In this document: piece by piece, positions 1-64,000 of the stretch
Numbering within the stretch: the first letter of the stretch is position 1
How the letters are laid out: every line of letters begins with the position of its first letter
Made by a program: the position numbers and the translations under genes
Notes under the pieces: model-generated
The model's input: the letters and a program-made list of their open reading frames with translations, nothing else
Database searches by the model: none
What the model was told of the DNA's origin: nothing
Assembly (NCBI GenBank): GCA_937922045.1
Contig: CAKZXA010000032.1
Coordinates: forward strand, 7,710 to 71,709
DNA: 64,000 nucleotides
Direction of reading: 5' to 3'
Source: an uncultured Acidimicrobiales bacterium
Lineage (GTDB): Bacteria; Actinomycetota; Acidimicrobiia; Acidimicrobiales; SZUA-35

Positions 1-38
1 AGTGGCGACAGTGTGTTCACCGTCAGAAGTCGGGTCTA

Positions 39-932
39 TCAGGCCGATCCCTCGACGCGTCGCTGAGACCGGTAGACCGCCTGGGCCGCAATAGTTTCCG
101 GTTCAGCGAGGAAGGCTTCAATGTCGGTGTTTCGGGAGGATGGTGTTGCGGCGTCGGTTCGTTGGGCTCTGCCCTGTGCGCCGTCGGAGTGAATCCGGAC
201 GTTGAGAGTGGTGCGATCGATAGCGTTTGCGGCCAGACCCAACCGGTGTTCGAGGTCGGTCAGCACCCGTTCAGAGCTCTCGACAAGATCCTCGTATCGA
301 ACGCTGACCAGACGATGATCGTTGAACGCAGAAAGCTCAAGGGTGTTCTCTCGCCAGAGCTTCAGTGCATCCAAGGTCCACTGGTGTTCCCAATGGTTGT
401 CGGCATCGGCCTCCCACCGAAGAAGCGACCGTACGACATCATCGAGGTCACGGTTGATCACGACTACCTTCGCCTGCGGGAAGAGTCGGAAGAGCCGTTC
501 GATGTCCACCCGTCGATGTCGAACCTCCTTGAATCCCCACCGCTTCGTCGGAACGCCGTTCGGTGCCGTGCCGTAGAGATCGTAAAAGAGGCGACGAAAG
601 GCACCGTCGGTCTGCTCCTGTTGGGGCGAGAGGTTCGCTACGAAGGCGTTGGTGTCCCATCGCTGCCACTCCGAGTGAGCGGACCCATGAAGATGGCCCC
701 AGTCGACCAGAGCCTTATGGGAGGCGAGCAGGGTGGTCGACGCACCGGCGTTTTCTCCCCAGATGAAGACGTCGTCAGCCGAGTTGAGAAGTCGCTGAAC
801 GAGCGTTGACCCGGTTCGGTGTGAGGCTCCAGCGATGAAGATCGGACGCTGATTGAGCTGTCGCCTGGCGAATTGCCGGTTTGCGGCTAGCTGTGTCCTC
901 TGGAGGAGGCTTGGTTCGTTCGAACCTGTCAC
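39..932 (-). CDS. Sulfotransferase family protein (PAPS-dependent type)
   Basis: 297-aa ORF with a GTG start at 932 that overlaps the upstream stop by 4 bp (GTGA). It has a P-loop-like 5'-PSB-type motif (IFIAGASHRTGSTLV) and a 3'-PB-type motif (VVINRDLDDVVRSLL). These are the two PAPS-binding signatures of sulfotransferases. Confidence 0.75.
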   Translation of the reverse strand: MTGSNEPSLLQRTQLAANRQFARRQLNQRPIFIAGASHRTGSTLVQRLLNSADDVFIWGENAGASTTLLASHKALVDWGHLHGSAHSEWQRWDTNAFVANLSPQQEQTDGAFRRLFYDLYGTAPNGVPTKRWGFKEVRHRRVDIERLFRLFPQAKVVVINRDLDDVVRSLLRWEADADNHWEHQWTLDALKLWRENTLELSAFNDHRLVSVRYEDLVESSERVLTDLEHRLGLAANAIDRTTLNVRIHSDGAQGRAQRTDAATPSSRNTDIEAFLAEPETIAAQAVYRSQRRVEGSA

Positions 933-2194
933 TGAAGACTCCAGGCGGAGGAGACAGCGAGAGGGCCAACGTACCGGATGGCTAGATCTTCGGGCAAGGT
1001 GTGTTTGGTTTCTAGCGAGAATTGAACCGCATGTTCCTTTACGTCGAAGTTACTTGATTCGTCGCCGAGCCAGGCCGAGAGCGTGTAGGCCCCGGAGAAC
1101 AGAGGAAGATCGTCGACCTCGAGTCGATAGGTTGCCTCCTGCACCGCGTCGGGCGGTAGGCCGTCGATGGCGCTTCGGTCCGGATGCATCCGCGTATTTG
1201 ATGTGAACACAGGCTGCATGCCACCGGCGTAGACGATGACGCCAGGCACCGCTTGAAACGGGTAGGACGACGAAAAACTGATGTCGACAACAACCCGGCC
1301 ATATTCGAGCTGGGTTGGGTCGATGACCACCCGGGTAATTTGGGGTGTTGGGCGCTCGTCTATCTCATAGTCGACCGTTGTGCTCGAACGGCGGCTGCCG
1401 CGATGGTAGAAGGCGAGGGCATCGTCTACACCGTCGAACATGACCGCCTTGCCGTCGGCGATGACGGCGGCCCGAGTGCACAAGCGTTGAACCAGCGATG
1501 AGTTGTGGCTTACAAAGATGATCGTAGTTCCCTCCGCAGCCAGGCTCGACATCTTGTCGATGCACTTTGCCTGGAAGCGGACGTCGCCGACGGCGAGGAC
1601 TTCGTCGACGGCCAAGATCTCGGTGTTGAGGTGGGCGGCGACGGCGAATCCGAGCCGAACATACATGCCTGAGCTGTAGCGCCGCACCGGGGTGTCGATA
1701 AACATGCCGCAATCGGAGAATTCGATGATTTCGTCGAGTCGGGCTGAGACGTCACGGCGGGTCATCCCCATGATCGTGCCATTGAGGTAGATGTTTTCTC
1801 GGCCCGTCAGCTCGGGATGAAAGCCGGTGCCGACCTCGAGCAAGCTAGCCACTCGACCCTTGGTCAAGATCCGCCCCCGCGTCGGTGTCGTTATGCGCGA
1901 CAGAACCTTCAGCAGGGTTGACTTACCGGCACCGTTCGGCCCGATCAGGCCGACGACGTCGCCGCGGTTGATGGACATGTCGACACCTTGGAGCACCCAG
2001 ACATCACCACGACGTGCCTCCGCAGGCCCCTGGTTGACGACCCCACCGATCGGATCTCCGCGACGGAGCAGACGAGCCCAGCTGCGTCGGACATCGTCAG
2101 CCAGCGTGTTGGAACCAAATTCGCCAAGCTGGTACTTCTTCCAAACATCCTCGACGACGACCATCGTGTCGGCGTTTGATGGTGAGGCGCTCAT
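929..2194 (-). CDS. Polysaccharide/teichoic-acid-type ABC exporter ATP-binding protein (Wzt/TagH-like) with C-terminal extension
   Basis: Walker A GPNGAGKST, signature-like YSSGMYVRLGF and Walker B ILAVDEVLAVGD. About 150 aa follow the NBD (aa ~265-421), as in Wzt proteins that carry a glycan-terminus-binding domain. ATGA overlap with the upstream permease gene. Confidence 0.9.
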   Translation of the reverse strand: MSASPSNADTMVVVEDVWKKYQLGEFGSNTLADDVRRSWARLLRRGDPIGGVVNQGPAEARRGDVWVLQGVDMSINRGDVVGLIGPNGAGKSTLLKVLSRITTPTRGRILTKGRVASLLEVGTGFHPELTGRENIYLNGTIMGMTRRDVSARLDEIIEFSDCGMFIDTPVRRYSSGMYVRLGFAVAAHLNTEILAVDEVLAVGDVRFQAKCIDKMSSLAAEGTTIIFVSHNSSLVQRLCTRAAVIADGKAVMFDGVDDALAFYHRGSRRSSTTVDYEIDERPTPQITRVVIDPTQLEYGRVVVDISFSSSYPFQAVPGVIVYAGGMQPVFTSNTRMHPDRSAIDGLPPDAVQEATYRLEVDDLPLFSGAYTLSAWLGDESSNFDVKEHAVQFSLETKHTLPEDLAIRYVGPLAVSSAWSLQ

Positions 2195-3069
2195 ATGGTG
2201 TCCACGAACTTTCTCTCGACCTGGTTAAAGGCCAGGAGGCCGATAGTGAAGACGACCAGAGAACTCGCCAGTGCGTAGAGTACGCCGCCCGCACTGGTTG
2301 TGCCCGTTCCGAAAAGGGCATGGCGAAAGCCTTCGATGACGTGTGCCACCGGGTTCAGACCTGCGATCGTTCGGTACCGCTCCGGAATGGCGGACAGGGG
2401 ATAGATCACGGGGGTTGCGTACATCAGGAGTTGAACGCCAAAGCCGACGAGATAGGCGAGGTCGCGGTACTTGGCCGTCATGGAGGAGATGGCCATGCCG
2501 ATGCCCAAGGCGGCAGCCGCCATGATCAGCACGAAGAGCGGGAGCAGGAGAAGTTGTGCCTGCACATCGAAGATGGGTTGGCGTAGCTGCATGTAGGCGG
2601 CCACGCTGAGCAGAAGGACGAGCTGAACGGCCAAGGTCAACCCGTTGGAGACGGCGGTCGCTATCGGCACGATCAGGCGAGGAAAATAGACTTTGCCGAA
2701 GAGGTTGGCGTTCTCGCGGAATGTGTTCGACGTCGACGTGAGCGTCGTTGCGAAGTAGGTCCAACAGGTAACCCCGCTCAGGTAGAACAAGACTTGGGGT
2801 ATGCCGTCGGTTGACAAATTGGCGATCTCTCCAAACACGATGGTGAAAATGCCGGTGGTCATGAGAGGTTGGATAATTAGCCAGAGCGGCCCGAGTATTG
2901 TTTGCTTGTAGCGGGCAACGAAGTTTCGCTTCGTCAGCATCGTCACCAAATCCCGGTAGGCAAGAACCTCTCGAATCGGTACGTCGAATGCCCCCCGCCG
3001 TGGGCTGATGACGAGTGTCCAGTCTTCCTCGGTGGTATCCATGTGCCGTGTCAGGATCCGATCTTTCAT
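2191..3069 (-). CDS. ABC-2 type polysaccharide export permease (Wzm/TagG-like)
   Basis: 292-aa multi-TM protein with an ABC-2 permease-like N-terminus (VLAYRDLVTMLTKRNFVARYKQTILGPLWLIIQPL). ATGA overlaps on both sides, with the GT gene upstream and the ATPase gene downstream. Confidence 0.85.
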   Translation of the reverse strand: MKDRILTRHMDTTEEDWTLVISPRRGAFDVPIREVLAYRDLVTMLTKRNFVARYKQTILGPLWLIIQPLMTTGIFTIVFGEIANLSTDGIPQVLFYLSGVTCWTYFATTLTSTSNTFRENANLFGKVYFPRLIVPIATAVSNGLTLAVQLVLLLSVAAYMQLRQPIFDVQAQLLLLPLFVLIMAAAALGIGMAISSMTAKYRDLAYLVGFGVQLLMYATPVIYPLSAIPERYRTIAGLNPVAHVIEGFRHALFGTGTTSAGGVLYALASSLVVFTIGLLAFNQVERKFVDTI

Positions 3070-5594
3070 GTTGGTGTGCCGGCCGAGCGCCTGGTCGCTA
3101 TGTCTTCAGCGAAACGATCGATCAGCCATCGCCGAACCCGCCAGATGGGGCTGGCGACTGCACCCGTCTGGCCCGCGACCGTAGCGAGATGGAGGCCTTC
3201 GTATACCACGCTGAACGCTGAGCCTGACGCCACTTCGCTCGGCGTGCTCGGATCGAGGAGATCGACGGACACGGCCGGGCTTACCGGCTCGGGTCGGTCG
3301 ACGTTGAAAGGGTTGTTCTTGGCTCCGACCGCAGCGGAGGCACCAGCCCAGTAGCTAGCAACGGACAGAACCCGGCCGGACCGCCGTCGTAGCTTTGTCG
3401 ACCTGGTGCGTCGCACAACGCTGGTGATGACAGGCTCCAGGCGTTGAAAGAGCGCTGGCCTCTTGCCAGCGAACTGGGCGACCCGGCGGCTCGTACCGCT
3501 TGCCGGCCACAGTTTTGTATCGATATGAGACGCATAGGAGGGAAACTCTGTCAAGATGAGCGCGTCGCCAAAGCCATCTCGCCAGAAGTCTTTCCTGCTG
3601 CTCGAACGATTTTCGTCACGCTGCACGACGCTGGCCCTTGGGGCGGCGACGACATGAACGCCAGCATCGATGGCTCGAAGGCCAAAGAGCCAGTCTTCCC
3701 GGCGTGGAATCTCAGGAAAGCGGCCGAGTTTGTCGAAAAGGGAACGAGGCAGCGACATATTTCCCGTGCAGACATCGGGGAAGCCCAAGGCGGGCTCAGT
3801 TCGCAGGCGATCGGTGTGATCCACCCACCAGTTGCGCCCCGCCACACCGAAACTACCGACGCCGCGGTGGTCGACCAAGGCTGGTCCGACGACGAGCACG
3901 CGGTCGTCGCCAACGGCCTGTGCTGTTGAACGGTGGGTCAGAAGGTGCTGGGTGGCGAAATCATCGAGCTTGACCATGACATCGTCGTCGAGAAAAAGCA
4001 CATAGTCTTCACGTACGGCTCGTACGCCTGCATTTCGTGCTGCTCCGGCACCACTACCGTGCTCTAGGTCCTTGGAATTTGGGTCGAGCTCGACCACACG
4101 AAGCCGCTCTGAGCCGTCGGCTTTGGCGAGCCGGGTCAGGGTTGCGACGGTGCCGTCGATATCGCCATCGACCGCCACAACGACGGCAGAGACATCAGGC
4201 AATGAGAGGACCCGTTCAGCGAGGGCCACGACCTGCCCACTTCGACCGCGTGTAGGAATGACAACGGCTAGTGAGGGCAGCGGTTCCGAGCTGCTGCGAG
4301 CCGCTGACGATTGGCGGAGCCAGGGTGCTGGCATCTCCCACTGGCGTTGGAGCACAGGAGTGCGCTTTGCGCACATCGCCGCTGAGCGTCGATAGGCCAG
4401 CGGGCTCTTCGCCACGCCCTTGAGCTCGGCCAGAACGAGGTGCCGAGGCAAGGCGCCAGATTTACCAGAGCGATAGTCCGACAGGGTCTGGCGATGCCAC
4501 GTTGCGGTGTTGCGCATCTTGCGTAACGTCGCTTTCCGGTGGCCATCGTGCCAAAGGGTTCGCCAGTTCAGGGCCCAGACCCCGGTGGCATTGCTGGTGA
4601 ACATCTTCACCAGAGATTCGTCATCGTCTCGATGCCAGTGGCGAGCGGTTGACAACGGTTCGTAGGTCACCCGATAGCCCGCATCGAGAACGCGACGATA
4701 CATCCACGTGTCTCCGCCGGTGCCTGTTGGCATCCCGGCATCTAACTCCTCGGGAAAGCCGCCGGCAGCGAGGGCGAACTGTTTGCGAACCGCCATGGCC
4801 GCCCCGACGCCGGGCGTCGACCAATTGCCTGAGGCAGGGCGGTGTTCAGGAAAGAGATGAGGCCCGTTGTAGACGCGAAAGGCAAAGCCGCGGCTATGAG
4901 AGCAAAATTGTTCCGAACGAACCTGGGCCTCGGTCGACAAGGCGGCTGGCAGCACCAGGCCGGCTGTCGCCATCACCAGCGGATCTCGAAAACCATCGAC
5001 AAGCCAACGATCCCAGCCGTGCCGGATCTCGACGTCATCATCGGTGAACAAGACCAAATCGGAGCTGGCCTCGAGCAGGGCTCGATTGCGGGCCCGGTCG
5101 AGGCCCGGGTCGGGTTCGCGCACATAGCGAAAGCCGAACCCTTCGACCGTTGCCTTGATCACCGGGAGATCCTTCCGGCTGTTGTCCACGATGATGACTT
5201 CTTGGCAGAGAGCATCGAGGTTCTTCAGCGAAGCCAGACAGCGCTCAAGCGATTCAGGGCGGTCGGCAGTGCAGACGGCGACGGAATAGGACCCGAGCGA
5301 GCTATCGAACCAAGGCTCGGCGACCGCCGCCTTGGTCAGCTCCGCTCTGGCCAAGCCAACAGGGTGATGTTCGGCGAAGAGATTGCGGACCTTCGGGACA
5401 TCGAGTTGTGGCGTGGTCGGCCCAATGATCAGCGTACCGATGGGAACGTCATGCCACCATCCGGTGACATGGGCAAGGCGATGCTTCAAAGCGATGGTTT
5501 CGGCCGTCGGGCCAACCTGTGGATCGAGGCGAATATCCAACACGTCCATCGGCTCTTGGAGGGCTAGCTCACCAATGGTCTTGGCGATGATCAT
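3066..5594 (-). CDS. Large dual-domain family-2 glycosyltransferase (candidate glycan polymerase of the ABC-dependent route)
   Basis: 842 aa with two GT-A/GT2-like modules. The first has SVAVCTADRPESL ... IIVDNS ... FTDDDV. The second has LAVVIPTRGRSG ... VAVDGDIDGT ... FLDDDVMV. It is the first gene of the coupled GT-wzm-wzt-sulfotransferase operon. Confidence 0.8.
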   Translation of the reverse strand: MIIAKTIGELALQEPMDVLDIRLDPQVGPTAETIALKHRLAHVTGWWHDVPIGTLIIGPTTPQLDVPKVRNLFAEHHPVGLARAELTKAAVAEPWFDSSLGSYSVAVCTADRPESLERCLASLKNLDALCQEVIIVDNSRKDLPVIKATVEGFGFRYVREPDPGLDRARNRALLEASSDLVLFTDDDVEIRHGWDRWLVDGFRDPLVMATAGLVLPAALSTEAQVRSEQFCSHSRGFAFRVYNGPHLFPEHRPASGNWSTPGVGAAMAVRKQFALAAGGFPEELDAGMPTGTGGDTWMYRRVLDAGYRVTYEPLSTARHWHRDDDESLVKMFTSNATGVWALNWRTLWHDGHRKATLRKMRNTATWHRQTLSDYRSGKSGALPRHLVLAELKGVAKSPLAYRRSAAMCAKRTPVLQRQWEMPAPWLRQSSAARSSSEPLPSLAVVIPTRGRSGQVVALAERVLSLPDVSAVVVAVDGDIDGTVATLTRLAKADGSERLRVVELDPNSKDLEHGSGAGAARNAGVRAVREDYVLFLDDDVMVKLDDFATQHLLTHRSTAQAVGDDRVLVVGPALVDHRGVGSFGVAGRNWWVDHTDRLRTEPALGFPDVCTGNMSLPRSLFDKLGRFPEIPRREDWLFGLRAIDAGVHVVAAPRASVVQRDENRSSSRKDFWRDGFGDALILTEFPSYASHIDTKLWPASGTSRRVAQFAGKRPALFQRLEPVITSVVRRTRSTKLRRRSGRVLSVASYWAGASAAVGAKNNPFNVDRPEPVSPAVSVDLLDPSTPSEVASGSAFSVVYEGLHLATVAGQTGAVASPIWRVRRWLIDRFAEDIATRRSAGTPT

Positions 5595-5688
5595 CTGCTG
5601 GATTCCTGCCGCCTCGTGGTTAGGGTTGTCCTATGAACTACGGCCGGAATTCTTGCAAAGCGAATGCACCGGGGATGGCCGCCCTTCA

Positions 5689-6804
5689 ATGATACCGAAG
5701 GAGCAGATGCCGCCCTACCGGCTCGCAGACGTCACAGTCGTTGTTCCGGCCTTTAATGCTGCTAACTACATCGAAAACACGATAGCTAGCGTCTTGGCCC
5801 AGACCGTCGTGCCAGCCGAATTGGTTGTCGTCGACGACGGATCGACCGACGACACCGCTGCGGTGGTCCAGGCAACTTTTGCGTGTCATGAGTCGCACCA
5901 AAGTCGCGTTCGCCTTCTGTCACAAAAAAATTCGGGAGTATGTGTCGCTCGCAATGCGGGATTGGCGGCCGCTAAAGGCCAGGCGGTGATGTTCGTCGAT
6001 GCCGATGATGTCCTGCTTCCCTGGGCGTTGGAGATCATCGACGCCGAGCTGGGGGCCAACCCTGATGCCGGGATGGCGTTTGGCTCGGTGATCTACATCG
6101 ATGAGAACGGGGATATAGCGCAACGGCCCGTTGTCCGCTGGGACCACGATGATTCCTTGTCGACCTGGCTGAACGGAAATAGGGTCCGTTGTGGGAGCGG
6201 AGCTCTGGTTCGCCGGGAGGTGGCTCAGCAGGTCGGGGGGTTCGAGACGTCGATGCGAGAAGCCGAAGGCGAAGCCTTGGCCGATTGGCTCTTCTACCTC
6301 GGTGTTCGACAGCACGGACCGACACGGTATGTGCCAGCACCCACGGTTGGCTACCGCCAGCTGCAGGGCTCGATGTCATCGGACCCGGCAGAGATGCTTG
6401 AAGCCCAAGAGCGCATGTATCAACGGGTGCGAGGTCTCTACGGGATCGACGACGAAGACATGGCATCGAAAGCCATCATCGACCATGGCGCCTACCATCT
6501 CTCAAAGACTTTGTTTGAACGCCGTTGGCGACCAGCGCTTAGTATTCTCGGTCAGCTTGGCCCGCGTCGTGCGCTTCAGGCAGCTCCTCGATTGTTCAGA
6601 TCTAGGCTTTCGCTGTTCTACTGGCGTCGTCTCATAACGAGCGTCGGGAGCTCGGTCGAATCTGTGACAGGTCCCGTTCTGGGGCGCAAACTGGCCAGGA
6701 GCGTTGAGGCCCCGCCAGGGGCGTGGGCAGCTGGCACCTATCCGCTCGCTCTCAACGAGTACGTCGACTTGATGGCCCCCGTGGTAAAGGATCGTTATGG
6801 CTGA
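5689..6804 (+). CDS. Family-2 glycosyltransferase
   Basis: Motifs VTVVVPAFNAANYIENTIASVLAQT, VVVDDGSTDDT and FVDADDV. I trimmed the start of ORF 5383..6804 to the ATG at 5689, because the upstream part overlaps the divergent gene and looks off-frame. Confidence 0.85.
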   Translation: MIPKEQMPPYRLADVTVVVPAFNAANYIENTIASVLAQTVVPAELVVVDDGSTDDTAAVVQATFACHESHQSRVRLLSQKNSGVCVARNAGLAAAKGQAVMFVDADDVLLPWALEIIDAELGANPDAGMAFGSVIYIDENGDIAQRPVVRWDHDDSLSTWLNGNRVRCGSGALVRREVAQQVGGFETSMREAEGEALADWLFYLGVRQHGPTRYVPAPTVGYRQLQGSMSSDPAEMLEAQERMYQRVRGLYGIDDEDMASKAIIDHGAYHLSKTLFERRWRPALSILGQLGPRRALQAAPRLFRSRLSLFYWRRLITSVGSSVESVTGPVLGRKLARSVEAPPGAWAAGTYPLALNEYVDLMAPVVKDRYG

Positions 6805-7768
6805 TGCTGCACTGCCCGACTCGGAACCGACCCGAACGTCGGCCTCGATGTCGTTCTCAATCTGTATTCCTTCCTACAACCGCTCCCAGAAGTTGGAAGC
6901 GCTGCTGGACACGATCGCCCATGAGGTGACCGCTTCGAAGGGGGATGTCACCGTCGAGGTCGTAATCGCTCTCGACGGCTCGACCGATGGTTCCGAAGCC
7001 ATGCTCGAAGCGAAAAAGACCACATATCCTGTGCCGCTGCGATGGCAGTGGCATGAGAATCGAGGGCGCTCGGCCGCTCGAAACACGCTGATCGATGAGG
7101 CCCAGAACGACTTTCTGTGGTTCCTAGATGACGACATGCTACTGGAACCAGGGGTTTTCGATCGGCACCGCCACTGGGATCGCGATGTGGCGCCGGTGAT
7201 GTTTGGTCCGTCCTATGTGATCGGCGGAAACGAGGGGCTCGCCCTTTTCTACGAATATCGCTGGCGAGATCTCGCCGAGCGCGACGCCATCACCGAGGCT
7301 GGCGTTGTCTCCTTCGCCAACACGTCGATGCCAACATCGATCGCCCGCGCTAACCGGTTCGACGAGTCGTTCGTCGGCTACGGGTTTGAAGACTATGAGC
7401 TAGCCCTTCGGATGCTGGCGGCAGGCGTCGGTTTCGGTTTCGATCTCGAGGCCAAGGTGATGCATCACAACGACAAGTCTGGGTTCCAGATGTTGGCGAA
7501 CATCCGCGATGAAGGCCGCAATCGCGTCTTGCTCTCCGACATCCACCCTGAGGCGGGAGCATTCGCTCTGGAGCTACGCGGCGGGCGGCTGGCCCGATTG
7601 CTTCGTCCGATCGCAGACCGTGGCTGGTCGAAGCCCTTGTGGTGGGTAGCCCACGTTGTTCGGGCCGCCGCCCTTCCACTCAAGGGAAAGCGAGCGTTCC
7701 GGGTCATTCGGATCGCCGACGACTTTGCCTTATATAGCGGCCTGGCCTCAGCCAGCCGGGAGAGTTAG
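6797..7768 (+). CDS. Family-2 glycosyltransferase
   Basis: Motifs FSICIPSYNRSQKLEALLDTI, ALDGSTDGS and FLDDDML. The start overlaps the stop of the upstream GT2 by 8 bp. An internal ATG (MSFS...) is an alternative start. Confidence 0.8.
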   Translation: MADAALPDSEPTRTSASMSFSICIPSYNRSQKLEALLDTIAHEVTASKGDVTVEVVIALDGSTDGSEAMLEAKKTTYPVPLRWQWHENRGRSAARNTLIDEAQNDFLWFLDDDMLLEPGVFDRHRHWDRDVAPVMFGPSYVIGGNEGLALFYEYRWRDLAERDAITEAGVVSFANTSMPTSIARANRFDESFVGYGFEDYELALRMLAAGVGFGFDLEAKVMHHNDKSGFQMLANIRDEGRNRVLLSDIHPEAGAFALELRGGRLARLLRPIADRGWSKPLWWVAHVVRAAALPLKGKRAFRVIRIADDFALYSGLASASRES

Positions 7769-7794
7769 CGGCCTGGCCTCAGCCAGCCGGGAGA
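7735..7794. repeat. Perfect 29-bp tandem direct repeat (period 31 bp) at a convergent gene junction
   Basis: tagcggcctggcctcagccagccgggaga occurs at 7735..7763 and again at 7766..7794. Copy 1 encodes the last 10 codons of the + gene. Copy 2 supplies the + gene stop (TAG 7766..7768), and also the last codons and stop (7779..7781) of the - gene. Confidence 0.95.
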
Positions 7795-9002
7795 CGTGAT
7801 CGTGGTTGCATGGCCTCGATAGCGATCTGTGACGTCGTAGAGGCCACGACCGTCCGCTCGTAGCGGCGCCCAAAGAGTTCGTTGGCCGCATGGACGAGAC
7901 GCTGCGCCGTCTCCGGTTCATTGTGGAGACGGAGAATGGCATCGGCCATTCCGGCTGACGAGTCGCTGATAAGAAGATGTTCGTCGTGGCGTACATCGAA
8001 GCCCTGAACCCCGAAGGTTGTGCTGACTAGGGGGATGCGACGCCCCATCGCCTCGAGTACCTTCAGCCTGCTGCCAGCTCCGGAACGGATGGGGGTGGCG
8101 ACCACCGATGCCGAGGCAAAGACCTCATCGAGGTCGTCGGCGAAGCCCAGGTAGCGCACGCCTGGTAGCTGCTCGATGTCGTCCAGCACGGGGCCAGCGC
8201 GTCCAACGAGGACCAGGGTCGCGCCCGGTAGCTGATTTCTGACCAGGGGTAGAACCTCGGTGGCCAACATCTTCGCCGCGTCGGCGTTCGGCTGATAGTG
8301 CAGACCTCCTACGAAAACGATCGTGCAGTTGTCGCTTCGGGCCGCAGGCTGGTGGCGTTCGGAGGGGGCCGGGTAGGCGTTTGGCAGAACGCGAACGTTG
8401 GCCAGGCCTAGATGGTCCCTATCTTCGGCCGAGGTGACCAGGGCCAAGGTGGAGCGGGCAGCGACCCTCAGTTGGTGGGCCCGCCACCGTCGAGCATCGA
8501 GACGAAGGGCGACTCGTTTGGCCGCCGACTTCAGCCGATGTTCGCCCTTGCTGTCGGCGTGCGATTCCTGCTCGAGGAGCAGATCGTAGAGGTCGTCGAA
8601 ATCGACAACGAGCGGTGTCGCCTCGTTGGGGCTTGCATCCAGCGCTGGCCCGACGACGGTGAGCGGTCGAGCTCTGAACACCCAGATGAGATCGAACGGC
8701 GTCGCCAGCAGGGGAGTGGTTTGGTCGATGAGCTCTTCCTTGTTTCGATACAGCGAATCCTTAGGCCGGCGCCAAAGGTGCGCCATCACGTAGCCGAGTC
8801 GAGCCCGGAATTCGTTGGCTCGGATGACGGTCGGTGACGAGTCCGGCCACGTGTCGTCCTTCACGTCGCGGGACAAGAAGAGGGTCTCGACATCGCCGAC
8901 CTGTTCAAGACCCCTGAGCGTTGTTCCTATCCTGAGGCCGTAGCCGGATTTGTTGCCAAGGCAATGATCGGTAACGAACAGAATGCGTGGTCGGGCCGTC
9001 AT
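7779..9002 (-). CDS. Family-4 (GT-B, group 1) glycosyltransferase
   Basis: C-terminal GT-B signature (GSRLKVLEAMGRRIPLVST). N-terminus is MTARPRILFVTDH. I trimmed the start to the ATG at 9002, which forms an ATGA overlap with the upstream gene stop. Confidence 0.85.
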   Translation of the reverse strand: MTARPRILFVTDHCLGNKSGYGLRIGTTLRGLEQVGDVETLFLSRDVKDDTWPDSSPTVIRANEFRARLGYVMAHLWRRPKDSLYRNKEELIDQTTPLLATPFDLIWVFRARPLTVVGPALDASPNEATPLVVDFDDLYDLLLEQESHADSKGEHRLKSAAKRVALRLDARRWRAHQLRVAARSTLALVTSAEDRDHLGLANVRVLPNAYPAPSERHQPAARSDNCTIVFVGGLHYQPNADAAKMLATEVLPLVRNQLPGATLVLVGRAGPVLDDIEQLPGVRYLGFADDLDEVFASASVVATPIRSGAGSRLKVLEAMGRRIPLVSTTFGVQGFDVRHDEHLLISDSSAGMADAILRLHNEPETAQRLVHAANELFGRRYERTVVASTTSQIAIEAMQPRSRLPAG

Positions 9003-10030
9003 TTCGACCGGATGGTTGGCAGGTCTTGGGCTGCTCCGAGAGTGCGATGCTCCACCCAACTAGGGGTCGCGATCGACAAGGCATCTGAGCGTAGACGACC
9101 CGGCCGAACCGCTAGCTTGGTGTAGCCGGCGAGGGTGCCGACGGCACGAGCTGCGGCTAGAAGTCGCGATCGGATACCGCCGGCAGGCACGGTGAGGTGA
9201 TCGGTGCGCAGGCCGATGAGGGATGCGAACTTGAAGGCTGTGTAGCGAGCTGTGTAGCGATGCCATTTCTTCAAGGTTGGACTCTGCATCGCGAGGAGCA
9301 GTGGGCCGGCCTCTGCGAGGCGGTAGTTGAGCCTGAGAAGATACCCAAACCCGAGCCGCGACTCGTCGATGGTGTGGTGGAGACGACAGCCGGGAGCAAA
9401 CCAGACGCCACCGCCGTCGCTCGCCGCCCTGGCTCGGGCCGCCAGCTCGTTGTCGCCGCCGGAGACGAGGCTCTTGCCGCGACGATCGGGTGCCATGGGG
9501 GCATCCAACCAGCCGGAACTGATGACTGCATCCCGTCGCAGGGTGATGCCGGCTCCATGCAGAGATTCACGCTCGGTTTCGACGTCCTCGGCCGGGCCGC
9601 CTGCCGCGAACATCTCGGGATGGATCCACGGTCGCTCCACACCATCGTCCATGTGGAGGACGTTTCTGCCGTTGAATCCAGCAGCGTCCGGACGGTGGGC
9701 GATATAGGCCAGCGCTTCGCTAATCCAGGCCGGCTCAGGAACGCAGTCGTCATCGATGAAAGCCACCCAGGGGGCGTCGGTCGCCCAGAATCCTCGCTGC
9801 CGAGCCTCGGTCAAACCCTGGCGAGTTTCGGCCACGATCCGCAGGCTGGGAAGCCGTTCCATGTAGGAGTTGACGAGCTCGACGGTTCCGTCGGTGCAGT
9901 TATTGTCGATCACCGTCACCGTCCACGAGCCATCATGGGCGGCGCCTTGTATGGCTAGAGCATCCAACGTCTTCACGAGCAGGTGTGCTCTGTTGTAGGT
10001 GCATACAACCACATCGATAAGTGCGTTCAT
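8999..10030 (-). CDS. Family-2 glycosyltransferase
   Basis: Motifs IDVVVCTYNRAHLLVKTLDAL, TVIDNNCTDGT and FIDDDCV. I trimmed the start to the ATG at 10030 (TAATG junction with the upstream gene). Confidence 0.85.
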   Translation of the reverse strand: MNALIDVVVCTYNRAHLLVKTLDALAIQGAAHDGSWTVTVIDNNCTDGTVELVNSYMERLPSLRIVAETRQGLTEARQRGFWATDAPWVAFIDDDCVPEPAWISEALAYIAHRPDAAGFNGRNVLHMDDGVERPWIHPEMFAAGGPAEDVETERESLHGAGITLRRDAVISSGWLDAPMAPDRRGKSLVSGGDNELAARARAASDGGGVWFAPGCRLHHTIDESRLGFGYLLRLNYRLAEAGPLLLAMQSPTLKKWHRYTARYTAFKFASLIGLRTDHLTVPAGGIRSRLLAAARAVGTLAGYTKLAVRPGRLRSDALSIATPSWVEHRTLGAAQDLPTIRSK

Positions 10031-11175
10031 TATCGCCGTACCGTTTCGAGTGCGCGCGCCTTGGCCGAGGCTACGAGTTCGTTGGAGCCGCCGCGGAGAA
10101 TCCGACCCCGCGGGTTCTGCCACATCGAATGATAGAGATCGGCCATGGCGGTATCAGTAAAGGACAAGGCGATCTGGCGGCCAGCTTCTCCGATCCGATG
10201 AGCGAGAGCCGGCTCCTCGAGAAGAGCCTTGATCGCAGGAGCAAAGCCGGATAGGTCTTCGCCCTCCATGATGAATCCAGTTTCACCGTCGGTGACGGCG
10301 TCACGAACGCTGCCGACAGCACTGACCACAACGGGAACACCGAGGAGCATCGCCTCGACCATGGCGAGAGGGAATGCCTCGTTTCGCGATGGCAGGACAA
10401 AGGCGTCGAAGCCAGCTACCAGGCTGGTCGGGTCGTCCTGCCATCCTAGGAAATGAACGCGATCGTCCACGCCCAGACTCCGAGCGGACTGGGTGAGGGC
10501 TGACCGTTTTGATCCATCCCCGATGAGGACGAGATGTGCGCCTTGTTCAAGGCTGGCGAAGACCGGTAAGAGACGATCGAGACCTTTCTGGTCTTCGAGG
10601 CGTCCTACGAATCCGAGCACAGGGTCATCGGCTAGTTGGGGGACGAGCGCTCGCAAGACGTCCGGACTGGTCTGGACAGGAACGGGAACGCCGTTGTGGA
10701 TCGTGCGAACCGACCCTTTCGGCAGTCGGAAATATTCTTCGACGGCATCGGAACTTTCAGACCCGACCGAGACGTGGTCGTGGAGTAGCCGCGACACGGC
10801 GTGCTTGACCAGTATCTCCCGAGGGGTCAGACGGCGAACCAGCTGCTCGACGGCGATGGTTGGAATGCCCAGCGAAATCGCAGCGATCTGTGGTGCTAGG
10901 GCCGCTCCAGGATTGCAGAGTGTGACCTGGAGGAGGTCAGGCCGATGGCGCGTAAACAGGGTACGGAATCCTCGAATCTCTGCTGCCATGTTCGACGTTG
11001 GGCCCTCGATCAACTCGACGTCGCACGAGACGCGTTTTGCCAGCTCGTCGACGGCCACGCAGGGGCGGCCTAGGAGCACGAAGTCGACCTTGTCCCCGGT
11101 GGCGGCCACGAGGTTCGCGACCGATTGCTCAGCCCCGCCATAGCCATCTCCGTCGACGCAGAGCCCGATGATCAC
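10030..11175 (-). CDS. Family-4 (group 1) glycosyltransferase
   Basis: The GT-B core has VIIGLCVDGDGYGGAEQSV at the N-terminus and a C-terminal EAFPLAMVEAMLLGVPVV motif. The proposed GTG start at 11175 forms a GTGA overlap with the Wzy-like gene stop. The upstream 311 aa of the 693-aa ORF are Arg/Pro-rich read-through. Confidence 0.85.
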   Translation of the reverse strand: MIIGLCVDGDGYGGAEQSVANLVAATGDKVDFVLLGRPCVAVDELAKRVSCDVELIEGPTSNMAAEIRGFRTLFTRHRPDLLQVTLCNPGAALAPQIAAISLGIPTIAVEQLVRRLTPREILVKHAVSRLLHDHVSVGSESSDAVEEYFRLPKGSVRTIHNGVPVPVQTSPDVLRALVPQLADDPVLGFVGRLEDQKGLDRLLPVFASLEQGAHLVLIGDGSKRSALTQSARSLGVDDRVHFLGWQDDPTSLVAGFDAFVLPSRNEAFPLAMVEAMLLGVPVVVSAVGSVRDAVTDGETGFIMEGEDLSGFAPAIKALLEEPALAHRIGEAGRQIALSFTDTAMADLYHSMWQNPRGRILRGGSNELVASAKARALETVRR

Positions 11176-12371
11176 ACGTGAGCCGTTCGATTGAGTGACT
11201 GGCCCTCGTAGGAGTCGCGCTGTCGGGAAGCCTCGGTGGCCTCCTTCAAAAGGCCACACGAAAACCACCAGAGCCAACCGACGAGAGTCCCTGACGCGAA
11301 CCCGATAGCGATGGCAAGAATGAGAGACGGAGGACTTCGCCGGAGCCAGGCCCAAAGAATGCTGAGCAGCGTGGTCAAACCCAACAGCCCGAACTCGGCC
11401 AGGGTGTTTGCGAAGATGTTCCACGAACCGCCTGAGCTGAGAATACGAGGATCCAACAAGGTGAGTTCGCCTTGACGTTGAATGTCGGCCAACCGAATGG
11501 CGTAGTTCCCCGGGCCAACACCGGTAACGATGTTGTCCTCGGCGAGCCGGATGCCGGCTTGCCAGCTGCCGACGAGGCGGCCCGAGCTCGAGGCATCCTG
11601 TTGGGCCCCGCCTCCGGTGGTTTCGACCAGGCGTTGCGCCACGCGGTCCTCGAAGACCTGACCGACTGCGGGGATGGTCAGTACTGCGAGGGCGAACACC
11701 ATGACACCTGCGACAGCGGCCCCGATCATCCGGGGCTTGATCACACCACGTTTGACCGAGAAGACACCGCACATCAAGAGGGCGAGTGCTATGCCCGAGA
11801 GCGAGGCTGCCAGAGCCAACAACACAGCGCCAATGGCAAGGTCCGAACGTCGCAGTTGGCGATGAAGGTAGAAATACGACAAGACGACAACGACGAAGAT
11901 CGCAAGCGTTGAGGGTTCGCTGAACAGGGCCTGCGTTCGAGGGAATGAAGACCTGTCCCACCTGCCCGCCTGATAGGCCCGCAGGACTGGTGACGTCATA
12001 CCGAGCCGGTGGGCGGTCTGCTGGGCCAACGACATGGCAAGGTTGATCGAAAGGAGTATGCGAAGTATGCGAATGAACTCTGTAGAGCCAAAGTCGCGAA
12101 TGTAGTTCCACATGCAGAGCAGACCGGACCAGTAAAGGCTCATCTTTGCGAAGAAGAGGATCGATTCGACGGGGCTTGAAAGGCTGTTGCTCATGCTCAT
12201 CAAGGCACTTAGCCCGGCCGCAGCGAAGAAGACGCCGAGAGAGCGCATTCCTTTAGGGATCACGAGGCCTCGTCCGGTGGATCCGATGAACCAGAGGCCG
12301 ACCCCGAGCGCCAACAGAAGGTCGCCGGTGACCAGGACGGCAGGACCGATCAGCCGGCGCGACGCAAACAC
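11172..12371 (-). CDS. O-antigen polymerase/ligase family membrane protein (Wzy-like)
   Basis: 399 aa with about 10 hydrophobic segments and a large loop (RLVGSWQAGIRLAEDNIVTGVGPGNYA). This matches the O-antigen ligase/Wzy_C family pattern. Confidence 0.7.
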   Translation of the reverse strand: MFASRRLIGPAVLVTGDLLLALGVGLWFIGSTGRGLVIPKGMRSLGVFFAAAGLSALMSMSNSLSSPVESILFFAKMSLYWSGLLCMWNYIRDFGSTEFIRILRILLSINLAMSLAQQTAHRLGMTSPVLRAYQAGRWDRSSFPRTQALFSEPSTLAIFVVVVLSYFYLHRQLRRSDLAIGAVLLALAASLSGIALALLMCGVFSVKRGVIKPRMIGAAVAGVMVFALAVLTIPAVGQVFEDRVAQRLVETTGGGAQQDASSSGRLVGSWQAGIRLAEDNIVTGVGPGNYAIRLADIQRQGELTLLDPRILSSGGSWNIFANTLAEFGLLGLTTLLSILWAWLRRSPPSLILAIAIGFASGTLVGWLWWFSCGLLKEATEASRQRDSYEGQSLNRTAHV

Positions 12372-12489
12372 CGCGCCGAAGCATAAAAACCAGCCAGCGA
12401 GCCGTCTGGTGCCCGCTGTTTCCGCGACATCAGCCGTGGAGCGGACAGGTCTCGCTTGGTTTACGACACCGACGATGGCACTACACCCT

Positions 12490-14850
12490 TCAGCTTGCTG
12501 GACTGTCCGTCAGCAGCGACGTCTGATCTTCGCCCGCTTGGTCGCCACTAACCAATCCAGCATAGAACGCAGCCGTGGCCTTGCCTATCGACGACCAGGA
12601 GAATGAATCCAGCCCGGGATCGCCCAGCTCGGTTTGGGTCTTGGCTAGGGCGGTGTCGATAATCTCGGCTGTGAGGTCGCCGCTGTAGAGCTGTATCCAG
12701 TCTGCACCGATGGTGTCGGCCAACTCTGGCAGCGAGCCAATGTCGGGGGCTAGAACCGGGCAACCGTAGCCGATCGATAGCAGGACTGAACTCGAGTTTG
12801 TGATGGATTTGAAGGGAGCGACGAAAAGGTCGGCCGCCGACAAGATTTCTGCCACCTCGTCGCTCGGGACATGCTTGGGCAGGAGGCGAACGGACGAGGA
12901 TCGGGCCGCGATCGTCTTCAGACGATCGACTTCGCCTTCGTCCCTGGGGCTTCCCCCAATTATGGCGACCCACCGGCGCGGAGTCGTTGCCTCGTCGCTG
13001 TCGGCAGCCTCTGCCGCCGCAACGACACTGGCGAGACTTGCTTGATTCTTGTAGGACCGAATCTGGCCGATGTTGGCCAGGAGAACATCATCAGGTTCGA
13101 TGCCGAGAGCGGTTCGAGCCTGCTGGCGATCTGTGGCGTCAGGGTATTCGGCGTCGTGATCGCCGAGTGGGATGGTTGTCGTCGCTATCTGCGCCAGCTC
13201 GGGATGCCGGTCCAACGTCTCCCGAAGGGTGAAGTTAGAGGGGGCAATGATGCCGGAGAGCAGGGCACGGAAACGGGCAAGGTACCACCGCGACACCCGA
13301 TCGTCGGCGATCTCGTGAGGATCGACGTTGTGTACCGTCCAGACGATCTGAGCGCCCCGTGCCTTCTGGATGCCGAGAAGGGTGAGAACGGCCATGCATC
13401 GAACGGCGCGGATCGCTGAGGAGTTGGCGAGAAGGGCGAACTCAGGCCAATGGACATGGACGATCCCATAGCGGCCGAAGATGGCGGACTTGACGCCGAA
13501 CTCGTCGGTGGTGAAACCCTGCGTTCCCGTTGCTTCCTGCAGGCTGTAGGTGTACGGGTTCTCGTCTCGCTTGCGGATGGCGGGCCAGGCCAGAACCTTG
13601 TCGTCGACATTGTCTGGGCCGCCTCGACCAGCAGCGTAGAGCCAGATGGGGCCGGCAATCCCGATGCCGAGAGCGAACCCCCAGCCAGCACCTTTGGCGC
13701 CAGCTAGATAGCCGCCAACGAGAACCGGAACGATCGCCGATGGCAGGAGGAGGGTTCGAATCAACACGATCTCGAAACCGCGGCCCCGGACTCGGAGCAC
13801 GGTACCTGCCACGAGATGCAGAGACGTCAGGGCCATACCCAACATGACGGGGAAGGCAGCCGGCTTTGCATACTGCCATGTGTCGCCCAGAACTAGCTCG
13901 CCAGCAAAAAGGACCAGAGCGTAGTTCAGCATCATTACCACGGCGGCAGCGCCAGCCAGACCGGCGGTAACCGATGCAAGGTAGTTGATCCGCGCTTGGC
14001 CGTCGGCGAGGTCGCGGTAGCGGGCTGCATCGGAGAGGATTCCCAAACGTAGACCGCCGACGAGCGTACTGAGTGGCCCGGCGAGCACCAGAGCGCCGCG
14101 GAAGCCGGCTGATTCTTCCAGCGTCGTAACCAATGCGATGAGATAGGCGAGAGCGTGAACGCTGACGGCGATGAGGAGTACCTCGACGAGGAGTGGACGG
14201 CCCAAGACCTTGAAGCGTTCCCACTGCAGGGTTGTGTTGCGTTCGATGCCAACGATGGCGCTCGACACTGCACCGGCACAGAGGGCGGCCAGACCGAGAG
14301 CGAGAATGGCTGGAACCATGGTTAGTGAGCCGAGCAGGTAGAGAGCGCCGATCAGGATCCCGAACGAGACCCACCAGGCGATGTTGCCGACCGTCAGCTC
14401 AAGTTTGCGCCCTTGGGCGATATTGGCTGCTCGCACCCCATCGAGCAGAGCTACCGCTGGCGCAACGACGGCAAAAGCGGAGAGGGAACGTCCAGCGATA
14501 TTGTCTCCAAGTAGAAGACCAGCGACGAAGGCGACGACCGCGTAAGGGGCGATTCTGCGTACGAGCAGTTTCGCCAGCGAAAACGGGATGCCCGACCGTT
14601 CCGTATAGGCACTTTCGGCGAAGTCAACGAGGTAGGGCTCGATGATGGCGGCCCGCCAGCAACCCCAGCAAACGAAGAAACCAAGAGCCGAGAAGCTGTA
14701 CAGGGCGAAGTCCGCGGCCAAGAGTTGATTGGCGACGATCATGGTCAGGGCCAAGCTCAGTGCACTTTGAGAACCCTGATCGATGAGCGCAGCAGCAAGG
14801 TCACTTAACCGCTGAACACCGGACCCGACCGACCGAGCATCGTCACCCAC
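12490..14850 (-). CDS. Fusion protein: Wzx-like polysaccharide flippase (N-terminal, ~430 aa, multi-TM) plus glycosyltransferase domain (C-terminal, ~350 aa)
   Basis: Single uninterrupted 786-aa ORF. The N-terminal half is polytopic and resembles the oligosaccharide flippase family. The C-terminal half has soluble GT features (NPYTYSLQEA, IVHVHWPE, VWTVHNVDPHE, and a group-1-like C-lobe with CPVLAPDIGSLPE). Confidence 0.7.
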   Translation of the reverse strand: MGDDARSVGSGVQRLSDLAAALIDQGSQSALSLALTMIVANQLLAADFALYSFSALGFFVCWGCWRAAIIEPYLVDFAESAYTERSGIPFSLAKLLVRRIAPYAVVAFVAGLLLGDNIAGRSLSAFAVVAPAVALLDGVRAANIAQGRKLELTVGNIAWWVSFGILIGALYLLGSLTMVPAILALGLAALCAGAVSSAIVGIERNTTLQWERFKVLGRPLLVEVLLIAVSVHALAYLIALVTTLEESAGFRGALVLAGPLSTLVGGLRLGILSDAARYRDLADGQARINYLASVTAGLAGAAAVVMMLNYALVLFAGELVLGDTWQYAKPAAFPVMLGMALTSLHLVAGTVLRVRGRGFEIVLIRTLLLPSAIVPVLVGGYLAGAKGAGWGFALGIGIAGPIWLYAAGRGGPDNVDDKVLAWPAIRKRDENPYTYSLQEATGTQGFTTDEFGVKSAIFGRYGIVHVHWPEFALLANSSAIRAVRCMAVLTLLGIQKARGAQIVWTVHNVDPHEIADDRVSRWYLARFRALLSGIIAPSNFTLRETLDRHPELAQIATTTIPLGDHDAEYPDATDRQQARTALGIEPDDVLLANIGQIRSYKNQASLASVVAAAEAADSDEATTPRRWVAIIGGSPRDEGEVDRLKTIAARSSSVRLLPKHVPSDEVAEILSAADLFVAPFKSITNSSSVLLSIGYGCPVLAPDIGSLPELADTIGADWIQLYSGDLTAEIIDTALAKTQTELGDPGLDSFSWSSIGKATAAFYAGLVSGDQAGEDQTSLLTDSPAS

Positions 14851-14860
14851 CAGCAGTTAC

Positions 14861-15901
14861 CTATCCGCCGCTGGTGGCTTCAGCTGCTGAAACCCCTGTT
14901 GCAAGGGTTCGCTTGACGGCAGCGATTGCCTCCTGTGCCGCCTCTGAAGTGTTGGTGTTCAGTCGTGACCGAAGCCGCGATCTGTAGGGGGCAATGGCAG
15001 CAAGGCAGGCCATGGGAAACGATAGTGATCCTGGACTGTTCCAGGCGTGACTTAGGGCCGAGCGATAGTTTCCGGTACGCCACAATCGTTGGGTCACCCA
15101 ACCGTCTACCGGTTCGAACCGAGGTGCTGGTTGAGCTTCTCGCTGGGCTGTGTGCTTTGAGCGGATCAGCCCGAGCTCGTTGTTGATCTTGCTCATGTCC
15201 ATGCTCATCTGCTCGGCGTGGTGAACGTAGAGGGTGCCGTAATCTGGCCAGACCGCCGGGGTATCGACTTCGGCGCATCGGATCCAAAGGTCCCAATCTG
15301 CAAACATCGAAAAGCGAGGATCGAAATAGCCAACCTCGTCGAGGAGTGCCTTCTCGACGACTACGGTTGAGCAACCTCCGGGTATCCGGTTCCCGATCAG
15401 TAGTCGCGTTCGAAAGTCTTCGGTCGGGGCCGCCCCGTTGTGGTAGAGGAAACGAAGGTTGTCGGAGACAACCGCTGCGTAGCAATAGGACCAGCGGCTT
15501 CCGTTGTCCTTCATCGCGGCAACCTGGCCGCTGATCTTTCCAGCTGACCAGAAGTCGTCGTCGTCGCAGACTGCAATCCATCTACCGGTCGCAACGTCGA
15601 TGGCCCTATTGCGGGCCGTCGCAACTCCCTGAGCTTGTTCGCTTCTCACGACCTTCACCCGAGGATCGTTGATCGAGGCAACGACGTCCGCGGTGTCATC
15701 GGACGATCCATCATCGCTCACGATGATCTCAAGATCTGGATAATCCTGAGCACGAACTGTCAGCAGTGTCCGCAACATGCGGTCACGCCGATTATGGGTT
15801 GGAATCACCACAGAGCAGGTCTGATTCATGTCCTGCCTCGTTTCACATCCATTGATACAAATCGGATCGTATACGGGATCTCGTCGCAAGATAAACCGCA
15901 T
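14861..15901 (-). CDS. Family-2 glycosyltransferase
   Basis: Motifs CSVVIPTHNRRDRMLRTLLTV, IIVSDDGSSDDT and VCDDDDF. It is the first gene of the minus-strand operon running 15901 to 7779. Confidence 0.85.
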   Translation of the reverse strand: MRFILRRDPVYDPICINGCETRQDMNQTCSVVIPTHNRRDRMLRTLLTVRAQDYPDLEIIVSDDGSSDDTADVVASINDPRVKVVRSEQAQGVATARNRAIDVATGRWIAVCDDDDFWSAGKISGQVAAMKDNGSRWSYCYAAVVSDNLRFLYHNGAAPTEDFRTRLLIGNRIPGGCSTVVVEKALLDEVGYFDPRFSMFADWDLWIRCAEVDTPAVWPDYGTLYVHHAEQMSMDMSKINNELGLIRSKHTAQREAQPAPRFEPVDGWVTQRLWRTGNYRSALSHAWNSPGSLSFPMACLAAIAPYRSRLRSRLNTNTSEAAQEAIAAVKRTLATGVSAAEATSGG

Positions 15902-16300
15902 CCAGCACTACGCGCGTTGGCCGTCTGCATTCGCCACTCCTAGCTTGGACAGCCAGGATAACTTCTTCGCTGCTCCCCGCAACGCCCTCGTCGCGGTCCG
16001 ATCGGCCAAACGGCTCATCGGGTGAGGTCGAACTACTCGGTCCCACCGGTCAAGATGGCCTGTATCGACCGAGCAACGCCGAGTCATCCGGCCAATCCAA
16101 CCCCGACGCCCGTTTTGGGTGTGTGTTTGCCGGATACGCTGTCGGAATCGGTCCTGAGGTTTCACGAGCGCTTGCTGCAGCGGTGACGCAAGATCGAGTT
16201 AAGGGCGGCGGCGGAAACGAAGAAGAGATTTCTGGACATGTGTCTAGAGTCCGGCTTGGCATCCGTCTTGTCGGCACCAGGTAGTCGAGGAGTCAGTTAC

Positions 16301-17308
16301 ATGGAAACCAAGCCTGAGGTAACGGTTATGATTCCGACTCTGAACGAGGAGTTGGGGTTGGAAACGTTGCTGGACGATCTGGCTGACCAGACGCACCCTC
16401 CAGCACAAGTTCTGATAATTGATGGGGGCTCGACCGACGGGACTATCGAGATTGCGTCGAACTATAAGCGACTCGATATAGAGGTATTGAATAACCCGCA
16501 GCGTCGAGTTCCTTTTGCTCTTAATATTGGTCTAGATGCGGCCAAGTTTGACTATCTAATTCGGATTGATGCGCATTCTCGTATAAACCCCGAATATATA
16601 GAGGTAATTGCGGGCCATTTTGCCGCTGACCCCGCCATAGGTGGTGTGGGAGGCATAAAGAAGGCGGTGGCAACATCGCGGGCCGGTCAGATTATCGCTG
16701 ACGTGCTCTCCTCAAAACTGGCGGTTGGTGGCTCTCAATACCACTACGCCGAAGATGTTTGCTTCGTCGATCACATCCCGTTTGGGGCGTACCCGGTCAG
16801 TGTCCTTCGCGAGCTGGATGGTTGGGACGAGGCGATGTTGGTCAACCAAGACTACGAACTTGACTACAGGGTGCGACAGTCGGGCCGTCGACTCCTCATC
16901 GATCCAAAAGCAAGAATCATGTGGCAGAGCCGAGAAACTGTTGCCCGGCTCTTTCACCAGTACCACCGCTATGGGCAAGGAAAGGCGGCTGTGCTCAAGA
17001 AGCACCCGTCGAGTGGGAAGCCTCGCCATCTCCTGCCAGCCGTGATTGTCGTCGGCTGCGTTGTTGGAGCGCTCGGGGCCTTCATCTGGCCCGTTCTCGC
17101 CATCGTTCCTCTTGGTTACCTGCTCGCAGTTGGCATTGTTTCCGCCACGATTGTTCGGTCCCCCGGCAAGTGGCCGACCGCTGTGGGCGCGATGCTAGCA
17201 ATGCAGCTTGGGTATGGATCCGGGATGGTCCGATCGGCCGGGTCGATGCTGCGCGGTCGTCGAGCAACGATGGCGGCAAGCCAAACCTCGGACTTAGGCC
17301 GAGTCTAG
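16301..17308 (+). CDS. ExoA-like family-2 glycosyltransferase with C-terminal TM segments
   Basis: Motifs VTVMIPTLNEE, IIDGGSTDGT, NNPQRRVPFALNIG, RIDAHS and NQDYELDYR, followed by two hydrophobic helices. I trimmed the start to the ATG at 16301. Confidence 0.8.
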   Translation: METKPEVTVMIPTLNEELGLETLLDDLADQTHPPAQVLIIDGGSTDGTIEIASNYKRLDIEVLNNPQRRVPFALNIGLDAAKFDYLIRIDAHSRINPEYIEVIAGHFAADPAIGGVGGIKKAVATSRAGQIIADVLSSKLAVGGSQYHYAEDVCFVDHIPFGAYPVSVLRELDGWDEAMLVNQDYELDYRVRQSGRRLLIDPKARIMWQSRETVARLFHQYHRYGQGKAAVLKKHPSSGKPRHLLPAVIVVGCVVGALGAFIWPVLAIVPLGYLLAVGIVSATIVRSPGKWPTAVGAMLAMQLGYGSGMVRSAGSMLRGRRATMAASQTSDLGRV

Positions 17309-17412
17309 ATCCCCCTCGCCGTGAGCAGCATAACGACACGTTTAGCCAAGGTTTGGGGAAGTATTGCCCAAGTCTTTAGGCCTTTCTGTTCTCTTCGTGC
17401 GGGAGGTGGCGA

Positions 17413-19086
17413 GTGGCTGTCTATACTGACCTACGGTTGCTAAGGCGGCGATTTAAAAAGTCGGGCGAGCCGAGGTTATTCGTGGAAAATTACCCATTGC
17501 TTTCTGTGCTGCGTATGCAGTCCAAAAAGCGTGATCAAGTGTCGTCTAGTGTTGGCTTCAACGGGGGGCGTAAAAGTACGATTCTGATCTTCTCGATCAA
17601 TGCGGTCCTGGTCGGCGCAGCCTCGACACTCTCGACCGTGGCTGGCCCGGAGGTGTCGCCCAAGCTTGCGACATTGGCTGGCGTGTGCGTCCTGCTCTCA
17701 ATAGGGGCCGCTGGCCGATTTCGAACACGGATGGTCCCGGATCTCTCCGGACAGCTCCCTCGGCTGGCGCAGACGATTCTCGCTGGTCTTGCTTTTCCGT
17801 TCGCGATCCTGGCCGTGCGCGGTGTCGCGTATATCAATATCCAAGGGTTTGGCTTGCTGGCAGCGTCGCTTCTTGGTGCTGCCATCGTCGCCGATTGGTT
17901 ATCGGTCTTCCTCATTCGGTTCTTACGACACCGGGGGATGCTCCGTTCCCGGGCATTGCTCATCGGGAGCGGGTCGCTAACGAACGAGCTCGCTATCGAG
18001 CTTGAGCTCAGGCCCGACTACGGCGTCGATATTGTGGCGGTCATCGAGAACCCCAGCATGGATGAGGACGAGATCGTCGAGGAGATGACCGAGGCTCTCG
18101 TTCACTCCAACGCCGACCGAATCTTACTCGCTCCTATCGACGCCCCCTGGGCCAACCCGAACGCCGCGGTCGCCGCCGCTCGGGCAGCCGTAGGCATGCG
18201 TGTGCCGTTCTATGTTGTCCCGCGGCTCTATCAGTTGGGTGTCGGCCTCGACTCGATGTCGCCGGACCGAGCCCGGGGCTATCCACTCGTTCGACTTCAA
18301 CGATCAGCACACCCTCTCCTTGCGCTTCGCCTCAAGCGGATGATCGACATTGCGGTGGCGGGAACTGCACTGCTTATCCTCTCGCCGCTCATGCTGCTGG
18401 TGGCCGGGCTCGTGAAGATATCGAGTGCTGGCCCCGTCCTCTTTCGGCAACCTCGGGTTGGTGCCGGCGGCGAAGTCTTCGAGATGCTTAAGTTTCGCTC
18501 GATGCGTACCGCTGAGAACGAACATGCGGAATCGACCTCGGGCTATCGAGTCACTCTCGTCGGGCGCGCGCTACGAGCCCTCGCCGTCGATGAGCTTCCC
18601 CAGCTTCTGAACATCCTGCTCGGCCACATGACGTTGGTCGGTCCGCGACCCGAACGTCTCGCCTTCGTCGAGGAAGGCCTCAGCCTCCACTCTGGGTACG
18701 CCGCTCGCCATCGGATGCCGATGGGGCTCACCGGCCTTGCCCAGGTAGCTGGCCTCCGTGGTGAGGACACCAGCATCGAAGAGCGCATCAAATACGACAA
18801 CCTCTACATCGATCAGTGGTCACTGGTGCTCGATCTAGAAATCGTCGTCAAGACGGTGTTCGCCATCATCTTTCAATCTCGTTATCGGCAACAACAGAAG
18901 GCGCTGGACAAGGCGCTCGCCGACGTTGACGAGCATTCAATGGAACCGCTCGTCGGCGTCATGGCCTCTGATGGCCAACCAGATGTAGACCAACCAAGTC
19001 GTTTAGTCCGCGAAGAAGCTCGACCAGAAACGGCCCAAGAAGCGGCCCAATCTGAAGGATGGATATATGCAGATCGAAGTGCTTGA
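17413..19086 (+). CDS. Polyprenyl-phosphate glycosyl-1-phosphate transferase (WbaP/bacterial sugar transferase family), initiating enzyme
   Basis: N-terminal TM block plus a C-terminal catalytic domain (KRMIDIAVAG ... FRQPRVG ... KFRSM ... DELPQLLNILLGHMTLVGPRPE). The GTG start at 17413 is preceded by GGGAGG. The exact start is uncertain. Confidence 0.9.
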   Translation: MAVYTDLRLLRRRFKKSGEPRLFVENYPLLSVLRMQSKKRDQVSSSVGFNGGRKSTILIFSINAVLVGAASTLSTVAGPEVSPKLATLAGVCVLLSIGAAGRFRTRMVPDLSGQLPRLAQTILAGLAFPFAILAVRGVAYINIQGFGLLAASLLGAAIVADWLSVFLIRFLRHRGMLRSRALLIGSGSLTNELAIELELRPDYGVDIVAVIENPSMDEDEIVEEMTEALVHSNADRILLAPIDAPWANPNAAVAAARAAVGMRVPFYVVPRLYQLGVGLDSMSPDRARGYPLVRLQRSAHPLLALRLKRMIDIAVAGTALLILSPLMLLVAGLVKISSAGPVLFRQPRVGAGGEVFEMLKFRSMRTAENEHAESTSGYRVTLVGRALRALAVDELPQLLNILLGHMTLVGPRPERLAFVEEGLSLHSGYAARHRMPMGLTGLAQVAGLRGEDTSIEERIKYDNLYIDQWSLVLDLEIVVKTVFAIIFQSRYRQQQKALDKALADVDEHSMEPLVGVMASDGQPDVDQPSRLVREEARPETAQEAAQSEGWIYADRSA

Positions 19087-20380
19087 ACCCCGTTCGGTGG
19101 CCGTTGTTGGCGCCGGCTACGTCGGATTGACGACCGGAGCTTGTATGGCCGAGATCGGTCACTCGGTGATCTGTGCAGACACCATCCGTGAGAAGGTAGA
19201 ACGTCTACAGGTCGGCGATATCCCGATCCACGAGCCCGGCTTGTCCGACATCGTGACGAAGAACCTCGCTTCCGGCCACCTGAGCTTCGTTGTTGGCGCG
19301 GCAGCTGCAGTTGCCGATGCTGATGTGGTGTTCTTGTGCGTCCCAACCCCTCAGGGTGACGATGGACGCGCTGACCTGCAGTATGTGTATGCAGCGGCCA
19401 AGGAAATCTCTCAGCTGATGAAGCCGGGAACTGTTGTGGTCAACAAGTCGACGGTTCCGGTCGGAACCGCTGATGCCGTTGCGGCCATCATCGATCGCGA
19501 CGACATCGAAATCGTGTCGAACCCAGAGTTTCTACGCGAAGGCACCGCGGTCTCAGACTTTCTCAATCCAGAGCGAGTTGTCGTTGGAGCCCAGGAGACA
19601 CAGGCCGCGGCCCGGGTCGCCGGCCTCTACGGCACCCTGGGAGCGCCCATCCATCTCACCGACACACGGTCGGCGGAGATGTCGAAGTACGCAGCGAACG
19701 CCTTTTTGGCCACCAAGTTGAGCTTCGTCAATGAGGTCGCAACGCTCTGCGAGAGCGTTGGTGCGGATGTCTCGGATGTGATGAAGGTCATGGGTTCCGA
19801 CTCTCGTATCGGTGCCCAGTTCCTCTCGCCTGGTCCCGGTTGGGGCGGTTCATGCTTCCCCAAGGACACCAGGGCCTTGTTGGCATTGGCCAACGATAAC
19901 GAGTGCGACTTCGAGATGCTTCGAAGCACGATTGACAGCAACGAATCTCAGTTTGACCGGGTGGTCGGCCGCATTACCGGTCTGCTCGGCGGATCTCTTG
20001 TCGGCAAGAAGATAGCGGTTCTCGGGTTGGCCTTTAAGGCTGGCACCGACGATACGCGAGATTCGCCCGCGATCGCTGTCATCCGGCGACTCATCGCCGA
20101 CGGAGCCACGGTCGTCGGGTACGACCCGGTGGCGCAAGATGTGGTGCTCGAAGGCCTGTCGAAGGCGGTTGAACCGTACAGCGCAGCCGATGGTGCCGAC
20201 ATCCTGGTCATCTTGACCGAGTGGGCCGAGTTCGGAAAGCTCGACTTCGGCAAAATCTCTGAACTCATGAATCAAGCCCTGATATTCGACGCTCGAAACC
20301 TTCTCGCCGGCGAAGATCTTAAGGAGCTCGGTTTCGAGTACGCATCACTCGGTGTGACGGAGAATGTAGCGGTTAGCTAA
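19067..20380 (+). CDS. ugd: UDP-glucose 6-dehydrogenase
   Basis: Rossmann motif VAVVGAGYVGL and catalytic Cys motif GWGGSCFPKD. The 437-aa length is typical. Confidence 0.9.
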   Translation: MQIEVLEPRSVAVVGAGYVGLTTGACMAEIGHSVICADTIREKVERLQVGDIPIHEPGLSDIVTKNLASGHLSFVVGAAAAVADADVVFLCVPTPQGDDGRADLQYVYAAAKEISQLMKPGTVVVNKSTVPVGTADAVAAIIDRDDIEIVSNPEFLREGTAVSDFLNPERVVVGAQETQAAARVAGLYGTLGAPIHLTDTRSAEMSKYAANAFLATKLSFVNEVATLCESVGADVSDVMKVMGSDSRIGAQFLSPGPGWGGSCFPKDTRALLALANDNECDFEMLRSTIDSNESQFDRVVGRITGLLGGSLVGKKIAVLGLAFKAGTDDTRDSPAIAVIRRLIADGATVVGYDPVAQDVVLEGLSKAVEPYSAADGADILVILTEWAEFGKLDFGKISELMNQALIFDARNLLAGEDLKELGFEYASLGVTENVAVS

Positions 20381-20428
20381 CAGCAGAGTTAGCTGAAGAG
20401 CTTCGAACGAGATGCAGGGCGGCAGTAG

Positions 20429-21460
20429 ATGAGAATACTCGTAACAGGTGGTTCAGGGTTTGTGGGTAGCCACACGGTGGCTCTCCTGCTCGACAAAGGA
20501 TTCGACGTCACCGTCGTTGACAACTATTCGAACTCACTGGTCGAGGCTGAAGGAGCCATCGAGCGCGTGGCATCAGCCCGACCCGAGTTCTGTCGCCTCG
20601 ACATACGCGAGACCGACGAGTTGCAACGAATCATGGCTCGGGTCGAGCCCGAGGTGATCATTCACTTCGCCGGCATGAAACACGTGGGGGAGTCCACCCA
20701 ACTGCCGCAGGAATACTACGACTGCAACGTTGGCGGGATGCTCTCGCTACTGACTGCAGCCAGAGAAACCGACACCCGCAAGATCGTCTTCAGCTCGTCG
20801 GGCTCTGTCTACGGCGAAACGAATCAACTTCCGATTCCTGAGAAACGCCCTCACGCTCCAACCAATCCCTATTCAACGACGAAGTCGGTTTGTGAACGGA
20901 TCCTTTCCGATTTGTGCACCGCCGATGAGTCATGGTCGGCGGTCGCCCTGCGCTACTTCAACCCGGCCGGAGCCCACCCATCGGGCCTGCTGGGCGAGTG
21001 GTGCGTTGGGCCACCGTCGAATCTGCTGCCGAGAGTGATCGAGGCCGCTGCCTGCGAGGATCCCGAAGATCGCAAGATGGTGATTCATGGCGACGACTTC
21101 GACACGCCGGATGGAACCGGGGTACGAGACTATGTCCACGTACAAGATGTGGCAGACGCCCATGTGCGGGCGATCGAAGTTCTAAACCAACCTGGATTGC
21201 CATCCGGTGGCTTTGAGGCATTGAACATCGGTCGAGGCCAGGGTGTGTCTGTGCGGGAACTGATCGTAGCCGTCGAGCAGGCATCGGGACGCGAGCTGAG
21301 CATCGAGGTCGGCCCACGCCGTCCAGGCGATGTTTCGGCGCTCTATGGCGACACATCCTTGGCAAGAGATCGGCTCGGGCTCGTCGACTACCGCGGACTG
21401 GATCAGATCTGTCAGGATGCGTGGCGGTTCAAGTCGATGCATCCGAACGGCTATACCTAA
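20429..21460 (+). CDS. galE: UDP-glucose 4-epimerase
   Basis: ILVTGGSGFVGSH, the SDR catalytic YSTTK (YxxxK), and LRYFNPAGAHPSG, which is typical of GalE. Confidence 0.9.
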   Translation: MRILVTGGSGFVGSHTVALLLDKGFDVTVVDNYSNSLVEAEGAIERVASARPEFCRLDIRETDELQRIMARVEPEVIIHFAGMKHVGESTQLPQEYYDCNVGGMLSLLTAARETDTRKIVFSSSGSVYGETNQLPIPEKRPHAPTNPYSTTKSVCERILSDLCTADESWSAVALRYFNPAGAHPSGLLGEWCVGPPSNLLPRVIEAAACEDPEDRKMVIHGDDFDTPDGTGVRDYVHVQDVADAHVRAIEVLNQPGLPSGGFEALNIGRGQGVSVRELIVAVEQASGRELSIEVGPRRPGDVSALYGDTSLARDRLGLVDYRGLDQICQDAWRFKSMHPNGYT

Positions 21461-22992
21461 GCGTTGCCCTCCAAGTGGGCGAGCTTGACCGATCGTCCAT
21501 CGGTTTCGAGTTCACCGTTCACGGTGCGAAGCGCAGCATCGACGCCAGGATCGACCGTTGGGTCAGTTCCCAGATCCAGCATCAGATCGCTGGTCGGGTG
21601 ATCGCGAGCAGCGCGCCGTAGCTCATCGGCAAACCGCTGGTACGACGCGAGCCAGAGGAGCCCTTGGGGTTCAACGCTGATCATGCCGTCTGGTCTGATG
21701 GTCTCAACGAGCTGCAAGGGACGGAGCAGATGGGCGATCGCCGAAAGGGCGATGCCGACGAGAACGGCCCATTGCACGTTAGGGGCTAGCGCCAGGGTGG
21801 CGGCGAAGGTCGTCCAGGCCAGGCCTGCGTGCATCCATGATCGTCTTCGCATAGAGGCAAGTTTTCTTGGCTGGAGAAGGCCCAGTACGGCGCCAACGAC
21901 GATGGCGCCCAGCACCGCTTGGGGGAGAGGATCCAGAACGCCGGCGAACGGCAGAAAGCAGAGAACAACAACGCCGGTTATGCCACCGCTCCACGTGGTC
22001 TTGGCTCCGGCCAGCCGATTGATCGAGCTTCTCGAAAACGAGCCTCCAACCGGGAAGCCACCGGAAACGGCGGCCGTTATGTTGGCCACACCCTGACCGA
22101 TCAATTCCTTATTGGCGTTCCACGGGATCGCGTCCTCCGCGGCATAGATGCGCGCTATCGACGAAGGCTCGGCGAATCCCACCAATGCAATCACGAGGCC
22201 GCCGATGGCAAGGGCGCCGAGAGCCTCGACAGAGATCGACATGCCTAGCGTTGGCATACCCTCTGGAATACCGGTCGGTTCACCGATGACGAGGCCGGGA
22301 TAGTCGACGGCTGAGGAGATAACGAGGCCGAGGATAACGGCCACCATGACACCGGGGAACAGGCGATGGAAGCGGCGACCGCCAAGCATGAAGATGAGTG
22401 TCATCGCTGAGATGAGTAGCGCCAGCACTTGCCACTGCTCGGGGTGGGTTAGAGCCCACAGTGCTTGCTCGAGCGTCGTGGTTTCGGGAACGAGCTCCGA
22501 AACCCCAAGGGCTTTGGGCAGTTGGGAGGAAAGGATTATGAGGGCGGCGGCCGAGGTGAACCCGATCATTACCGGCTCGCAGATCAGATAGGAGACCCAG
22601 CCCGCTCGGGCGAGACCGAGTCCGAGTCGGAATAGACCGACCAGCAGTGCGAGGACACCGGCCATGGCCACATAGTCGGGATTCTCGGACACGAAACCGG
22701 CGCTCTGCAGAGAGGCAAAGGTCAGCAGACTTGTGAGTGCGACTGGTCCGGTCTGCAGGTAGGGCGATGAGCCGAGGGGGGCGGCGGCGATGAGCGGAAG
22801 GGCTGATGCAAACAGGCCGGTGACCACCGGCATGTCGGCGATCTGGGCGTAGGCCAGCGATTGTGGGATCAAGACCAGTGCGACGCTAATCCCGGCGATC
22901 AGATCGGCGACATGAGGTCGGGCTGGTCCAACCCGTTGCCATATCGAGGAAGTCAAGACGACAACGGTAGCGGCTCGTACACGCACGATCAT
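21457..22992 (-). CDS. SulP family sulfate/anion permease with C-terminal STAS domain
   Basis: 511 aa. It has the SulP N-terminal signature (DLIAGISVALVLIPQSLAYAQIA), many TM segments, and a soluble C-terminal tail of about 100 aa. Its stop overlaps the galE stop region. Confidence 0.9.
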   Translation of the reverse strand: MIVRVRAATVVVLTSSIWQRVGPARPHVADLIAGISVALVLIPQSLAYAQIADMPVVTGLFASALPLIAAAPLGSSPYLQTGPVALTSLLTFASLQSAGFVSENPDYVAMAGVLALLVGLFRLGLGLARAGWVSYLICEPVMIGFTSAAALIILSSQLPKALGVSELVPETTTLEQALWALTHPEQWQVLALLISAMTLIFMLGGRRFHRLFPGVMVAVILGLVISSAVDYPGLVIGEPTGIPEGMPTLGMSISVEALGALAIGGLVIALVGFAEPSSIARIYAAEDAIPWNANKELIGQGVANITAAVSGGFPVGGSFSRSSINRLAGAKTTWSGGITGVVVLCFLPFAGVLDPLPQAVLGAIVVGAVLGLLQPRKLASMRRRSWMHAGLAWTTFAATLALAPNVQWAVLVGIALSAIAHLLRPLQLVETIRPDGMISVEPQGLLWLASYQRFADELRRAARDHPTSDLMLDLGTDPTVDPGVDAALRTVNGELETDGRSVKLAHLEGNA

Positions 22993-23024
22993 CGAAATGA
23001 CCGAACATTCGGTGTAGCAGCGGT

Positions 23025-24008
23025 TCAGGCCGCGCCATCTCGCTGGCTGGGATCCTGCTGGTTGATGAGGTGAAGGACAAGAGCGCCGATTACGAGGGGA
23101 GCACCAAGCCAGGTCGGGGCCGACGGAACTTCAGCCAGCAAGACCCAGGCTAAGAAGGTGGCGATGATGGGCTCGGTGAGCAGGGTCAAACCCACCGATA
23201 GGGAACCGATCCGGCCGAGCAGGTAGTTGAGACTGGTGTGGCCCAGGATTTGAGGTCCGATGATCATGGCACCGATGATGAGCCATGTTGTCTGGTCAAA
23301 ACCATTGAGCGCTACCGAAAAGCCGAGCGGACGAGCCACTAGCGTGGCGAGAAGTAGGGCTGTCGCCGCGATGGCATAGACCCGCGAAGCGTAGATTGCG
23401 GTGCCCAGTTCGGTTCGAAGCGATTCACCTAAAACGAGATAGATAGCGACGGTTGCAGCCCCGATGAGGGCGAGACCGTCGCCGACCAGGGCGCGTTGTG
23501 ACCAGGCACCCGACCCTGGTTGTGATTGGCCAAGGTCCCCAAAGGCGATCAGGGCGCTGCCAGCAAAGGCTGCGAGCAAGGCGAACAAGGTCAAGGCCGA
23601 GGGCCGTTCCGAGCCGACCATCCTCCAGGCCGCAATCATCAGTGGCGCAGTGGCAGCTAGCGTCACCGACGCCGACACCGTCGTCATCTCTAAGGATGCG
23701 AGCCAGGCGGCGAAGTGGCCGGCCAACGCTAGTCCTGAGATGGTCAGCAGGGTCCAGGTTCGACGCCTGGTCATACCGGTGGATCCCGACTTGTCGAGTG
23801 GCTGGTTAGACCGTAGTCGGACGCCGAGAGTGCTGGTCAGAAGGATGACCGAACCGCCGAGCGTTCGCCAGAACGCCAGTGCGATCGATGAGGCGTCGGC
23901 CCATCGCACCAGAATGGCTGAAGAAGCGATGGCGCATGCAGCCACCGCCAGCACGACATAGTCCAAGCTGGTGATGCGCCCCGTGGTGCCGTCAGGCTTG
24001 CCCGTCAT
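23025..24008 (-). CDS. EamA/DMT family transporter
   Basis: 327 aa with about 10 TM helices arranged as two EamA-like halves. Confidence 0.8.
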   Translation of the reverse strand: MTGKPDGTTGRITSLDYVVLAVAACAIASSAILVRWADASSIALAFWRTLGGSVILLTSTLGVRLRSNQPLDKSGSTGMTRRRTWTLLTISGLALAGHFAAWLASLEMTTVSASVTLAATAPLMIAAWRMVGSERPSALTLFALLAAFAGSALIAFGDLGQSQPGSGAWSQRALVGDGLALIGAATVAIYLVLGESLRTELGTAIYASRVYAIAATALLLATLVARPLGFSVALNGFDQTTWLIIGAMIIGPQILGHTSLNYLLGRIGSLSVGLTLLTEPIIATFLAWVLLAEVPSAPTWLGAPLVIGALVLHLINQQDPSQRDGAA

Positions 24009-24099
24009 GAGCTATCAGTTTCGGTGTGACAGGCTGAGTCGGCCAGGAAATCCCGTCCGGGGCGTTGAGATTCGGGTCTGATTCGGACACCATAGGCAG

Positions 24100-24981
24100 G
24101 TGACTGACGCAACCAGCGCTCCTTTGGGCAACAACGACCACCACGCCGAACCCTCTTCGGCTCCACAACTCGTCATCATGGCGGCAGGCCTCGGCAGCCG
24201 TTTCGGTGGGGTCAAGCAGTTGGCGAAAGTAGGGCCCGGCGGCGAGACGATCTTGGATTTCTCGATCAAGGACGCCTTGAGCGCTGGCTTCGCCGATGTC
24301 GTGCTTATCGTTCGCTCCGAGATCGAGGACGACGTCCGTGAACACGTGCTGGCCCAGCATGGTGCCGACATTGCTGTCTCCTATGTGCGCCAGGACGACC
24401 TGGGACCTCCCCGGTCCAAGCCGTGGGGAACGCTCCACGCCGTGCTTAGCGCCGCTAAGAGCCTGGATCGTCCTTTCGCTGTGCTCAATGCAGACGACTA
24501 CTACGGTCCATCGTCGTTCCAGGTTGCCTACGAGGCAGCTATCGGTCTGAGTAGGGGAGAGTCGGCCAATATCGTCTTTGAGATGGGGAAGACGGTGCCC
24601 CCATCAGGCGCCGTGTCCCGGGGATTGGTCCAGTTCGCAGACGGCTACCTGACCGAGATCGTCGAAACCCACGATTGTGAGCGGCTGGCCGATGGCACCC
24701 ATCGGGCAGGCGGGGTGGCAGTTGGTGCGGAGACTCCTGTCTCCATGAACTTCTGGTGCTTCCACCCATCAGTCCTCGACGACTTTGAGCGTCGTTGGCA
24801 GGAGTTCCTCGTCGCCAACGGTCACGAGGAGAAGTCAGAGGCACAGCTCCCGACCGTTGTCGGCGAGCTCATGGACGAAGGCACCCTGCGAGTACAGGTG
24901 CTTTCATCGCCAGAACAATGGATCGGTATTACGAATCCTGAGGACCTTGAGCTTGCTCAAGCTGCGCTAGCAACTCGGTGA
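24100..24981 (+). CDS. Sugar-phosphate nucleotidyltransferase family protein
   Basis: N-terminal NTP-transferase motif (LVIMAAGLGSRFGG.KQL), then KPWGTLHAV and LNADDYYG. GTG start. Confidence 0.7.
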   Translation: MTDATSAPLGNNDHHAEPSSAPQLVIMAAGLGSRFGGVKQLAKVGPGGETILDFSIKDALSAGFADVVLIVRSEIEDDVREHVLAQHGADIAVSYVRQDDLGPPRSKPWGTLHAVLSAAKSLDRPFAVLNADDYYGPSSFQVAYEAAIGLSRGESANIVFEMGKTVPPSGAVSRGLVQFADGYLTEIVETHDCERLADGTHRAGGVAVGAETPVSMNFWCFHPSVLDDFERRWQEFLVANGHEEKSEAQLPTVVGELMDEGTLRVQVLSSPEQWIGITNPEDLELAQAALATR

Positions 24982-26104
24982 CGAGCTGTCGCCGCTGAAG
25001 TTTGCCGATCGACGTTCTCGGAAGCGCCCCTCGCAAGACGAGCTGTTTGGGGGCCGCCCACGGAGCAAAACGGTCGCGCACATCGGCCTTGAGTTCTTCC
25101 AGCGAGGGAGGTTGCGCCGAGTCGGCGGGTACCACGACCGCTGTCACCCGATGCCCCCACTCAGGGTCGGGGAGGCCGACCAGAGCGACCTCATGAATGT
25201 CGGCTCGCCGGTTCAACCACTGTTCGATCGGGGTTGGCCACACCTTTTCGGCGCCGGTAACGATCACATCACCAGCCCTGCCGGCCACGACGAGATCGCC
25301 GTGAGTGTTCCACGAGCCGAGGTCGCCGGTTATGAACCAGCCCTCGCTGTCGGTGAGGCTCGTTCCGTCGCGGTAGCATCGCGCCAACATCGGGCCGCTC
25401 ACCGCAATCCGGCCATCGGTGTCGATACGTAGCTCGGCGCCGTCAAGAACCAACTGCCCATGCGGTGTCGAGTAGATGATCCCGGAGCCGGTCTCGGTCA
25501 TCCCGTAGGTCGCGACGACGTTCTCTGCCAGCTCGGTCGGTGGTGAGGCGCCGCCGATGAGCACCGTGCGAAAGATTGATGCTGGCACCTGTTGCAGCGC
25601 TCGGGTCACGAGGGATACGAGGTTGGCTCCTCGCCCTGCAGCGTCGATGACGGCCGCTGGATTGAAACCATCGTGGATCTCGACTGGGGTCGAGGTAACC
25701 ATGGAACGAAGCACGACGGAGAGCCCGCCGATATGGGCTAGAGGGAGACAGGCCAGCCATTTGTCCGATTCGGGCCGGACGTCGAGGGCACGACTTGTGG
25801 CCTTGGCTGAGGCCCGGATCGAGGCGTGGGTATGAACAACTCCCTTTGGGGCTCCGGTGGTGCCGCTGGTAGCGATCACCAGGGCATCACCGTCGTCTAC
25901 CGGGTAGCCACCTTCGAGCGCGGACCGTGTCCCGTCGGCCCCTATGAGTTCGTGTGGTCGAAGGGCTTCGAGGAGGCGTTGCTGCTCGTCGTCAGGGAGC
26001 CTGGGGTCGAGCGGAGCGAAGGCATCGCCAGCCTGCCAGACCTGGTCGATAGCATCGCGGTAGGACGGACCCGGTGGGAGCGAGAGCGCGACCAGACGAG
26101 GCAT
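24929..26104 (-). CDS. menE: o-Succinylbenzoate-CoA ligase
   Basis: AMP-binding motif TSGTTGAPKGV, short acyl-CoA synthetase length (391 aa), and men cluster context. Confidence 0.8.
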   Translation of the reverse strand: MPRLVALSLPPGPSYRDAIDQVWQAGDAFAPLDPRLPDDEQQRLLEALRPHELIGADGTRSALEGGYPVDDGDALVIATSGTTGAPKGVVHTHASIRASAKATSRALDVRPESDKWLACLPLAHIGGLSVVLRSMVTSTPVEIHDGFNPAAVIDAAGRGANLVSLVTRALQQVPASIFRTVLIGGASPPTELAENVVATYGMTETGSGIIYSTPHGQLVLDGAELRIDTDGRIAVSGPMLARCYRDGTSLTDSEGWFITGDLGSWNTHGDLVVAGRAGDVIVTGAEKVWPTPIEQWLNRRADIHEVALVGLPDPEWGHRVTAVVVPADSAQPPSLEELKADVRDRFAPWAAPKQLVLRGALPRTSIGKLQRRQLVTELLAQLEQAQGPQDS

Positions 26105-26293
26105 GCCGTAAGCCTAGTGGGGCCACACACGAGCCCAGCCCGCCACCCTCCGTGGGTCGATTGGCTCAGATTCGCGTGCCTGATGCCCAGATCACTCCAT
26201 CGGGAGCGCGATCTTGCCGAAATGGAAGAACGCGTGACGGCCTTCGCTAGATAGCCACCGTCACATCACAAAGACCTGCCACGAGGGAAAGCC

Positions 26294-27790
26294 ATGGAGA
26301 TCACCCAAACCGCTTCCAGTCCCGGAACGACATCGAGCCCTGGGGGCAGTGTGGACAACGATGTGATCGGGGAGTCGGCCGATCAGGACCGGCATGCGGC
26401 CAGGAGTCGGCGCGCTACCGACGACCATGAATCAATTGACCATGAATCAATTGACCATGAATCCGTCGCCGGTGGCCCGGAAACGGAACGGGGAGAGGCT
26501 TTGACTCCTCGCTGGGTTTCCAATGAAGAATGGAAGGCTGATAGCGGGCCGTCTGCCGATGGAGAGCCGCCCAGCGGTTGGCTCTTTGGTGATGCGGCAG
26601 CGGCCGGTTCGGCGCGGGCTTCAGCGGCAGAAGGTCGGCTCCCGTCCAACGCTGGAGCCATGCCAACGGCCGCGGCCCTGGACCACGGTGAGGGCGCAGT
26701 GATCGACGATCATGAGCAGCTCGAACTGAACGAGGCTCTTGAGGCTGAGACCCTCGCCGCATCAGAAGCCGAGATTGCCTGGCTCGCTGAGGCCGACAAC
26801 AACCAGGAAGAAGTTGGCGAAGCACGAACCGAGACGGATTCGCTCCATGCGGCCGTTCCGGCCAGCGATCGCGGTGTCGTATGGCGGAACGGATCGCTGG
26901 TTCCTTTCGCCGATGCGACCACCCATGTGTTGTCGCACATGGTGGCCTGCGGCTCACAGGTTCTCGAACAGGTGGCGGTCGTGTTTCAGGCGGATCAGGC
27001 TTCGGCTGTCGGTCTGCGAAATCGGGTAGCCCGCTTCCTTCGGGCGGCCGAAGCCCTCGGCATGGCCGATGTCGGCACCCAGCAACAGTTGGAAGCTGCC
27101 GTGGCCCAAGCGGTGTTCGCCAACCGCAGCACGGTGAGTCACCATGCCAACAACAACAGTCCGCTGATCGTGAAACTCGTCGCCGGTTGGACCGGTGAGA
27201 CGCTGAGCTTAGCGCCGATGTCGCCACGCCCATCGGTCTGGGTCTTTCCCCTCGCCCATCTCGGTTCGGTCGGGCTTGCCGATCTTCCGCGGCCGGCCAA
27301 GGCACGATCGATGACCTGCCCGTCAGGGGCTTCAGCCTCTCTCACTGGAGCTTGCCTTTCCGATCTGGTTCGCCCCCAAATCGAAGCTGGTCTGGCCGGT
27401 TTCGATCATCTGGTTCTTCGGAGTTCTGAAGATCTTCTGGCCGAATCTCCAATCAATGAGGTCGTCGTTGTTAGTGACGGTCGACTCGTGATGCTTCCTG
27501 CTCCCTCCCGTCAGGACGGGCTTGGGCGTCGCCTCATCGCCGATCTGGCCCTCGCCGAAGGTATCGAAGTAGAGCGTCGGCAGCTCGCATGGGATGAGAT
27601 CCTCGGCGCTGATGAGGTCTTCTTGTGCTCGGCCACCCGACCGATCCAAACCTTGGACCAGATCGACGACCAGAAGTACGGCGCTCCGAGCGACCTGCTC
27701 ACGTCCTTGTCCACCGCCCTCGACGTCTTGTTCAAGGGCGATCATGAACTCGGTGGTCGCTGGCTGAGCAACCTGAACGAACTGGCCTAG
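26294..27790 (+). CDS. Hypothetical protein: acidic, disordered N-terminus (~200 aa) plus aminotransferase class IV (fold-type IV PLP)-like C-terminal domain, possibly catalytically degenerate
   Basis: The C-terminal ~290 aa follow the BCAT/ADC-lyase pattern (VVWRNGSLVPFADATTHVLSH, GADEVFLCSATRPIQTLDQID). By manual alignment, the position of the catalytic Lys (AAKAGGNYLSS in IlvE) reads SASLTGACLSD. The N-terminus is D/E/S/A-rich and contains DHESIDHESIDHES. Confidence 0.5.
   Translation: MEITQTASSPGTTSSPGGSVDNDVIGESADQDRHAARSRRATDDHESIDHESIDHESVAGGPETERGEALTPRWVSNEEWKADSGPSADGEPPSGWLFGDAAAAGSARASAAEGRLPSNAGAMPTAAALDHGEGAVIDDHEQLELNEALEAETLAASEAEIAWLAEADNNQEEVGEARTETDSLHAAVPASDRGVVWRNGSLVPFADATTHVLSHMVACGSQVLEQVAVVFQADQASAVGLRNRVARFLRAAEALGMADVGTQQQLEAAVAQAVFANRSTVSHHANNNSPLIVKLVAGWTGETLSLAPMSPRPSVWVFPLAHLGSVGLADLPRPAKARSMTCPSGASASLTGACLSDLVRPQIEAGLAGFDHLVLRSSEDLLAESPINEVVVVSDGRLVMLPAPSRQDGLGRRLIADLALAEGIEVERRQLAWDEILGADEVFLCSATRPIQTLDQIDDQKYGAPSDLLTSLSTALDVLFKGDHELGGRWLSNLNELA
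26423..26464. repeat. 15-bp in-frame tandem repeat, 2.8 copies (gaccatgaatcaatt)
   Basis: Read directly from the sequence. It encodes DHESI-DHESI-DHES in the N-terminal region of CDS 26294..27790. Confidence 0.95.
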
Positions 27791-27837
27791 TAACCTGAAT
27801 CGGGCCTCCGGTTCGGACCTCTGGTTCGACGCTGACG

Positions 27838-28311
27838 TTAGGAATCGGCTTGGGCGCCTGGAGCCAGCTTCATCACGTAGTCATCGAGGCGCTTGGTCGC
27901 TCGCTCAGCGGCTACGTCGAGTACGCCGTCGAGCAGGCCAGACCACATGGCGCCGCCATAGGACAAGCTCATCGAGGCGGTCGAGGTGGTGGGTCCGTCG
28001 GCCATCACCGTGCCGTCCATTGTCCACGGAGCGTGATCGCGACCGTCTAGCTCGCTCCGTTCAAAACGAACGGTGGCCAGCTTCGGACCTGCATCGTGAA
28101 CGGTACGGACCATACGGAGACGTTTGGATCGAGCGAGGGGACCGACGCTGGCTCGTAAGGTCACGAGCCAGGCCTCGTCGTCGTCTCCGGCGTCGGTTCG
28201 CTTCACATCGGTGACGACGTCGAGCCAGGCCGGATAGGTCTCGATATCGGCGATCACATCGAAGACGGTGTTAGCGTCTCGTTCAATCTGGGTTGTGAAG
28301 GTCTTTTGCAT
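27838..28311 (-). CDS. SRPBCC (START/polyketide-cyclase/COQ10-like) family protein
   Basis: 158 aa after trimming to the ATG at 28311. The N-terminus (MQKTFTTQIERDANTVFDVIADIETYPAWLDVV) is typical of SRPBCC ligand-binding proteins. Confidence 0.65.
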   Translation of the reverse strand: MQKTFTTQIERDANTVFDVIADIETYPAWLDVVTDVKRTDAGDDDEAWLVTLRASVGPLARSKRLRMVRTVHDAGPKLATVRFERSELDGRDHAPWTMDGTVMADGPTTSTASMSLSYGGAMWSGLLDGVLDVAAERATKRLDDYVMKLAPGAQADS

Positions 28312-28422
28312 GCGATGGTTACGTGTGTTTCTGGGTTGGATGCCGCCCGTGGCGTGGAGCGAGGCCGAGAGGCGGATATCTCCTCGACCCAAGCCCAGGC
28401 TAGCGGGCGCTAGAATCGGACC

Positions 28423-29670
28423 ATGAAGGCCACGACAATACGGCTCGACCGACCGGTTGATCTTCTTTCGGTTGGAGCCGAACATGGCTTCTTCTGGACC
28501 TTCGACGGTCTTACGCTGGCGGGAATGGGCGCCGTTACCCGCATACCTTTTGCTCGCCCTGGTGGGTTCGGTTCCGCCTCCGACGCCCTCGCTGGGTTGC
28601 GGGGAGACGATGAGGTCGATCGCCCAGGTTCGGGCCCGGTGGGTTTCGCCGCACTCCTGTTCGACCGCGAGGCCGACGGTGAGTTGCTCATCCCACAGGT
28701 TGTTGTTGGCTCCGATCGATCAGGGCAGCGTTGGGCCACGCTGCTCCACGATGAGGGCATCGACGCCACCGAGGTAGGGGCCCGCGTCGGTGCACTGCTG
28801 GACGAGGCCGAATTGGCGGTCTCGGCCGGTGCTGGCAGGCGCCAGCCAACCCGTTTCGAGGTGGTTTCAGCGCTAACCCCCGAGTTCTGGCGAGACGAGA
28901 TCCTGACACCGGCCCGAGACCTGATCGCTGCCGGTCACCTCGACAAGGTCGTCCTGGCCCGTGAACTCTCGATCACCTGTGACCAGGCAATCCAGATGGC
29001 GCCCGTTCTGCGCCGTCTCACCGCTCGATTCCCAGCCGGACATGTCTTTGCCATCGACGGCTTTATCGGGGCCTCACCTGAGCAACTCATCTCGCGGTTG
29101 GGCGACGTGGTTCGAGCCCATCCGCTGGCCGGAACCGCCCCTCGGTCATCGGACCCGGATCGTGACCGAACGCTGGCCACCGAGCTGATGACGTCGGCCA
29201 AAAATCGTTGGGAGCATCGCATCACCATCGACTGGCTGCTCGATTCTCTCCTGCCGTTCTGCTCCTACGTCGACGCTGAACCGGAGCCATCAATCGTGAC
29301 GCTGGCAAACGTTCACCACCTCGGCACGCGGGTTGAGGGACGGCTCTCGCACCCACCGGCATCGGTGCTCGAACTGGTCTCGGCGCTCCACCCCACACCG
29401 GCGGTTGGAGGTGCTCCCCAAGCGGATGCGCTCGCACTGATCGAGAAGCTGGAGCAGGCCGATCGCGGCCGATATGCAGGGCCCACTGGATGGGTAGACG
29501 CCGAGGGCAACGGTGTCTTCTCAGTGAGCGTTCGGAGCGCTCAGGTGCAGGACAACGAGGTCAAGCTTTTTGCTGGCGTCGGCGTCGTCGACGACAGCGA
29601 TCCTGAGGCTGAGCTGGCCGAAACTCGATCCAAGTTCGACGCCATGCTTGGCGCTCTCCTGCAACCCTGA
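28423..29670 (+). CDS. menF: Isochorismate synthase
   Basis: Chorismate-binding domain motifs (LHPTPAVGGAP, RGRYAGPTGW, GVGVV). 415 aa, in men cluster context. Confidence 0.85.
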   Translation: MKATTIRLDRPVDLLSVGAEHGFFWTFDGLTLAGMGAVTRIPFARPGGFGSASDALAGLRGDDEVDRPGSGPVGFAALLFDREADGELLIPQVVVGSDRSGQRWATLLHDEGIDATEVGARVGALLDEAELAVSAGAGRRQPTRFEVVSALTPEFWRDEILTPARDLIAAGHLDKVVLARELSITCDQAIQMAPVLRRLTARFPAGHVFAIDGFIGASPEQLISRLGDVVRAHPLAGTAPRSSDPDRDRTLATELMTSAKNRWEHRITIDWLLDSLLPFCSYVDAEPEPSIVTLANVHHLGTRVEGRLSHPPASVLELVSALHPTPAVGGAPQADALALIEKLEQADRGRYAGPTGWVDAEGNGVFSVSVRSAQVQDNEVKLFAGVGVVDDSDPEAELAETRSKFDAMLGALLQP

Positions 29671-29709
29671 AGTACCGTTTTAGCGATCGTTCACTTTCGC
29701 CGAGGGGCT

Positions 29710-30564
29710 ATGACCATGAAGATCGAATCGCTGGATGCGAGTTTTGGCGCCGTCATCACCGGTGTGTCGCTAGCCAATCTGGATGACGAAACGTGGGCTG
29801 TGGTTTACGATGCGTGGATCACCTATGGCCTGGTGGTGGCGCCAGAACAGTTCCTCACCGCCGATCAGCAGGTAGAGCTGGCTCGCCGATTCGGCGAGAT
29901 CGAGGTGATCGGAGGCCAAGAGATTGTGCCGCTCTCCAACGTGAAGGCCGACGGGTCTCTCCGAGGCGACGATGGGATGGTGAGAATCCTAAAGGGCAAT
30001 ATGGACTGGCACGCCGACAGCACCTACATGCCGTTGCAGGCCAAAGGAGCGGTGTTTACCGCTGAGGTTGTTCCCACCGCCGGGGGTGGTACCGGTTGGG
30101 CCGATATGCGGGCCGCCTACGATGCGCTCGATGAGACCACCAAGGCCAAGGTCGAGCAGCTCTCGGCCCATCATTCTCTGGCCTACAGCCAGTCGAAGGT
30201 CGGCTTCGATCATGCGCCCGATGATGGCTACGTTGGCTACGGCTTTGAAGGCCACAATGTGCCGCTGCGACCGCTCGTCAAGGTACATCCCGTCAGCGGC
30301 CGCAAGTCGCTGACCATTGGGCGCCACGCCCACGCCATACCCGGTATGGATGCAGCAGAGTCTGAGCAGTTTCTCACCGATTTGGTAGAACAGGCGTGCC
30401 AGCCACCCCGAATCTATGAGCATCGGTGGAGTCCAGGTGACGCAGTGATTTGGGACAACCGCTGTCTTTTGCACCGAGCGCGGCCATGGGACATGAGCGA
30501 GCCCCGCATCATGTGGCACAGTCGGATTGCTGGCGATCCAATGAGCGAACTCGTCGAGGTCTAA
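29710..30564 (+). CDS. TauD/TfdA family Fe(II)/2-oxoglutarate dioxygenase
   Basis: HxD facial triad (WHADSTY), a distal His (LLHRARPW) and a TauD-like N-terminus (FGAVITGVSLANL). Confidence 0.85.
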   Translation: MTMKIESLDASFGAVITGVSLANLDDETWAVVYDAWITYGLVVAPEQFLTADQQVELARRFGEIEVIGGQEIVPLSNVKADGSLRGDDGMVRILKGNMDWHADSTYMPLQAKGAVFTAEVVPTAGGGTGWADMRAAYDALDETTKAKVEQLSAHHSLAYSQSKVGFDHAPDDGYVGYGFEGHNVPLRPLVKVHPVSGRKSLTIGRHAHAIPGMDAAESEQFLTDLVEQACQPPRIYEHRWSPGDAVIWDNRCLLHRARPWDMSEPRIMWHSRIAGDPMSELVEV

Positions 30565-30578
30565 CCAGCCGCCTCCAG

Positions 30579-31487
30579 CTAGTAGTGATAGGGGAAGGGC
30601 GCCCAGTCGGGATCGCGTTTCTCGAGGAAGGCGTCGCGCCCTTCCTCGGCTTCGTCGGTGCCGTAGATGAGCCGTGTCGCCTCACCAGCGTAGACCTGCT
30701 GGCCGACGAGGCCGTCGTCGATCAGGTTGAAGGCAAATTTGGCCATGCGTTGAGCTGTTGGGCTCTTGGAGCAGATTTCACGAGCCCATTGGAGGGCTTC
30801 GACCTCGAGCTGGTCGTGGGGTACCACGGCGTTTACCGCACCCTGCTGGTGGGCCTCGTCGGCGGTATAGGTTCGCCCCAGGAAGAAAATCTCGCGGGCG
30901 ACTTTCTGGCCGACCTGGCGGGCCAGGTAGGCCGAGCCGAACCCGCCGTCCACGCTGGCCACGTCGGTGTCGGTTTGCTTGAAGCGAGCATGTTCGGCGC
31001 TTGCCAGCGTCAGGTCGCTCACGACGTGAAGCGAATGCCCGCCACCAGCAGCCCATCCGGGCACGACGCAAAGAACTACCTTGGGCATCATACGGATCAG
31101 GCGTTGGCATTCGAGAATGTGGAGGCGCCCGTTGCGGGCCGGGTTGATCGTCTCGGCCGTCTCACCGTCGGCGTACTTGTAGCCGTCCTTGCCTCGAATT
31201 CTCTGGTCCCCGCCGGAACAGAAAGCCCAGCCGCCGTCGCGAGGTGAGGGACCATTGCCGGTTAGCAGCACAGCGCCGATTTCGGGTGATTGACGGGCGT
31301 GATCGAGTGCCCGGTAGAGCTCATCGACCGTGTGGGGACGGAATGCGTTGCGAACCTCGGGGCGATCGAAGGCAATGCGCACAGCGCCAACCTCGTTTGC
31401 CCGATGGTAGGTGATGTCGGTGAAGTCAAACCCCTCGACTTCGTGCCAGTCGTCGGGGTTGAAGATGTCGGAGACGGGTTTGGCCAT
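30579..31487 (-). CDS. menB: 1,4-Dihydroxy-2-naphthoyl-CoA synthase
   Basis: Crotonase fold with the MenB motif AFCSGGDQRIRG and a C-terminal FLEKRDPDW. I trimmed the start to the ATG at 31487; the upstream 174 aa of the ORF are Arg-rich read-through across menD. Confidence 0.95.
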   Translation of the reverse strand: MAKPVSDIFNPDDWHEVEGFDFTDITYHRANEVGAVRIAFDRPEVRNAFRPHTVDELYRALDHARQSPEIGAVLLTGNGPSPRDGGWAFCSGGDQRIRGKDGYKYADGETAETINPARNGRLHILECQRLIRMMPKVVLCVVPGWAAGGGHSLHVVSDLTLASAEHARFKQTDTDVASVDGGFGSAYLARQVGQKVAREIFFLGRTYTADEAHQQGAVNAVVPHDQLEVEALQWAREICSKSPTAQRMAKFAFNLIDDGLVGQQVYAGEATRLIYGTDEAEEGRDAFLEKRDPDWAPFPYHY

Positions 31488-31534
31488 AGCAACGTAGGCT
31501 AAGCCCGATCGAGCTCGATAGGCGAGTCGGTTCG

Positions 31535-33217
31535 TTAGGTAGAGCCGAGCACCCGGGTCTCGACAGCCTGGTTGATGGCAGCGTGTAGACGGCGGTTGAC
31601 ATCTCGATCCGTGCGGGCGACAACGACCCTCACCCCGCTGGGGACAAACGAGCTCGGTGGCCACTGCTCGACCGCAAGGCCGTGGGCCTTGCATAGCTGT
31701 TCCACATCTGTTCCGTGAGGGGTGCCGAACAGCTGCTCGAACGTGGCCTGGGGGAGCACGTCGGCCTGGGGGAGGAAGGAGAAGATGCCGCCTCCGTCGT
31801 TGTCGACGACCACGATGGTGAGATCGATCGAGCGACTGGCGAGACCGATCAGAGAGCTTGAGTCGTGAAGGAAGGCGAGGTCGCCGATCAGGACGGTGGT
31901 TGGGGTTCCCGTAATCGCACTTCCGATGGCCGTAGCGACAACACCGTCGATACCGTTGGCGCCGCGATTGGCCAGCACCCGCACTCGGGCTCGGTTGACG
32001 CCATACCATTCGACATCACGCACAGGCATCGACGACGAGGTGACCACCACCGAGTCGTCGGGCACCTGCTGCACTATCGACCGGGCGATACCGGGTTCGG
32101 TTGGTTGGCCGCAGCCTGCGAGGAGGGCGTCGATATCGGCGTCGAACGCGTCGTCGAGAGCCTGCCACCGGGCCCCGCGCTCGGCTGCTGGTGTGTCGGT
32201 CTCGACCATGCTGAGGAGTCGTTGGGCGAGCTGGTGTTCATTCACCACGAGCCCGATGAGGCGCTCAGGGTCGGACCGTTGCCCAATAGTGAGACCAGCG
32301 ATGACGAAGGGGCGATGGAAAATCAACCACTGGGCGGTCGACTTGGAAGCCAACGGCTCACCGAATCGGAGCACCACACCAGGGTGATTCGCCTCGGCGA
32401 ACGAGCCGATTCGGAGGAGGGCATCGGCATAGCGCATGGCACCGCCGGGCACACGACATCCCGAGCGGTGATCGGCGAGTAGAGGCCATCCCAACCGCTG
32501 CGAGAGGGCGATGACGGCTTCTGGGTTTGAGGTGCCTCGGCCCGCGATGATGACACCTTCGCTCCCGCTGATGCGCTGCCAAACCTCGGCGACCGTCTCG
32601 TCCGAAAGGCCACCTGGATCCATGCGGCGATCGGCGTGCCAGGGAGCTCCGTCGGCGCGGCCTTCGGGCAAGTCTCCGGCTTCGCCGACGAGCGGATCGA
32701 CAAAGCTCAGGTTGGCGTGAACCGGGCCCGGTCGGCCTGAGGCGCCGAGTGCCTCGTTCACGAGTTGGGAGGCCAGCGACCGCCAGCTCAACGCCATACG
32801 TCGATCGGGAACACCGGGCTCGCAGTAGAAGCGAACGGCATTTCCGTAGAGACCGCTCTGGTTCACGGTTTGGGGGGCGCCGACATCCCACAGTTCGGGT
32901 GGGCGGTCGGCGGTGCAAACGATTAGAGGAACGGCTGACAGGTCGGCCTCGACCACAGCCGCATGGAAATGAGTACCGGCCGTGCCTGAGGTGCACACCA
33001 CCACGGCCGGTCGGTTCGTAGCCAGGCCGAATCCCAGGGCGGTGAATGCGGCCGAACGCTCGTCGTGGAACACATGAAGGTTCATGCCCTCATGGGCGGC
33101 GAGGGCGAGGGCGAGGGGGGTGGAGCGCGAGCCGGGAGCGACGAAGGCATCGGCAATACCGCTGCGCCACCATTCGTCCACCACCGTGGCACAAAACGTG
33201 GCGGCTTCGGTCGGCAT
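31535..33217 (-). CDS. menD: SEPHCHC synthase (2-succinyl-5-enolpyruvyl-6-hydroxy-3-cyclohexene-1-carboxylate synthase)
   Basis: ThDP enzyme. The N-terminal Pyr domain has FVAPGSRSTPLALAL, and the ThDP-binding motif is LIGDLAFLHDSSSL ... VVVDNDGGGIF. Confidence 0.9.
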   Translation of the reverse strand: MPTEAATFCATVVDEWWRSGIADAFVAPGSRSTPLALALAAHEGMNLHVFHDERSAAFTALGFGLATNRPAVVVCTSGTAGTHFHAAVVEADLSAVPLIVCTADRPPELWDVGAPQTVNQSGLYGNAVRFYCEPGVPDRRMALSWRSLASQLVNEALGASGRPGPVHANLSFVDPLVGEAGDLPEGRADGAPWHADRRMDPGGLSDETVAEVWQRISGSEGVIIAGRGTSNPEAVIALSQRLGWPLLADHRSGCRVPGGAMRYADALLRIGSFAEANHPGVVLRFGEPLASKSTAQWLIFHRPFVIAGLTIGQRSDPERLIGLVVNEHQLAQRLLSMVETDTPAAERGARWQALDDAFDADIDALLAGCGQPTEPGIARSIVQQVPDDSVVVTSSSMPVRDVEWYGVNRARVRVLANRGANGIDGVVATAIGSAITGTPTTVLIGDLAFLHDSSSLIGLASRSIDLTIVVVDNDGGGIFSFLPQADVLPQATFEQLFGTPHGTDVEQLCKAHGLAVEQWPPSSFVPSGVRVVVARTDRDVNRRLHAAINQAVETRVLGST

Positions 33218-33222
33218 GGGGT

Positions 33223-33234
33223 CACGCTAGCGTG
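33223..33234. promoter_or_regulatory. Perfect 12-bp palindrome CACGCTAGCGTG in the 23-bp menD/menH divergent gap (candidate operator)
   Basis: I checked the palindrome base by base. It fills half of the entire intergenic space between the menD start (33217) and the menH start (33241). Confidence 0.4.
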
Positions 33235-33240
33235 GTGTTC

Positions 33241-34068
33241 ATGGCCCTCCACGTCGAGCATCTCGTGACGCCACGAGGCCAGCGGCAGGCCACCTTGGCG
33301 CTGCTTCACGGCTTCACGCAGAACAGCCGATGTTGGGGCCCCTTTGTCGAAGCGCTACAGGCCGAGCCTGGCTTGAGCGGCATCGAGATCGTGGCGGTCG
33401 ACGCCGCTGGCCACGGGTTGAGCGATCCAGCCCACGATGATGTCGACTTGTGGGTCGCTGGTGACCTGACCATGCAGGCAGTCGGTCCGGCGATCTATCT
33501 CGGCTACTCGATGGGAGGACGCACCCTGCTCCACGCCGCCCTCGGGCAGTTGCGGCAGACCGGTCCGATTCAGGATTCGATTCAGGATTCGATTCAGGGC
33601 ATGATCCTGCTCGGGTCGACAGCTGGGATTGAGCAGAAGATTGAGCGGGCTAAGCGACGTGAGGCCGATGAGGCCCTAGCGGCGCGGCTCGAGTCCGACG
33701 GTCTCGAAACCTTCCTCGACGACTGGCTGGCGAATCCCCTTTTTGCCGGACTGCCGGAGGAGACGGCGGCTCGGTCCGAACGTTTGACCAATCGCGCCGA
33801 TGGACTAGCTGCCAGTCTGCGCTATCGGGGGACAGGGGCGCAGGAATCGCTCTGGGATCGCCTAGACGAGATCACGTGTCCAACCTTGGTCGTGGCTGGC
33901 AAGACGGACACAAAGTTCGCCGCCATCGGTCGTCGTCTTCAGTCGGCGATAGCGGTAGAAACCGACCTGGCCCTCCCCGATGGTGGCCATGCGATTCATC
34001 TGGAATCGCCCCAAGCGGTCGCCCGTCTCGTTGCGGCATTCGTAACGTCTCTTGTCGCCCGATCTTAA
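33241..34068 (+). CDS. menH: Alpha/beta hydrolase, probable SHCHC synthase
   Basis: Motifs HGFTQNSRCW and the nucleophile elbow GYSMGG. It sits between menD and menC. I trimmed the start to the ATG at 33241. Confidence 0.7.
   Translation: MALHVEHLVTPRGQRQATLALLHGFTQNSRCWGPFVEALQAEPGLSGIEIVAVDAAGHGLSDPAHDDVDLWVAGDLTMQAVGPAIYLGYSMGGRTLLHAALGQLRQTGPIQDSIQDSIQGMILLGSTAGIEQKIERAKRREADEALAARLESDGLETFLDDWLANPLFAGLPEETAARSERLTNRADGLAASLRYRGTGAQESLWDRLDEITCPTLVVAGKTDTKFAAIGRRLQSAIAVETDLALPDGGHAIHLESPQAVARLVAAFVTSLVARS
33567..33598. repeat. 12-bp in-frame tandem repeat, ~2.7 copies (gattcaggattc)
   Basis: Read directly from the sequence. It encodes IQDSIQDSIQG inside menH. Confidence 0.95.
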
Positions 34069-35240
34069 GCCTCGAAAGCGGCATGGCGAACCGTGACGGC
34101 CTCGAGCCGCTCCTCGTCAGGGGGTGGAGCAATCCCGACGTTAGCCGGCACTGCGAGGGCTCCGCTTTCGGCATCGAGGTCGAGATCTGGCCAAGGATCG
34201 TCGACGATCCAGCGCGACGCCGGTGAGAGATCGCCGGGCAACGTGAAGCCGTCGAGGGCCGATAGCGCCACGAGCATGTGACGCCCGAGCCCGGCCTCCA
34301 CCATGCCTCCGGCCGTGGCCGCCAGCTGCTGAGATCGGCAGAAGCGATAGAGAGCCAAGGCGGAGGCCAAGCCGCCGACTCGGCCGGGCTTGATCGACAA
34401 GGCCGACATCGCCCGGGCCGACCGGACGCTGCGAGCTTCGTCGAGTGTGGCCACCGCTTCGTCGGCCACCACCAGGGTGGTTAAGCCCAGCTGATCGAGA
34501 CGGACGATGGCGAGGGCAGCCGAAGCCTGGTCGCCAACTGCGAAGGGCTGTTCGATGGCGGTCAGGCCGAACTCGGCAGCCAACGCTACGAGCTGGTCGA
34601 TCGAGTCGGAGTCGTAGGCGCCGTTGGCATCAACCTGGAGCTGAACGTGACCGAGCTGACCGAGCTGACGGAGCGCATCGTGGGCCGCAGCTAAAGGCTC
34701 GCGATCGTGTCCAGGGGCGATCTTCAACTTGAGGCGCCGATAGCCAGCGGCCACCAGATCGATTGTGCGGGCTGCGGTGTCGGACGGTGCCATCATGCCG
34801 AGTGCGGCTCCGGCCGTTACCTGCTGGCGCGTAACCCCCAGGTAGGAAGCAAGCGACTGGCCCGCAGCATTCAGCGCGGCATCTAGCACCGCCATCTCGA
34901 CGGTGGCCACGGCCATCGGACTGTGGTGGAGATGGGGGCCGACCGGCAATGTCGTTCCTGGCTCAAGATCTATCCCTAGCAAGCCAAGGCACGGGGCGGC
35001 AGCGGTCGATGTGCCGGGCTCACCGGCGAGAAGATCGAAGGCACCGTCGGCGGTTTCGGCCGTGTAGGTCGGCGAGGGCATGGCTGCGCATTCTCCCCAT
35101 CCAACGCCGGCGGAGGTCTCTAGCCTGACAACGGCTACTCGCCGTGACACCGTCGTGCCATGACTGGCGGCGAAGGGTTCGACAAGGGGAAGATCGAGCA
35201 GGCTGGTCTTGCAACCGAGAATCTCGAGGTGTTCGAGCAT
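34065..35240 (-). CDS. menC: o-Succinylbenzoate synthase (enolase superfamily)
   Basis: Enolase-superfamily metal and base motifs (RRLKLKI, QVDANGAY, IEQPF, VVADEA). I trimmed the start to the ATG at 35240 (MLEHLEI...). The stop shares a TTAA with the menH stop. Confidence 0.75.
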   Translation of the reverse strand: MLEHLEILGCKTSLLDLPLVEPFAASHGTTVSRRVAVVRLETSAGVGWGECAAMPSPTYTAETADGAFDLLAGEPGTSTAAAPCLGLLGIDLEPGTTLPVGPHLHHSPMAVATVEMAVLDAALNAAGQSLASYLGVTRQQVTAGAALGMMAPSDTAARTIDLVAAGYRRLKLKIAPGHDREPLAAAHDALRQLGQLGHVQLQVDANGAYDSDSIDQLVALAAEFGLTAIEQPFAVGDQASAALAIVRLDQLGLTTLVVADEAVATLDEARSVRSARAMSALSIKPGRVGGLASALALYRFCRSQQLAATAGGMVEAGLGRHMLVALSALDGFTLPGDLSPASRWIVDDPWPDLDLDAESGALAVPANVGIAPPPDEERLEAVTVRHAAFEA

Positions 35241-35329
35241 GCCCCCAGCATGCCATCTCGCGTAGCTGGCCAGCATCAAGCACCGTTGTTAGCGTGGAGG
35301 AAGGTGGAGCCCTCCGAGGTGAGGAAGCG

Positions 35330-35610
35330 ATGATGCGAACGATTGATGCGCCAGACGTGTACGACGAGCGAGATTTCATCGCCGACGATCTGCTGCAAGG
35401 ACATGGCGCCCTACGGATCATGAATGCCATATCGGCCACAGATCTGGCCGACGCCCGCCAGCGGATCATCGATGCCCCTGCCGACCGGGACGGACAACGG
35501 CTGAGGCCATCATTGGTTCGGTCGGCGCCAATCGGGTGCTGCCAGGTGGCCGAGGGCAGGGCGCCCACATCGACTATCCCTATTCGGATATCTACAATCC
35601 GTCCGCCTAG
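35330..35610 (+). pseudogene. Possible remnant of a dioxygenase-like gene, split over two frames
   Basis: From the ATG at 35330, after a GGAGG-rich stretch, one frame reads MMRTIDAPDVYDERDFIADDLLQGHGALRIMNAISATDLADARQRIIDAP with coding-like GC3. It then degenerates. A second frame reads AEAIIGSVGANRVLPGGRGQGAHIDYPYSDIYNPSA-stop (TAG 35608..35610). The resemblance to PhyH-type N-termini is only a visual impression. Confidence 0.25.
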
Positions 35611-35797
35611 AGGCCATGGCTCGGGCGACACCGACGATGCGCCGTCTTCTCGGACTTCATGGACGCACCGTCGACACCGCCGATCTTCCCGATGATTGTG
35701 CAGAAGTGCCCGAAGTCCCTCGAAGCGGTGCAGCTCGAACCGACGCCGGTCATTCGAGCGGCAACTAGCAGTGGTTGGGCCGGGGCGTGACCAGAAC

Positions 35798-36799
35798 GTG
35801 AAAGGTAACGTGAAGCGAGACACCATCAAGAGAGACACCGTCAAGAGTGTTCCCGTGGTCGATCTCGCATCGCCTCGCGCCGGCGCCGAACTCGACCAGG
35901 CGTTGCGAGCGCTTGGATTCGTCCAGCTTGCAGGGCATGGAATCACGAGCTCCGGTGAGCTCTGGGACGCGATGGACGAGCTCTTCGCCCGACCGCTAGC
36001 TCAGAAGCAAAGGTGGAGCTGCGACGACCCGTTGGCCAACCGCGGCTATCGACGGCGGGGGAGTGAGGCGCTTGCTTACTCTCTTGGTCAAGATGGGCTC
36101 CCACCCGACCTGTTCGAATCCTTCAATGTTCGTCACGACCAGCGAACAACAGATGACCCCTTGATGGCGGCATCGATCTGGCCAGACGAGGTTCCATCGT
36201 TTCGGCCAGCAGCCGAGGCTTACCTTTCGGAAGTGCAGGCGTTGGCCCATCGCCTCGATTGGCTCCTCGGTTCGGTTGTTGGTATTCGAGACCTCGCCGA
36301 ACGGTCGACGAATGGCCCCGACGCCATGGCCTGTATTCGCTATCAACACCAGCCCGACGAGAGGAAGCCGCTAGACCGCCAAGCTCGCATGGGCGCTCAT
36401 TCCGACTACACGAGCTTCACTATTTTGTGCGCCGACAGGGTGCCGGGGCTACAGATTCTCACCGCTGATGGCTGGTTCGACGTCGTTCCAGACGACGACA
36501 ACCTACTTCTGAACGTTGGCGACCTGTTGGCCATATGGACCAACAACGCTTGGCCGTCCACCATCCATCGAGTACCGCTGGTCGGCGGGGGTCTCGACCC
36601 AACGTTGCGACGATCGGTGGCGTACTTCCACTATCCCGACCTCGATGTCGTGGTCGAACCGTTGACCTCGTTCGTCGACGGCGAGAAACCCGCCTACGAG
36701 GCCGTTACGGTCGGCAATCACCTACGAACACGGCTGGTCGGCCCAAAGCTGAAACAACGCTCCGAGGGAACAACGACACTTGGAACCCGTGAAATTTAG
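35798..36799 (+). CDS. 2OG-Fe(II) oxygenase (isopenicillin-N-synthase-like family)
   Basis: DIOX_N-like start (VPVVDL ... GFVQLAGHGI) and the facial triad GAHSDYTSFTIL ... STIHRV. The start is uncertain: GTG at 35798 or 35810, and the ORF as listed begins at 35696. Confidence 0.8.
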   Translation: MKGNVKRDTIKRDTVKSVPVVDLASPRAGAELDQALRALGFVQLAGHGITSSGELWDAMDELFARPLAQKQRWSCDDPLANRGYRRRGSEALAYSLGQDGLPPDLFESFNVRHDQRTTDDPLMAASIWPDEVPSFRPAAEAYLSEVQALAHRLDWLLGSVVGIRDLAERSTNGPDAMACIRYQHQPDERKPLDRQARMGAHSDYTSFTILCADRVPGLQILTADGWFDVVPDDDNLLLNVGDLLAIWTNNAWPSTIHRVPLVGGGLDPTLRRSVAYFHYPDLDVVVEPLTSFVDGEKPAYEAVTVGNHLRTRLVGPKLKQRSEGTTTLGTREI

Positions 36800-36920
36800 A
36801 GGCTTAGACAGCCCTGTCATCCCTTTTGGAACGTTTCTCCAGGATTTTCCGCGACTAATCTGACGATAACTACGTCGTAAGAGAGCACCCAAGCGGTGCA
36901 TGGGCGAAATGAGAATCAAA

Positions 36921-36970
36921 GAGGTCGGCCGTTCCAATCCCTCCAACGGCCGGCCTCTTCTCTCTTTTCC
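36921..36970 (+). terminator. Intrinsic terminator: 13-bp stem, 11-nt C-rich loop, T-rich tail
   Basis: GAGGTCGGCCGTT pairs with AACGGCCGGCCTC (12 Watson-Crick pairs plus one G-U), with loop CCAATCCCTCC and tail TTCTCTCTTTTCC. It lies about 120 nt downstream of the oxygenase stop. Confidence 0.65.
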
Positions 36971-37090
36971 GATCGTCTGCCGCAGGGACATCGGCAGCAC
37001 TCTTCTCGGCCGACGCCGATGGCAGCAGTTCTCGACGTCCTATCCTGGCAGATGGCACCGAAGGGTGACCAGGATCCGAGGAGCACGCCC

Positions 37091-37696
37091 ATGGTTCATA
37101 TCGGCAAGGTCTACACCAAAACGGGAGATTCTGGCTCCACAAGCCTTGTCGACGGGACACGGGTTGGCAAGGATGAAGCTCGCATAGCGGCCTACGGCGA
37201 TGTCGACGAGCTCAACGCCACGCTCGGCGTTGTTCGCGAGTTGCTCGACGACGAACAGCTTGTCGCCTGGGTAGCAGCGATCCAGAACGACCTGTTCGAT
37301 CTCGGTGCCGATCTGGCAACCCCGATGCTCGACGGTGAAGGTGCGGGCACAACTGGCGACGGCGATGAGGCCGTTCCAGCATTCGCTGCGCTACGGGTAG
37401 TGGCCGGTCAGGTTGAGCGCCTTGAGAGCCAGATCGATGCCGTCAACGAGAACCTCCCCGACCTCACCTCGTTCGTGCTCCCCGGAGGTTGCCTTAGCGC
37501 AGCCGAGTTGCATCGGGCTCGGACGATCTGTCGACGAGCGGAACGCATCACCGTAGGTTTGGCTCGAAACGCTGAGGTGAACCCCGACGCCCTGCGTTAT
37601 CTGAATCGACTGTCCGACTGGCTCTTCGTTATGTCCCGCAAGGAATGTGTGGCCCAGGGCGATGAGATCCATTGGGTTCCGGCCGCTAATCGCTAG
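37091..37696 (+). CDS. ATP:cob(I)alamin adenosyltransferase, PduO type
   Basis: N-terminal hallmark VYTKTGDSGSTSLVDG and the helical-bundle motif AAYGDVDELNATLG. I trimmed the start to the ATG at 37091, which is preceded by GAGGAG. Confidence 0.85.
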   Translation: MVHIGKVYTKTGDSGSTSLVDGTRVGKDEARIAAYGDVDELNATLGVVRELLDDEQLVAWVAAIQNDLFDLGADLATPMLDGEGAGTTGDGDEAVPAFAALRVVAGQVERLESQIDAVNENLPDLTSFVLPGGCLSAAELHRARTICRRAERITVGLARNAEVNPDALRYLNRLSDWLFVMSRKECVAQGDEIHWVPAANR

Positions 37697-38129
37697 ATCG
37701 GCGGCGGCGGCGTTGAAAAAGCGAGGCCGCAAACCAGATACCACCAAAGACAGCGACCGGTTGCCAGAACTCTGAGCTCCAACGATCTTGGAGCTCGTAG
37801 CTAAGTGCCTTACCGAAGGCGGTTGCAGTGATGAGCATCATGGCACTTTGCCAGCGTCCGTTGTAGGGGAACAGGCCGATGGCCTCTCCTACGAAGGCGA
37901 TCGTTGCCGGGAGGCAGAGCAGCCAGATCAGGGCCGGGTCGAATCGGTCTGGCCAGAGCGACAGTCCGAGAGCTGCGGCGAAGGCAATCACAAACCCCAA
38001 GGGATACAGGGCAAGGCATCGGCGACAGACATGACGAGAACCCAGTCGCACGCAACGCTGTGAGTACTCGTGAGGCCAATGGTGGGCCAGCCACAGCTCT
38101 TCGGTGCCGAGCGAGGGGTCTGTTATCAC
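37686..38129 (-). CDS. Small membrane protein, DUF2085-like
   Basis: 147 aa with a Cys pair (CVRLGSRHVCRRCLALYPLG) followed by 3-4 TM helices. This matches the DUF2085 pattern by eye only. Confidence 0.5.
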   Translation of the reverse strand: MITDPSLGTEELWLAHHWPHEYSQRCVRLGSRHVCRRCLALYPLGFVIAFAAALGLSLWPDRFDPALIWLLCLPATIAFVGEAIGLFPYNGRWQSAMMLITATAFGKALSYELQDRWSSEFWQPVAVFGGIWFAASLFQRRRRRSSD

Positions 38130-38241
38130 GTTTCACTATCGGCACAGCGGCCCTGTCGCTAAGGCACTGGTTGAATGATCGACACCTTCCACCCTGTCAG
38201 CGGTGGAAACCATCGCTTGGCTGGCTACAAATAACACGGTC

Positions 38242-38610
38242 ATGACACGATCGGTTCTCAACCCCACTATCGCCCCCGGGAAGCGCTCCAGCCGCACCCG
38301 TCGGCTTCTCCCTGTCGGCGGGTTGGCCGCGGCGGCACTTCTTCTTGGTGCCTGCTCAGGTGGCCCGGGTTCAGAGGAGGACTTCGTCGAGATTCTCGAG
38401 CGGGGTGACTCCTTCGATAGCCAGCAGGCGACCTGCATTGCTTCGGCTGTCTTCGCCGAGTACGGCAGCAACGATGGCGCTATCGACGCCTTGTCGGGAG
38501 CCAATGACTGGTCGGTCATCACCGAGACCGAAGGTCTTGAAGGGTTTGAAGATTTCTATAGCGGTGTGGTTTCCAACTGCACTTCGGTTGGTCCTAGCGC
38601 AGACGGCTAG
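38242..38610 (+). CDS. Putative secreted lipoprotein
   Basis: Signal peptide with an RR pair and a lipobox (SRTRRLLPVGGLAAAALLLGAC-SGG). The mature part is small and acidic with two Cys. Start chosen at the ATG at 38242. Confidence 0.55.
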   Translation: MTRSVLNPTIAPGKRSSRTRRLLPVGGLAAAALLLGACSGGPGSEEDFVEILERGDSFDSQQATCIASAVFAEYGSNDGAIDALSGANDWSVITETEGLEGFEDFYSGVVSNCTSVGPSADG

Positions 38611-38672
38611 GACGAGAGGTAGGACTGAGCCTGCGTCCCATCCTTCGCCCCGTACGCGTTACTGCTAGGTTC

Positions 38673-39272
38673 GTGGAGATGGACGTCGACTACGTACTGC
38701 TCGATCTTGACGGGGTTGTCCGACACTATGACCCAGACAAGCTCGTACGTGCGGCCACGGATCATGATCTCGCGCCACAGGTTTTGATCCAGGCGATTCG
38801 CGAGCCAGCAACGATGGGTCAACTGGTAACAGGGGCGATCACGCGGCGCGAATGGGTGCAGCGCATCGGCGAGATGGTTGGCAATGCTGAGGCTGTCGCT
38901 CAGTGGTCCGATGATCGCGGCCGGATCAGTCGAGCGATGATGGATCTGGTTGATGAGCTTTGGGCTGCCGGTCTCACCGTCGGCGTCTTGACCAATGGAT
39001 CGTCGACGGTGGAAACCGAACTTATGCAACTGGGTGTACTCCATCGGTTCGACCGGGTCTTCAACTCGGCCGCACTCGGTGTAGCCAAGCCTCACCGAAA
39101 GATCTACGACGTCGTTACTCAGCAGCTGATGTTGGAACCCGAGCGCATCTTCTTCACCGATGACGTGGCTTCCAACGTTGATGTCGCACTCGAAGTCGGC
39201 TGGAGGGCTTTCTTGTTCGAAAGCGTCGACAAGCTGCGGGCCGACCTCGTCGCTCTTGGGTTCACGTCCTAG
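38673..39272 (+). CDS. HAD superfamily hydrolase
   Basis: Motif I is LLDLDGVV, and a downstream motif IV-like sequence is FFTDDV. 199 aa. Confidence 0.75.
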   Translation: MEMDVDYVLLDLDGVVRHYDPDKLVRAATDHDLAPQVLIQAIREPATMGQLVTGAITRREWVQRIGEMVGNAEAVAQWSDDRGRISRAMMDLVDELWAAGLTVGVLTNGSSTVETELMQLGVLHRFDRVFNSAALGVAKPHRKIYDVVTQQLMLEPERIFFTDDVASNVDVALEVGWRAFLFESVDKLRADLVALGFTS

Positions 39273-39293
39273 CAGTCTCGGGTCGGCGGAATC

Positions 39294-39323
39294 AAAAAGG
39301 CCCCGGACGAACCGGGGCCCTTT
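39294..39323. terminator. Bidirectional intrinsic terminator between convergent HAD and thiolase genes
   Basis: AAAAA-GGCCCCGG-ACGAA-CCGGGGCC-CTTT. This is a perfect 8-bp GC stem with an A-tract upstream and a T-tract downstream. Confidence 0.75.
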
Positions 39324-39382
39324 GTGGGGAGAGTTACAGACGTAGATTGCCAGCTTTCTCCGCTGGACACAAGATGAAGCGT

Positions 39383-40588
39383 CTAGAGCCGCTCGACAAT
39401 CATCGCCATTCCTTGGCCGCCGCCGACACACATGGTCTCAAGACCGACCGACTTGTCAGAGTCTTCGAGTCCGTTGAGCAGGGTGGTCATGATGCGGGCG
39501 CCGGTCATGCCAAAGGGGTGGCCGATGGCGATTGCGCCACCGTTGATGTTCAGCTTGTCATGATCGATGCCGAGATGCTCGGCCGACGGGAGAACCTGAG
39601 CTGCGAACGCCTCATTGATCTCCACGAGGTCGATGTCATCGATCGTCATTCCAGCTCGGGCTAGGGCTTGGCGGACAGCGCCGACAGGCCCGAGACCCAT
39701 AATCTCAGGGTTGAGGCCGGTGACTCCCGACGACACGATACGGGCCAAGGGTGTGATACCGAGGGCCTTCGCCTTGGTATCGCTCATCACAATGACGGCG
39801 GCTGCGCCATCGTTTAGCGGGCAAGCGTTGCCTGCAGTTACGGTTCCGTCGGGACGAAAGACCGGCTTGAGTTGGCTAAGGCCTTCGATGGTCGTTCCAG
39901 CGCGAGGGCCGTCGTCGGCCGCCACCGTCGAACCGTCGGACAAGGTCACCGGCGTGATGTCGCGCTCAAAGAAGCCGCGCTTGATGGCTTCCTCAGCCCG
40001 GTTCTGGCTGCGAACGCCCCAAGCATCCTGCTCTTCGCGGCTAACGCTCTCCGATTGGGCGACGTTCTCAGCCGTCTGGCCCATGGCGATGTAGATGTCG
40101 GGCAGGCCAGCTGGCGAGGTCCAGCTATCAGCTCCGGCCTGAGAACGGGCCTCGGTACGAGCCATGGCGTCAGTGAAGGCGGCGTTCTGGTTGGGGCCGG
40201 CGTCGGATGCGCCCTGGCCATAGCGGCTCACAAACTCGACGCCAGCCGCGATGAAGGCATCACCCTCGCCGGCCTTGATGGCGTGGGCCGCCATACGAAT
40301 CGTTTGCAACGACGACGAGCAGTAACGATTGACCGTGACGCCGGGAACATCGTCGAGCCCGGCCATGACCGCAACGACCCGGGCGATGTTGTAGCCCTGT
40401 TCGCCGGCGGGGGAGCCACAGCCCATCATGAGATCTTCGATATCGCTGGGATTGAGTTGGGGAACCTTCCCGAGAGCGGCCTTGACGATCTGGGCGGAGA
40501 TGTCGTCCGGCCGTTCGTCCTTGAGCGAGCCCTTGAAGGCTCGGCCGATTGGGCTCCGAGCGGTCGATACGATTACAGCTTCTGGCAT
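39383..40588 (-). CDS. Acetyl-CoA C-acetyltransferase (thiolase II)
   Basis: Active-site Cys (NRYCSSSLQ), plus [14 protein letters not shown] and [14 protein letters not shown] trimmed the start to the ATG at 40588, which is preceded by AGGAGG. Confidence 0.95.
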
Positions 40589-40950
40589 TTGGGGCGCCTC
40601 CTGATTGCTTCCAGGCGGTATCGGTCCGCTGGAAGATGGTGCGGATACTCTCACATCGGCCGAAGCCGTCTGCAGATCAGGCCACCGGGGGTGGCCGCCA
40701 CGTGACATACTGCCAGGCTGGGGCGTTACAGGTCTAACCGGGCCAGATCTCGATATCTCTACTGTCTTCGACTGTCGATCACCCCGGTGTCGAAGCCGGC
40801 GAGATGTAGCCCGCCAGCAAATCGGGCGTGCTCAATCTTCGTGCACCGATCCATGACGACGTTGAGGCCGGCTCGGCCGCTGGTCACGTTGGCTAGTTGA
40901 GCACACCCGGTGAGGTTCGACCCGAGCTCTCGCTGGGCCTAGACGGCGGC

Positions 40951-41331
40951 CTAGGCCAGCATGGCAGCCATGGTAGCCAGCGCCATCAGAGCGACATTAC
41001 GCATGACATGGCGAGCCGATACCGGGGCGGTCGAGAGTGAGCCAAAGCAAGTGCAGGCCACGCCGGAACCTGAGTGCAGGATCGAAACGAGCACGGCGGT
41101 GAACACGGCGAGCAAACCAAAGGCGGCGACACCGGCCCAGGCCGGGGCGACGATGAGCCCGAAGGCCAGACCGACCTCAGCCAGTGGCACCAGTCGACTC
41201 AGCAGGCCGGGTTTTGGCATGCCGAGTGCGGCGAAGTTCTTCGTGACCGCCCCAAGGTCCCGCAATTTTAGGACCGCCGAGGCGGCGAGAACCAAGGCCA
41301 AGAGAATGGCGGAGACGGACCCGAAAACCAC
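40951..41331 (-). CDS. MauE/DoxX family redox-associated membrane protein
   Basis: 126 aa with 4 TM helices, AVLKLRDLGA near the N-terminus and the CxCFG hallmark (ACTCFGS). Confidence 0.7.
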   Translation of the reverse strand: MVFGSVSAILLALVLAASAVLKLRDLGAVTKNFAALGMPKPGLLSRLVPLAEVGLAFGLIVAPAWAGVAAFGLLAVFTAVLVSILHSGSGVACTCFGSLSTAPVSARHVMRNVALMALATMAAMLA

Positions 41332-41447
41332 AACGCTGAGCCTAGCTGCCGCTCCTTGGGCTTGATAGGCAGTTCAAGCGAGGAATGGCCTAACCGCGGT
41401 GGGCACAACTCCTCCTACCGGCTGGTCGCTGGAGCGTATGGGCCTCA

Positions 41448-41861
41448 TTGGCATGGGCGACATGCCCCGAAGGGGTTCCAGCCATAGGGGGGAAGTGGCA
41501 CCCTGAGGGTGTGGTTGATTCGCTGATCAAGAAGTTTAGACATGGTGTGTCCGGTGAGCTGAGCAATCGGCTGCAGGTGATCGATGCCCTCCTGGACCTA
41601 CGGCTTGAAGCTGCAGGCCAGGATGCTGTGGTCGATGAGGTAGACCGACTACTTCATGACCTGCCGGGCATGTCGATCGTGCCCAATGCGTGGTGGCTTG
41701 CCGCCCTCGATGATCTTGAAAAGGTTGTTCGTCGATCCTCATCGCCGCTGGCGGCCAACGAAGCCCGGGGCGAGATGTCGGCCGCTTCGGTGTGGGAAGC
41801 GCTCACGAACACGGAGTGGAACACGACACCGCTGCCGCGCCGCCGTCGCCCAGACCAGTAG
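41448..41861 (+). CDS. Hypothetical protein
   Basis: 137-aa ORF with a TTG start as listed; the start is uncertain. The helical-looking core is VIDALLDLRLEAAGQDAVVDEVDRLLHDL. I recognised no family. Confidence 0.4.
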   Translation: MAWATCPEGVPAIGGKWHPEGVVDSLIKKFRHGVSGELSNRLQVIDALLDLRLEAAGQDAVVDEVDRLLHDLPGMSIVPNAWWLAALDDLEKVVRRSSSPLAANEARGEMSAASVWEALTNTEWNTTPLPRRRRPDQ

Positions 41862-41870
41862 GCGCTTCCA

Positions 41871-42626
41871 CTAGCTGGCGTCTGCGTCTGAGGCCAGATG
41901 GCCACGTCGGTGGCCGCCCTGCCAGTCTTCGAAGGCTGGTTCCGCCTGCATGCTGCCGAGGATGTTCAGCTGGGGGACTTCTCGCATCGAGCGCTTCATC
42001 TCGGCGAAGCCAGGGAACGATGCCAAGGTGACGACGGCATCCCAAAGCCTCACCGAATCCTCAATCGGCGGCACGCGTGAGATCACCGGCCCAAAGAACG
42101 AAAGCCCGTCGGGCGGGTTGAAGGTGATGATGGGCGTGCCGACATCTCGTCCGGTGCGCGACAAGGCGAGCTCGGTTTCGGCGTCGAGCTCCTCGTCGAA
42201 GGAAGTGTCGTCGAGAGCATCGGCGTAGGACGTTGGCAACCCGGCTGCCTCCAGTACCTGGGTGGCGTGCCCCGTTGAGGACAGAAAGTCTCGCATCCCG
42301 GATCCCTTCGGTTGATCCCAGTAGCTTTCGCCGTAGGTCTTTACCAACGCTCCCATCGGTTCACGCCCAAGATCGCGCCGAACGGCGGCCGCCACCCGAA
42401 GGAACCGCAGGCCAGCGGTGTGGCCCTGTTCATACTCGGGCGGGAATTCGGTGGCGTAGTCCTTGTCCTTGTTGAGGAGCCGCAGAGAGATGAAGCGCCA
42501 GTCGATGCGGTAACCCGTTTCGTCGGCGACATTCTGAACCCAGCGCGAGGTGATCCAGGCGAAGGGACAGACAGGATCCCAGAAGAACTCGATGTCGTAG
42601 TTTTCGGAGCTTGTGGCATCGTCCAT
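41871..42626 (-). CDS. DsbA-fold thiol oxidoreductase, Rv2466c (mycoredoxin-2)-like, monothiol variant
   Basis: Collinear by eye with M. tuberculosis Rv2466c: FFWDPVCPFAWITSRW versus FWFDPLCPWCWITSRW, GTPIITFN...FFGPVISRVP, and LWDAVVTLASFPGFAEMKR. The second Cys of CxxC is Ala here (CPFA). Confidence 0.8.
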   Translation of the reverse strand: MDDATSSENYDIEFFWDPVCPFAWITSRWVQNVADETGYRIDWRFISLRLLNKDKDYATEFPPEYEQGHTAGLRFLRVAAAVRRDLGREPMGALVKTYGESYWDQPKGSGMRDFLSSTGHATQVLEAAGLPTSYADALDDTSFDEELDAETELALSRTGRDVGTPIITFNPPDGLSFFGPVISRVPPIEDSVRLWDAVVTLASFPGFAEMKRSMREVPQLNILGSMQAEPAFEDWQGGHRRGHLASDADAS

Positions 42627-42707
42627 GCAGAGGACACTAGTCCTCCAACTCCAGCCTGACGAGTTGTGGCGATGGGCCGTTGCCGGCTGGACCCTTGGGC
42701 TTGTGGC

Positions 42708-43361
42708 CTAGGGGGCGAGACGGCGGGTCAGCCTGTCGGCACCCGCGTCCAGCCCAGGAATCTGGGGTTGGACCGCCTGTTTCTGGGCCGCGAGGTCGGC
42801 TACGAGCTCTTCGACCTCTACCCATGATGTGGCTCTGAGGCCTGGCAAGGAACGGTTGTAGGGCTGGTCGAACACGATCACCTGGTTGCCAGCCGCTCGG
42901 AGGGCCTCGATGTTGTGAGGAGCATCGTCGATATAGGCGTCAGCCTCCACCTGGGGCTTGTTGCCGAGAAAGCAGAGATCGCGGTAGGGAATCCGATGTT
43001 CGTCGAGCCAGGCAACCGTGTCGCTCACGACGATTGCATGGCCCCAGTTGGTGTAGAGACGATGGGTGATGATGCGCAACCAGACGCCGAGATCGGAAAG
43101 GCGCCAAAGCGAATCGGGGCATCCGGCCATAACCGGCAAGGCACGAAACATCCGCTTTTCGACGACTGCCAGCTTGTGAAGCCTGAGGTAATCGTCCGTG
43201 CTGAGGCCCCAGTCGTCGTAGCCCCATGTCGTCGGAAAGGGGAGCGATCCTTCGTCGACACCCTTTTCGGCAGCTACGACGGCCCGAAAGCCACTGTTGT
43301 AGTCGGCGCAGACACCATCGAGATCGACGCCAAGGATGAAATCAGTCGTTGGGAGGCTCAT
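42708..43361 (-). CDS. HAD-type 5'(3')-deoxyribonucleotidase-like protein (NT5C family)
   Basis: Motif I is LGVDLDGVCADY. The 217-aa length and the later IDDAPHN motif are typical of the NT5C family. Confidence 0.7.
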   Translation of the reverse strand: MSLPTTDFILGVDLDGVCADYNSGFRAVVAAEKGVDEGSLPFPTTWGYDDWGLSTDDYLRLHKLAVVEKRMFRALPVMAGCPDSLWRLSDLGVWLRIITHRLYTNWGHAIVVSDTVAWLDEHRIPYRDLCFLGNKPQVEADAYIDDAPHNIEALRAAGNQVIVFDQPYNRSLPGLRATSWVEVEELVADLAAQKQAVQPQIPGLDAGADRLTRRLAP

Positions 43362-43510
43362 CTCATGACCTTTTTGACGACTGGTCTCATGACATTTTCA
43401 AGGTACCGGTTCTGCTCTCGCCCGGCATATCAGGGCTTGGATCGTAATGTTGACAAAAAACCTGGTCGGAATGCGCCTAGGCCGCCGGAAGATACGCCAA
43501 CCTAGGAACA

Positions 43511-46399
43511 GTGGATTCGGTTCAAGACGTGGCAGTGGTGCTCGGTCCAGGCAGGGCACCGGTAGGTCCAGAAGCTCCTGCCGGCAAGGCCGCGCTCTTC
43601 GGCATCGCCGCCGATCGCATCGTGGAGTACCGCCTCGTGCATCTGCGCGGCCGGCTAGACGATGGCCAGATCGAATCGCTGGCGCAAAACCTGCTGGTCG
43701 ACCGGGTTGGCCAGTGGTGGATGCGGCGCGAGGAGCATCTTCCGCCGACCCGACTTGGGCGGGCCGCCGTGGTGGAGACCGGCCTTCGACCCGGTGTAAC
43801 CGACCGCGAGGGCGCTGAGCTGGTGCGCTCCGCTCGTGAGCAAGGTCTAGACCTCGAGTCGGCCACGATCGGACGACGCTGGTTTATCTACGGACCGCTA
43901 CGTCCAGACCAGATTGAGACGATCGCCAATCGTGTTCTTCACAATGAGGTCATCGAGCGGTGGGCGCTGGACGAACTCGCTCCGGCCCACACCGACCCAT
44001 CGGCTGAGGCGCCGGCCACCGGCCATATCCCTGTCGCCGGTCTCGGCCGCGACGAGCTGGCGGCGATATCGACGAATCGTCGGCTCGGGCTCAGCGCCGA
44101 CGAGATGGTCGCCATCCGCGACTGGTTTGAGGCATCGAACCGAGAGCCGACGGATGCCGAGTTGGAGACCCTGGCCCAAACGTGGAGCGAGCACTGCTCG
44201 CATAAGACCTTTCGGGCCTACATCACTACCGACGATGGGCACGAGATTGATGGTTTGCTCAAGACCTTCCTCCGGGGCGCGACCGACAAGATCGACGTCG
44301 ACTGGATTGAGAGCGCCTTTGTCGACAACGCCGGCATCGTCCACTTCGATGAGACTCACGACCTAGCCCTGAAGGCCGAGACCCACAACCACCCATCAGC
44401 CTTGGAGCCGTTCGGTGGTGCGAACACCGGTGTCGGAGGTGTCGTGCGCGACATCCTAGGGGTGTCGGCCAAGCCCATAGCTATCACTGACGTCCTCTGT
44501 TTCGGCCCTCAAGACCTCGACCCGGCGGAGCTGCCGGACGGCGTGCTTCACCCCCGACGAATTCGCTCAGGCGTGATCGCCGGCATCGGTGATTACGGGA
44601 ACAAGATCGGCGTGCCCACGGTGGCGGGCGCCATCATTCATGATCCTTCGTATACGACGACGCCGCTGGTTTTCGCAGGCTGCATCGGCTTACTGCCTCG
44701 CGGATCGAACCCGACCGATGCAAAAGCCGGTGACGCCATTGTCGTGCTCGGCGGACGGGTTGGTCGCGACGGGGTCGGTGGAGCAACGTTCTCGTCACAG
44801 TCAATGAACACCTCGACCGCCGATGTCGCTGGTTCGGCTGTGCAGATCGGCGACCCGGTGGTTGAGAAAGGGCTGATCGACGTGGTTCTTGAGGCCCGGG
44901 AGCAGGGCCTCTACACCGCCATAACCGACTGTGGCGCCGGCGGGTTGTCTTCGGCGGTGGGGGAGATGGCTGAGGTTTTGGGTGCAACCGTCGATCTTGC
45001 CCTGGTGCCGCGCAAATATCCTGGCCTTGCGCCATGGGAAACCTGGCTCTCCGAGGCTCAGGAACGGATGGTCGTTGCTACTGACCAGCCCGAAGAACTG
45101 CTTGCGTTGGCTCGTCGCTGGCAGGTAGAGGCGACCACGATCGGTCGCTTCACCGGCGACGGCCATCTGGTGGTTGTCGACGGAGATGAGATCGTCGTCG
45201 ATCTGCCAACCTCCTTTCTCCATGATGGGCGGCCCCGTCTGTACCTCGACGCCACGATGGCGAAGACCGACCGTCCTCAGCGGGTCGAGACGGCGGAGCT
45301 GGACGGCAACGCTGCCCTGAAGGCCTTGCTCGCTCACCCATCGATTCGCTCCAACGAAGCGGTGGTCAGAACATTTGATCATGAGGTTCAGGGGGGCACG
45401 GTCGTGCGTCCCTATGACGGAATCAACGGTGACGGTCCTGCCGACGGCACGGTCGTCGTGCCGCAGGGAACGGTGTCACCGGTTCCAGCCGTCACCAATG
45501 ATGAGGTTGCCACGCCCATCAGGGGCGTAGCGATCGGTATTGGTTCAGCCATCCTCGTCGGTCGCCTCGACCCTGAAGCGATGGCCTGGGCCGCAGTCGA
45601 CGAAGCCATTCGCAATGCTGTCGTTGCCGGCGCCGACCCTGATCGCATCTCCTTGCTCGACAATTTCGCATGGGGGAGTCCGAACGACCCGGTCGCTTTA
45701 GGAGGCCTCGTCGCGGCGTGCCAGGGCTGTCATGATGCTGCGCTGGCTCATCGAGCCCCCTTCGTTTCGGGCAAAGATTCTCTCTTCAACGAGTTTGTCG
45801 ACGCCGACGGCCAGCGCGACCCCGTGACCCCAACACTGATCATCACCGCGGTCGGCATCGTGCCAAACATCAAGAGCATCCCCGCCGTTGGCCTGATGGA
45901 GGCCGGCAACGATGTCTGGCTCATCGGCCCCGATGCTGGCGCTCTCGGCGGTTCGTACTTCGACGAGACGATGGGCGGTGACCACGGCGGGCCGCCGCCC
46001 CAACCCGACGCTTCAGCTGCGGATCGCCATCGCGGCGTCCACGCTGCCATCGCGGCTGGCATCGTGCAGAGTGCACATGACATCTCCGATGGTGGGCTGG
46101 CGACCGCTGCGGCCGAATGGGCCTACGCCGGTCGGCTGGGCATGACGCTGGCGGTCGCCGAGCATCACAGCACCGATGTTCTCTTCGGCGAAGGACCGGG
46201 TCGTTACCTCGTGGAAATCGCGCCAGGCCACACCGATGCTTTGCTAGAGCTGTTGCCCGACGCTCGCAGGATTGGCTGGACGACCGAGGAGCAGCGCCTG
46301 CGTATCGGTACCACCCTCGATCTGTCGCTCGACGAAATCGGCGCCGCCTTTAACCCTGTCCCTGGTGATGATGAGGACGACGAGAGAGCAAACCTATGA
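43511..46399 (+). CDS. purL: FGAM synthase subunit PurL with two N-terminal PurS-like modules fused
   Basis: 962 aa. The PurL core has TWSEHCSHKTF, ETHNHPSALEPFGGANTG and the AIRS/AIRS_C repeats. The N-terminal ~155 aa contain two PurS-like repeats (VAVVLGPG...IESLAQNLLVDRV and VVETGLRPGVTDREG...IETIANRVLHNEVIERW). GTG start. Confidence 0.95.
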   Translation: MDSVQDVAVVLGPGRAPVGPEAPAGKAALFGIAADRIVEYRLVHLRGRLDDGQIESLAQNLLVDRVGQWWMRREEHLPPTRLGRAAVVETGLRPGVTDREGAELVRSAREQGLDLESATIGRRWFIYGPLRPDQIETIANRVLHNEVIERWALDELAPAHTDPSAEAPATGHIPVAGLGRDELAAISTNRRLGLSADEMVAIRDWFEASNREPTDAELETLAQTWSEHCSHKTFRAYITTDDGHEIDGLLKTFLRGATDKIDVDWIESAFVDNAGIVHFDETHDLALKAETHNHPSALEPFGGANTGVGGVVRDILGVSAKPIAITDVLCFGPQDLDPAELPDGVLHPRRIRSGVIAGIGDYGNKIGVPTVAGAIIHDPSYTTTPLVFAGCIGLLPRGSNPTDAKAGDAIVVLGGRVGRDGVGGATFSSQSMNTSTADVAGSAVQIGDPVVEKGLIDVVLEAREQGLYTAITDCGAGGLSSAVGEMAEVLGATVDLALVPRKYPGLAPWETWLSEAQERMVVATDQPEELLALARRWQVEATTIGRFTGDGHLVVVDGDEIVVDLPTSFLHDGRPRLYLDATMAKTDRPQRVETAELDGNAALKALLAHPSIRSNEAVVRTFDHEVQGGTVVRPYDGINGDGPADGTVVVPQGTVSPVPAVTNDEVATPIRGVAIGIGSAILVGRLDPEAMAWAAVDEAIRNAVVAGADPDRISLLDNFAWGSPNDPVALGGLVAACQGCHDAALAHRAPFVSGKDSLFNEFVDADGQRDPVTPTLIITAVGIVPNIKSIPAVGLMEAGNDVWLIGPDAGALGGSYFDETMGGDHGGPPPQPDASAADRHRGVHAAIAAGIVQSAHDISDGGLATAAAEWAYAGRLGMTLAVAEHHSTDVLFGEGPGRYLVEIAPGHTDALLELLPDARRIGWTTEEQRLRIGTTLDLSLDEIGAAFNPVPGDDEDDERANL

Positions 46400-47181
46400 G
46401 CCAGAACACTCGTCCCACCGTGCTGATCCCCATCGCTCCCGGCACCAACCGCAACCAGGAGCTGGCGGACGCCTTTCAAGCTGCTGGTGCTGAGCCTCGC
46501 CAAGTCCCCCTCTCGGCGCTGCGCGAGGGCGATGCCTCGATAACCGACCATCAGCTCCTCGCCTTACCCGGTGGCTTCTCCTATGGCGATTCGTTAGGTG
46601 CTGGGCGTTTACTCGGACTCGACCTGCGGTCTTGGATGGCCGATCAACTGCAGCATGCACTCGACCGGGAGATGCCGATAATCGGGATCTGCAATGGCTT
46701 CCAGGCCCTGGTCCACGCAGGCCTTCTGCCCGGCGGGGATGCCGATGCAGCCCTTACCGACAATGCTCGCGGTCGTTTCGAGTGTCGGTGGGTGCATCTT
46801 GCGCCCCAATCCACCGGATCGGTTTGGACCAATGATTTGAACGAACAACTCTGGTGCCCCGTCGCCCACGGTGAGGGCCGGTTTGTGGCCGGTGACGCCG
46901 ATCTCCTCGAGTCGAACAACCAGGTGGCGTTTCGTTACGCCGAGGCCGATGGATCCCCGGCCGGCGGTACCTATCCGTTCAACCCGAATGGATCAAAGGG
47001 CGATGTCGCTGGCGTCGTCGACCCATCGGGCTTGGTCTTGGGCATGATGCCGCACCCCGAGGATCATGTCCGGATTCATCAGAATCCGCATTGGAAACGG
47101 CGGGGGGCGACAGCGTCGTCAGCAGGGATTGGCGGATGTCTCGCCCTCTTCGAATCCGGTGTGGCCGCAGTGGTGGGCTGA
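46396..47181 (+). CDS. purQ: FGAM synthase glutaminase subunit
   Basis: Class-I GATase triad motifs (GICNGFQ, MPHPE). ATGA overlap with the purL stop. Confidence 0.9.
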   Translation: MSQNTRPTVLIPIAPGTNRNQELADAFQAAGAEPRQVPLSALREGDASITDHQLLALPGGFSYGDSLGAGRLLGLDLRSWMADQLQHALDREMPIIGICNGFQALVHAGLLPGGDADAALTDNARGRFECRWVHLAPQSTGSVWTNDLNEQLWCPVAHGEGRFVAGDADLLESNNQVAFRYAEADGSPAGGTYPFNPNGSKGDVAGVVDPSGLVLGMMPHPEDHVRIHQNPHWKRRGATASSAGIGGCLALFESGVAAVVG

Positions 47182-47284
47182 GGATTCAACCTATGTTCAC
47201 GCTTGAATCCCTTCGACAGCTAGATACAGGCAGACTTTTTGTAAAAAGGTGGGGGTTGGCCACGGGATCGCAGGGTGGGTTGCC

Positions 47285-48268
47285 ATGATGGAAGCCGTGG
47301 GATCCGCCCAGACGCTGACCGATGTTTCGATCGAACTGCCGGGTCGCCAATCGGGCAAGGTGCGTGAAGCATGGCCGTTGTCCGGTGGTCGTCGGCTCCT
47401 TGTCACCACCGATCGGTTGAGCGCCTTCGATCGGGTTCTCGGCGCAGTTACCCACAAAGGTCAGGTTCTTAACCAGCTTTCGGCCTGGTGGTTTGGCGAA
47501 ACATCCGACATCGTGGCAAACCACGTACTGAGCGTTCCTGACCCGATGGCCTTGATCGCGGTCGATGCGAAGCCTCTCCCGATCGAGGTCATTGTCCGAT
47601 CCCGTCTCACAGGTTCGACCTCCACCGCTCTGTTGCCTCGATACCTGAACGGCGAACGAGAGCTCTACGGCCACTTGCTACCCGACGGCCTGAAACCGCA
47701 TGGACCCCTCGGCACAATCCTGATTACGCCAACCACCAAGGCGTTGAAGGGCGGGCACGATGAACCGATCAGCAGCGATGAGATCGTGGCCAGGGGATTG
47801 GTCGACGAAATCCTGTGGGCGAAGGTGCAGGCCGTGGCCCTGGCCCTTTTCGAACGAGGTGCACGCATCGCGGCCGACGCCGGGTTCCTCCTCGCTGACA
47901 CCAAGTACGAGTTCGGCCTCGACGCCGAGGGCGAACTGATGCTCATCGATGAGCTACATACACCCGACTCTTCTCGGTTCTGGTTGGTTGAAACCCTGCA
48001 GCGTCGCCTCGACGAAGGTCTGACGCCGGAGGGTTTCGACAAGGAGCCTGTCCGGCTGGCTTTCAGCGCCGCCGGCTATACCGGCGACGGCACACCACCG
48101 ACGCTCGATCCCGGCGTGTGGCAGGAAACATCGGATCGCTATGTGCGACTCTACGAGGCACTCACCGGCCTCCACTTCAGCCCAGCTTCGCTGCCAGCGA
48201 TCGAACGACTCACCACCAACCTCGCCCCCTACCTGGGTGGCGAACCGACTGCGACAACCGCTGTTTGA
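47285..48268 (+). CDS. purC: SAICAR synthase
   Basis: Motifs GKVREAW, TTDRLSAFD, ADTKYEFG and DELHTPDSSRFW. Start chosen at the ATG at 47285; the GTG at 47249 is an alternative. Confidence 0.9.
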   Translation: MMEAVGSAQTLTDVSIELPGRQSGKVREAWPLSGGRRLLVTTDRLSAFDRVLGAVTHKGQVLNQLSAWWFGETSDIVANHVLSVPDPMALIAVDAKPLPIEVIVRSRLTGSTSTALLPRYLNGERELYGHLLPDGLKPHGPLGTILITPTTKALKGGHDEPISSDEIVARGLVDEILWAKVQAVALALFERGARIAADAGFLLADTKYEFGLDAEGELMLIDELHTPDSSRFWLVETLQRRLDEGLTPEGFDKEPVRLAFSAAGYTGDGTPPTLDPGVWQETSDRYVRLYEALTGLHFSPASLPAIERLTTNLAPYLGGEPTATTAV

Positions 48269-48282
48269 AAGGGTGAGGCACT

Positions 48283-49731
48283 GTGCTCCCAATCGATGAG
48301 CCATACGGAGCTGCTATGGGCGACGACCATCCCAAAGAGGAATGCGGCGTTATCGGCATATCCGCTCCGTCGAGCGAGGTCGCTCGACTCGCCTTCTTCG
48401 GTCTTTACGCCCTCCAGCACCGAGGCCAGGAAGCGGCGGGCATAGCGGTCTCCGATGGGCGGGCGGTTCGACTCCACAAGGGCCAGGGGCTTGTGGGCCA
48501 GGTCTTTCAACCGGGCACTCTCGACCCGCTTCGCGGGGACCTCGCGATCGGCCATACCCGCTACTCGACCACCGGCTCCAACAGCGAGCGCAACGTTCAG
48601 CCCTATCTGGTTGAGACGATCCACGGGCCGCTTGGTGTAGCCCACAACGGCAATCTCGTCAACGCCGATGATCTCCGGAACTCCTTGTTGGAGCGGGGAG
48701 CCGGGCTCCAGTCTTCCTCTGATTCTGAGGTGTTGGCGCTGATGCTGGCCGCCGCCGAAGGGGAGACATGGGAAGACCGTCTCGCCAACACGATGCACCT
48801 CTGGACTGGCGCTTATTGCCTGGTCATGATCTGCGGGACCAAGGTCATCGCAACCCGCGACCCCTGGGGATTTCGGCCGCTTTCGCTGGGCCGGTTGCCT
48901 TCCGGGGGTCATGTGGTCGCTTCCGAAACGGGCGCTCTGCAAACACTTGGCTGCGAGTCCATTCGCGAGATTGAGCCCGGTGAGGTCGTCGTTCTCCAAG
49001 GGTCACTGTGCCGGACGGTTCAGGCCTTGAAGCCGCGGGAACCCCAGGCCCGATGCACGTTTGAACACATCTACTTCTCTCGCCCGGATGCAACCTGGGA
49101 CGATCTGCTGATCCACCAGGCACGCCAACGTCTCGGCGAGGAACTCGCTAGGGAACACGAGGTCGAGGCTGATGTGGTGATTCCCGTTCCCGACTCCTCG
49201 ATGCCAGCGGCCATCGGGTACGCCAGCGCCTCCGGCATCGCCTACAACGAAGGCTTCGTCAAGAACCGTTACATCGGCCGAACGTTCATCGAGCCAACCG
49301 ACGAACTCCGACGCCAAGGCGTTGCCATGAAGTTCAATACGCTGCCCGCCAATCTTGCGGGGAAGCGGGTTATCGTCGTCGACGATTCGATCGTGCGTGG
49401 CACGACCTCGGGGCCGCTCGTGCGGCTGATTCGCGAGGCTGGGGCGACCGAGGTCCACGTGCGAATCACCTGCCCACCGATCGCTCATCCTTGCTTCTTC
49501 GGGGTTGATATGGGCACCTACGACGAGCTCATCGCCCACCAGCTCAGCGTCGAAGAAATCTCTGATCACATCGGCGCCGATAGCTTGGGTTTCCTCTCGG
49601 TTGAGCGCATGATGAAGGCGCTCGGCCGAGACGATGGCTACTGCAACGCCTGCTTTACTGGTACGTACCCGGTTCCGGTGCAATTGTCGCTGCTCGGAAC
49701 CAAGAAGCGATTCGATGGAGTCCTTGGATGA
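48283..49731 (+). CDS. purF: Amidophosphoribosyltransferase
   Basis: Ntn Cys after a propeptide (KEECGVIGIS) and the PRPP loop VIVVDDSIVRGTT. GTG start. Confidence 0.95.
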   Translation: MLPIDEPYGAAMGDDHPKEECGVIGISAPSSEVARLAFFGLYALQHRGQEAAGIAVSDGRAVRLHKGQGLVGQVFQPGTLDPLRGDLAIGHTRYSTTGSNSERNVQPYLVETIHGPLGVAHNGNLVNADDLRNSLLERGAGLQSSSDSEVLALMLAAAEGETWEDRLANTMHLWTGAYCLVMICGTKVIATRDPWGFRPLSLGRLPSGGHVVASETGALQTLGCESIREIEPGEVVVLQGSLCRTVQALKPREPQARCTFEHIYFSRPDATWDDLLIHQARQRLGEELAREHEVEADVVIPVPDSSMPAAIGYASASGIAYNEGFVKNRYIGRTFIEPTDELRRQGVAMKFNTLPANLAGKRVIVVDDSIVRGTTSGPLVRLIREAGATEVHVRITCPPIAHPCFFGVDMGTYDELIAHQLSVEEISDHIGADSLGFLSVERMMKALGRDDGYCNACFTGTYPVPVQLSLLGTKKRFDGVLG

Positions 49732-52007
49732 GATCCCTTACCGTCCTCATCGTCGGTGCCGGCGGGCGAGAGCACGCCCTGGTCGAGAAGATGCAGGAGT
49801 CTGACCGCCTTGGGTCCCTTTGGGTGGCCCCAGGCAATGCGGGCACAAGCGCATACAACGCCGCGATAGACATCAACGACAATGAAGACGTCATCGCCTT
49901 CTGCAAGGCCAACAACGTCGACCTCGTCGTGGTTGGCCCTGAAGGGCCGCTCGTAGCTGGGCTAGCTGACGAATTGGAGGCTGCCGGAGTTGCCTGCTTC
50001 GGGCCGTCGGCTGCTGCCGCTCAGCTCGAAGGCTCAAAGTCATTCGCTCGAGATTTCGCGGCCCGACACGGGATTCCTGGCCCTCAATGCGCCACCTTCA
50101 CCGAGGTCGAAGCGGCCAATGGATGGTTGGAAGAACTGGGACTGCCGGTTGTGGTCAAGGCCGACGGTCTGGCCTCAGGCAAGGGCGTGATCGTGCCCGA
50201 GACGCGCGTCGACACCGAGCGCGCCATCTACGACCTTCTCGCCGATCGTACGATGGGCGATGCCGGTTCGAAGGTGGTGCTGGAGGAGCGACTCTACGGC
50301 GAGGAACTTTCGCTCTTCGCCATTACCGACGGACGTGATCTCGTCGTCCTCGGTACCGCCCAAGATCACAAACGAGTCGGCGATGGCGATACCGGCCCCA
50401 ACACCGGTGGGATGGGTGCCTTCGCCCCGGTGCCGGGCAAGGCCGCTATGGAAGACCAGCTGGTGGAACAGTTCCTCTGGCCAGTGGTACAAGGCATGGC
50501 CGCCGATGGAACCCCCTACACCGGGGTCATCTACGCCGGAATCATGCTGACCCAAGACGGGCCACGTCTCATCGAGTACAACTGTCGTTTCGGCGACCCT
50601 GAGGCCCAGGTCATCCTCCCGCTCATCGAAACCGACATGCTGGACCTCATGATGGCTGCTGCCGTCGGCGACCTTGGTCGTATCGGCCTGGTTCGTCGCC
50701 CAGGGGCTGCGGCCACCGTCGTCGTTGCAGCTCGTGGCTATCCGACCTCACCCGCACTCGACATAGCCGTTCCCCTCGTCGAAGCTCCGCCAGACGTATC
50801 GATCGTGCACGCCTCGACCAAGGTTGATAGTGACGATGTGGTGCGCAACACCGGTGGGCGCGTGCTGGCAGTAACGGGTGTTGGCGCCGATTTGGATGAA
50901 GCGTTGGGCAAGATATATCCCGTCGTCGACTCACTCGTCGGGGACGAGCTGTTCGCTCGTACCGACATCGGCTGGAGGTACTCGCGTCGCACCTCAGCCT
51001 CGGCCTACGACCGCGCCGGTGTCTCCTTTGACCGAGCCAGTCAGGTAACCGCTGGTATCGCAAGGCCGGTCAAGAGCACCCACGACGATCGTGTGGTCGA
51101 TGGTTTCGGCGCCTTTGGTGGGGTCTTCGACGTGTCGAGCCTCAAGGGTTTCGAGCACCCATTGCTGGTGGCGAGCACCGATGGCGTCGGTACGAAAACG
51201 GCGTTGGCCGAACAGGTTGGGCGTTGGCATTCGATCGGTGTCGACATCGTGAACCATGGCGTAAACGACGTCTTGGTGCAGGGCGCCCTGCCCCTGTTCT
51301 TTCTCGACACTGTTGCCGCGGCCAGGCTCGATCCGCCGCTCGTGACCGAGATTGTGGAAGGTATGGCTGCCGCCTGTCGGGACGCAGGCTGTGTTCTGCT
51401 CGGCGGGGAGACCGCTGAGATGCCCGATGTGCTTACCGATGGCTCTGTGGATGTTTCGGGAACGATGGTTGGCGTAGTCGAGCGCTCGCAACTCCTGCCG
51501 AAGCCGTCGATAGCCCCCGGCCATGTCCTCGTAGGACTGAGGTCCTCAGGACTTCACACCAACGGATACTCGCTGGCTCGGAAGGTGGTATCGGGCCGAG
51601 ATCTCAACGAGGCTGTTCCCGGTGGTGAAGGTGAGACGTTGGCTGAAGCCCTTCTGGCCCCTCATCGCAGCTATCTCGCTCCCTTGAAGAAGGTGCTGAA
51701 CGACGGCCTGGCCGATGGACTGGCCCACATCACCGGTGGTGGCCTCGTCGATAACCTACCTCGGGTGCTTCCCTCCGGATGTGGCGCAGTGGTGGCTACC
51801 GATTCATGGACGTGGCCTCCCATCTTTGCCCATCTGGTGGCTGCCGGCGGTCTGACGAAGATCGAGGCTTACCGAACCCTTAATCTTGGCATCGGCATGG
51901 TCGTCGTCGCAGCGCCAGACAAGGTCGAGAAGGTTCAGGCCGCGATAGCGGAGCCGACCGTGATCATAGGAAGGATTGTGGCCGGTGATGGTGTCGCTCT
52001 GGACTGA
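49728..52007 (+). CDS. purDM: Bifunctional phosphoribosylamine-glycine ligase / AIR synthase (PurD-PurM fusion)
   Basis: 759-aa single ORF. The N-terminal ~420 aa are GARS (VLIVGAGGREHAL, ATP-grasp, GPNTGGMGA). The C-terminal ~335 aa are AIRS (YDRAGVSFDRAS..., VASTDGVGTK, LLGGETAEMP). The junction lies near 50985..51005. ATGA overlap with purF. Confidence 0.9.
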   Translation: MRSLTVLIVGAGGREHALVEKMQESDRLGSLWVAPGNAGTSAYNAAIDINDNEDVIAFCKANNVDLVVVGPEGPLVAGLADELEAAGVACFGPSAAAAQLEGSKSFARDFAARHGIPGPQCATFTEVEAANGWLEELGLPVVVKADGLASGKGVIVPETRVDTERAIYDLLADRTMGDAGSKVVLEERLYGEELSLFAITDGRDLVVLGTAQDHKRVGDGDTGPNTGGMGAFAPVPGKAAMEDQLVEQFLWPVVQGMAADGTPYTGVIYAGIMLTQDGPRLIEYNCRFGDPEAQVILPLIETDMLDLMMAAAVGDLGRIGLVRRPGAAATVVVAARGYPTSPALDIAVPLVEAPPDVSIVHASTKVDSDDVVRNTGGRVLAVTGVGADLDEALGKIYPVVDSLVGDELFARTDIGWRYSRRTSASAYDRAGVSFDRASQVTAGIARPVKSTHDDRVVDGFGAFGGVFDVSSLKGFEHPLLVASTDGVGTKTALAEQVGRWHSIGVDIVNHGVNDVLVQGALPLFFLDTVAAARLDPPLVTEIVEGMAAACRDAGCVLLGGETAEMPDVLTDGSVDVSGTMVGVVERSQLLPKPSIAPGHVLVGLRSSGLHTNGYSLARKVVSGRDLNEAVPGGEGETLAEALLAPHRSYLAPLKKVLNDGLADGLAHITGGGLVDNLPRVLPSGCGAVVATDSWTWPPIFAHLVAAGGLTKIEAYRTLNLGIGMVVVAAPDKVEKVQAAIAEPTVIIGRIVAGDGVALD

Positions 52008-52043
52008 AGGCGATGGCCGGCTAGCGCTGGCAGCGCATCTCTG

Positions 52044-52682
52044 ATGGGCGCCAGCCGGCCAAAACTTGTGGTCCTCGTCTCGGGGTCGGGTACGAACCTT
52101 CAGGCCATCCTCGATGCGTCGAGGCAAGAGGCACCGGATTCTCTCCGGGTAGAGGTGGCTCTCGTCATCTCGAACCGGGAAGAGGCCTTTGCGCTGGAAC
52201 GAGCAAGCGAGGCCGGCGTGCCGACCCTGGTGAGGAGCCATGTCGGTCTCGATCGTGAAACCTACGATCGAGGTATCGCCTACGAAACGACGTTGGTCGG
52301 CGCAGACCTGGTCGTACTCGCCGGCTGGGACAGGGTGCTGACCGATGAATTCTTGTCACGTCACCGAGTCATCAATCTCCACCCGGCAAAACCGGGTGCC
52401 TTTCCTGGGCTCGGTGCGATTGGGAGGGCGTTCGATGCCTGGGAACAGGGGCGCATCGACTCAGGTGGCGTGATGGTGCACTATGTGCCGGATGAGGGCA
52501 TCGATAGCGGCCCGACGATCCTCTGGGAGCCGGTACCGTTTGAACCCGGAGATGACCTGGCTTCGTTTGAGAAGCGGGTCCATGAGGTCGAGCATCGAGT
52601 GCTTGTCGAAGCCATCCGAATGGTGATCGACATCGATCACCCACGCGATGGGAGCGAGTCCAGGATGTTCGACCAGGCCTAG
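52044..52682 (+). CDS. purN: Phosphoribosylglycinamide formyltransferase
   Basis: Motifs [23 protein letters not shown] and NLHPA. 212 aa. Confidence 0.9.
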
Positions 52683-52697
52683 AAGAGAACTACACCA

Positions 52698-52719
52698 CCA
52701 GAACGTATCCAGAACGTAT
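52698..52719. repeat. 11-bp perfect tandem duplication (ccagaacgtat x2) just upstream of guaB RBS
   Basis: Read directly from the sequence. It is followed by AGGAG at 52721..52725. Confidence 0.9.
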
Positions 52720-52734
52720 GAGGAGTTGGAACAC

Positions 52735-54210
52735 GTGAACATGAGCCGCAACCATGAACTGTTCGCTGGGTTTGAATCGTTAACCTTCGACGACGTGTTG
52801 GTCGTTCCTGGCTGGAGCGAGGTTCTGCCCAACGAGGTGTCGACAAGCACAACGTTCGCCGGAATCGACCTCGAGGTCCCGCTCCTTTCGGCTGCGATGG
52901 ATACCGTCACCGAGGCTCCGCTCGCCATCGCCCTCGCCCGCGAGGGAGGCATCGGCGTCTTGCACCGGAATCTCTCGATCGAGGAGCAAGCCAGCCAGGT
53001 AGACCGAGTAAAGCGGGCCCAGGCCGGGATGATTACGCAACCGGTGAGTCTGCCTCCGACAGCCACCTTGGCCGAGGCCGAGAAGATCATGGCCCACCAC
53101 TCGATCTCCGGCGTACCGATTACCGATGAGTCCGACCATCTCGTCGGCATTCTTACGAACCGCGATGTGAGATTCTGCACCGACGCCGAATACGAGCGCC
53201 CGGTAGCCGAGTTCATGACGGCTGATGGTCTGGTGACGGCTCCGGTTGGAACCTCGCTCGAAGATGCGGTGGCGATTCTGCACAAGCACAGGATCGAGAA
53301 GCTCCCATTGGTCGATGAGGAAGGCCGGCTGCGCGGCTTGATCACGGTGAAGGACATCACCAAGCGGATCGAGAAGCCCAACGCGACACTGGATGCCAGG
53401 GGGCGACTCCGGGTCGGGGCGGCGGTCGGTGTGACCGACGCGATCGAGCGGGCCGAGGCTCTTGCGGCCGCCGGTGTCGACATGTTCGTTATCGACACGG
53501 CTCATGGCCACACTCTGGGCGTAGTCGATGCCGTGGCCATGCTGAAGGCCAAATGGCCGGAGATTCTGGTCATCGGCGGCAATGTCGTTACCGAGGATGG
53601 CACCGAGGCACTGATCGAAGCTGGTGCTGATGTTGTCAAGGTTGGCGTAGGGGCAGGATCGATTTGCACAACCCGTGTGGTTGCAGGCGCAGGGATGCCT
53701 CAGCTGACCGCCATCTACGAGTGTTCCCAAGCGGCTCGTGCTCGTGGTATTCCCGTCATTGCCGACGGCGGGGTGGTCAGCTCTGGCGACATCGTGAAAG
53801 CGTTTGCCGCTGGCGCCGACGCAGTCATGCTTGGCAACGCCTTGGCTGGCGTCGACGAGGCGCCAGGCGAACTGGAACTCGTTGACGGCGCCATGTGGAA
53901 GACCTACCGCGGTATGGGTTCGGCTGGTGCGATGCGGGGCCGAGCCGCCGACCGCTATGGCAGCGGGCAAACACCGGGAAAGCATGTGGCTGAGGGAATC
54001 GAAGCTCGCGTTCGCTACGCCGGCTCGCTGGCCGAACTGGTCGGACAGCTGGTTGGGGGTTTGCGGTCGGGTATGGGTTACGCGGGAGCGGCCGCCTTGG
54101 AGGATCTGCGTACCAAGACGAGGCTGACGAAGATCACCGGGGCAGGATTGCGCGAGAGCCATCCCCACGACGTGCAGGTGATACGGGATGATCACCGCCA
54201 TATGGGTTGA
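52735..54210 (+). CDS. guaB: IMP dehydrogenase
   Basis: Motifs [20 protein letters not shown], a CBS pair, and the catalytic loop [10 protein letters not shown]. The GTG at 52735 has good spacing to AGGAG; the ATG at 52741 is an alternative start. Confidence 0.95.
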
Positions 54211-54218
54211 GAGCCAAC

Positions 54219-54269
54219 GCTAGTGTCGGCGGCCAAGCCGCTAGTGTCGGCGGCCAAGCCGCTAGTGTC
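54219..54269. repeat. 21-bp perfect tandem repeat, 2.4 copies (gctagtgtcggcggccaagcc) between guaB stop and the AKR start
   Basis: Read directly from the sequence. It fills nearly all of the 59-bp intergenic spacer and ends one base before the ATG at 54270. Confidence 0.95.
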
Positions 54270-55199
54270 ATGGTCGTGACCACAGCAGAATCTTCTTCGT
54301 CGGCCCCGCTTCTCGATCCATCGCCTCGCCCGCTTGGCCGATTTTCGGTGAACCCTGTTGCCTTCGGGTCTTGGCGCTTCACCTTTGATGCCGTCGACGA
54401 GGCCCGCGGTGTTCTCGAAGCCGCCCTCGATGCTGGCATGAACCTGGTCGACAGCGCCGACGTCTATGGCCTGGACTGGGGCGGTGCCGGCTTTGGGCGC
54501 AATGAAGAGCTGTTAGGCCGGGTTCTGTCCGATGCCCCCCAGCTGCGTGACCGTATGGTGCTCGCAACAAAGGGCGGCATCATGCCGCCCCGCCCGTACG
54601 ATTCGGGCCGCGTGTACCTGACCTCAGCTTGCGAGGCGAGCTTGCGGCGGCTCGGCGTTGAAACGATCGATCTTTACCAGATACACCGCCCCGACTTTTA
54701 CACCCACCCCGAAGAGCTGGCGGAGACACTCGTCAGCTTGCGCGAGCAGGGCAAGATCCAGGAAGTAGGGGTCTCGAACTACACGGCATCTCAGACCGAG
54801 GCTCTCGCCTCGTTCCTGCCCTTTCCGATCGTGTCAGATCAGCCGGAGTTTTCGCTGCTCAGCACCGAGCCTCTCCGAAACGGTGTGCTCGACCGATGTA
54901 TGCAGCATCGGCGGGTGCCATTGGCATGGAGCCCGTTGGCTGGAGGTCGGTTGGCCACGGGGGAGGGCTTGCCCACAGAGCTGATCGAGACGCTCGATCG
55001 AATCGCCGAGCGGGAACAGGTAGACCGGGCCGTGCTCTCCATCGCCTTTGTTCTCGCCCACCCGGCTAAACCGGTGGCGATCGTCGGTAGTCAAAACCCG
55101 GAACGACTTGCCGAGCAGGCCAATGCGACGAAGGTGCACCTCAGCCGCCAAGACGTCTACGACCTGATCCAGGCTGCTGAACAGCAGCCCTTGCCCTAG
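54270..55199 (+). CDS. Aldo/keto reductase
   Basis: AKR motifs (GSWRF, DSADVYG, LATKGG, IDLYQIHRPD, GVSNY). I trimmed the start to the ATG at 54270; the listed ORF start at 54207 would translate the tandem repeat. Confidence 0.85.
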   Translation: MVVTTAESSSSAPLLDPSPRPLGRFSVNPVAFGSWRFTFDAVDEARGVLEAALDAGMNLVDSADVYGLDWGGAGFGRNEELLGRVLSDAPQLRDRMVLATKGGIMPPRPYDSGRVYLTSACEASLRRLGVETIDLYQIHRPDFYTHPEELAETLVSLREQGKIQEVGVSNYTASQTEALASFLPFPIVSDQPEFSLLSTEPLRNGVLDRCMQHRRVPLAWSPLAGGRLATGEGLPTELIETLDRIAEREQVDRAVLSIAFVLAHPAKPVAIVGSQNPERLAEQANATKVHLSRQDVYDLIQAAEQQPLP

Positions 55200-55235
55200 T
55201 CCGTCTTGGCCGCTTGAGGCACGCCGTAGATGTTC

Positions 55236-55700
55236 TTAGACCAGAGCAGCCAGTGCAGCGTCGTAGGCATCCTTCTGGCGAGGCTCGCCGAGGCCGCCGC
55301 TGTCGAAGACCTCCGCGATATTGCCTTCCTTGTCGATGACGACGGTGCGTCGCATGGCGCAGCCGAGGTCCTCATTGAAGCATTCGTAGGCTTGGGCTAC
55401 TGCACCGTGAGGCCATCCGTCTGAGAGGACAGGAAAATTGATGCCAGCCTTTTCGGTCCAAGCCTTGATGGAGAACTGGCGATCGCAGGTGATGCCGATC
55501 AGCTGGGCGCCAGCGCTTTCAAAGTCGTTCAGATTCTCGGCTAGCTGGCAAAACTCGCCTTCACAGACTCCGGTGAACGCGAAAGGAACGAAGACCAGCA
55601 CCACGGGACTTTGCCCTTGGAAACTCGACAGCGTGTGCTCGTTGCCGTCCTGATCCTTCAGGGTGAAATCGGGGGCTGGGCTACCTACGGCGATGGTCAT
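55236..55700 (-). CDS. ahpE: 1-Cys peroxiredoxin, AhpE-like
   Basis: Nearly collinear with M. tuberculosis AhpE by eye (APDFTLKDQ, VLVFVPFAFTGVCEGE, FPVLSDGWPHGAVAQAY). I trimmed the start to the ATG at 55700. Confidence 0.85.
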   Translation of the reverse strand: MTIAVGSPAPDFTLKDQDGNEHTLSSFQGQSPVVLVFVPFAFTGVCEGEFCQLAENLNDFESAGAQLIGITCDRQFSIKAWTEKAGINFPVLSDGWPHGAVAQAYECFNEDLGCAMRRTVVIDKEGNIAEVFDSGGLGEPRQKDAYDAALAALV

Positions 55701-55750
55701 GGTTGTTCTCCTGGAAAGGTCGACAGCTGCTGAGCTGACCTGGGGTTTCT

Positions 55751-56767
55751 CTAGGTTCCACAGTCTACGGTTGCCTCTGTAGATTCGGATGGCTGGTAGA
55801 TCCGAACCCAATCCACTTCCATGGTGACCCGTCCCTCGAAGGGTGCACTTCGGATGGCGTCGAGCTGGACCGTCAGACGGTGAGGAACATCGGGAATCAC
55901 GTCGGGATCATCGATGGCTCCGATGAATCGATTGTTGCGCAAGATAACGATCTCATCGGGGGACCACTCCATAGCGACCTCATGCCATTGTGTGGCATCT
56001 GCCTCGTGCCTAATCTCAACCTGACTGCCGATTTCGGTGCCGTCGGGAAAGTGAATGTAGGTGTGGAAAGGCGAACGATCAGCGGTCACGCCTGTCTCGT
56101 AAAAGTCGTTTTCTCCACCCTCTGGCCAGTTGTTGTCGGCCGGCCAGGTGAGCACCACGCCCGAGACGACTTCATTGGGATCTGGATCGGTTCGAACCCT
56201 GGCTTCGAAGCGGCCGTAGGTTTGAGCGTGGAGCGAGCCCATACCGCCTGAGACAAGTTCGCCATCGAGTACTTCAGCGGTAATCGTCAGCAATCCATCG
56301 CTGACGGTTAGAGCCTTCGGACGGCGAAGACCGTTGCCAGCGTGGCCGACAGAGTCGTAGACATTCCACCGCTCGGGGTCGAGCGAATCGCCCGCGAAGG
56401 CATCATAGAAGACCAGATCCCAGCCTTCGCAGCTGCGGTCGAGGGCGGCATCTGCCTCCTCGGCTTCACGATTAGCTTCGTCGGCTGTGAGCGACGATGA
56501 CAGGGATGTGGTCGCAGCACCCGACTCTTCGTCGACGACCAGCGTCTGGGCAGTCGTCGGATCGCTGGTTGCCGTTGAGAGATCACCTGCGCCCTGGTTT
56601 GAAGAACCGGTGAACGAGCCGATCACGATCAGCATGATCCCGATCGCTCCGATCGTCAGCAGGGCTCGCCGATAGGAGCTAAGGGATGCCTCGGGCCGAC
56701 GTTCGCCCGATGATTCGGGCGAGTGATCGGGAGTTGGCGCTTCTTGTTCGACCGATGATAGGGACAC
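55751..56767 (-). CDS. Membrane-anchored glycoside hydrolase family 16-like protein
   Basis: N-terminal TM anchor (LLTIGAIGIMLIVIGSF), a Ser/Thr/acidic linker, and a beta-jelly-roll region with the GH16 catalytic-type motif E-x-D-x-x-E (EGGENDFYE). Confidence 0.75.
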   Translation of the reverse strand: MSLSSVEQEAPTPDHSPESSGERRPEASLSSYRRALLTIGAIGIMLIVIGSFTGSSNQGAGDLSTATSDPTTAQTLVVDEESGAATTSLSSSLTADEANREAEEADAALDRSCEGWDLVFYDAFAGDSLDPERWNVYDSVGHAGNGLRRPKALTVSDGLLTITAEVLDGELVSGGMGSLHAQTYGRFEARVRTDPDPNEVVSGVVLTWPADNNWPEGGENDFYETGVTADRSPFHTYIHFPDGTEIGSQVEIRHEADATQWHEVAMEWSPDEIVILRNNRFIGAIDDPDVIPDVPHRLTVQLDAIRSAPFEGRVTMEVDWVRIYQPSESTEATVDCGT

Positions 56768-56859
56768 GACGCAACTAGGCTAGCGGCGCCTCTGACCGAG
56801 GAGTGCTCGCGTCCTGTGTCATGCTCAGCCGCACCAAACCTACTAGCGTTGGGCCATCT

Positions 56860-57324
56860 ATGGTTCATCGCTCCCAGCTGACCGTTCGCTTCAACGAAGT
56901 TGATCCGTACAACCACGTCAATCACGCTGGGTACGTAACCTATTTCGAAGTCGCTCGCACCGAAGCGCTTGAAGCCTGTGAGATTCCGCTTCGGGGTTTG
57001 GCGGAAAGCGGTATTCAATTGGTAGTAACCAGACTCGACGTTCGCTACCGGCGGGCTGCCACGATCGGCGATCGGCTCGTGATCGAAACCGAGTTGGATG
57101 AGATGAGGCGGGCTAGTGGCGTCTGGGCGCAGCGTGTGCTGCGCGACGATGAACTCTTGGTCGATGGCCGCGTCACGATAGGCGTCGTCGATCAGAACGG
57201 CCGCCCGCTTCGACCACCCGACTGGCTCGTGGACGGGTTGAGTCGCCTTTCCAGCGATTCGGTTGACCCAACGCTCGGCGTTGGAGCTACTCCAAACGCC
57301 GGCGGCACCGTCGAGCCGAGGTAG
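56860..57324 (+). CDS. Acyl-CoA thioesterase, 4HBT/YbgC-like hotdog fold
   Basis: VRFNEVDPYNHVNHAGYVTYFE is typical of YbgC-type thioesterases. I trimmed the start to the ATG at 56860. Confidence 0.8.
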   Translation: MVHRSQLTVRFNEVDPYNHVNHAGYVTYFEVARTEALEACEIPLRGLAESGIQLVVTRLDVRYRRAATIGDRLVIETELDEMRRASGVWAQRVLRDDELLVDGRVTIGVVDQNGRPLRPPDWLVDGLSRLSSDSVDPTLGVGATPNAGGTVEPR

Positions 57325-57337
57325 GCAGCGGCGAGCG

Positions 57338-57604
57338 ATGAGCTTCTTCGGAACAGGTGGCGAAGACTGGGTGGAACTCGACGTCGATCAGGTTGAGTTT
57401 GAAGGTTCGGCCTCGCTGAGGGATGCTTTGTCAGACAACTATGACGAGATAACCAAGACCGTTGGAGCCAGCATCGAAGCTCGGTTCATCGACGACGGTC
57501 TAGCCCTCCTGATCGCCGACGGCGAGGTTCGTTACCGAGCCGGGCTCAATCGAGACGGCCGCCTCGTCCTCACCAGCATTTTGCACCCAGAAGGACCTCT
57601 CTAG
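57338..57604 (+). CDS. Hypothetical small acidic protein
   Basis: 88-aa ORF from the ATG at 57338, wedged between the thioesterase and MBL genes. The MBL GTG starts 2 nt after its stop. I recognised no family. Confidence 0.4.
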   Translation: MSFFGTGGEDWVELDVDQVEFEGSASLRDALSDNYDEITKTVGASIEARFIDDGLALLIADGEVRYRAGLNRDGRLVLTSILHPEGPL

Positions 57605-57605
57605 C

Positions 57606-58607
57606 GTGACCATACGTTTTAACCGTGACTTCGAGCCTGACTATGGCCAGGTAGCTCAGCTGTCCGACTCGATCCGCCGGGTTGTGGCCAATAACCCGAA
57701 CCCGTTCACGTTCACCGGCACAGGCGTGTATGTGCTGGGCAGAGGTGATGTGGCCATCATCGATCCGGGTCCGTCGCTCGACGTACACCTCGATGCTGTC
57801 CTGGCCGCTCTGGATCCGGGAGAGACCGTCAGCCACATCCTCGTGACCCACACCCATACCGATCACACGGCCGGGGTGGCCAAGCTGCAGGAAAGAACCG
57901 GGGCCTCGACGTATGGGTTTGGCCCCCACGGTCCCGTGCCCGACGTAGATCCGCTTGAGTCGGTTAGTTTCGACGAGTATTTCACCGAGGATGAACGGCA
58001 GGCCTTCGAGAAGGCCTGGGCCGATGTGCCCGATGAACTTCGCCGCGAAGGCCCCGACGTCGATTTTGTGCCCGATGTGGTGGTGAAGGACGGTGATCGG
58101 GTCGAGGCTGAGTCGTGGGTCGTCGATGTAGTCCACACACCAGGTCACACATCGAATCACGTCTGCTTTGGCCTTGGTGCCGAGCGGACTCTCTTCACCG
58201 GCGATCACGTGATGGGTTGGGCGACCTCGGTCATCTCGCCTCCCGACGGCGACCTCTTTGACTACATGAACAGCCTGGCCAAGCTCCTGGAACGCGACGA
58301 TGAACGTTATTGGCCGACCCATGGGCCAGCCATCGACAACCCTCAGGAATACGTTGCGAGTTTCATCGAGCACCGAACGGCGCGTGAGAATCAGATCGTG
58401 TCGGTTCTCAAGTCGGCGCCTTCCACGATTAAGGACATCGTTCCTGGGCTCTATGCCGAGGTCGACAAGCGTCTCTGGCGAGCTGCAGCCAATTCGGTTT
58501 ACGCCCATCTCGTGGCCCTCCACCGGCAGGGTCGCGTTAGCGCGGCTGATGCATCGGGTGAAGCGGCCACGCCGTCGCTTGTGGCGATGTGGGAGTTGCA
58601 GAACTAG
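57606..58607 (+). CDS. MBL-fold metallo-hydrolase
   Basis: HxHxDH motif (ILVTHTHTDHTAG), followed by HTPGHT and a C-terminal winged-helix-like tail. GTG start. Confidence 0.85.
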   Translation: MTIRFNRDFEPDYGQVAQLSDSIRRVVANNPNPFTFTGTGVYVLGRGDVAIIDPGPSLDVHLDAVLAALDPGETVSHILVTHTHTDHTAGVAKLQERTGASTYGFGPHGPVPDVDPLESVSFDEYFTEDERQAFEKAWADVPDELRREGPDVDFVPDVVVKDGDRVEAESWVVDVVHTPGHTSNHVCFGLGAERTLFTGDHVMGWATSVISPPDGDLFDYMNSLAKLLERDDERYWPTHGPAIDNPQEYVASFIEHRTARENQIVSVLKSAPSTIKDIVPGLYAEVDKRLWRAAANSVYAHLVALHRQGRVSAADASGEAATPSLVAMWELQN

Positions 58608-58693
58608 TCGGTGCCGCCGACCGGGCGTAGTCCGTGTCGGTCAGTGGATTTATTCGGGTCCAAGCGCTCCGTTTGGTCGCTACTGTTGGTGAG

Positions 58694-60052
58694 ATGATGA
58701 GGCTCTACGACACCGCCGAAGGATCCGTCGTGCCGCTAAAGCTGCGCGACCCGGGCAAGATCGGTATGTACGTCTGCGGGCCCACCGTCTATGCGCCTCC
58801 TCACATAGGGCACGGACGGCAGGTACTTGTCTATGACGTGCTCCGCCGGTTCCTCGAGTGGTCTGGCCTCGATGTCACCTTTGTTTCGAACGTGACCGAT
58901 ATCGACGACAACATCATTAAACGCGGCCTGGCCGAAGGGCGCGACCCAGCGGAGATCGCCATCAAATGCGAAGCGATCTGGTGGCAGGTGATGGATCAGA
59001 TCAACGTACGTCGACCCGATCACATCCCCCACGCCACCGAGTATGTGGAAGAGATGGTCGAGCTGATCCAGACCTTGATCGGGCAAGACAAGGCCTACGT
59101 GACGGCGGACGGCGTCTATCTCTCGGTCGAAGAGGTCGATGGCTATGGCCTGCTCGCCCACCAGGATCTCGACAACCTGCTCGAAGGGGGCGGCGAACGC
59201 GAGGTGGTCGGTTCCGAGAAACGTCACCCGGCAGATTTCGTCCTGTGGAAGTTCGCCAAGTCGGGAGAGCCGGAATGGTCTTCTCCGTGGGGCCCTGGTC
59301 GGCCCGGCTGGCATACCGAGTGTGTCGTCATGAGCCTTGACCTTCTGGGCGAAGGCTTCGACCTCCATACCGGCGGGCTCGACCTCACCTTTCCTCACCA
59401 CGAGAATGAACGAGCACAGGCGGTAGCGCTCGGTCGCGAGTTCGCCTCCCATTGGATGCATCACGGCTTCGTGGAAACCGATGGCGAGAAGATGTCCAAG
59501 TCTCTCGGCAACGTTACGAACATGCTCGACCTGATCGAGCAGTACGATCACCGTGCCTACCGTTTACTCGTGCTCCAGTCTCACTACCGCACGCCGATGG
59601 AAGTTACCGGTGCCTCGATGGTGGCGAGCGAGACCGCTCTCGACCGGCTCGATACCTTCGTTCGGCGAACATCGGTGCTCGACAAGGTTGAGGTGCCGGA
59701 CGCCTTGGTCGAGCGGTTCAGAACGGTGATGGAAGAAGACTTCGACACACCGGGAGCGATCGACCTTTTGTTCCGACAGGTTCGCGAGGCGAATTCGGCC
59801 CTGGATGATGGTGACGAACTGCGAGCCGCTGGCGCTGCCGCCGCCGTCCACCTGATAGCTGAGGTGCTCGGCCTGGAGCTAGGGGCCGACGAGGACGACG
59901 TTCCAGCCGAGATCCAAGCGATGGCCGAGGAACGGCAATCGGCCCGGGCCGCGAAAGACTTCGCTCGCGCCGATGAACTTCGCGACGAGCTCCATTCACT
60001 GGGCTGGACGATAGAAGACGGGGCCGGCGGTCCTGAGGTGCGCCGAGCCTAG
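58694..60052 (+). CDS. cysS: Cysteine--tRNA ligase
   Basis: Class I motifs HIGH (PPHIGHGR) and KMSKS, plus YVCGPTVY and NVTDIDDNII, which are CysS-type rather than MshC-type. I trimmed the start to the ATG at 58694. Confidence 0.9.
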   Translation: MMRLYDTAEGSVVPLKLRDPGKIGMYVCGPTVYAPPHIGHGRQVLVYDVLRRFLEWSGLDVTFVSNVTDIDDNIIKRGLAEGRDPAEIAIKCEAIWWQVMDQINVRRPDHIPHATEYVEEMVELIQTLIGQDKAYVTADGVYLSVEEVDGYGLLAHQDLDNLLEGGGEREVVGSEKRHPADFVLWKFAKSGEPEWSSPWGPGRPGWHTECVVMSLDLLGEGFDLHTGGLDLTFPHHENERAQAVALGREFASHWMHHGFVETDGEKMSKSLGNVTNMLDLIEQYDHRAYRLLVLQSHYRTPMEVTGASMVASETALDRLDTFVRRTSVLDKVEVPDALVERFRTVMEEDFDTPGAIDLLFRQVREANSALDDGDELRAAGAAAAVHLIAEVLGLELGADEDDVPAEIQAMAEERQSARAAKDFARADELRDELHSLGWTIEDGAGGPEVRRA

Positions 60053-60073
60053 CCGCGTCACTTATTAGCCGCG

Positions 60074-60544
60074 TCACTGGGTAGCAAGGCTGGCAACGCT
60101 GGCTTGGGTGAGTTGGACGAGATCGTCAGGGTCGAGCACGATCTCAAGCCCGCGCCGGCCCCCGCTCACATGTATTGCGGCTTGACCGGCCGCTGAGCTG
60201 TCGAGGAAGGTGCGCAGCTTCTTGCGCTGACCGAGCGGTGAGATGCCGCCGACCACATAGCCTGTTGATCGCTCGGCTTCGCCAGCCTCGGCCATGACCG
60301 CCTTCTTCGCCCCGGCGGCTTTGGCCAGCGCTTTCAGATCGAGAAGATGGTCGACGGGCACGACGGCCACGACGAGTTCTGAGCTGTCGACTTTGGCCAG
60401 CAAGGTCTTGAAGACCGAGCCGGGATCGAGGCCGAGTACCCGAGCGGCCTCAAGCCCGTAAGAATCGGCGGCCGGATCGTGGTCGTAGCTCACCACCTTG
60501 TGGGCGACGTCGTTGCGTTCCAACAACACGATGGCAGGGGTCAT
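60074..60544 (-). CDS. ybaK: Cys-tRNA(Pro)/Cys-tRNA(Cys) deacylase, YbaK/EbsC family
   Basis: 156 aa with a YbaK-like core (FKTLLAK, GYVVGGISPLGQ). Confidence 0.8.
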   Translation of the reverse strand: MTPAIVLLERNDVAHKVVSYDHDPAADSYGLEAARVLGLDPGSVFKTLLAKVDSSELVVAVVPVDHLLDLKALAKAAGAKKAVMAEAGEAERSTGYVVGGISPLGQRKKLRTFLDSSAAGQAAIHVSGGRRGLEIVLDPDDLVQLTQASVASLATQ

Positions 60545-60591
60545 ACCGGAGTCTGTCGTGGTTCGGCGCGGATGGCAATATCCTAAGGTTC

Positions 60592-60695
60592 ACAACCGGG
60601 GAGCTCGGAATTGCCGAGCTGAGAGGATGGCCAAGCGAATGCGCACGCCATCGACCCGCCGAACCTGATCTGGGTAATGCCAGCGGAAGGGAGAA
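60592..60695 (+). promoter_or_regulatory. TPP (THI-box) riboswitch
   Basis: All conserved THI-box blocks are present in order: GGGGAGC, GCUGAGA, ACCC and GAACCUGAUCUGGGUAAUGCCAGCGGAAGGGA. The 3' end overlaps the GGAAGGGAG Shine-Dalgarno region of the downstream thiamine-binding protein gene. Confidence 0.9.
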
Positions 60696-60701
60696 TTGAA
60701 A

Positions 60702-61940
60702 ATGATTCGACGTAGTGAGTATTTGAGTTGTCGACGACGTAAGGGGAGGCATCTGATCGCCGCCTTGTTGGGGATGGCTCTCATCTTCACCGCCTGTGGC
60801 TCGGACGGCGAGACCGACGGCGACAGCGCGTCGACGAACGCCGACACGCCGTCTAGTGCCGACACCGATACCGCCGATATTGATACCGATACCGACGCTG
60901 TCGAGGAGGCCGTTGGGGATGAAGCTGACGATGCCACCTCCACCTCGCTCGACGACTTCGACCCTGACGACCCGGTTGCCTTAGAAGCCACCGAATTGGT
61001 CCGTTTGATCACCCACGATTCCTTCACGGTCCCCGACAATATGTTCGATCGATTCACGATCGATACCGGCGTCGACGTTCAGGTGATCAAGGCCGGTGAT
61101 GCAGGTGAACTCGTGGCTCGATCGATTCTGACCGCTGGTCAACCAGAAGCCGATGTGCTCTTCGGCGTCGACAACACCTTCCTCCAACGGGCGTTGGACA
61201 ACGACCTCTTCCTCGCCTATGAATCGCCGATGCTCGCATCCGTCGCCGATGAACTGGAGCTCGATCCTGAGCATCGTGTTACGCCGATCGACTTCGGCGA
61301 TGTCTGCGTCAATTACTGGACCGACGCGCTTGATGGCGACGTCCCAACCTCGATTGCTCAACTGGTCGACCCCTCATACGCCGCATCCTTCGTTACCGAA
61401 GACCCGGAAGCCTCCTCACCAGGGTTCGCCTTCCTGCTGGCCACGATTGGCCTGTTCGGTGAAGACGGCTGGGAAGACTATTGGACGCAACTCGCCGACG
61501 GTGGTGTCGCCGTTACCTCTGGCTGGAGCGATGCCTACTACGGCGAGTTCGTCTCGGGTGGCGGACCCAGAGCGCTCGTAACGTCGTATGCGGCCAGTCC
61601 GGTGGCCGAATACATCTTCGCTACCGAAGATATCGACGCGCCGCCCACCGGCGTTATCACCGACGGCTGCTTTCGGCAGATCGAGTTTGCGGGAATACTG
61701 AACGGCACCGATCACCCAGAGGCGGCGGCCAAGTTGGTGGACTTCTTGCTGTCGGCGGAATTCCAAGCTGAGATACCACTCAACATGTTCGTCAACCCGG
61801 CGAACGGCGAGGTGGAGCTGCCGGCAACGTATCGGCAATGGGCAGCCGAAGTGACCGAGCCAATCACGATGGATCCGGCCTCTATCGAGGCGAACCGCAA
61901 TCGATGGACCGAACGTTGGGCGGAGATCGTACTGCGCTGA
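60702..61940 (+). CDS. thiB: Thiamine ABC transporter substrate-binding lipoprotein
   Basis: Lipobox LIFTAC-GS, an acidic D/T-rich linker, then a periplasmic binding-protein fold. The call rests on the upstream TPP riboswitch and the downstream two-domain permease and ATPase. Start at the ATG at 60702; the TTG at 60696 is an alternative. Confidence 0.8.
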   Translation: MIRRSEYLSCRRRKGRHLIAALLGMALIFTACGSDGETDGDSASTNADTPSSADTDTADIDTDTDAVEEAVGDEADDATSTSLDDFDPDDPVALEATELVRLITHDSFTVPDNMFDRFTIDTGVDVQVIKAGDAGELVARSILTAGQPEADVLFGVDNTFLQRALDNDLFLAYESPMLASVADELELDPEHRVTPIDFGDVCVNYWTDALDGDVPTSIAQLVDPSYAASFVTEDPEASSPGFAFLLATIGLFGEDGWEDYWTQLADGGVAVTSGWSDAYYGEFVSGGGPRALVTSYAASPVAEYIFATEDIDAPPTGVITDGCFRQIEFAGILNGTDHPEAAAKLVDFLLSAEFQAEIPLNMFVNPANGEVELPATYRQWAAEVTEPITMDPASIEANRNRWTERWAEIVLR

Positions 61941-63601
61941 TGCTGGCTCGGATACAGCGGGGGGCTGGCCAGACGCGTCGATTGCGGCCAAGAGGCTCGA
62001 CCGTCGCTGGTCTCGTTGTGCTGGCCTATCTCGCTCTGCTGGCTTTCTGGCCGCTCATCGCCATACTTCATCGATCGTTCCGTAGCGTTGGTCTCGACCG
62101 TGTGGCCGAAATCCTCGCCAAGTCATCGACATGGTCGGTGGTCGGTTTCACCCTGTGGCAAGCCACCTTGTCGGCTGTGCTGACCCTGTTGGTTGGACTG
62201 CCGGTAGCCCACGTCCTCTCCCGCTATCGTTTCGCTGGACGCGGAGCGTTGAGAGCCTTCGTGGTGGTGCCTTTTGTGATGCCGACGCTCGTCGTGGCCG
62301 CTGCGGTGAGAGCCGCCTTCGAGATGGTGTCGGCTGCGGCGCCATGGTGGCCAGAGCTCGGCCAGTCCAGCCTGTGGCCGGTGCTGTGTGCGCACGTTTT
62401 CTTCAACTTGGCGGTGGTTGTGCGCCTCGTGGGTGGTCGGTGGTCGGCACTGGATCGACGCCTTCAGGATGGGGCGGCCGTACTCGGCGCTTCACCGCTT
62501 TCGGTTTGGCGTACGATCGTGTTCCCACAACTTCGTTCGGTGATCGTCGGCAGCTTTGTTCTCGTCTTCATGTTCTCGTTCACGAGCTTTGGGGTGATCC
62601 GAGTTCTTGGCGGGCTGCGTATGGCCACCCTGGAGACGGAGATCTACCGCTACGCCATCGCCCGTCAGCAGTTCGACGTTGCCGCTGTGCTGGCCTGCCT
62701 CCAACTGGCCGTCGTTGGGGTGCTCAGCTTCCTGACCGGCCGGATCCAGCGTGTCCACACCGCGAGCAGCCGCCGGGCCACGGCCGACGATCTCGTGCCG
62801 GTCGATCGGCTCCGCCGAGTTCTCTATCTAGGCCTGGTGGTTGGGATTGTCGCTGTGCTCCAAGCCTTTCCGATCGCCATGCTGATCGAGCGGTCGCTGC
62901 GAGTCGGCGACAGCCATGGGCTGGCCCACTACCGAGCCTTGGGGACTCGTCTCGATCTGCTGCCAACATCGAGTTTGCAGGCGGTCGCTAACTCGGTCGG
63001 CTTCGCCCTTCTCGCCGCGGCGATCGCGGGCGTTATGGCGCTTCTGGCCCTCTGGGCCCTGGCCGGGCGGGGTGCAGCAAGACTGGGCCGCTTGTTGGAG
63101 GCCGTGGTGTTCGTGCCACTCGGCGTGTCGGCGGTAACGCTCGGATTCGGCTACCTGGTGGGGTTTGGATCGTTCGACCTACGTTCGGCGTGGTGGCTGC
63201 TGCCCCTGGCTCACTCGGTCATCGGACTGCCATTCGTCCTGTCGGCCATGGTGCCGACGTTCAGATCCATTGAGCCGAGCCTGCGCGAGGCGGCCGCCAG
63301 TCTGGGCGCAGGCCGTTCTCGGGTGGTAGCCACGGTTGATTGGCCGCTAACCCGCGGTTCGTTGACCACCGGGCTTGGTTTTGCGGTTGCGGTGAGTGTT
63401 GGCGAATTTGGTGCCAGCTCGTTCCTAGCCCGAGGCGACGCCACGTTCACCGCCCCCCTGGCGATCTTTCGTCTTCTGGGGACACCGGGCGATGCTGTGC
63501 GAGGCCAGGCCATGGCTCTGAGTGTTGTCGTCGGCGTTGTGGTTGGCCTGATCGCCTATGCCATTGAGGTAAACCGTTCCGATGAGGTGACCCTGCTATG
63601 A
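61940..63601 (+). CDS. thiP: Thiamine/iron-type ABC transporter permease (duplicated TM domain)
   Basis: About 553 aa with two MalFG-type permease halves. TGATG junction with thiB and ATGA junction with the next gene. I trimmed the listed ORF start (61838) to the ATG at 61940. Confidence 0.8.
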   Translation: MLARIQRGAGQTRRLRPRGSTVAGLVVLAYLALLAFWPLIAILHRSFRSVGLDRVAEILAKSSTWSVVGFTLWQATLSAVLTLLVGLPVAHVLSRYRFAGRGALRAFVVVPFVMPTLVVAAAVRAAFEMVSAAAPWWPELGQSSLWPVLCAHVFFNLAVVVRLVGGRWSALDRRLQDGAAVLGASPLSVWRTIVFPQLRSVIVGSFVLVFMFSFTSFGVIRVLGGLRMATLETEIYRYAIARQQFDVAAVLACLQLAVVGVLSFLTGRIQRVHTASSRRATADDLVPVDRLRRVLYLGLVVGIVAVLQAFPIAMLIERSLRVGDSHGLAHYRALGTRLDLLPTSSLQAVANSVGFALLAAAIAGVMALLALWALAGRGAARLGRLLEAVVFVPLGVSAVTLGFGYLVGFGSFDLRSAWWLLPLAHSVIGLPFVLSAMVPTFRSIEPSLREAAASLGAGRSRVVATVDWPLTRGSLTTGLGFAVAVSVGEFGASSFLARGDATFTAPLAIFRLLGTPGDAVRGQAMALSVVVGVVVGLIAYAIEVNRSDEVTLL

Positions 63602-64000
63602 CGTTCCATCCTGACGTGGCCAGCGGGCGGGCAGGTCTCGGCGAGCCGCTCACTCTCAACTCTGTCACCGTCCGATACGGCGAAACGACGGCGTTGGACG
63701 ACCTCACCTTGAACGTCGACGCTGGGGAAATTGTGGCCATCGTTGGCCCATCCGGCTCAGGCAAGTCCACCCTGCTGCGATCTATCGCCGGCCTGGAAAC
63801 CATCGAGACGGGACAGATCCTTCTTGGGGATCGTGACCTCGCCACCGTGGCGACCCATCGTCGTTGGGTTGGTCTCATGTTCCAAGACAACGCGCTCTTC
63901 CCTCATCTGACGGTGGCCGACAACGTTGCATACGGACTGGTCCATGGATCATCCCGGTTGCAACCGGCTGGCCGCCGAGCATCGGGCGCGGTCGAATCGC
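63598..64000 (+). CDS. thiQ: ABC transporter ATP-binding protein (5' partial, runs off the window)
   Basis: My own translation from the ATG at 63598 gives MTFHPDV...VAIVGPSGSGKSTLLRSIAGLE (Walker A) and FQDNALFPHLTV (Q-loop region). There is no stop before the window end. Confidence 0.8.
   Translation, partial: MTFHPDVASGRAGLGEPLTLNSVTVRYGETTALDDLTLNVDAGEIVAIVGPSGSGKSTLLRSIAGLETIETGQILLGDRDLATVATHRRWVGLMFQDNALFPHLTVADNVAYGLVHGSSRLQPAGRRASGAVES

Follow-up and report, generated by a model that had tools for sequence, protein, structure and literature searches.

A sulfotransferase gene coupled to a Wzm/Wzt exporter operon in an uncultured actinobacterium: a candidate sulfated or sulfate-capped surface glycan

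The window, a 64,000-nucleotide stretch of DNA from an uncultured, monoderm, Acidimicrobiales-like actinobacterium, carries four minus-strand open reading frames (39..932, 929..2194, 2191..3069 and 3066..5594) that form an operon spanning 39..5594. Consecutive genes are chained by 4-bp start/stop overlaps (ATGA at 3066..3069, ATGA at 2191..2194 and GTGA at 929..932), as an earlier note on this DNA had reported. The gene identities proposed there (a dual-GT2 protein, an ABC-2 permease, an ABC ATPase and a protein with PAPS-binding signatures) also held: Pfam matches and intact motifs identified a polymerase-like protein with two GT2 domains, Wzm, Wzt and, as the operon's final gene, a PF13469 sulfotransferase whose PAPS motifs are intact.

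39..932, minus strand: PAPS-dependent sulfotransferase, 297 aa, PF13469 (Pfam, conserved motifs, AF2 fold)
929..2194, minus strand: Wzt ABC ATPase, nucleotide-binding domain (NBD) at residues about 60-260 plus C-terminal tail (ABC_tran, PDB matches)
932..1411, minus strand: predicted C-terminal carbohydrate-binding module (CBM) of Wzt, residues 262-421, a rare sequence type (AF2 and Foldseek; sub-cutoff Wzt_C)
2191..3069, minus strand: Wzm, ABC-2 permease (ABC2_membrane, PF01061, E 9.5e-24)
3066..5594, minus strand: two-module GT2 protein, 842 aa, candidate polymerase for a two-linkage repeat (Pfam, DDD motifs)

Four-base overlaps are commonplace in high-GC operons, and evidential weight was therefore placed on overlap conservation and gene order together. 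An orthologous cassette, its genes arranged in identical order with the same three types of overlap, was found in an Acidimicrobiales MAG (OZ244195.1, called L007 here) at identities of 66% for Wzt, 66% for Wzm, 50% for the two-GT2 protein and 44% for the sulfotransferase, indicating that the four-gene arrangement is not a chance juxtaposition. The best explanation is that the operon encodes the polymerase, exporter and tailoring core of a surface-glycan pathway that depends on an ABC transporter.

The sulfotransferase matched Sulfotransfer_3 in Pfam with an E value of 6e-21 and 76.1 bits against a cutoff of 27, in agreement with the earlier assignment. The gene begins at a GTG that shares bases with the stop codon of wzt, and GGAG lies 9 nt upstream. 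Both PAPS motifs (the 5'-phosphosulfate loop and the 3'-phosphate motif) and the catalytic columns are kept across relatives and align with the TPST motifs; R39, G41, T43, E60, K135, R161 and S169 are invariant columns across 50 relatives. Profile matches in the PDB were the TPST and CurM sulfotransferases. The AF2 model (pLDDT 92.2) has the sulfotransferase alpha/beta fold, and its top Foldseek matches were nearly all PAPS sulfotransferases (TPST1/2, the OLS and CurM sulfotransferases, Stf1, Stf9, Stf0 and HS 3-OST), tyrosylprotein and polyketide sulfotransferases being the nearest solved structures. The family is not glycan-specific, since 56 of 80 relatives have no GT2 or GT4 gene inside 6 kb. 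Most relatives do not adjoin wzt, and the wording 'hard-wired', by which the earlier note had described the link to the exporter, was overstated.

In Wzt, ABC_tran (PF00005) matched at 1.7e-19, and the best PDB sequence matches were A. aeolicus Wzt (6amx/6oih and 7k2t; E about 1e-59), followed by TarH/TagH and mycobacterial RfbE; the NCBIfam models of teichoic-acid and galactan exporter ATPases all matched below cutoff. The NBD ends near residue 260, leaving a 160-aa tail. The AF2 model of this tail (pLDDT 89.3, pTM 0.86) is all-beta, and its best Foldseek matches (8dky, 2r5o, 6o14, 8dne and 7k2t; TM 0.45-0.58) are solved Wzt carbohydrate-binding domains. As modelled, the tail is a Wzt-type carbohydrate-binding beta-sandwich, the fold with which the earlier note had proposed to compare it, while the Wzt_C match (residues 305-395, E 6e-6, 26.7 bits) stayed under the 30.4-bit Pfam cutoff. 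Relatives of the tail numbered 73 at E<=1e-3 among 1.84 billion representatives. Identity of the tail is 56% and 53% to those of two clade-mates and does not exceed 38% to the remaining full-length Wzt tails; over the same comparison the NBD stays at 50-59%, a divergence that fits a changed ligand. This clade has three members, two with the sulfotransferase link and a third on a 2 kb contig without visible context. H264, R265, R300, R357, H388, K397 and R407 are basic residues conserved specifically in the clade; the tail as a whole is acidic (net charge -9).

For Wzm, the NCBIfam models of galactan Wzm/RfbD and KpsM matched below their cutoffs (KpsM with 68 against 300 bits). This ABC-2 permease is paired with a Wzt/TagH-type ATPase, the arrangement of Wzm/Wzt export. 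The GT2 domains of the two-GT2 protein span approximately residues 104-330 and 440-672, with both DDD motifs intact; the motifs are kept in the L007 ortholog (50-52% identity), and each half also matches the two-GT2 proteins of ~875 aa that lie upstream of wzm, wzt and a sulfotransferase gene in two further loci, L033 and L040.

The operon belongs to a wider cluster with about ten GT domains in total (gene calls across 5707..10030 were taken from L001).

5707..6804, plus strand: GT2 (Pfam)
6797..7768, plus strand: GT2 (Pfam)
7779..9002, minus strand: GT4 (Pfam)
8999..10030, minus strand: GT2 (Pfam)
10030..11175, minus strand: GT4 glycosyltransferase (Glycos_transf_1, 2e-38)
11172..12371, minus strand: Wzy_C-domain membrane protein (Wzy_C, 38.3 bits against a 31.7 cutoff)
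12490..14850, minus strand: 786-aa protein, C-terminal half GT4-like, 450-aa N-terminal half without assignment (Pfam)
14861..15901, minus strand: GT2 (Pfam)
16238..17308, plus strand: GT2 (Pfam)
17413..19086, plus strand: Bac_transf (WbaP-type) polyprenyl-phosphate sugar-1-phosphate transferase, predicted initiating enzyme (PF02397, 5.9e-56)
19067..20380, plus strand: UDP-glucose/GDP-mannose dehydrogenase family enzyme (Pfam)
20429..21460, plus strand: NAD-dependent epimerase/dehydratase (Pfam)
21457..22992, minus strand: SulP-family sulfate permease, at the cluster edge (Sulfate_transp, 7e-73)

Each of the four GT genes in 5707..10030 has an L007 ortholog (47-68% identity), two pairs being fused in L007, and the GT4 protein of 10030..11175 matches the N-terminal half of a 764-aa GT4-GT2 fusion of L007 (47% identity). 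With an initiating phosphoglycosyl transferase and a multi-module polymerase both encoded, the domain content points to cytoplasmic lipid-linked assembly. The dehydrogenase and the epimerase/dehydratase would serve precursor supply and suggest a uronic-acid-containing glycan, and SulP is a possible source of sulfate for PAPS. The Wzy_C protein, by analogy with WsaB and WaaL (PMC2943079), is a candidate ligase or oligosaccharyltransferase moving the exported glycan to its final acceptor. The only non-GT tailoring enzyme of the cluster is the sulfotransferase.

The L007 cluster encodes three sulfotransferases; the one coupled to wzt is alone in having a conserved counterpart in the window, its GTGA overlap retained. 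Two Verrucomicrobiota carry a similar module of two-GT2 protein, Wzm, CBM-bearing Wzt and sulfotransferase; in a compact Haloferula module (GT2, two-GT2, Wzm, Wzt-CBM, sulfotransferase) the sulfotransferase is the last gene and, here too, the only non-GT tailoring enzyme. Sulfotransferases of at least two lineages were recruited beside wzt in different phyla. In all eight informative members of the Wzt clade the gene directly after wzt encodes a small group-transferase (L090-L093 have a methyltransferase there, L009 and the P0141 contig a hexapeptide acetyltransferase, and the window and L007 a sulfotransferase), which fits the earlier suggestion that the sulfotransferase holds the terminator's position. 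The hexapeptide acetyltransferases may act on nucleotide sugars instead of in capping, and the similarity of the Wzt tails did not track the class of enzyme in this slot beyond overall relatedness. In L025 (Chloroflexota) a sulfotransferase gene overlaps that of a 248-aa Wzt without a CBM, so cap reading is not a precondition for coupling to wzt. Coiled-coil rulers were sought with a crude heptad and Pro/Gly-free scan, which detected none among the cluster proteins of the window, L007, L033, L040 and L024; the window's sulfotransferase does have a 79-aa Pro/Gly-free run, but it falls within the catalytic domain and is not kept in L007.

The glycan is probably sulfated by this enzyme at some position. 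The reading we favour, with somewhat less than even confidence, is that a terminal sulfate ends elongation and is read by the Wzt CBM for export. Judging from domain content, the Bac_transf enzyme would prime polyprenyl phosphate, single-module GTs would build an adaptor, and the two-GT2 protein would polymerise a two-linkage repeat at the cytoplasmic face. The sulfotransferase would then use PAPS to O-sulfate the non-reducing terminal sugar; because PAPS is cytoplasmic, sulfation must precede export. The terminal sulfate would halt elongation, the CBM would bind the sulfate epitope and admit the chain to Wzm/Wzt, and the Wzy_C protein would transfer the glycan to an acceptor outside the membrane. 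The analysis established the gene order, the overlaps with their conservation, the fold and cofactor motifs of the sulfotransferase, and the CBM fold; we infer a glycan acceptor, a terminal sulfate and its recognition by the CBM.

Cap reading draws on the position of the gene, since the terminator follows wzt in the prototypes (in E. coli O9a, wbdD comes directly after wzt) and the slot is occupied by a small group-transferase throughout the informative relatives. In Geobacillus the terminator gene wsaE overlaps wzt (PMC2943079), and every characterised Wzt CBM, the type to which the modelled tail would belong, binds a terminal cap and is itself required for export (PMC9445017, PMC11231755). 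The sulfotransferase's standing as sole non-GT tailoring enzyme in the window cluster and in Haloferula, the selective conservation of the wzt-coupled enzyme in L007, the cohesion of the tail within its clade compared with outside, the recruitment of separate sulfotransferase lineages and the flanking SulP permease also argue for it. Against it speak the result of the ruler scan, known chain terminators consistently carrying a coiled-coil ruler (PMC11231755), the CBM-less Wzt of L025, and the wider sulfotransferase family, most of it away from GT2/GT4 genes and with one member (L041, the closest to that of L040) that has no wzt nearby. The negative charge of the tail, its failure to track the slot enzyme, the uncertain role of the slot acetyltransferases and the lack of PAPS-synthesis genes in the window and its 10 kb flank weigh on the same side. 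The same is true of Aeromonas salmonicida, in whose O-antigen no sulfate was found despite a sulfotransferase-domain gene adjoining wzt (PMC4483657), and of the structurally characterised sulfated bacterial capsules, which carry sulfate on every repeat (PMC11766843).

A serious if doubtful contender is that the sulfotransferase modifies an internal position of each or many repeats, yielding a polyanionic glycan in which sulfate is a decoration and the CBM reads another terminal sugar or the backbone. Sulfation of every repeat, ABC export and a sulfate permease in the cluster are combined in the known sulfated bacterial polysaccharides (PMC11766843; PMC11641403), and in Cobetia marina the permease belongs to the sulfation block (PMC11766843). 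Three sulfotransferases in L007 suggest heavy sulfation, the UDP-glucose dehydrogenase points to a polymer that is already acidic, and any of the GT domains could add a capping sugar, as WbbB adds Kdo; the L025 pairing and the missing coiled-coil terminator fit as well. Sulfation of repeats leaves unexplained, however, why only the wzt-coupled sulfotransferase is common to both Acidimicrobiales clusters, why the post-wzt slot consistently holds a small group-transferase and why the sulfotransferase is the last gene of the minimal Haloferula polymerase-exporter module.

It is unlikely that sulfate is placed elsewhere on the lipid-linked intermediate (the adaptor or reducing-end region, for instance), or that the enzyme has a different acceptor altogether, such as a protein tyrosine, a glycolipid or a small molecule; with a different acceptor, co-transcription with the exporter would be purely regulatory. 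The nearest solved relatives and the distribution of the family outside GT-rich neighbourhoods would suit such a role, as would the P0004 homolog, which is surrounded by unrelated genes; but gene order and the start/stop overlap that joins the gene to wzt persist at 44-66% protein identity, the module recurs in Verrucomicrobiota, and the closest homologs outside the clade, P0003 and P0006, lie in GT/methyltransferase glycan clusters. That the enzyme is inactive or lacks its cofactor in a genome making no PAPS, the gene then being a relic or serving some non-catalytic function, is very improbable: cysC, cysN, cysD and cysQ were not found in the 64 kb window or 10 kb flank and PAPS-synthesis genes were not found near L033 or L025, but PAPS genes are usually unlinked to client enzymes and this region is <15% of the 608 kb contig, the cofactor and catalytic columns are all invariant, the model is confident, an ortholog is retained in a second genome and a sulfate permease adjoins.

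The earlier interpretation is partly supported: the feasible checks suggested there, on the sulfotransferase match and on the fold of the Wzt tail, turned out in favour of it, and its sulfate cap, terminating or export-licensing, is something that we infer. We put forward, tentatively, that this is an undescribed sulfate cap, set by a ruler-less stand-alone sulfotransferase and read by a rare clade of Wzt CBMs, and that the slot after wzt may hold swappable cap chemistry (methyl, possibly acetyl, sulfate), filled independently in Acidimicrobiales and Verrucomicrobiota. If true, sulfate would be a previously undescribed chain-terminating, export-licensing cap.

The prototype for this comparison is E. 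coli O9a/O8 (equivalent to K. pneumoniae O3/O5; WbdA, WbdD, Wzm/Wzt-CBM). Common to both are a multi-GT-module polymerase, an ABC-2 exporter whose ATPase ends in a beta-sandwich CBM (with 2R5O one of the best structural matches), a group-transferase encoded immediately downstream of wzt and, as proposed here, completion of the glycan in the cytoplasm before export (PMC11231755, PMC9445017). The window differs in having a sulfotransferase instead of a kinase/methyltransferase, no detected coiled-coil ruler, a GT2 instead of a GT4 polymerase, Bac_transf instead of WecA initiation, a tail only about 14% identical to 2R5O and under the Pfam Wzt_C cutoff, and a monoderm actinobacterial host, so that the product is not LPS. 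A. aeolicus WzmWzt (8DKY, 7K2T, 8DNE) provides the best NBD sequence match and, with 8DKY, the best structural match of the tail. Its cap, 3-O-methyl-mannose/rhamnose, is likewise a small substituent on a terminal sugar read by the carbohydrate-binding domain; the methyl group sits in a hydrophobic pocket (PMC9445017), whereas sulfate would need polar or basic ligands.

The sulfated capsules of the marine Gammaproteobacteria Cobetia marina KMM 1449 and Vibrio sp. KMM 8419 share with the window one or more sulfotransferase genes, an ABC exporter and a sulfate permease in one glycan cluster (PMC11766843, PMC11641403). Their machinery is of the KpsMT(ED)/KpsSC group-3 kind and lacks a CBM, and cysNC, cysD and cysQ belong to the clusters, whereas the window has Wzm/Wzt with a CBM and no linked PAPS genes; a Pfam scan of window ORFs of 180 aa or more found no Kps accessory genes (KpsE/D, KpsS/C) and no cys genes. 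In the A. salmonicida O-antigen cluster, a sulfotransferase-domain ORF directly follows a long Wzt (438 aa) and precedes wbbB (PMC4483657), but this ORF is only 216 aa long, compared with 297 aa in the window. By homology to K. pneumoniae WbbB, A. salmonicida WbbB would be a putative Kdo-type terminator, and the locus is an unexplained precedent rather than support.

The S-layer glycan cluster (slg) of Geobacillus stearothermophilus NRS 2004/3a (WsaP, Wzm/Wzt, WsaE, WsaB) is compared here by its glycan-pathway genes. There the cap methyltransferase domain is fused to two GT domains, whereas the window has a free-standing sulfotransferase and encodes its two-GT protein upstream of wzm. Both hosts are monoderm, and both clusters have a WbaP-type initiating transferase alongside the ABC exporter and a Wzy_C-domain transferase for the last step (PMC2943079). 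In slg, wzm, wzt and the next gene, which encodes the cap-forming transferase, overlap (PMC2943079), an arrangement matched in the window. With the sulfotransferase assumed to be cap-forming, the slg-type gene set (WbaP-type initiator, Wzm/Wzt, wzt-overlapping transferase and Wzy_C protein) is present in the window in full.

The operon under study comprises four genes on the minus strand of the window:

39..932, minus strand: sulfotransferase (ST), 297 aa; Pfam Sulfotransfer_3, E 6e-21, 76 bits against a cutoff of 27
929..2194, minus strand: ABC ATPase Wzt, 421 aa; ABC_tran, and Wzt_C over residues 305-395 at 26.7 bits, below the cutoff of 30.4
2191..3069, minus strand: permease Wzm, 292 aa; Pfam ABC2_membrane
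3066..5594, minus strand: two-GT2 protein, 842 aa; two family 2 glycosyltransferase (GT2) domains by Pfam

Read on the reverse complement, both upstream junctions are ATGA and the wzt/ST junction is GTGA, and the GTG start of the ST has a GGAG 9 nt ahead. Open reading frames, junction bases and Pfam matches all agree with the earlier note, which had correctly described four genes of these types chained by start/stop overlaps. According to NCBIfam, the ATPase and the permease are nearest to teichoic-acid, galactan and Kps exporters, with every match below the equivalog cutoff. A promoter and terminator scan of window positions 1..6000 gave no signal above chance level. The window comes from a 608 kb contig of the metagenome assembly ENA ERZ6863697. 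The ST is followed by a convergent aldehyde dehydrogenase gene and is the final gene of a glycan cluster that, by Pfam annotation, extends upstream of the operon to about 21.5 kb. The following features were annotated in the cluster and next to it:

upstream of the operon: five more single-module GT2/GT4 genes (Pfam)
11172..12371: Wzy_C-domain membrane protein (Pfam)
12490..14850, minus strand: 786-aa protein with a GT4-like C-terminal half; the N-terminal 450 aa match no Pfam family
in the cluster upstream of the operon: two additional GT2 genes (Pfam)
17413..19086: Bac_transf initiating transferase (Pfam)
in the cluster: UDP-glucose dehydrogenase-family enzyme and epimerase/dehydratase (Pfam)
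21457-24008, minus strand: SulP sulfate permease (21457..22992) and EamA-family transporter, between the glycan cluster and the menaquinone genes

The scan of window ORFs of at least 180 aa revealed no Wzx-type flippase. Menaquinone, purine and housekeeping genes occupy the remainder of the window. The menaquinone-biosynthesis neighborhood (24100-36800) contains genes resembling MenF, MenD, MenB, MenE, MenC and MenH together with a TauD-family dioxygenase (29710..30564) and a 2OG-Fe(II) oxygenase (35696..36799), and a protein with a weakly matching GH16-family glycoside hydrolase domain (55751-56767, minus strand, E 3.7e-7) lies amid the purine and housekeeping genes. A TPP riboswitch (RF00059, 60.2 bits; 60587-60711, plus strand) directly precedes genes for a solute-binding protein (60696..61940) and an ABC permease (61838..63601); the three probably form a thiamine-uptake operon. 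Taken together, the closest related locus (on OZ244195.1, described below), a mycothiol-type Rv2466c-like gene and a G+C content of 61.5% make it likely that the host is a monoderm, Acidimicrobiales-like actinobacterium.

The enzyme class of the ST is secure. Its best homologs outside its clade share only 37-40% identity, and R39, G41, T43, E60, K135, R161 and S169 do not vary in either of two alignments, one of 13 relatives and one of 50; they lie in the 5'-phosphosulfate loop, in the 3'-phosphate motif (R-x7-S) and at catalytic positions. A family profile searched against the PDB matched tyrosylprotein sulfotransferases, the CurM and OLS polyketide sulfotransferases and cytosolic SULTs, with alignments spanning the PAPS motifs. 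The AlphaFold model is confident (pLDDT 92.2, pTM 0.88), and its structural neighbors are nearly all PAPS sulfotransferases, including mycobacterial Stf0, Stf1 and Stf9 and heparan-sulfate 3-OSTs. The sulfotransferase assignment of the earlier note thus stands on both the Pfam match and the invariant PAPS motifs; the acceptor cannot be read from homology. In the AF2 model, a basic N-terminal helix (residues 9-26, LLQRTQLAANRQFARRQL) is predicted ahead of the catalytic domain, and the N-terminus of the closest ortholog is likewise basic; the helix could be a membrane- or partner-contact element. With regard to sulfate supply, cysC, cysN, cysD and cysQ were not found within the 64 kb window, nor were PAPS genes found near the analogous cassettes of a Haloferula sp. 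(L033) and a Chloroflexota MAG (L025). The SulP permease may feed sulfation.

The nucleotide-binding domain (NBD) of Wzt, which matches A. aeolicus Wzt (E about 1e-59), extends to about residue 260 and leaves a 160-aa tail. Searched alone, the tail gave no meaningful PDB sequence match and no match in a word-index protein search, and its fold was therefore taken from a predicted model. An exhaustive HMMER search returned just 73 relatives among 1.84 billion cluster representatives; the full-length relatives are about 400-430 aa long, with the match at their C-terminus. The tail-only AlphaFold model, built from 38 sequences, is all-beta (pLDDT 89.3, pTM 0.86), and its best PDB matches are the carbohydrate-binding domain of A. 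aeolicus Wzt with and without 3-O-methyl-mannose (8DKY, 6O14) and E. coli O9a Wzt-C (2R5O), followed by full-length transporter structures, at probability 1.00 and TM 0.45-0.58. The predicted fold is therefore the carbohydrate-binding module (CBM) that the earlier note had expected. Two clade-mates, P0118 and P0119, are 56% and 53% identical to the window protein in the tail, and no other full-length Wzt exceeds 38% there; NBD identity holds at 50-59%. Seven basic residues are conserved specifically in the clade; they are candidate sulfate ligands, which we take as a lead only.

For the Wzt proteins that rank next in tail similarity (29-35% identity), the neighborhoods were surveyed for the gene directly after wzt. 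Four loci (L090, L091, L092 and L093) have a SAM methyltransferase gene there, and two, L009 and the P0141 contig, have a gene for a hexapeptide acetyltransferase; one further contig (L008) stops at wzt. Counting the window and its closest relative, a small group-transferase directly follows wzt in all eight informative loci, a small sample. The wzm, wzt and wsaE genes of G. stearothermophilus overlap, and the 2-O-methyl cap is formed by a domain of WsaE (PMC2943079). The pattern of genes after wzt is the strongest new support for the ST as a putative cap enzyme, with the reservation that the acetyltransferases in the slot may act on nucleotide sugars instead of the glycan terminus.

The closest related locus is L007 (also numbered L059), from OZ244195.1, a complete chromosome of 5.39 Mb that bears the label Acidimicrobiales bacterium. 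L007 encodes the two-GT2 protein (844 aa), Wzm, Wzt and ST in the same order and with overlaps identical in type (ATGA, ATGA, GTGA), at identities to the window of 50%, 66%, 66% and 44%, respectively. Most of the remaining glycosyltransferases of the cluster have orthologs there (47-68% identity), and two pairs are fused: the GT2 pair 5707..6804 and 6797..7768 corresponds to a single 677-aa protein, and GT4 10030..11175 with GT2 8999..10030 to a single 764-aa protein (L007 4440-6473 and 14233-16527), indicating fusion or fission between orthologous clusters. The 786-aa protein has no counterpart in the fetched part of the L007 cluster. Two extra Sulfotransfer_3 genes in L007 (12151-13035 and 17937-18920, both minus strand) are without window orthologs, which suggests heavier or different glycan sulfation in that organism; the only ST common to both loci is the wzt-coupled one. 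Metagenome scans with a three-sequence tail alignment and with a two-GT2 alignment yielded no relatives, and the exact cassette is therefore rare.

To place the ST in its family, its alignment was scanned against one genome per species, which gave 80 loci. Actinomycetota supply most of these, chiefly Mycobacterium, Nocardia, Acrocarpospora, Jatrophihabitans and genera like them. In 56 of the loci no GT2/GT4 homolog lies within 6 kb, so the family overall is not dedicated to glycans; relatives lacking GT2/GT4 or wzm/wzt neighbors probably use different acceptors. Both wzm and wzt lie within 10 kb of the ST in 6 of the 80. Among the linked loci, Haloferula sp. and a Verrucomicrobiia MAG (L040) encode a two-GT2 protein (~875 aa) resembling the window's in both halves, then Wzm, a Wzt with a Wzt_C match above cutoff, and ST; unrelated housekeeping genes directly follow the Haloferula module. 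The order in an Actinomycetota MAG (L024) is a 1246-aa glycosyltransferase, Wzm, Wzt-CBM, GT2 and ST, and in the Chloroflexota MAG the ST overlaps a 248-aa Wzt that has no tail. The STs of the window and L007 sit on a long branch of their own in a distance tree, those of L024, L025, L033 and L040 are loosely grouped elsewhere, and L041, the closest relative of the L040 ST, has no wzt nearby. The ST-wzt link therefore has more than one origin and is labile, and "hard-wired", as the earlier note put it, describes the window/L007 clade but not the ST family.

That the ST sulfates the glycan somewhere is probable. Where on the chain is a finer question, for which we tentatively prefer a cap, at somewhat less than even odds: the ST would use cytoplasmic PAPS to sulfate the non-reducing end of the lipid-linked polymer, the terminal sulfate would stop elongation, and the Wzt CBM would read the sulfate before export. 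Known caps are methyl, (methyl)phosphate and Kdo (PMC9445017). The main rival, sulfation of the repeat unit with the CBM reading something else, is only slightly less likely. It draws on the Cobetia marina capsule, which bears sulfate on every repeat and is encoded in a cluster with cysNC, cysD, cysQ and a sulfate permease (PMC11766843), and on the Chloroflexota locus, where ST and wzt are coupled without a CBM; the slot pattern favors the cap. Two properties of the tail would count against a sulfate cap as judged from sequence: its net charge is -9 despite the clade-specific basic residues, and, with relatedness taken into account, its similarity appears unrelated to the class of slot enzyme (tail/NBD identity ratio 0.60 within and 0.57 between classes, the NBD serving as control). 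No protein of the window, L007, L033, L040 and L024 modules showed a coiled-coil candidate in a crude scan for heptads and Pro/Gly-free stretches; a coiled-coil terminator is one of the features that define the capped subtype. In A. salmonicida, wzt is followed by a sulfotransferase-domain ORF and wbbB, and sulfate was not seen in the O-antigen (PMC4483657). We rejected an LPS O-antigen (the host appears monoderm), RaxST-like peptide sulfation and export (Wzm/Wzt is an ABC-2 glycan exporter inside a glycosyltransferase cluster) and a sulfomenaquinone link (translational coupling ties the ST to wzt, and >20 kb separate it from the men genes).

Textbooks describe ABC-transporter-dependent glycan export with cap-gated quality control, and a handful of cap chemistries are known for it. 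The sulfate-cap prediction is specific and testable but derives from gene position in uncultured organisms; if true, sulfate would be a new, strongly anionic cap chemistry, the CBM would recognize sulfated sugars and might serve as a reagent, and capping would work without a coiled-coil ruler, which bears on how chain length is set. Under the conservative reading, a cell-surface glycan bearing sulfate is still predicted for Acidimicrobiales, abundant and mostly uncultured actinobacteria about whose envelope chemistry, to our knowledge, next to nothing is known; sulfated bacterial polysaccharides are of interest as biomaterials. Mann, Kimber and Whitfield reportedly compiled a census of terminator chemistries in 2019 (Glycobiology 29:822), which may list sulfotransferase-type candidates and lay outside the literature searched. 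In that literature no sulfate cap is described, sulfotransferases and Wzt are seldom mentioned together and, that census aside, sulfotransferase chemistry in the terminator slot appears to be undescribed.

The locus belongs to the Wzm/Wzt-CBM glycan export systems. Its correspondence with the O9a and A. aeolicus systems lies at the exporter. With the Geobacillus slg pathway its parts correspond one-to-one (PMC2943079): both have a WbaP-type initiator, adaptor glycosyltransferases, a multi-module polymerase, a wzt-coupled transferase, Wzm/Wzt and a Wzy_C transferase.

Follow-up and report, generated by a model that had tools for sequence, protein, structure and literature searches.

A single gene of the window, as we call the whole 64,000-nucleotide stretch of DNA that was analysed, encodes a predicted Wzx-type flippase joined in frame to a glycosyltransferase (GT) of the GT-B fold. 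The complete ORF is situated on the minus strand at 12490..14850, with a GTG start codon at 14850 and the stop codon at 12490-12492, and encodes 786 aa. Its frame is uninterrupted over all 786 residues, as a preliminary description of this DNA had reported. The three motifs quoted there were also found (NPYTYSL at residues 431-437, IVHVHWPE at 463-470 and TVHNVDPHE at 505-513), and its two-domain layout was retained, while the claimed division into 430 and 350 aa had to be corrected to about 415 and 370 aa. Each half has strong independent homologues (BLASTP E-values of 2e-52 to 5e-83; phmmer up to 4e-75), which excludes an ORF that is open by chance.

The fusion gene is genuine, real and encoded in the genome. 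The best joint explanation of the results, which we consider probable, is an in-frame fusion of neighbouring genes from a Wzy-dependent operon, one for a Wzx-type flippase and the other for a cytoplasmic GT-B enzyme. Known parts are combined here in a new arrangement, and this singleton of an uncultured marine bacterium may be without selective advantage.

Operon context and origin of the fusion

The fusion gene belongs to a cluster (39 to 30564) in which no other flippase or MOP gene was found and which contains many other GTs. Downstream of it lies a Wzy_C polymerase-like gene (11172..12371, minus strand), 35-46% identical to the Wzy of related loci. The start codon of the fusion is located 10 nt past the stop of the upstream GT2 gene (14861..15901, minus strand), which is syntenic with the GT2 gene that L005, L006 and the P0045 contig carry ahead of their Wzx-like gene. 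The Bac_transf priming phosphoglycosyltransferase of the cluster is encoded at 17413..19086 on the plus strand. The homologues of the N-terminal half are likewise flanked by Bac_transf and Wzy genes, and no further flippase is encoded in their vicinity.

Among the closest relatives, flippase and GT are separate genes of one operon in all four loci that could be inspected. L005, L006 and the P0045 contig share the order GT2, Wzx-like membrane protein, methyltransferase, GT4, two methyltransferases and Wzy, and L011 carries the same genes in a different order, while the window reads GT2, fusion, Wzy. A methyltransferase gene of about 260 aa separates flippase and GT in three of the four loci and is coupled via ATGA or TTGA overlaps in both loci whose DNA was read; two or three further methyltransferases of the related loci are missing from the window. 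No methyltransferase homologue was found in the window; the three members of the syntenic block that encode such enzymes are all missing, which indicates that the locus was remodelled. Since the genes are separate in the relatives and the window has no methyltransferases, the fusion appears to have arisen when two neighbours in the operon were joined in frame, and the adjacency of the two separate genes in the closest relatives points to a one-off natural event. Most likely, an intervening methyltransferase gene was lost and the flanking ORFs became joined in frame. The N-terminal half of the window protein branches inside the clade formed by the membrane proteins of the closest relatives; that the change was a loss in the window lineage, and not a gain in the relatives, is suggested by parsimony instead of a rooted, resolved tree.

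Strain variation showed how the two halves are constrained. Of 30 SNPs, 22 fall on third codon positions, and pN/pS is about 0.06 for the flippase half against about 0.5 for the GT half (Fisher p = 0.02), the latter estimate being based on 15 SNPs. The flippase half is strongly constrained and the GT half more weakly, and with a pN/pS of about 0.5 from 15 SNPs the constraint on the GT may be relaxed. These values bear on an alternative that we regard as unlikely, in which the fusion is a scar left by a deletion, neutral or mildly deleterious: the flippase would be functional, and the GT would be a dispensable passenger for which selection is relaxed and which persisted after the methyltransferases had disappeared from the cluster and its repeat unit had changed. 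The difference in pN/pS (about 0.51 against 0.06) would fit such a scar, as would the occurrence of the fusion as a singleton in every database searched, the loss of the three syntenic methyltransferases and the many other GTs of the cluster, which could cover the chemistry. However, the GT half has lost none of the residues that are invariant or nearly invariant among 59 stand-alone relatives, is free of stops and indels in all strain variants and folds confidently in the AF2 model; moreover, the SNP counts are small, and several of the non-synonymous changes lie in a variable loop and come from short, low-depth variant contigs.

Identity and topology of the two domains

Residues 1-407 (13630..14850, minus strand) form the Wzx-like membrane domain, which has a MOP fold with 12 TM helices. 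From hydropathy and the models, the cores of TM1 to TM6 are placed at about residues 23-43, 46-66, 93-113, 120-140, 153-172 and 178-200, and those of TM7 to TM12 at about 218-241, 250-272, 290-316, 330-352, 361-381 and 388-407. Under the positive-inside rule for 12 TMs, 19 K/R residues are located in predicted inside loops and two in outside loops. Both termini are thus predicted to be cytoplasmic (N-in/C-in), which places the GT domain on the cytoplasmic face. The preliminary description had called for a topology prediction, and the periplasmic or extracytoplasmic GT-B domain that it had considered is rejected on these grounds.

As the top 50 Foldseek matches of the full-length model were all GT-B proteins, the N-terminal half was modelled and searched separately. 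Its AF2 model reached a pLDDT of 90.9 and a pTM of 0.90, and the top matches were all MOP proteins (MATE transporters, WzxE, MurJ). The WzxE structures 9g9p, 9g9o and 9g95 were matched with E-values of 2.6e-6 to 4.7e-6, and superposition on WzxE gave TM scores of 0.62-0.65 over the full length (about 425 columns). The best E-value was that of a MATE transporter and MATE exporters score as high as WzxE; the MOP fold alone does not discriminate between Wzx and MATE. In a search of the PDB with the family profile, WzxE (9g95) was the sole match. No Pfam or NCBIfam match to the N-terminal half was obtained even at E <= 0.1-1, including PF01943, PF13440 and PF14667, while among 34 family members Polysacc_synt_3 was touched in two (best 1.2e-4) and Polysacc_synt in one (0.11). 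The stand-alone homologues are 397-461 aa long, R140 and R251 are invariant in the family, and its members are annotated by JGI as O-antigen/teichoic acid exporters.

Because the N-terminal half fails the Pfam Polysacc_synt models, the label 'Wzx-like' is based on fold, topology and gene context, and these bear out the earlier proposal of a polytopic Wzx-like domain joined to a soluble GT-B domain. The domain is most likely a divergent, Wzx-type member of the MOP transporter superfamily, and the analysis defines a MOP/Wzx-like flippase clade that is missed by current Pfam and NCBIfam models. It is quite improbable that it represents another MOP-type transporter, such as an exporter of the MATE kind, or that it simply anchors the GT in the membrane, even though flippase models in Pfam and NCBIfam are silent and the top Foldseek E-value goes to a MATE transporter. 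The family is found in Wzy-dependent loci between the priming transferase and Wzy where no other flippase is present, its only profile match in the PDB is WzxE, and its rare Pfam touches are all to Polysacc_synt families. Furthermore, family members are fused to Wzy_C, the size of about 410 aa and the 12 TMs are as in WzxE (PMC11706664), and the N-terminal half is under strong purifying selection.

Residues 418-770 (12541..13599, minus strand) were assigned to a cytoplasmic GT-B domain of a GT4-related subfamily by Pfam, Foldseek and profile searches. Glyco_trans_1_4 (PF13692) passes its cut-off with 29.6 against 27 bits, while PF00534 (26.2 against 26.4) and PF13439 (23.9 against 28.5) remain below theirs. 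The AF2 model is confident for this half, and the top 50 Foldseek matches of the full-length model were all GT-B proteins, led by the GT4 enzymes GlgM, MshA, BshA, PimB' and WaaG, and the subfamily profile matched GlgM (1.4e-22) and MshA (2.4e-16) in the PDB. The conserved motifs are NPY, HxHWP, TVHNxxPHE, GxxRxYK and NS(G/S)S, of which the His-rich N-domain motifs HxHWP and TVHNxxPHE are invariant features of the subfamily. A G-x-x-R-x-x-K diphosphate-binding block is present at the start of the C-domain: G595, R598 and K601 align with GRITRQK in GlgM and GRLQPFK in MshA, and the first and last of the three do not vary within the subfamily. The glutamates of the EX7E motif are absent across the whole subfamily in the profile alignment to GlgM and MshA, where 'YEPLG...LEA' of GlgM and 'NESFG...MEA' of MshA align to the subfamily consensus 'ilNSgs...LaL' ('SITNSSSVLLS' in the window). 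As these residues are replaced throughout the subfamily, mechanism and stereochemistry cannot be assumed. The acidic C-terminal tail (residues 771-786; 12493..12540, minus strand) has low confidence (pLDDT <50) and is uncovered by the homologue alignments.

Integrity and rarity of the fusion

The two domains are connected by a linker at residues 408-417 (GRGGPDNVDD; 13600..13629, minus strand), which leads from the end of TM12 to the first beta-strand of the GT. Stand-alone membrane homologues stop at this boundary, and stand-alone GTs align from residue 418 of the query, beginning at their own residue 2-9. The linker contains no stop, homopolymer or in-frame start codon and is modelled with a pLDDT of about 77-85 (pTM of the full-length AF2 model 0.79).

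The inspection of 13500-13650, an interval that includes the linker, for an assembly frameshift, recommended in the preliminary description, was performed on assembled per-run Logan contigs rather than raw reads. The junction is covered by contigs of three separate marine-metagenome runs (word depths of about 20, 15 and 5.6), one of them representing a divergent strain, and in all three it is intact, with zero indels, joints, substitutions or stops. The contigs of runs X1 and X2 carry an identical ORF except for one synonymous change in X1, and the ORF of the X3 variant contig is still in frame. No in-frame start codon exists between residues 44 and 486, which rules out an internal restart for the GT and indicates that the GT half is made only as part of the fusion. 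A hidden frameshift is rejected because the halves share one frame and no disagreement exists among the per-run contigs. An assembly or sequencing artefact that hides a stop or frameshift between two genes is largely refuted and very improbable: the source is a metagenome assembly, and R409 (CGA) and K418 (AAG), in or next to the linker, are each one substitution away from a stop, but the contigs of three samples agree at every junction base without an indel, the linker holds no homopolymer, a single indel is unable to explain two halves in the same frame, and even with a stop the GT half would have no start codon for 68 residues.

The preliminary description had suggested a search for the same fusion and its taxonomic spread. 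An exhaustive phmmer search of 1.84 billion representatives revealed no other protein matching both halves, and a word index of 5.8 billion clusters, together with a profile search, gave no second flippase-GT fusion. The fusion was also absent from 185,579 species-representative genomes, in which only stand-alone GT relatives were found. Other long proteins with this GT are GT-GT or NTP_transf_5-GT fusions. A literature search for a described Wzx/MOP flippase-GT fusion returned nothing relevant. By sequence comparison the fusion therefore appears to be a singleton in the databases searched, with no taxonomic spread, and the earlier impression of an architecture without characterised precedent holds for the literature and databases covered. 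The gene was not found in any RNA-seq run searched.

Some of these results depended on the method. Word-indexed searches with the full-length protein and the N-terminal half gave almost nothing, probably due to saturation of the candidates by hydrophobic words, and exhaustive phmmer and profile searches were required to recover homologues. A joint MAFFT alignment of 31 membrane homologues, 44 GT homologues and the query misplaced membrane proteins onto the GT half and was discarded; in local tests the alignment stays correct with at most seven GT sequences.

Proposed function and comparison with known systems

In the proposed pathway, the Bac_transf product would make the Und-PP-linked acceptor, to be used first by the GTs and afterwards by the flippase. 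The 10-residue linker after TM12 would tether the GT-B domain at the inner membrane surface, and the most likely role of this domain is to transfer a single sugar, donated by a nucleotide sugar, to the lipid-linked intermediate that is still to be flipped. Once the undecaprenyl-diphosphate-linked repeat unit is complete, the N-terminal domain would most likely flip it to the outer face, and polymerisation there would be carried out by the adjacent Wzy. The arrangement hints that flippase and GT work side by side, and the physical tether may merely fix a pre-existing association of the two. That this GT catalyses the last sugar addition, as the preliminary description had proposed, is unproven. 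A kinetic or quality-control benefit of the fusion, such as channelling or proofreading, is likewise unproven, and since the fusion is a singleton, an advantage of the fused state cannot be argued from conservation. A further, rather doubtful interpretation is of the Rosetta-stone type: the Wzx-like flippase and the GT of this clade would generally form a complex at the cytoplasmic face, in which the unit completed by the GT is passed straight to the flippase, as a built-in quality-control gate, and which has become covalent here. If this is true, the interface between the domains of the fusion should recur in stand-alone pairs (e.g. P0011 and P0006).

How Wzx flippases select completed repeat units, and whether they are complexed with cytoplasmic glycosyltransferases, is debated. 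The covalent protein and its unfused orthologous pairs offer a concrete protein pair in which a native interface can be tested, and the fusion itself is a convenient single-chain construct for structural study of Wzx with an upstream enzyme.

The closest functional comparison is WzxE, the repeat-unit flippase for lipid III/ECA of E. coli and a member of the Wzx/PST family of the MOP superfamily (PDB 9G95, 9G97, 9G9M-P; PMC11706664). Its 12 TMs are organised as an N-lobe and a C-lobe (PMC11706664), and the membrane domain of the window protein resembles it in length (about 410-425 aa), in the 12 TM helices and two lobes, and in its setting with a priming transferase, cytoplasmic GTs and a Wzy polymerase. 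Conserved arginines occur in the TM regions of both, as R140 and R251 in the window family and as lumenal arginine pairs in WzxE (PMC11706664). The two proteins share only about 16% identity, however, the window protein falls below the Pfam Polysacc_synt thresholds, and WzxE stands alone, with separate GTs (WecF and WecG).

With the structurally solved, retaining GT4 enzymes GlgM (6TVP), MshA (3C4Q), BshA, PimA/PimB' and WaaG, the GT domain shares the two-Rossmann GT-B fold, the cytoplasmic location and the GxxRxxK diphosphate-binding block; its site of action is probably the membrane surface, as for PimA and WaaG. Unlike canonical GT4 enzymes, its subfamily has NS(G/S)S...L in place of the EX7E glutamates, and none of the solved GT4 structures is fused to a transporter. 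The closest homologues (35-39% identity) are the unfused pairs of L006 (P0011 and P0006), L005 (P0021 and GT4), the P0045 contig and L011, whose operons contain homologous GT2 and Wzy genes as in the window but encode the two proteins separately.

Mycobacterial MviN/MurJ is a MOP flippase for lipid-linked glycans of the 14-TM MurJ type, in which the last TM helix is followed by a cytoplasmic pseudokinase domain at the C-terminus; this domain is regulatory and binds FhaA. Both proteins thus join a MOP flippase to a C-terminal cytoplasmic domain, whereas the extra domain of MurJ is no pathway enzyme. A pathway component is joined to the Wzx-like family of the window (profile E-values of 1e-121 to 1e-133) in the Wzy_C::Wzx-like fusions of JGI metagenomes (P0171, P0172, P0174, P0176 and P0177; about 914-933 aa, five clusters). 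There the partner is not a soluble GT but a polytopic polymerase, N-terminal of the flippase module. The Wzx-like clade has been fused with pathway partners at least two times, the partner being a GT in the window and Wzy in other metagenomes.

A two-part gene and its relatives

The fusion ORF (12490..14850, minus strand) comprises 786 codons in one uninterrupted frame in the ORF listing and starts with GTG, 10 nt past the stop of the upstream GT2 gene. Hydropathy and AlphaFold models showed twelve long hydrophobic helices in residues 23-407, followed by an alpha/beta domain, and the three motifs quoted in the preliminary description were located at residues 431-437 (NPYTYSL), 463-470 (IVHVHWPE) and 505-513 (TVHNVDPHE), which confirms the two-part protein described there. 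Since stand-alone membrane homologues stop at query residues 404-415 and stand-alone glycosyltransferase (GT) homologues start (at their own residue 2-9) at query residue 418, the join could be assigned to a linker of 10 residues, GRGGPDNVDD (13600-13629, minus strand). We consider it likely that the gene encodes a real bifunctional polypeptide. Shown here are the continuous ORF, the fold of each half, a topology prediction, synteny and selection acting on the N-terminal half, whereas the catalytic and transport steps are inferred: at the membrane surface the cytoplasmic GT domain would transfer one sugar to the repeat unit carried by Und-PP, the 12-TM domain joined to it, of the MOP transporter superfamily, would flip the finished unit, and the adjacent Wzy would polymerise it. 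The interpretation in the preliminary description is borne out in part; channelling or proofreading through the tether, and a place for this GT as the last to act, stay hypothetical.

P0011 and P0006, the best homologues of the membrane and GT halves, respectively, are encoded on the same 22.7-kb metagenomic contig (L006). In L006, the related locus L005 and the contig of P0045, the gene order is GT2 - Wzx-like - methyltransferase (about 260-275 aa) - GT4 - methyltransferase - methyltransferase - Wzy; in L005 and L006 the Wzx-like, first methyltransferase and GT4 genes are coupled via ATGA or TTGA overlaps. Locus L011 carries the same genes in another order, and its GT4 matched the GT subfamily profile at 6e-118. 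In the window the order is GT2 (14861-15901), fusion, Wzy (11172-12371). BLASTP showed orthology-level similarity of the membrane protein, GT4 and Wzy to the window genes, and tblastn detected none of the three methyltransferases in the window, not even as a remnant. A neighbour-joining tree placed the N-terminal half inside the clade of the related loci, all other members of which are unfused. The simplest history is that the methyltransferase gene in between and both of those following the GT were lost, the ORFs on either side of the first becoming joined in frame; the fusion is probably recent and lineage-specific.

In all four related loci the GTs alternate with methyltransferase genes, three or four per locus, which suggests that their glycan is heavily methylated; by comparison with 10000-16000, and by tblastn, the window has none. 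The repeat-unit chemistry probably changed together with the fusion.

Thirty strain-level substitutions were found in the fusion ORF, 22 at the third codon position and 19 synonymous. The N-terminal half carries 13 synonymous and two conservative changes (pN/pS ~0.06), whereas the GT half carries six synonymous and nine non-synonymous ones (pN/pS ~0.51), a contrast with Fisher p = 0.02 on small numbers. Selection is clear for the flippase half and less so for the GT half. This asymmetry and the singleton status of the fusion would fit a neutral deletion scar in which the GT is a decaying passenger; however, the GT half retains all invariant residues of its subfamily (H467, P469, T505, H507, H512, G595, K601, G633 and S686), as well as all nearly invariant ones, and we regard a scar as rather unlikely compared with a working bifunctional protein.

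Short low-depth variant contigs (12905-13022, 13102-13392) from runs X1 and X4 are ~3-4% different, with mostly non-synonymous changes in loop residues 620-639 of the GT half, which seems to differ among co-existing strains.

The membrane half and its orientation

No Pfam or NCBIfam match was obtained in residues 1-415. As Pfam recognises the C-terminal part only, the earlier label 'Wzx-like' needed a separate test. When 1.84 billion representatives were searched exhaustively with phmmer, the matches included stand-alone membrane proteins of 415-438 aa with 34-39% identity over residues 5-415, and a profile search yielded ~30 further homologues (397-461 aa), none with a Pfam domain; many homologues are labelled 'O-antigen/teichoic acid export membrane protein' by JGI. 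A Pfam scan of all 34 family members at E <= 1 gave only two weak Polysacc_synt_3 matches and one Polysacc_synt match, and the single weak colinear match of the family profile among all PDB sequences was the lipid III flippase WzxE (9g95, E = 0.4). Foldseek with the AlphaFold2 model of residues 1-415 (pLDDT 90.9, pTM 0.90) retrieved MOP-superfamily transporters exclusively (MATE, WzxE, MurJ), with a best E of 7e-7 for MATE exporters and, for five crystal forms of WzxE, E from 2.6e-6 and TM 0.60-0.65 both ways over ~425 aligned columns. In the family alignment R140 and P259 are invariant and D24, Q25, R251, G258 and W325 nearly so.

Gene context is an independent line of support. In the inspected loci the homologues are flanked by genes for a Bac_transf priming transferase and a Wzy_C polymerase, Wza and Wzc genes lie alongside, and a second flippase is not seen. 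Likewise, the polysaccharide cluster of the window (~39-21460) contains a priming transferase, the fusion is followed immediately by a Wzy_C gene, and MOP genes are otherwise absent. Because fold, topology and gene context fit, we therefore call the N-terminal half a putative, divergent Wzx-type MOP flippase; the Wzx-like label holds on these three grounds but not by curated sequence models, which do not recognise the domain. That it is a MOP domain with a role other than flippase is, on the same evidence, very improbable.

The 12-TM MOP/Wzx-like clade (13606-14850, minus strand, and ~35 homologues) has no Pfam or NCBIfam model, so standard cluster annotation will miss such flippases; most members are called hypothetical or have a COG-style label only.

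With the twelve TM cores of the model in an N-in topology, the loops of the N-terminal half contain 19 Lys/Arg on the cytoplasmic and two on the opposite side. Since the TM count is even and the N-terminus inside, the C-terminus and the GT domain are predicted to be cytoplasmic, where nucleotide sugars are, and the periplasmic or extracytoplasmic GT-B domain considered in the preliminary description was rejected. Peripheral GT-B enzymes whose acceptors are lipid-linked (PimA, WaaG, MurG-type) work at the inner membrane surface; by analogy, the short linker would keep the N-terminal (acceptor-binding) domain of the GT there.

The junction and the surrounding cluster

Both halves lie in one frame, so a merger by a single indel is impossible. 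The linker contains no homopolymer, and in or adjoining it only R409 (CGA) and K418 (AAG) are one substitution from a stop. No in-frame ATG, GTG or TTG occurs between residues 44 and 486, and the GT half is therefore not translatable separately. The fusion sequence was present in marine-metagenome runs from different samples; Logan per-run contigs of X1 (word depth ~20), X2 (~15) and X3 (~5.6) span the junction and are free of indels, joints and substitutions at that point, although the X3 contig represents a variant strain that carries 11 substitutions over 919 nt. The fusion is genome-encoded in a natural population: these contigs and the shared frame rule out an assembly frameshift at the junction, and an assembly artefact deserves hardly any credence. 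The gene was not found in RNA runs.

Within 39-3069 and 21457-22992, the same cluster also encodes a Wzm/Wzt ABC-2 exporter pair (Wzt with a Wzt_C domain), a sulfotransferase (39-932) and, at the far edge, a sulfate permease. Wzx/Wzy and ABC export routes thus lie side by side, and sulfation of this marine polysaccharide is a possibility. The ABC exporter genes adjoin the gene of an 842-aa GT-GT fusion with two GT2 domains (3066-5594, minus strand), an arrangement typical of ABC-dependent polymerising GTs. A 693-aa ORF (10030-12111, minus strand) was rejected as one gene, being an over-extension whose upstream part overlaps the Wzy_C gene in another frame; its C-terminal ~356 aa correspond to a GT4 gene (10030 to about 11100, minus strand).

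The glycosyltransferase half and comparison with known proteins

Pfam analysis of the C-terminal half gave Glyco_trans_1_4 over its cut-off (29.6 bits) and Glycos_transf_1 and Glyco_transf_4 slightly under theirs. With the full-length AlphaFold2 model (pLDDT 89.9, pTM 0.79), the top 50 Foldseek matches were all GT-B, led by the GT4 enzymes GlgM, MshA, BshA, PimB', WaaG and PimA. Stand-alone GTs of ~330-400 aa made up >140 of the best 150 phmmer matches (29-39% identity over residues 418-770), and a profile of 60 of them matched GlgM (1.4e-22) and MshA (2.4e-16) in the PDB. The C-terminal half is therefore a GT4-related, atypical GT-B. Its subfamily (12541-13599, minus strand) has invariant histidines (HxHWP, TVHNxxPHE) and an NS(G/S)S motif in place of the EX7E glutamates; it appears uncharacterised and is widespread, with 570 representatives at E <= 1e-30, a count including matches to the membrane half.

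No second protein matching both halves was found by phmmer among the 1.84 billion representatives, a telling result because a second fusion would outscore all single-domain matches. Word-indexed searches of 5.8 billion clusters and a scan of 185,579 species-representative genomes gave no second flippase-GT fusion either, and full-text literature searches no described Wzx/MOP-GT fusion, in agreement with the earlier view that the architecture is without characterised precedent. This uniqueness covers homologues detectable from the fusion protein and not canonical Polysacc_synt families joined to other GT families. Where this GT occurs in other long proteins, it is joined to a second GT or to an NTP_transf_5 domain. 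In five metagenomic protein clusters from JGI (P0171, P0172, P0174, P0176 and P0177; 914-933 aa), the same Wzx-like family, at full length (~500-910, profile E 1e-121 to 1e-133), follows an N-terminal Wzy_C polymerase domain (~1-490), which looks like a single-chain polymerase-flippase architecture; the Wzx-like module thus has a tendency to become joined to other proteins of its pathway. The fusion is chiefly of value as a Rosetta stone, hinting at an association of flippase and GT that is testable with the unfused orthologous pairs identified.

The N-terminal half resembles WzxE, a two-lobe protein of ~420 aa, in having 12 TMs (PMC11706664). The GT half resembles GlgM and MshA in its GxxRxYK diphosphate-binding block, which aligns with theirs, but differs, with its whole subfamily, from canonical GT4 enzymes in the replaced EX7E glutamates, for which reason its stereochemistry should not be assumed. 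The fusion is thus a covalent joining of two known kinds of protein, and it is the joining that is new.
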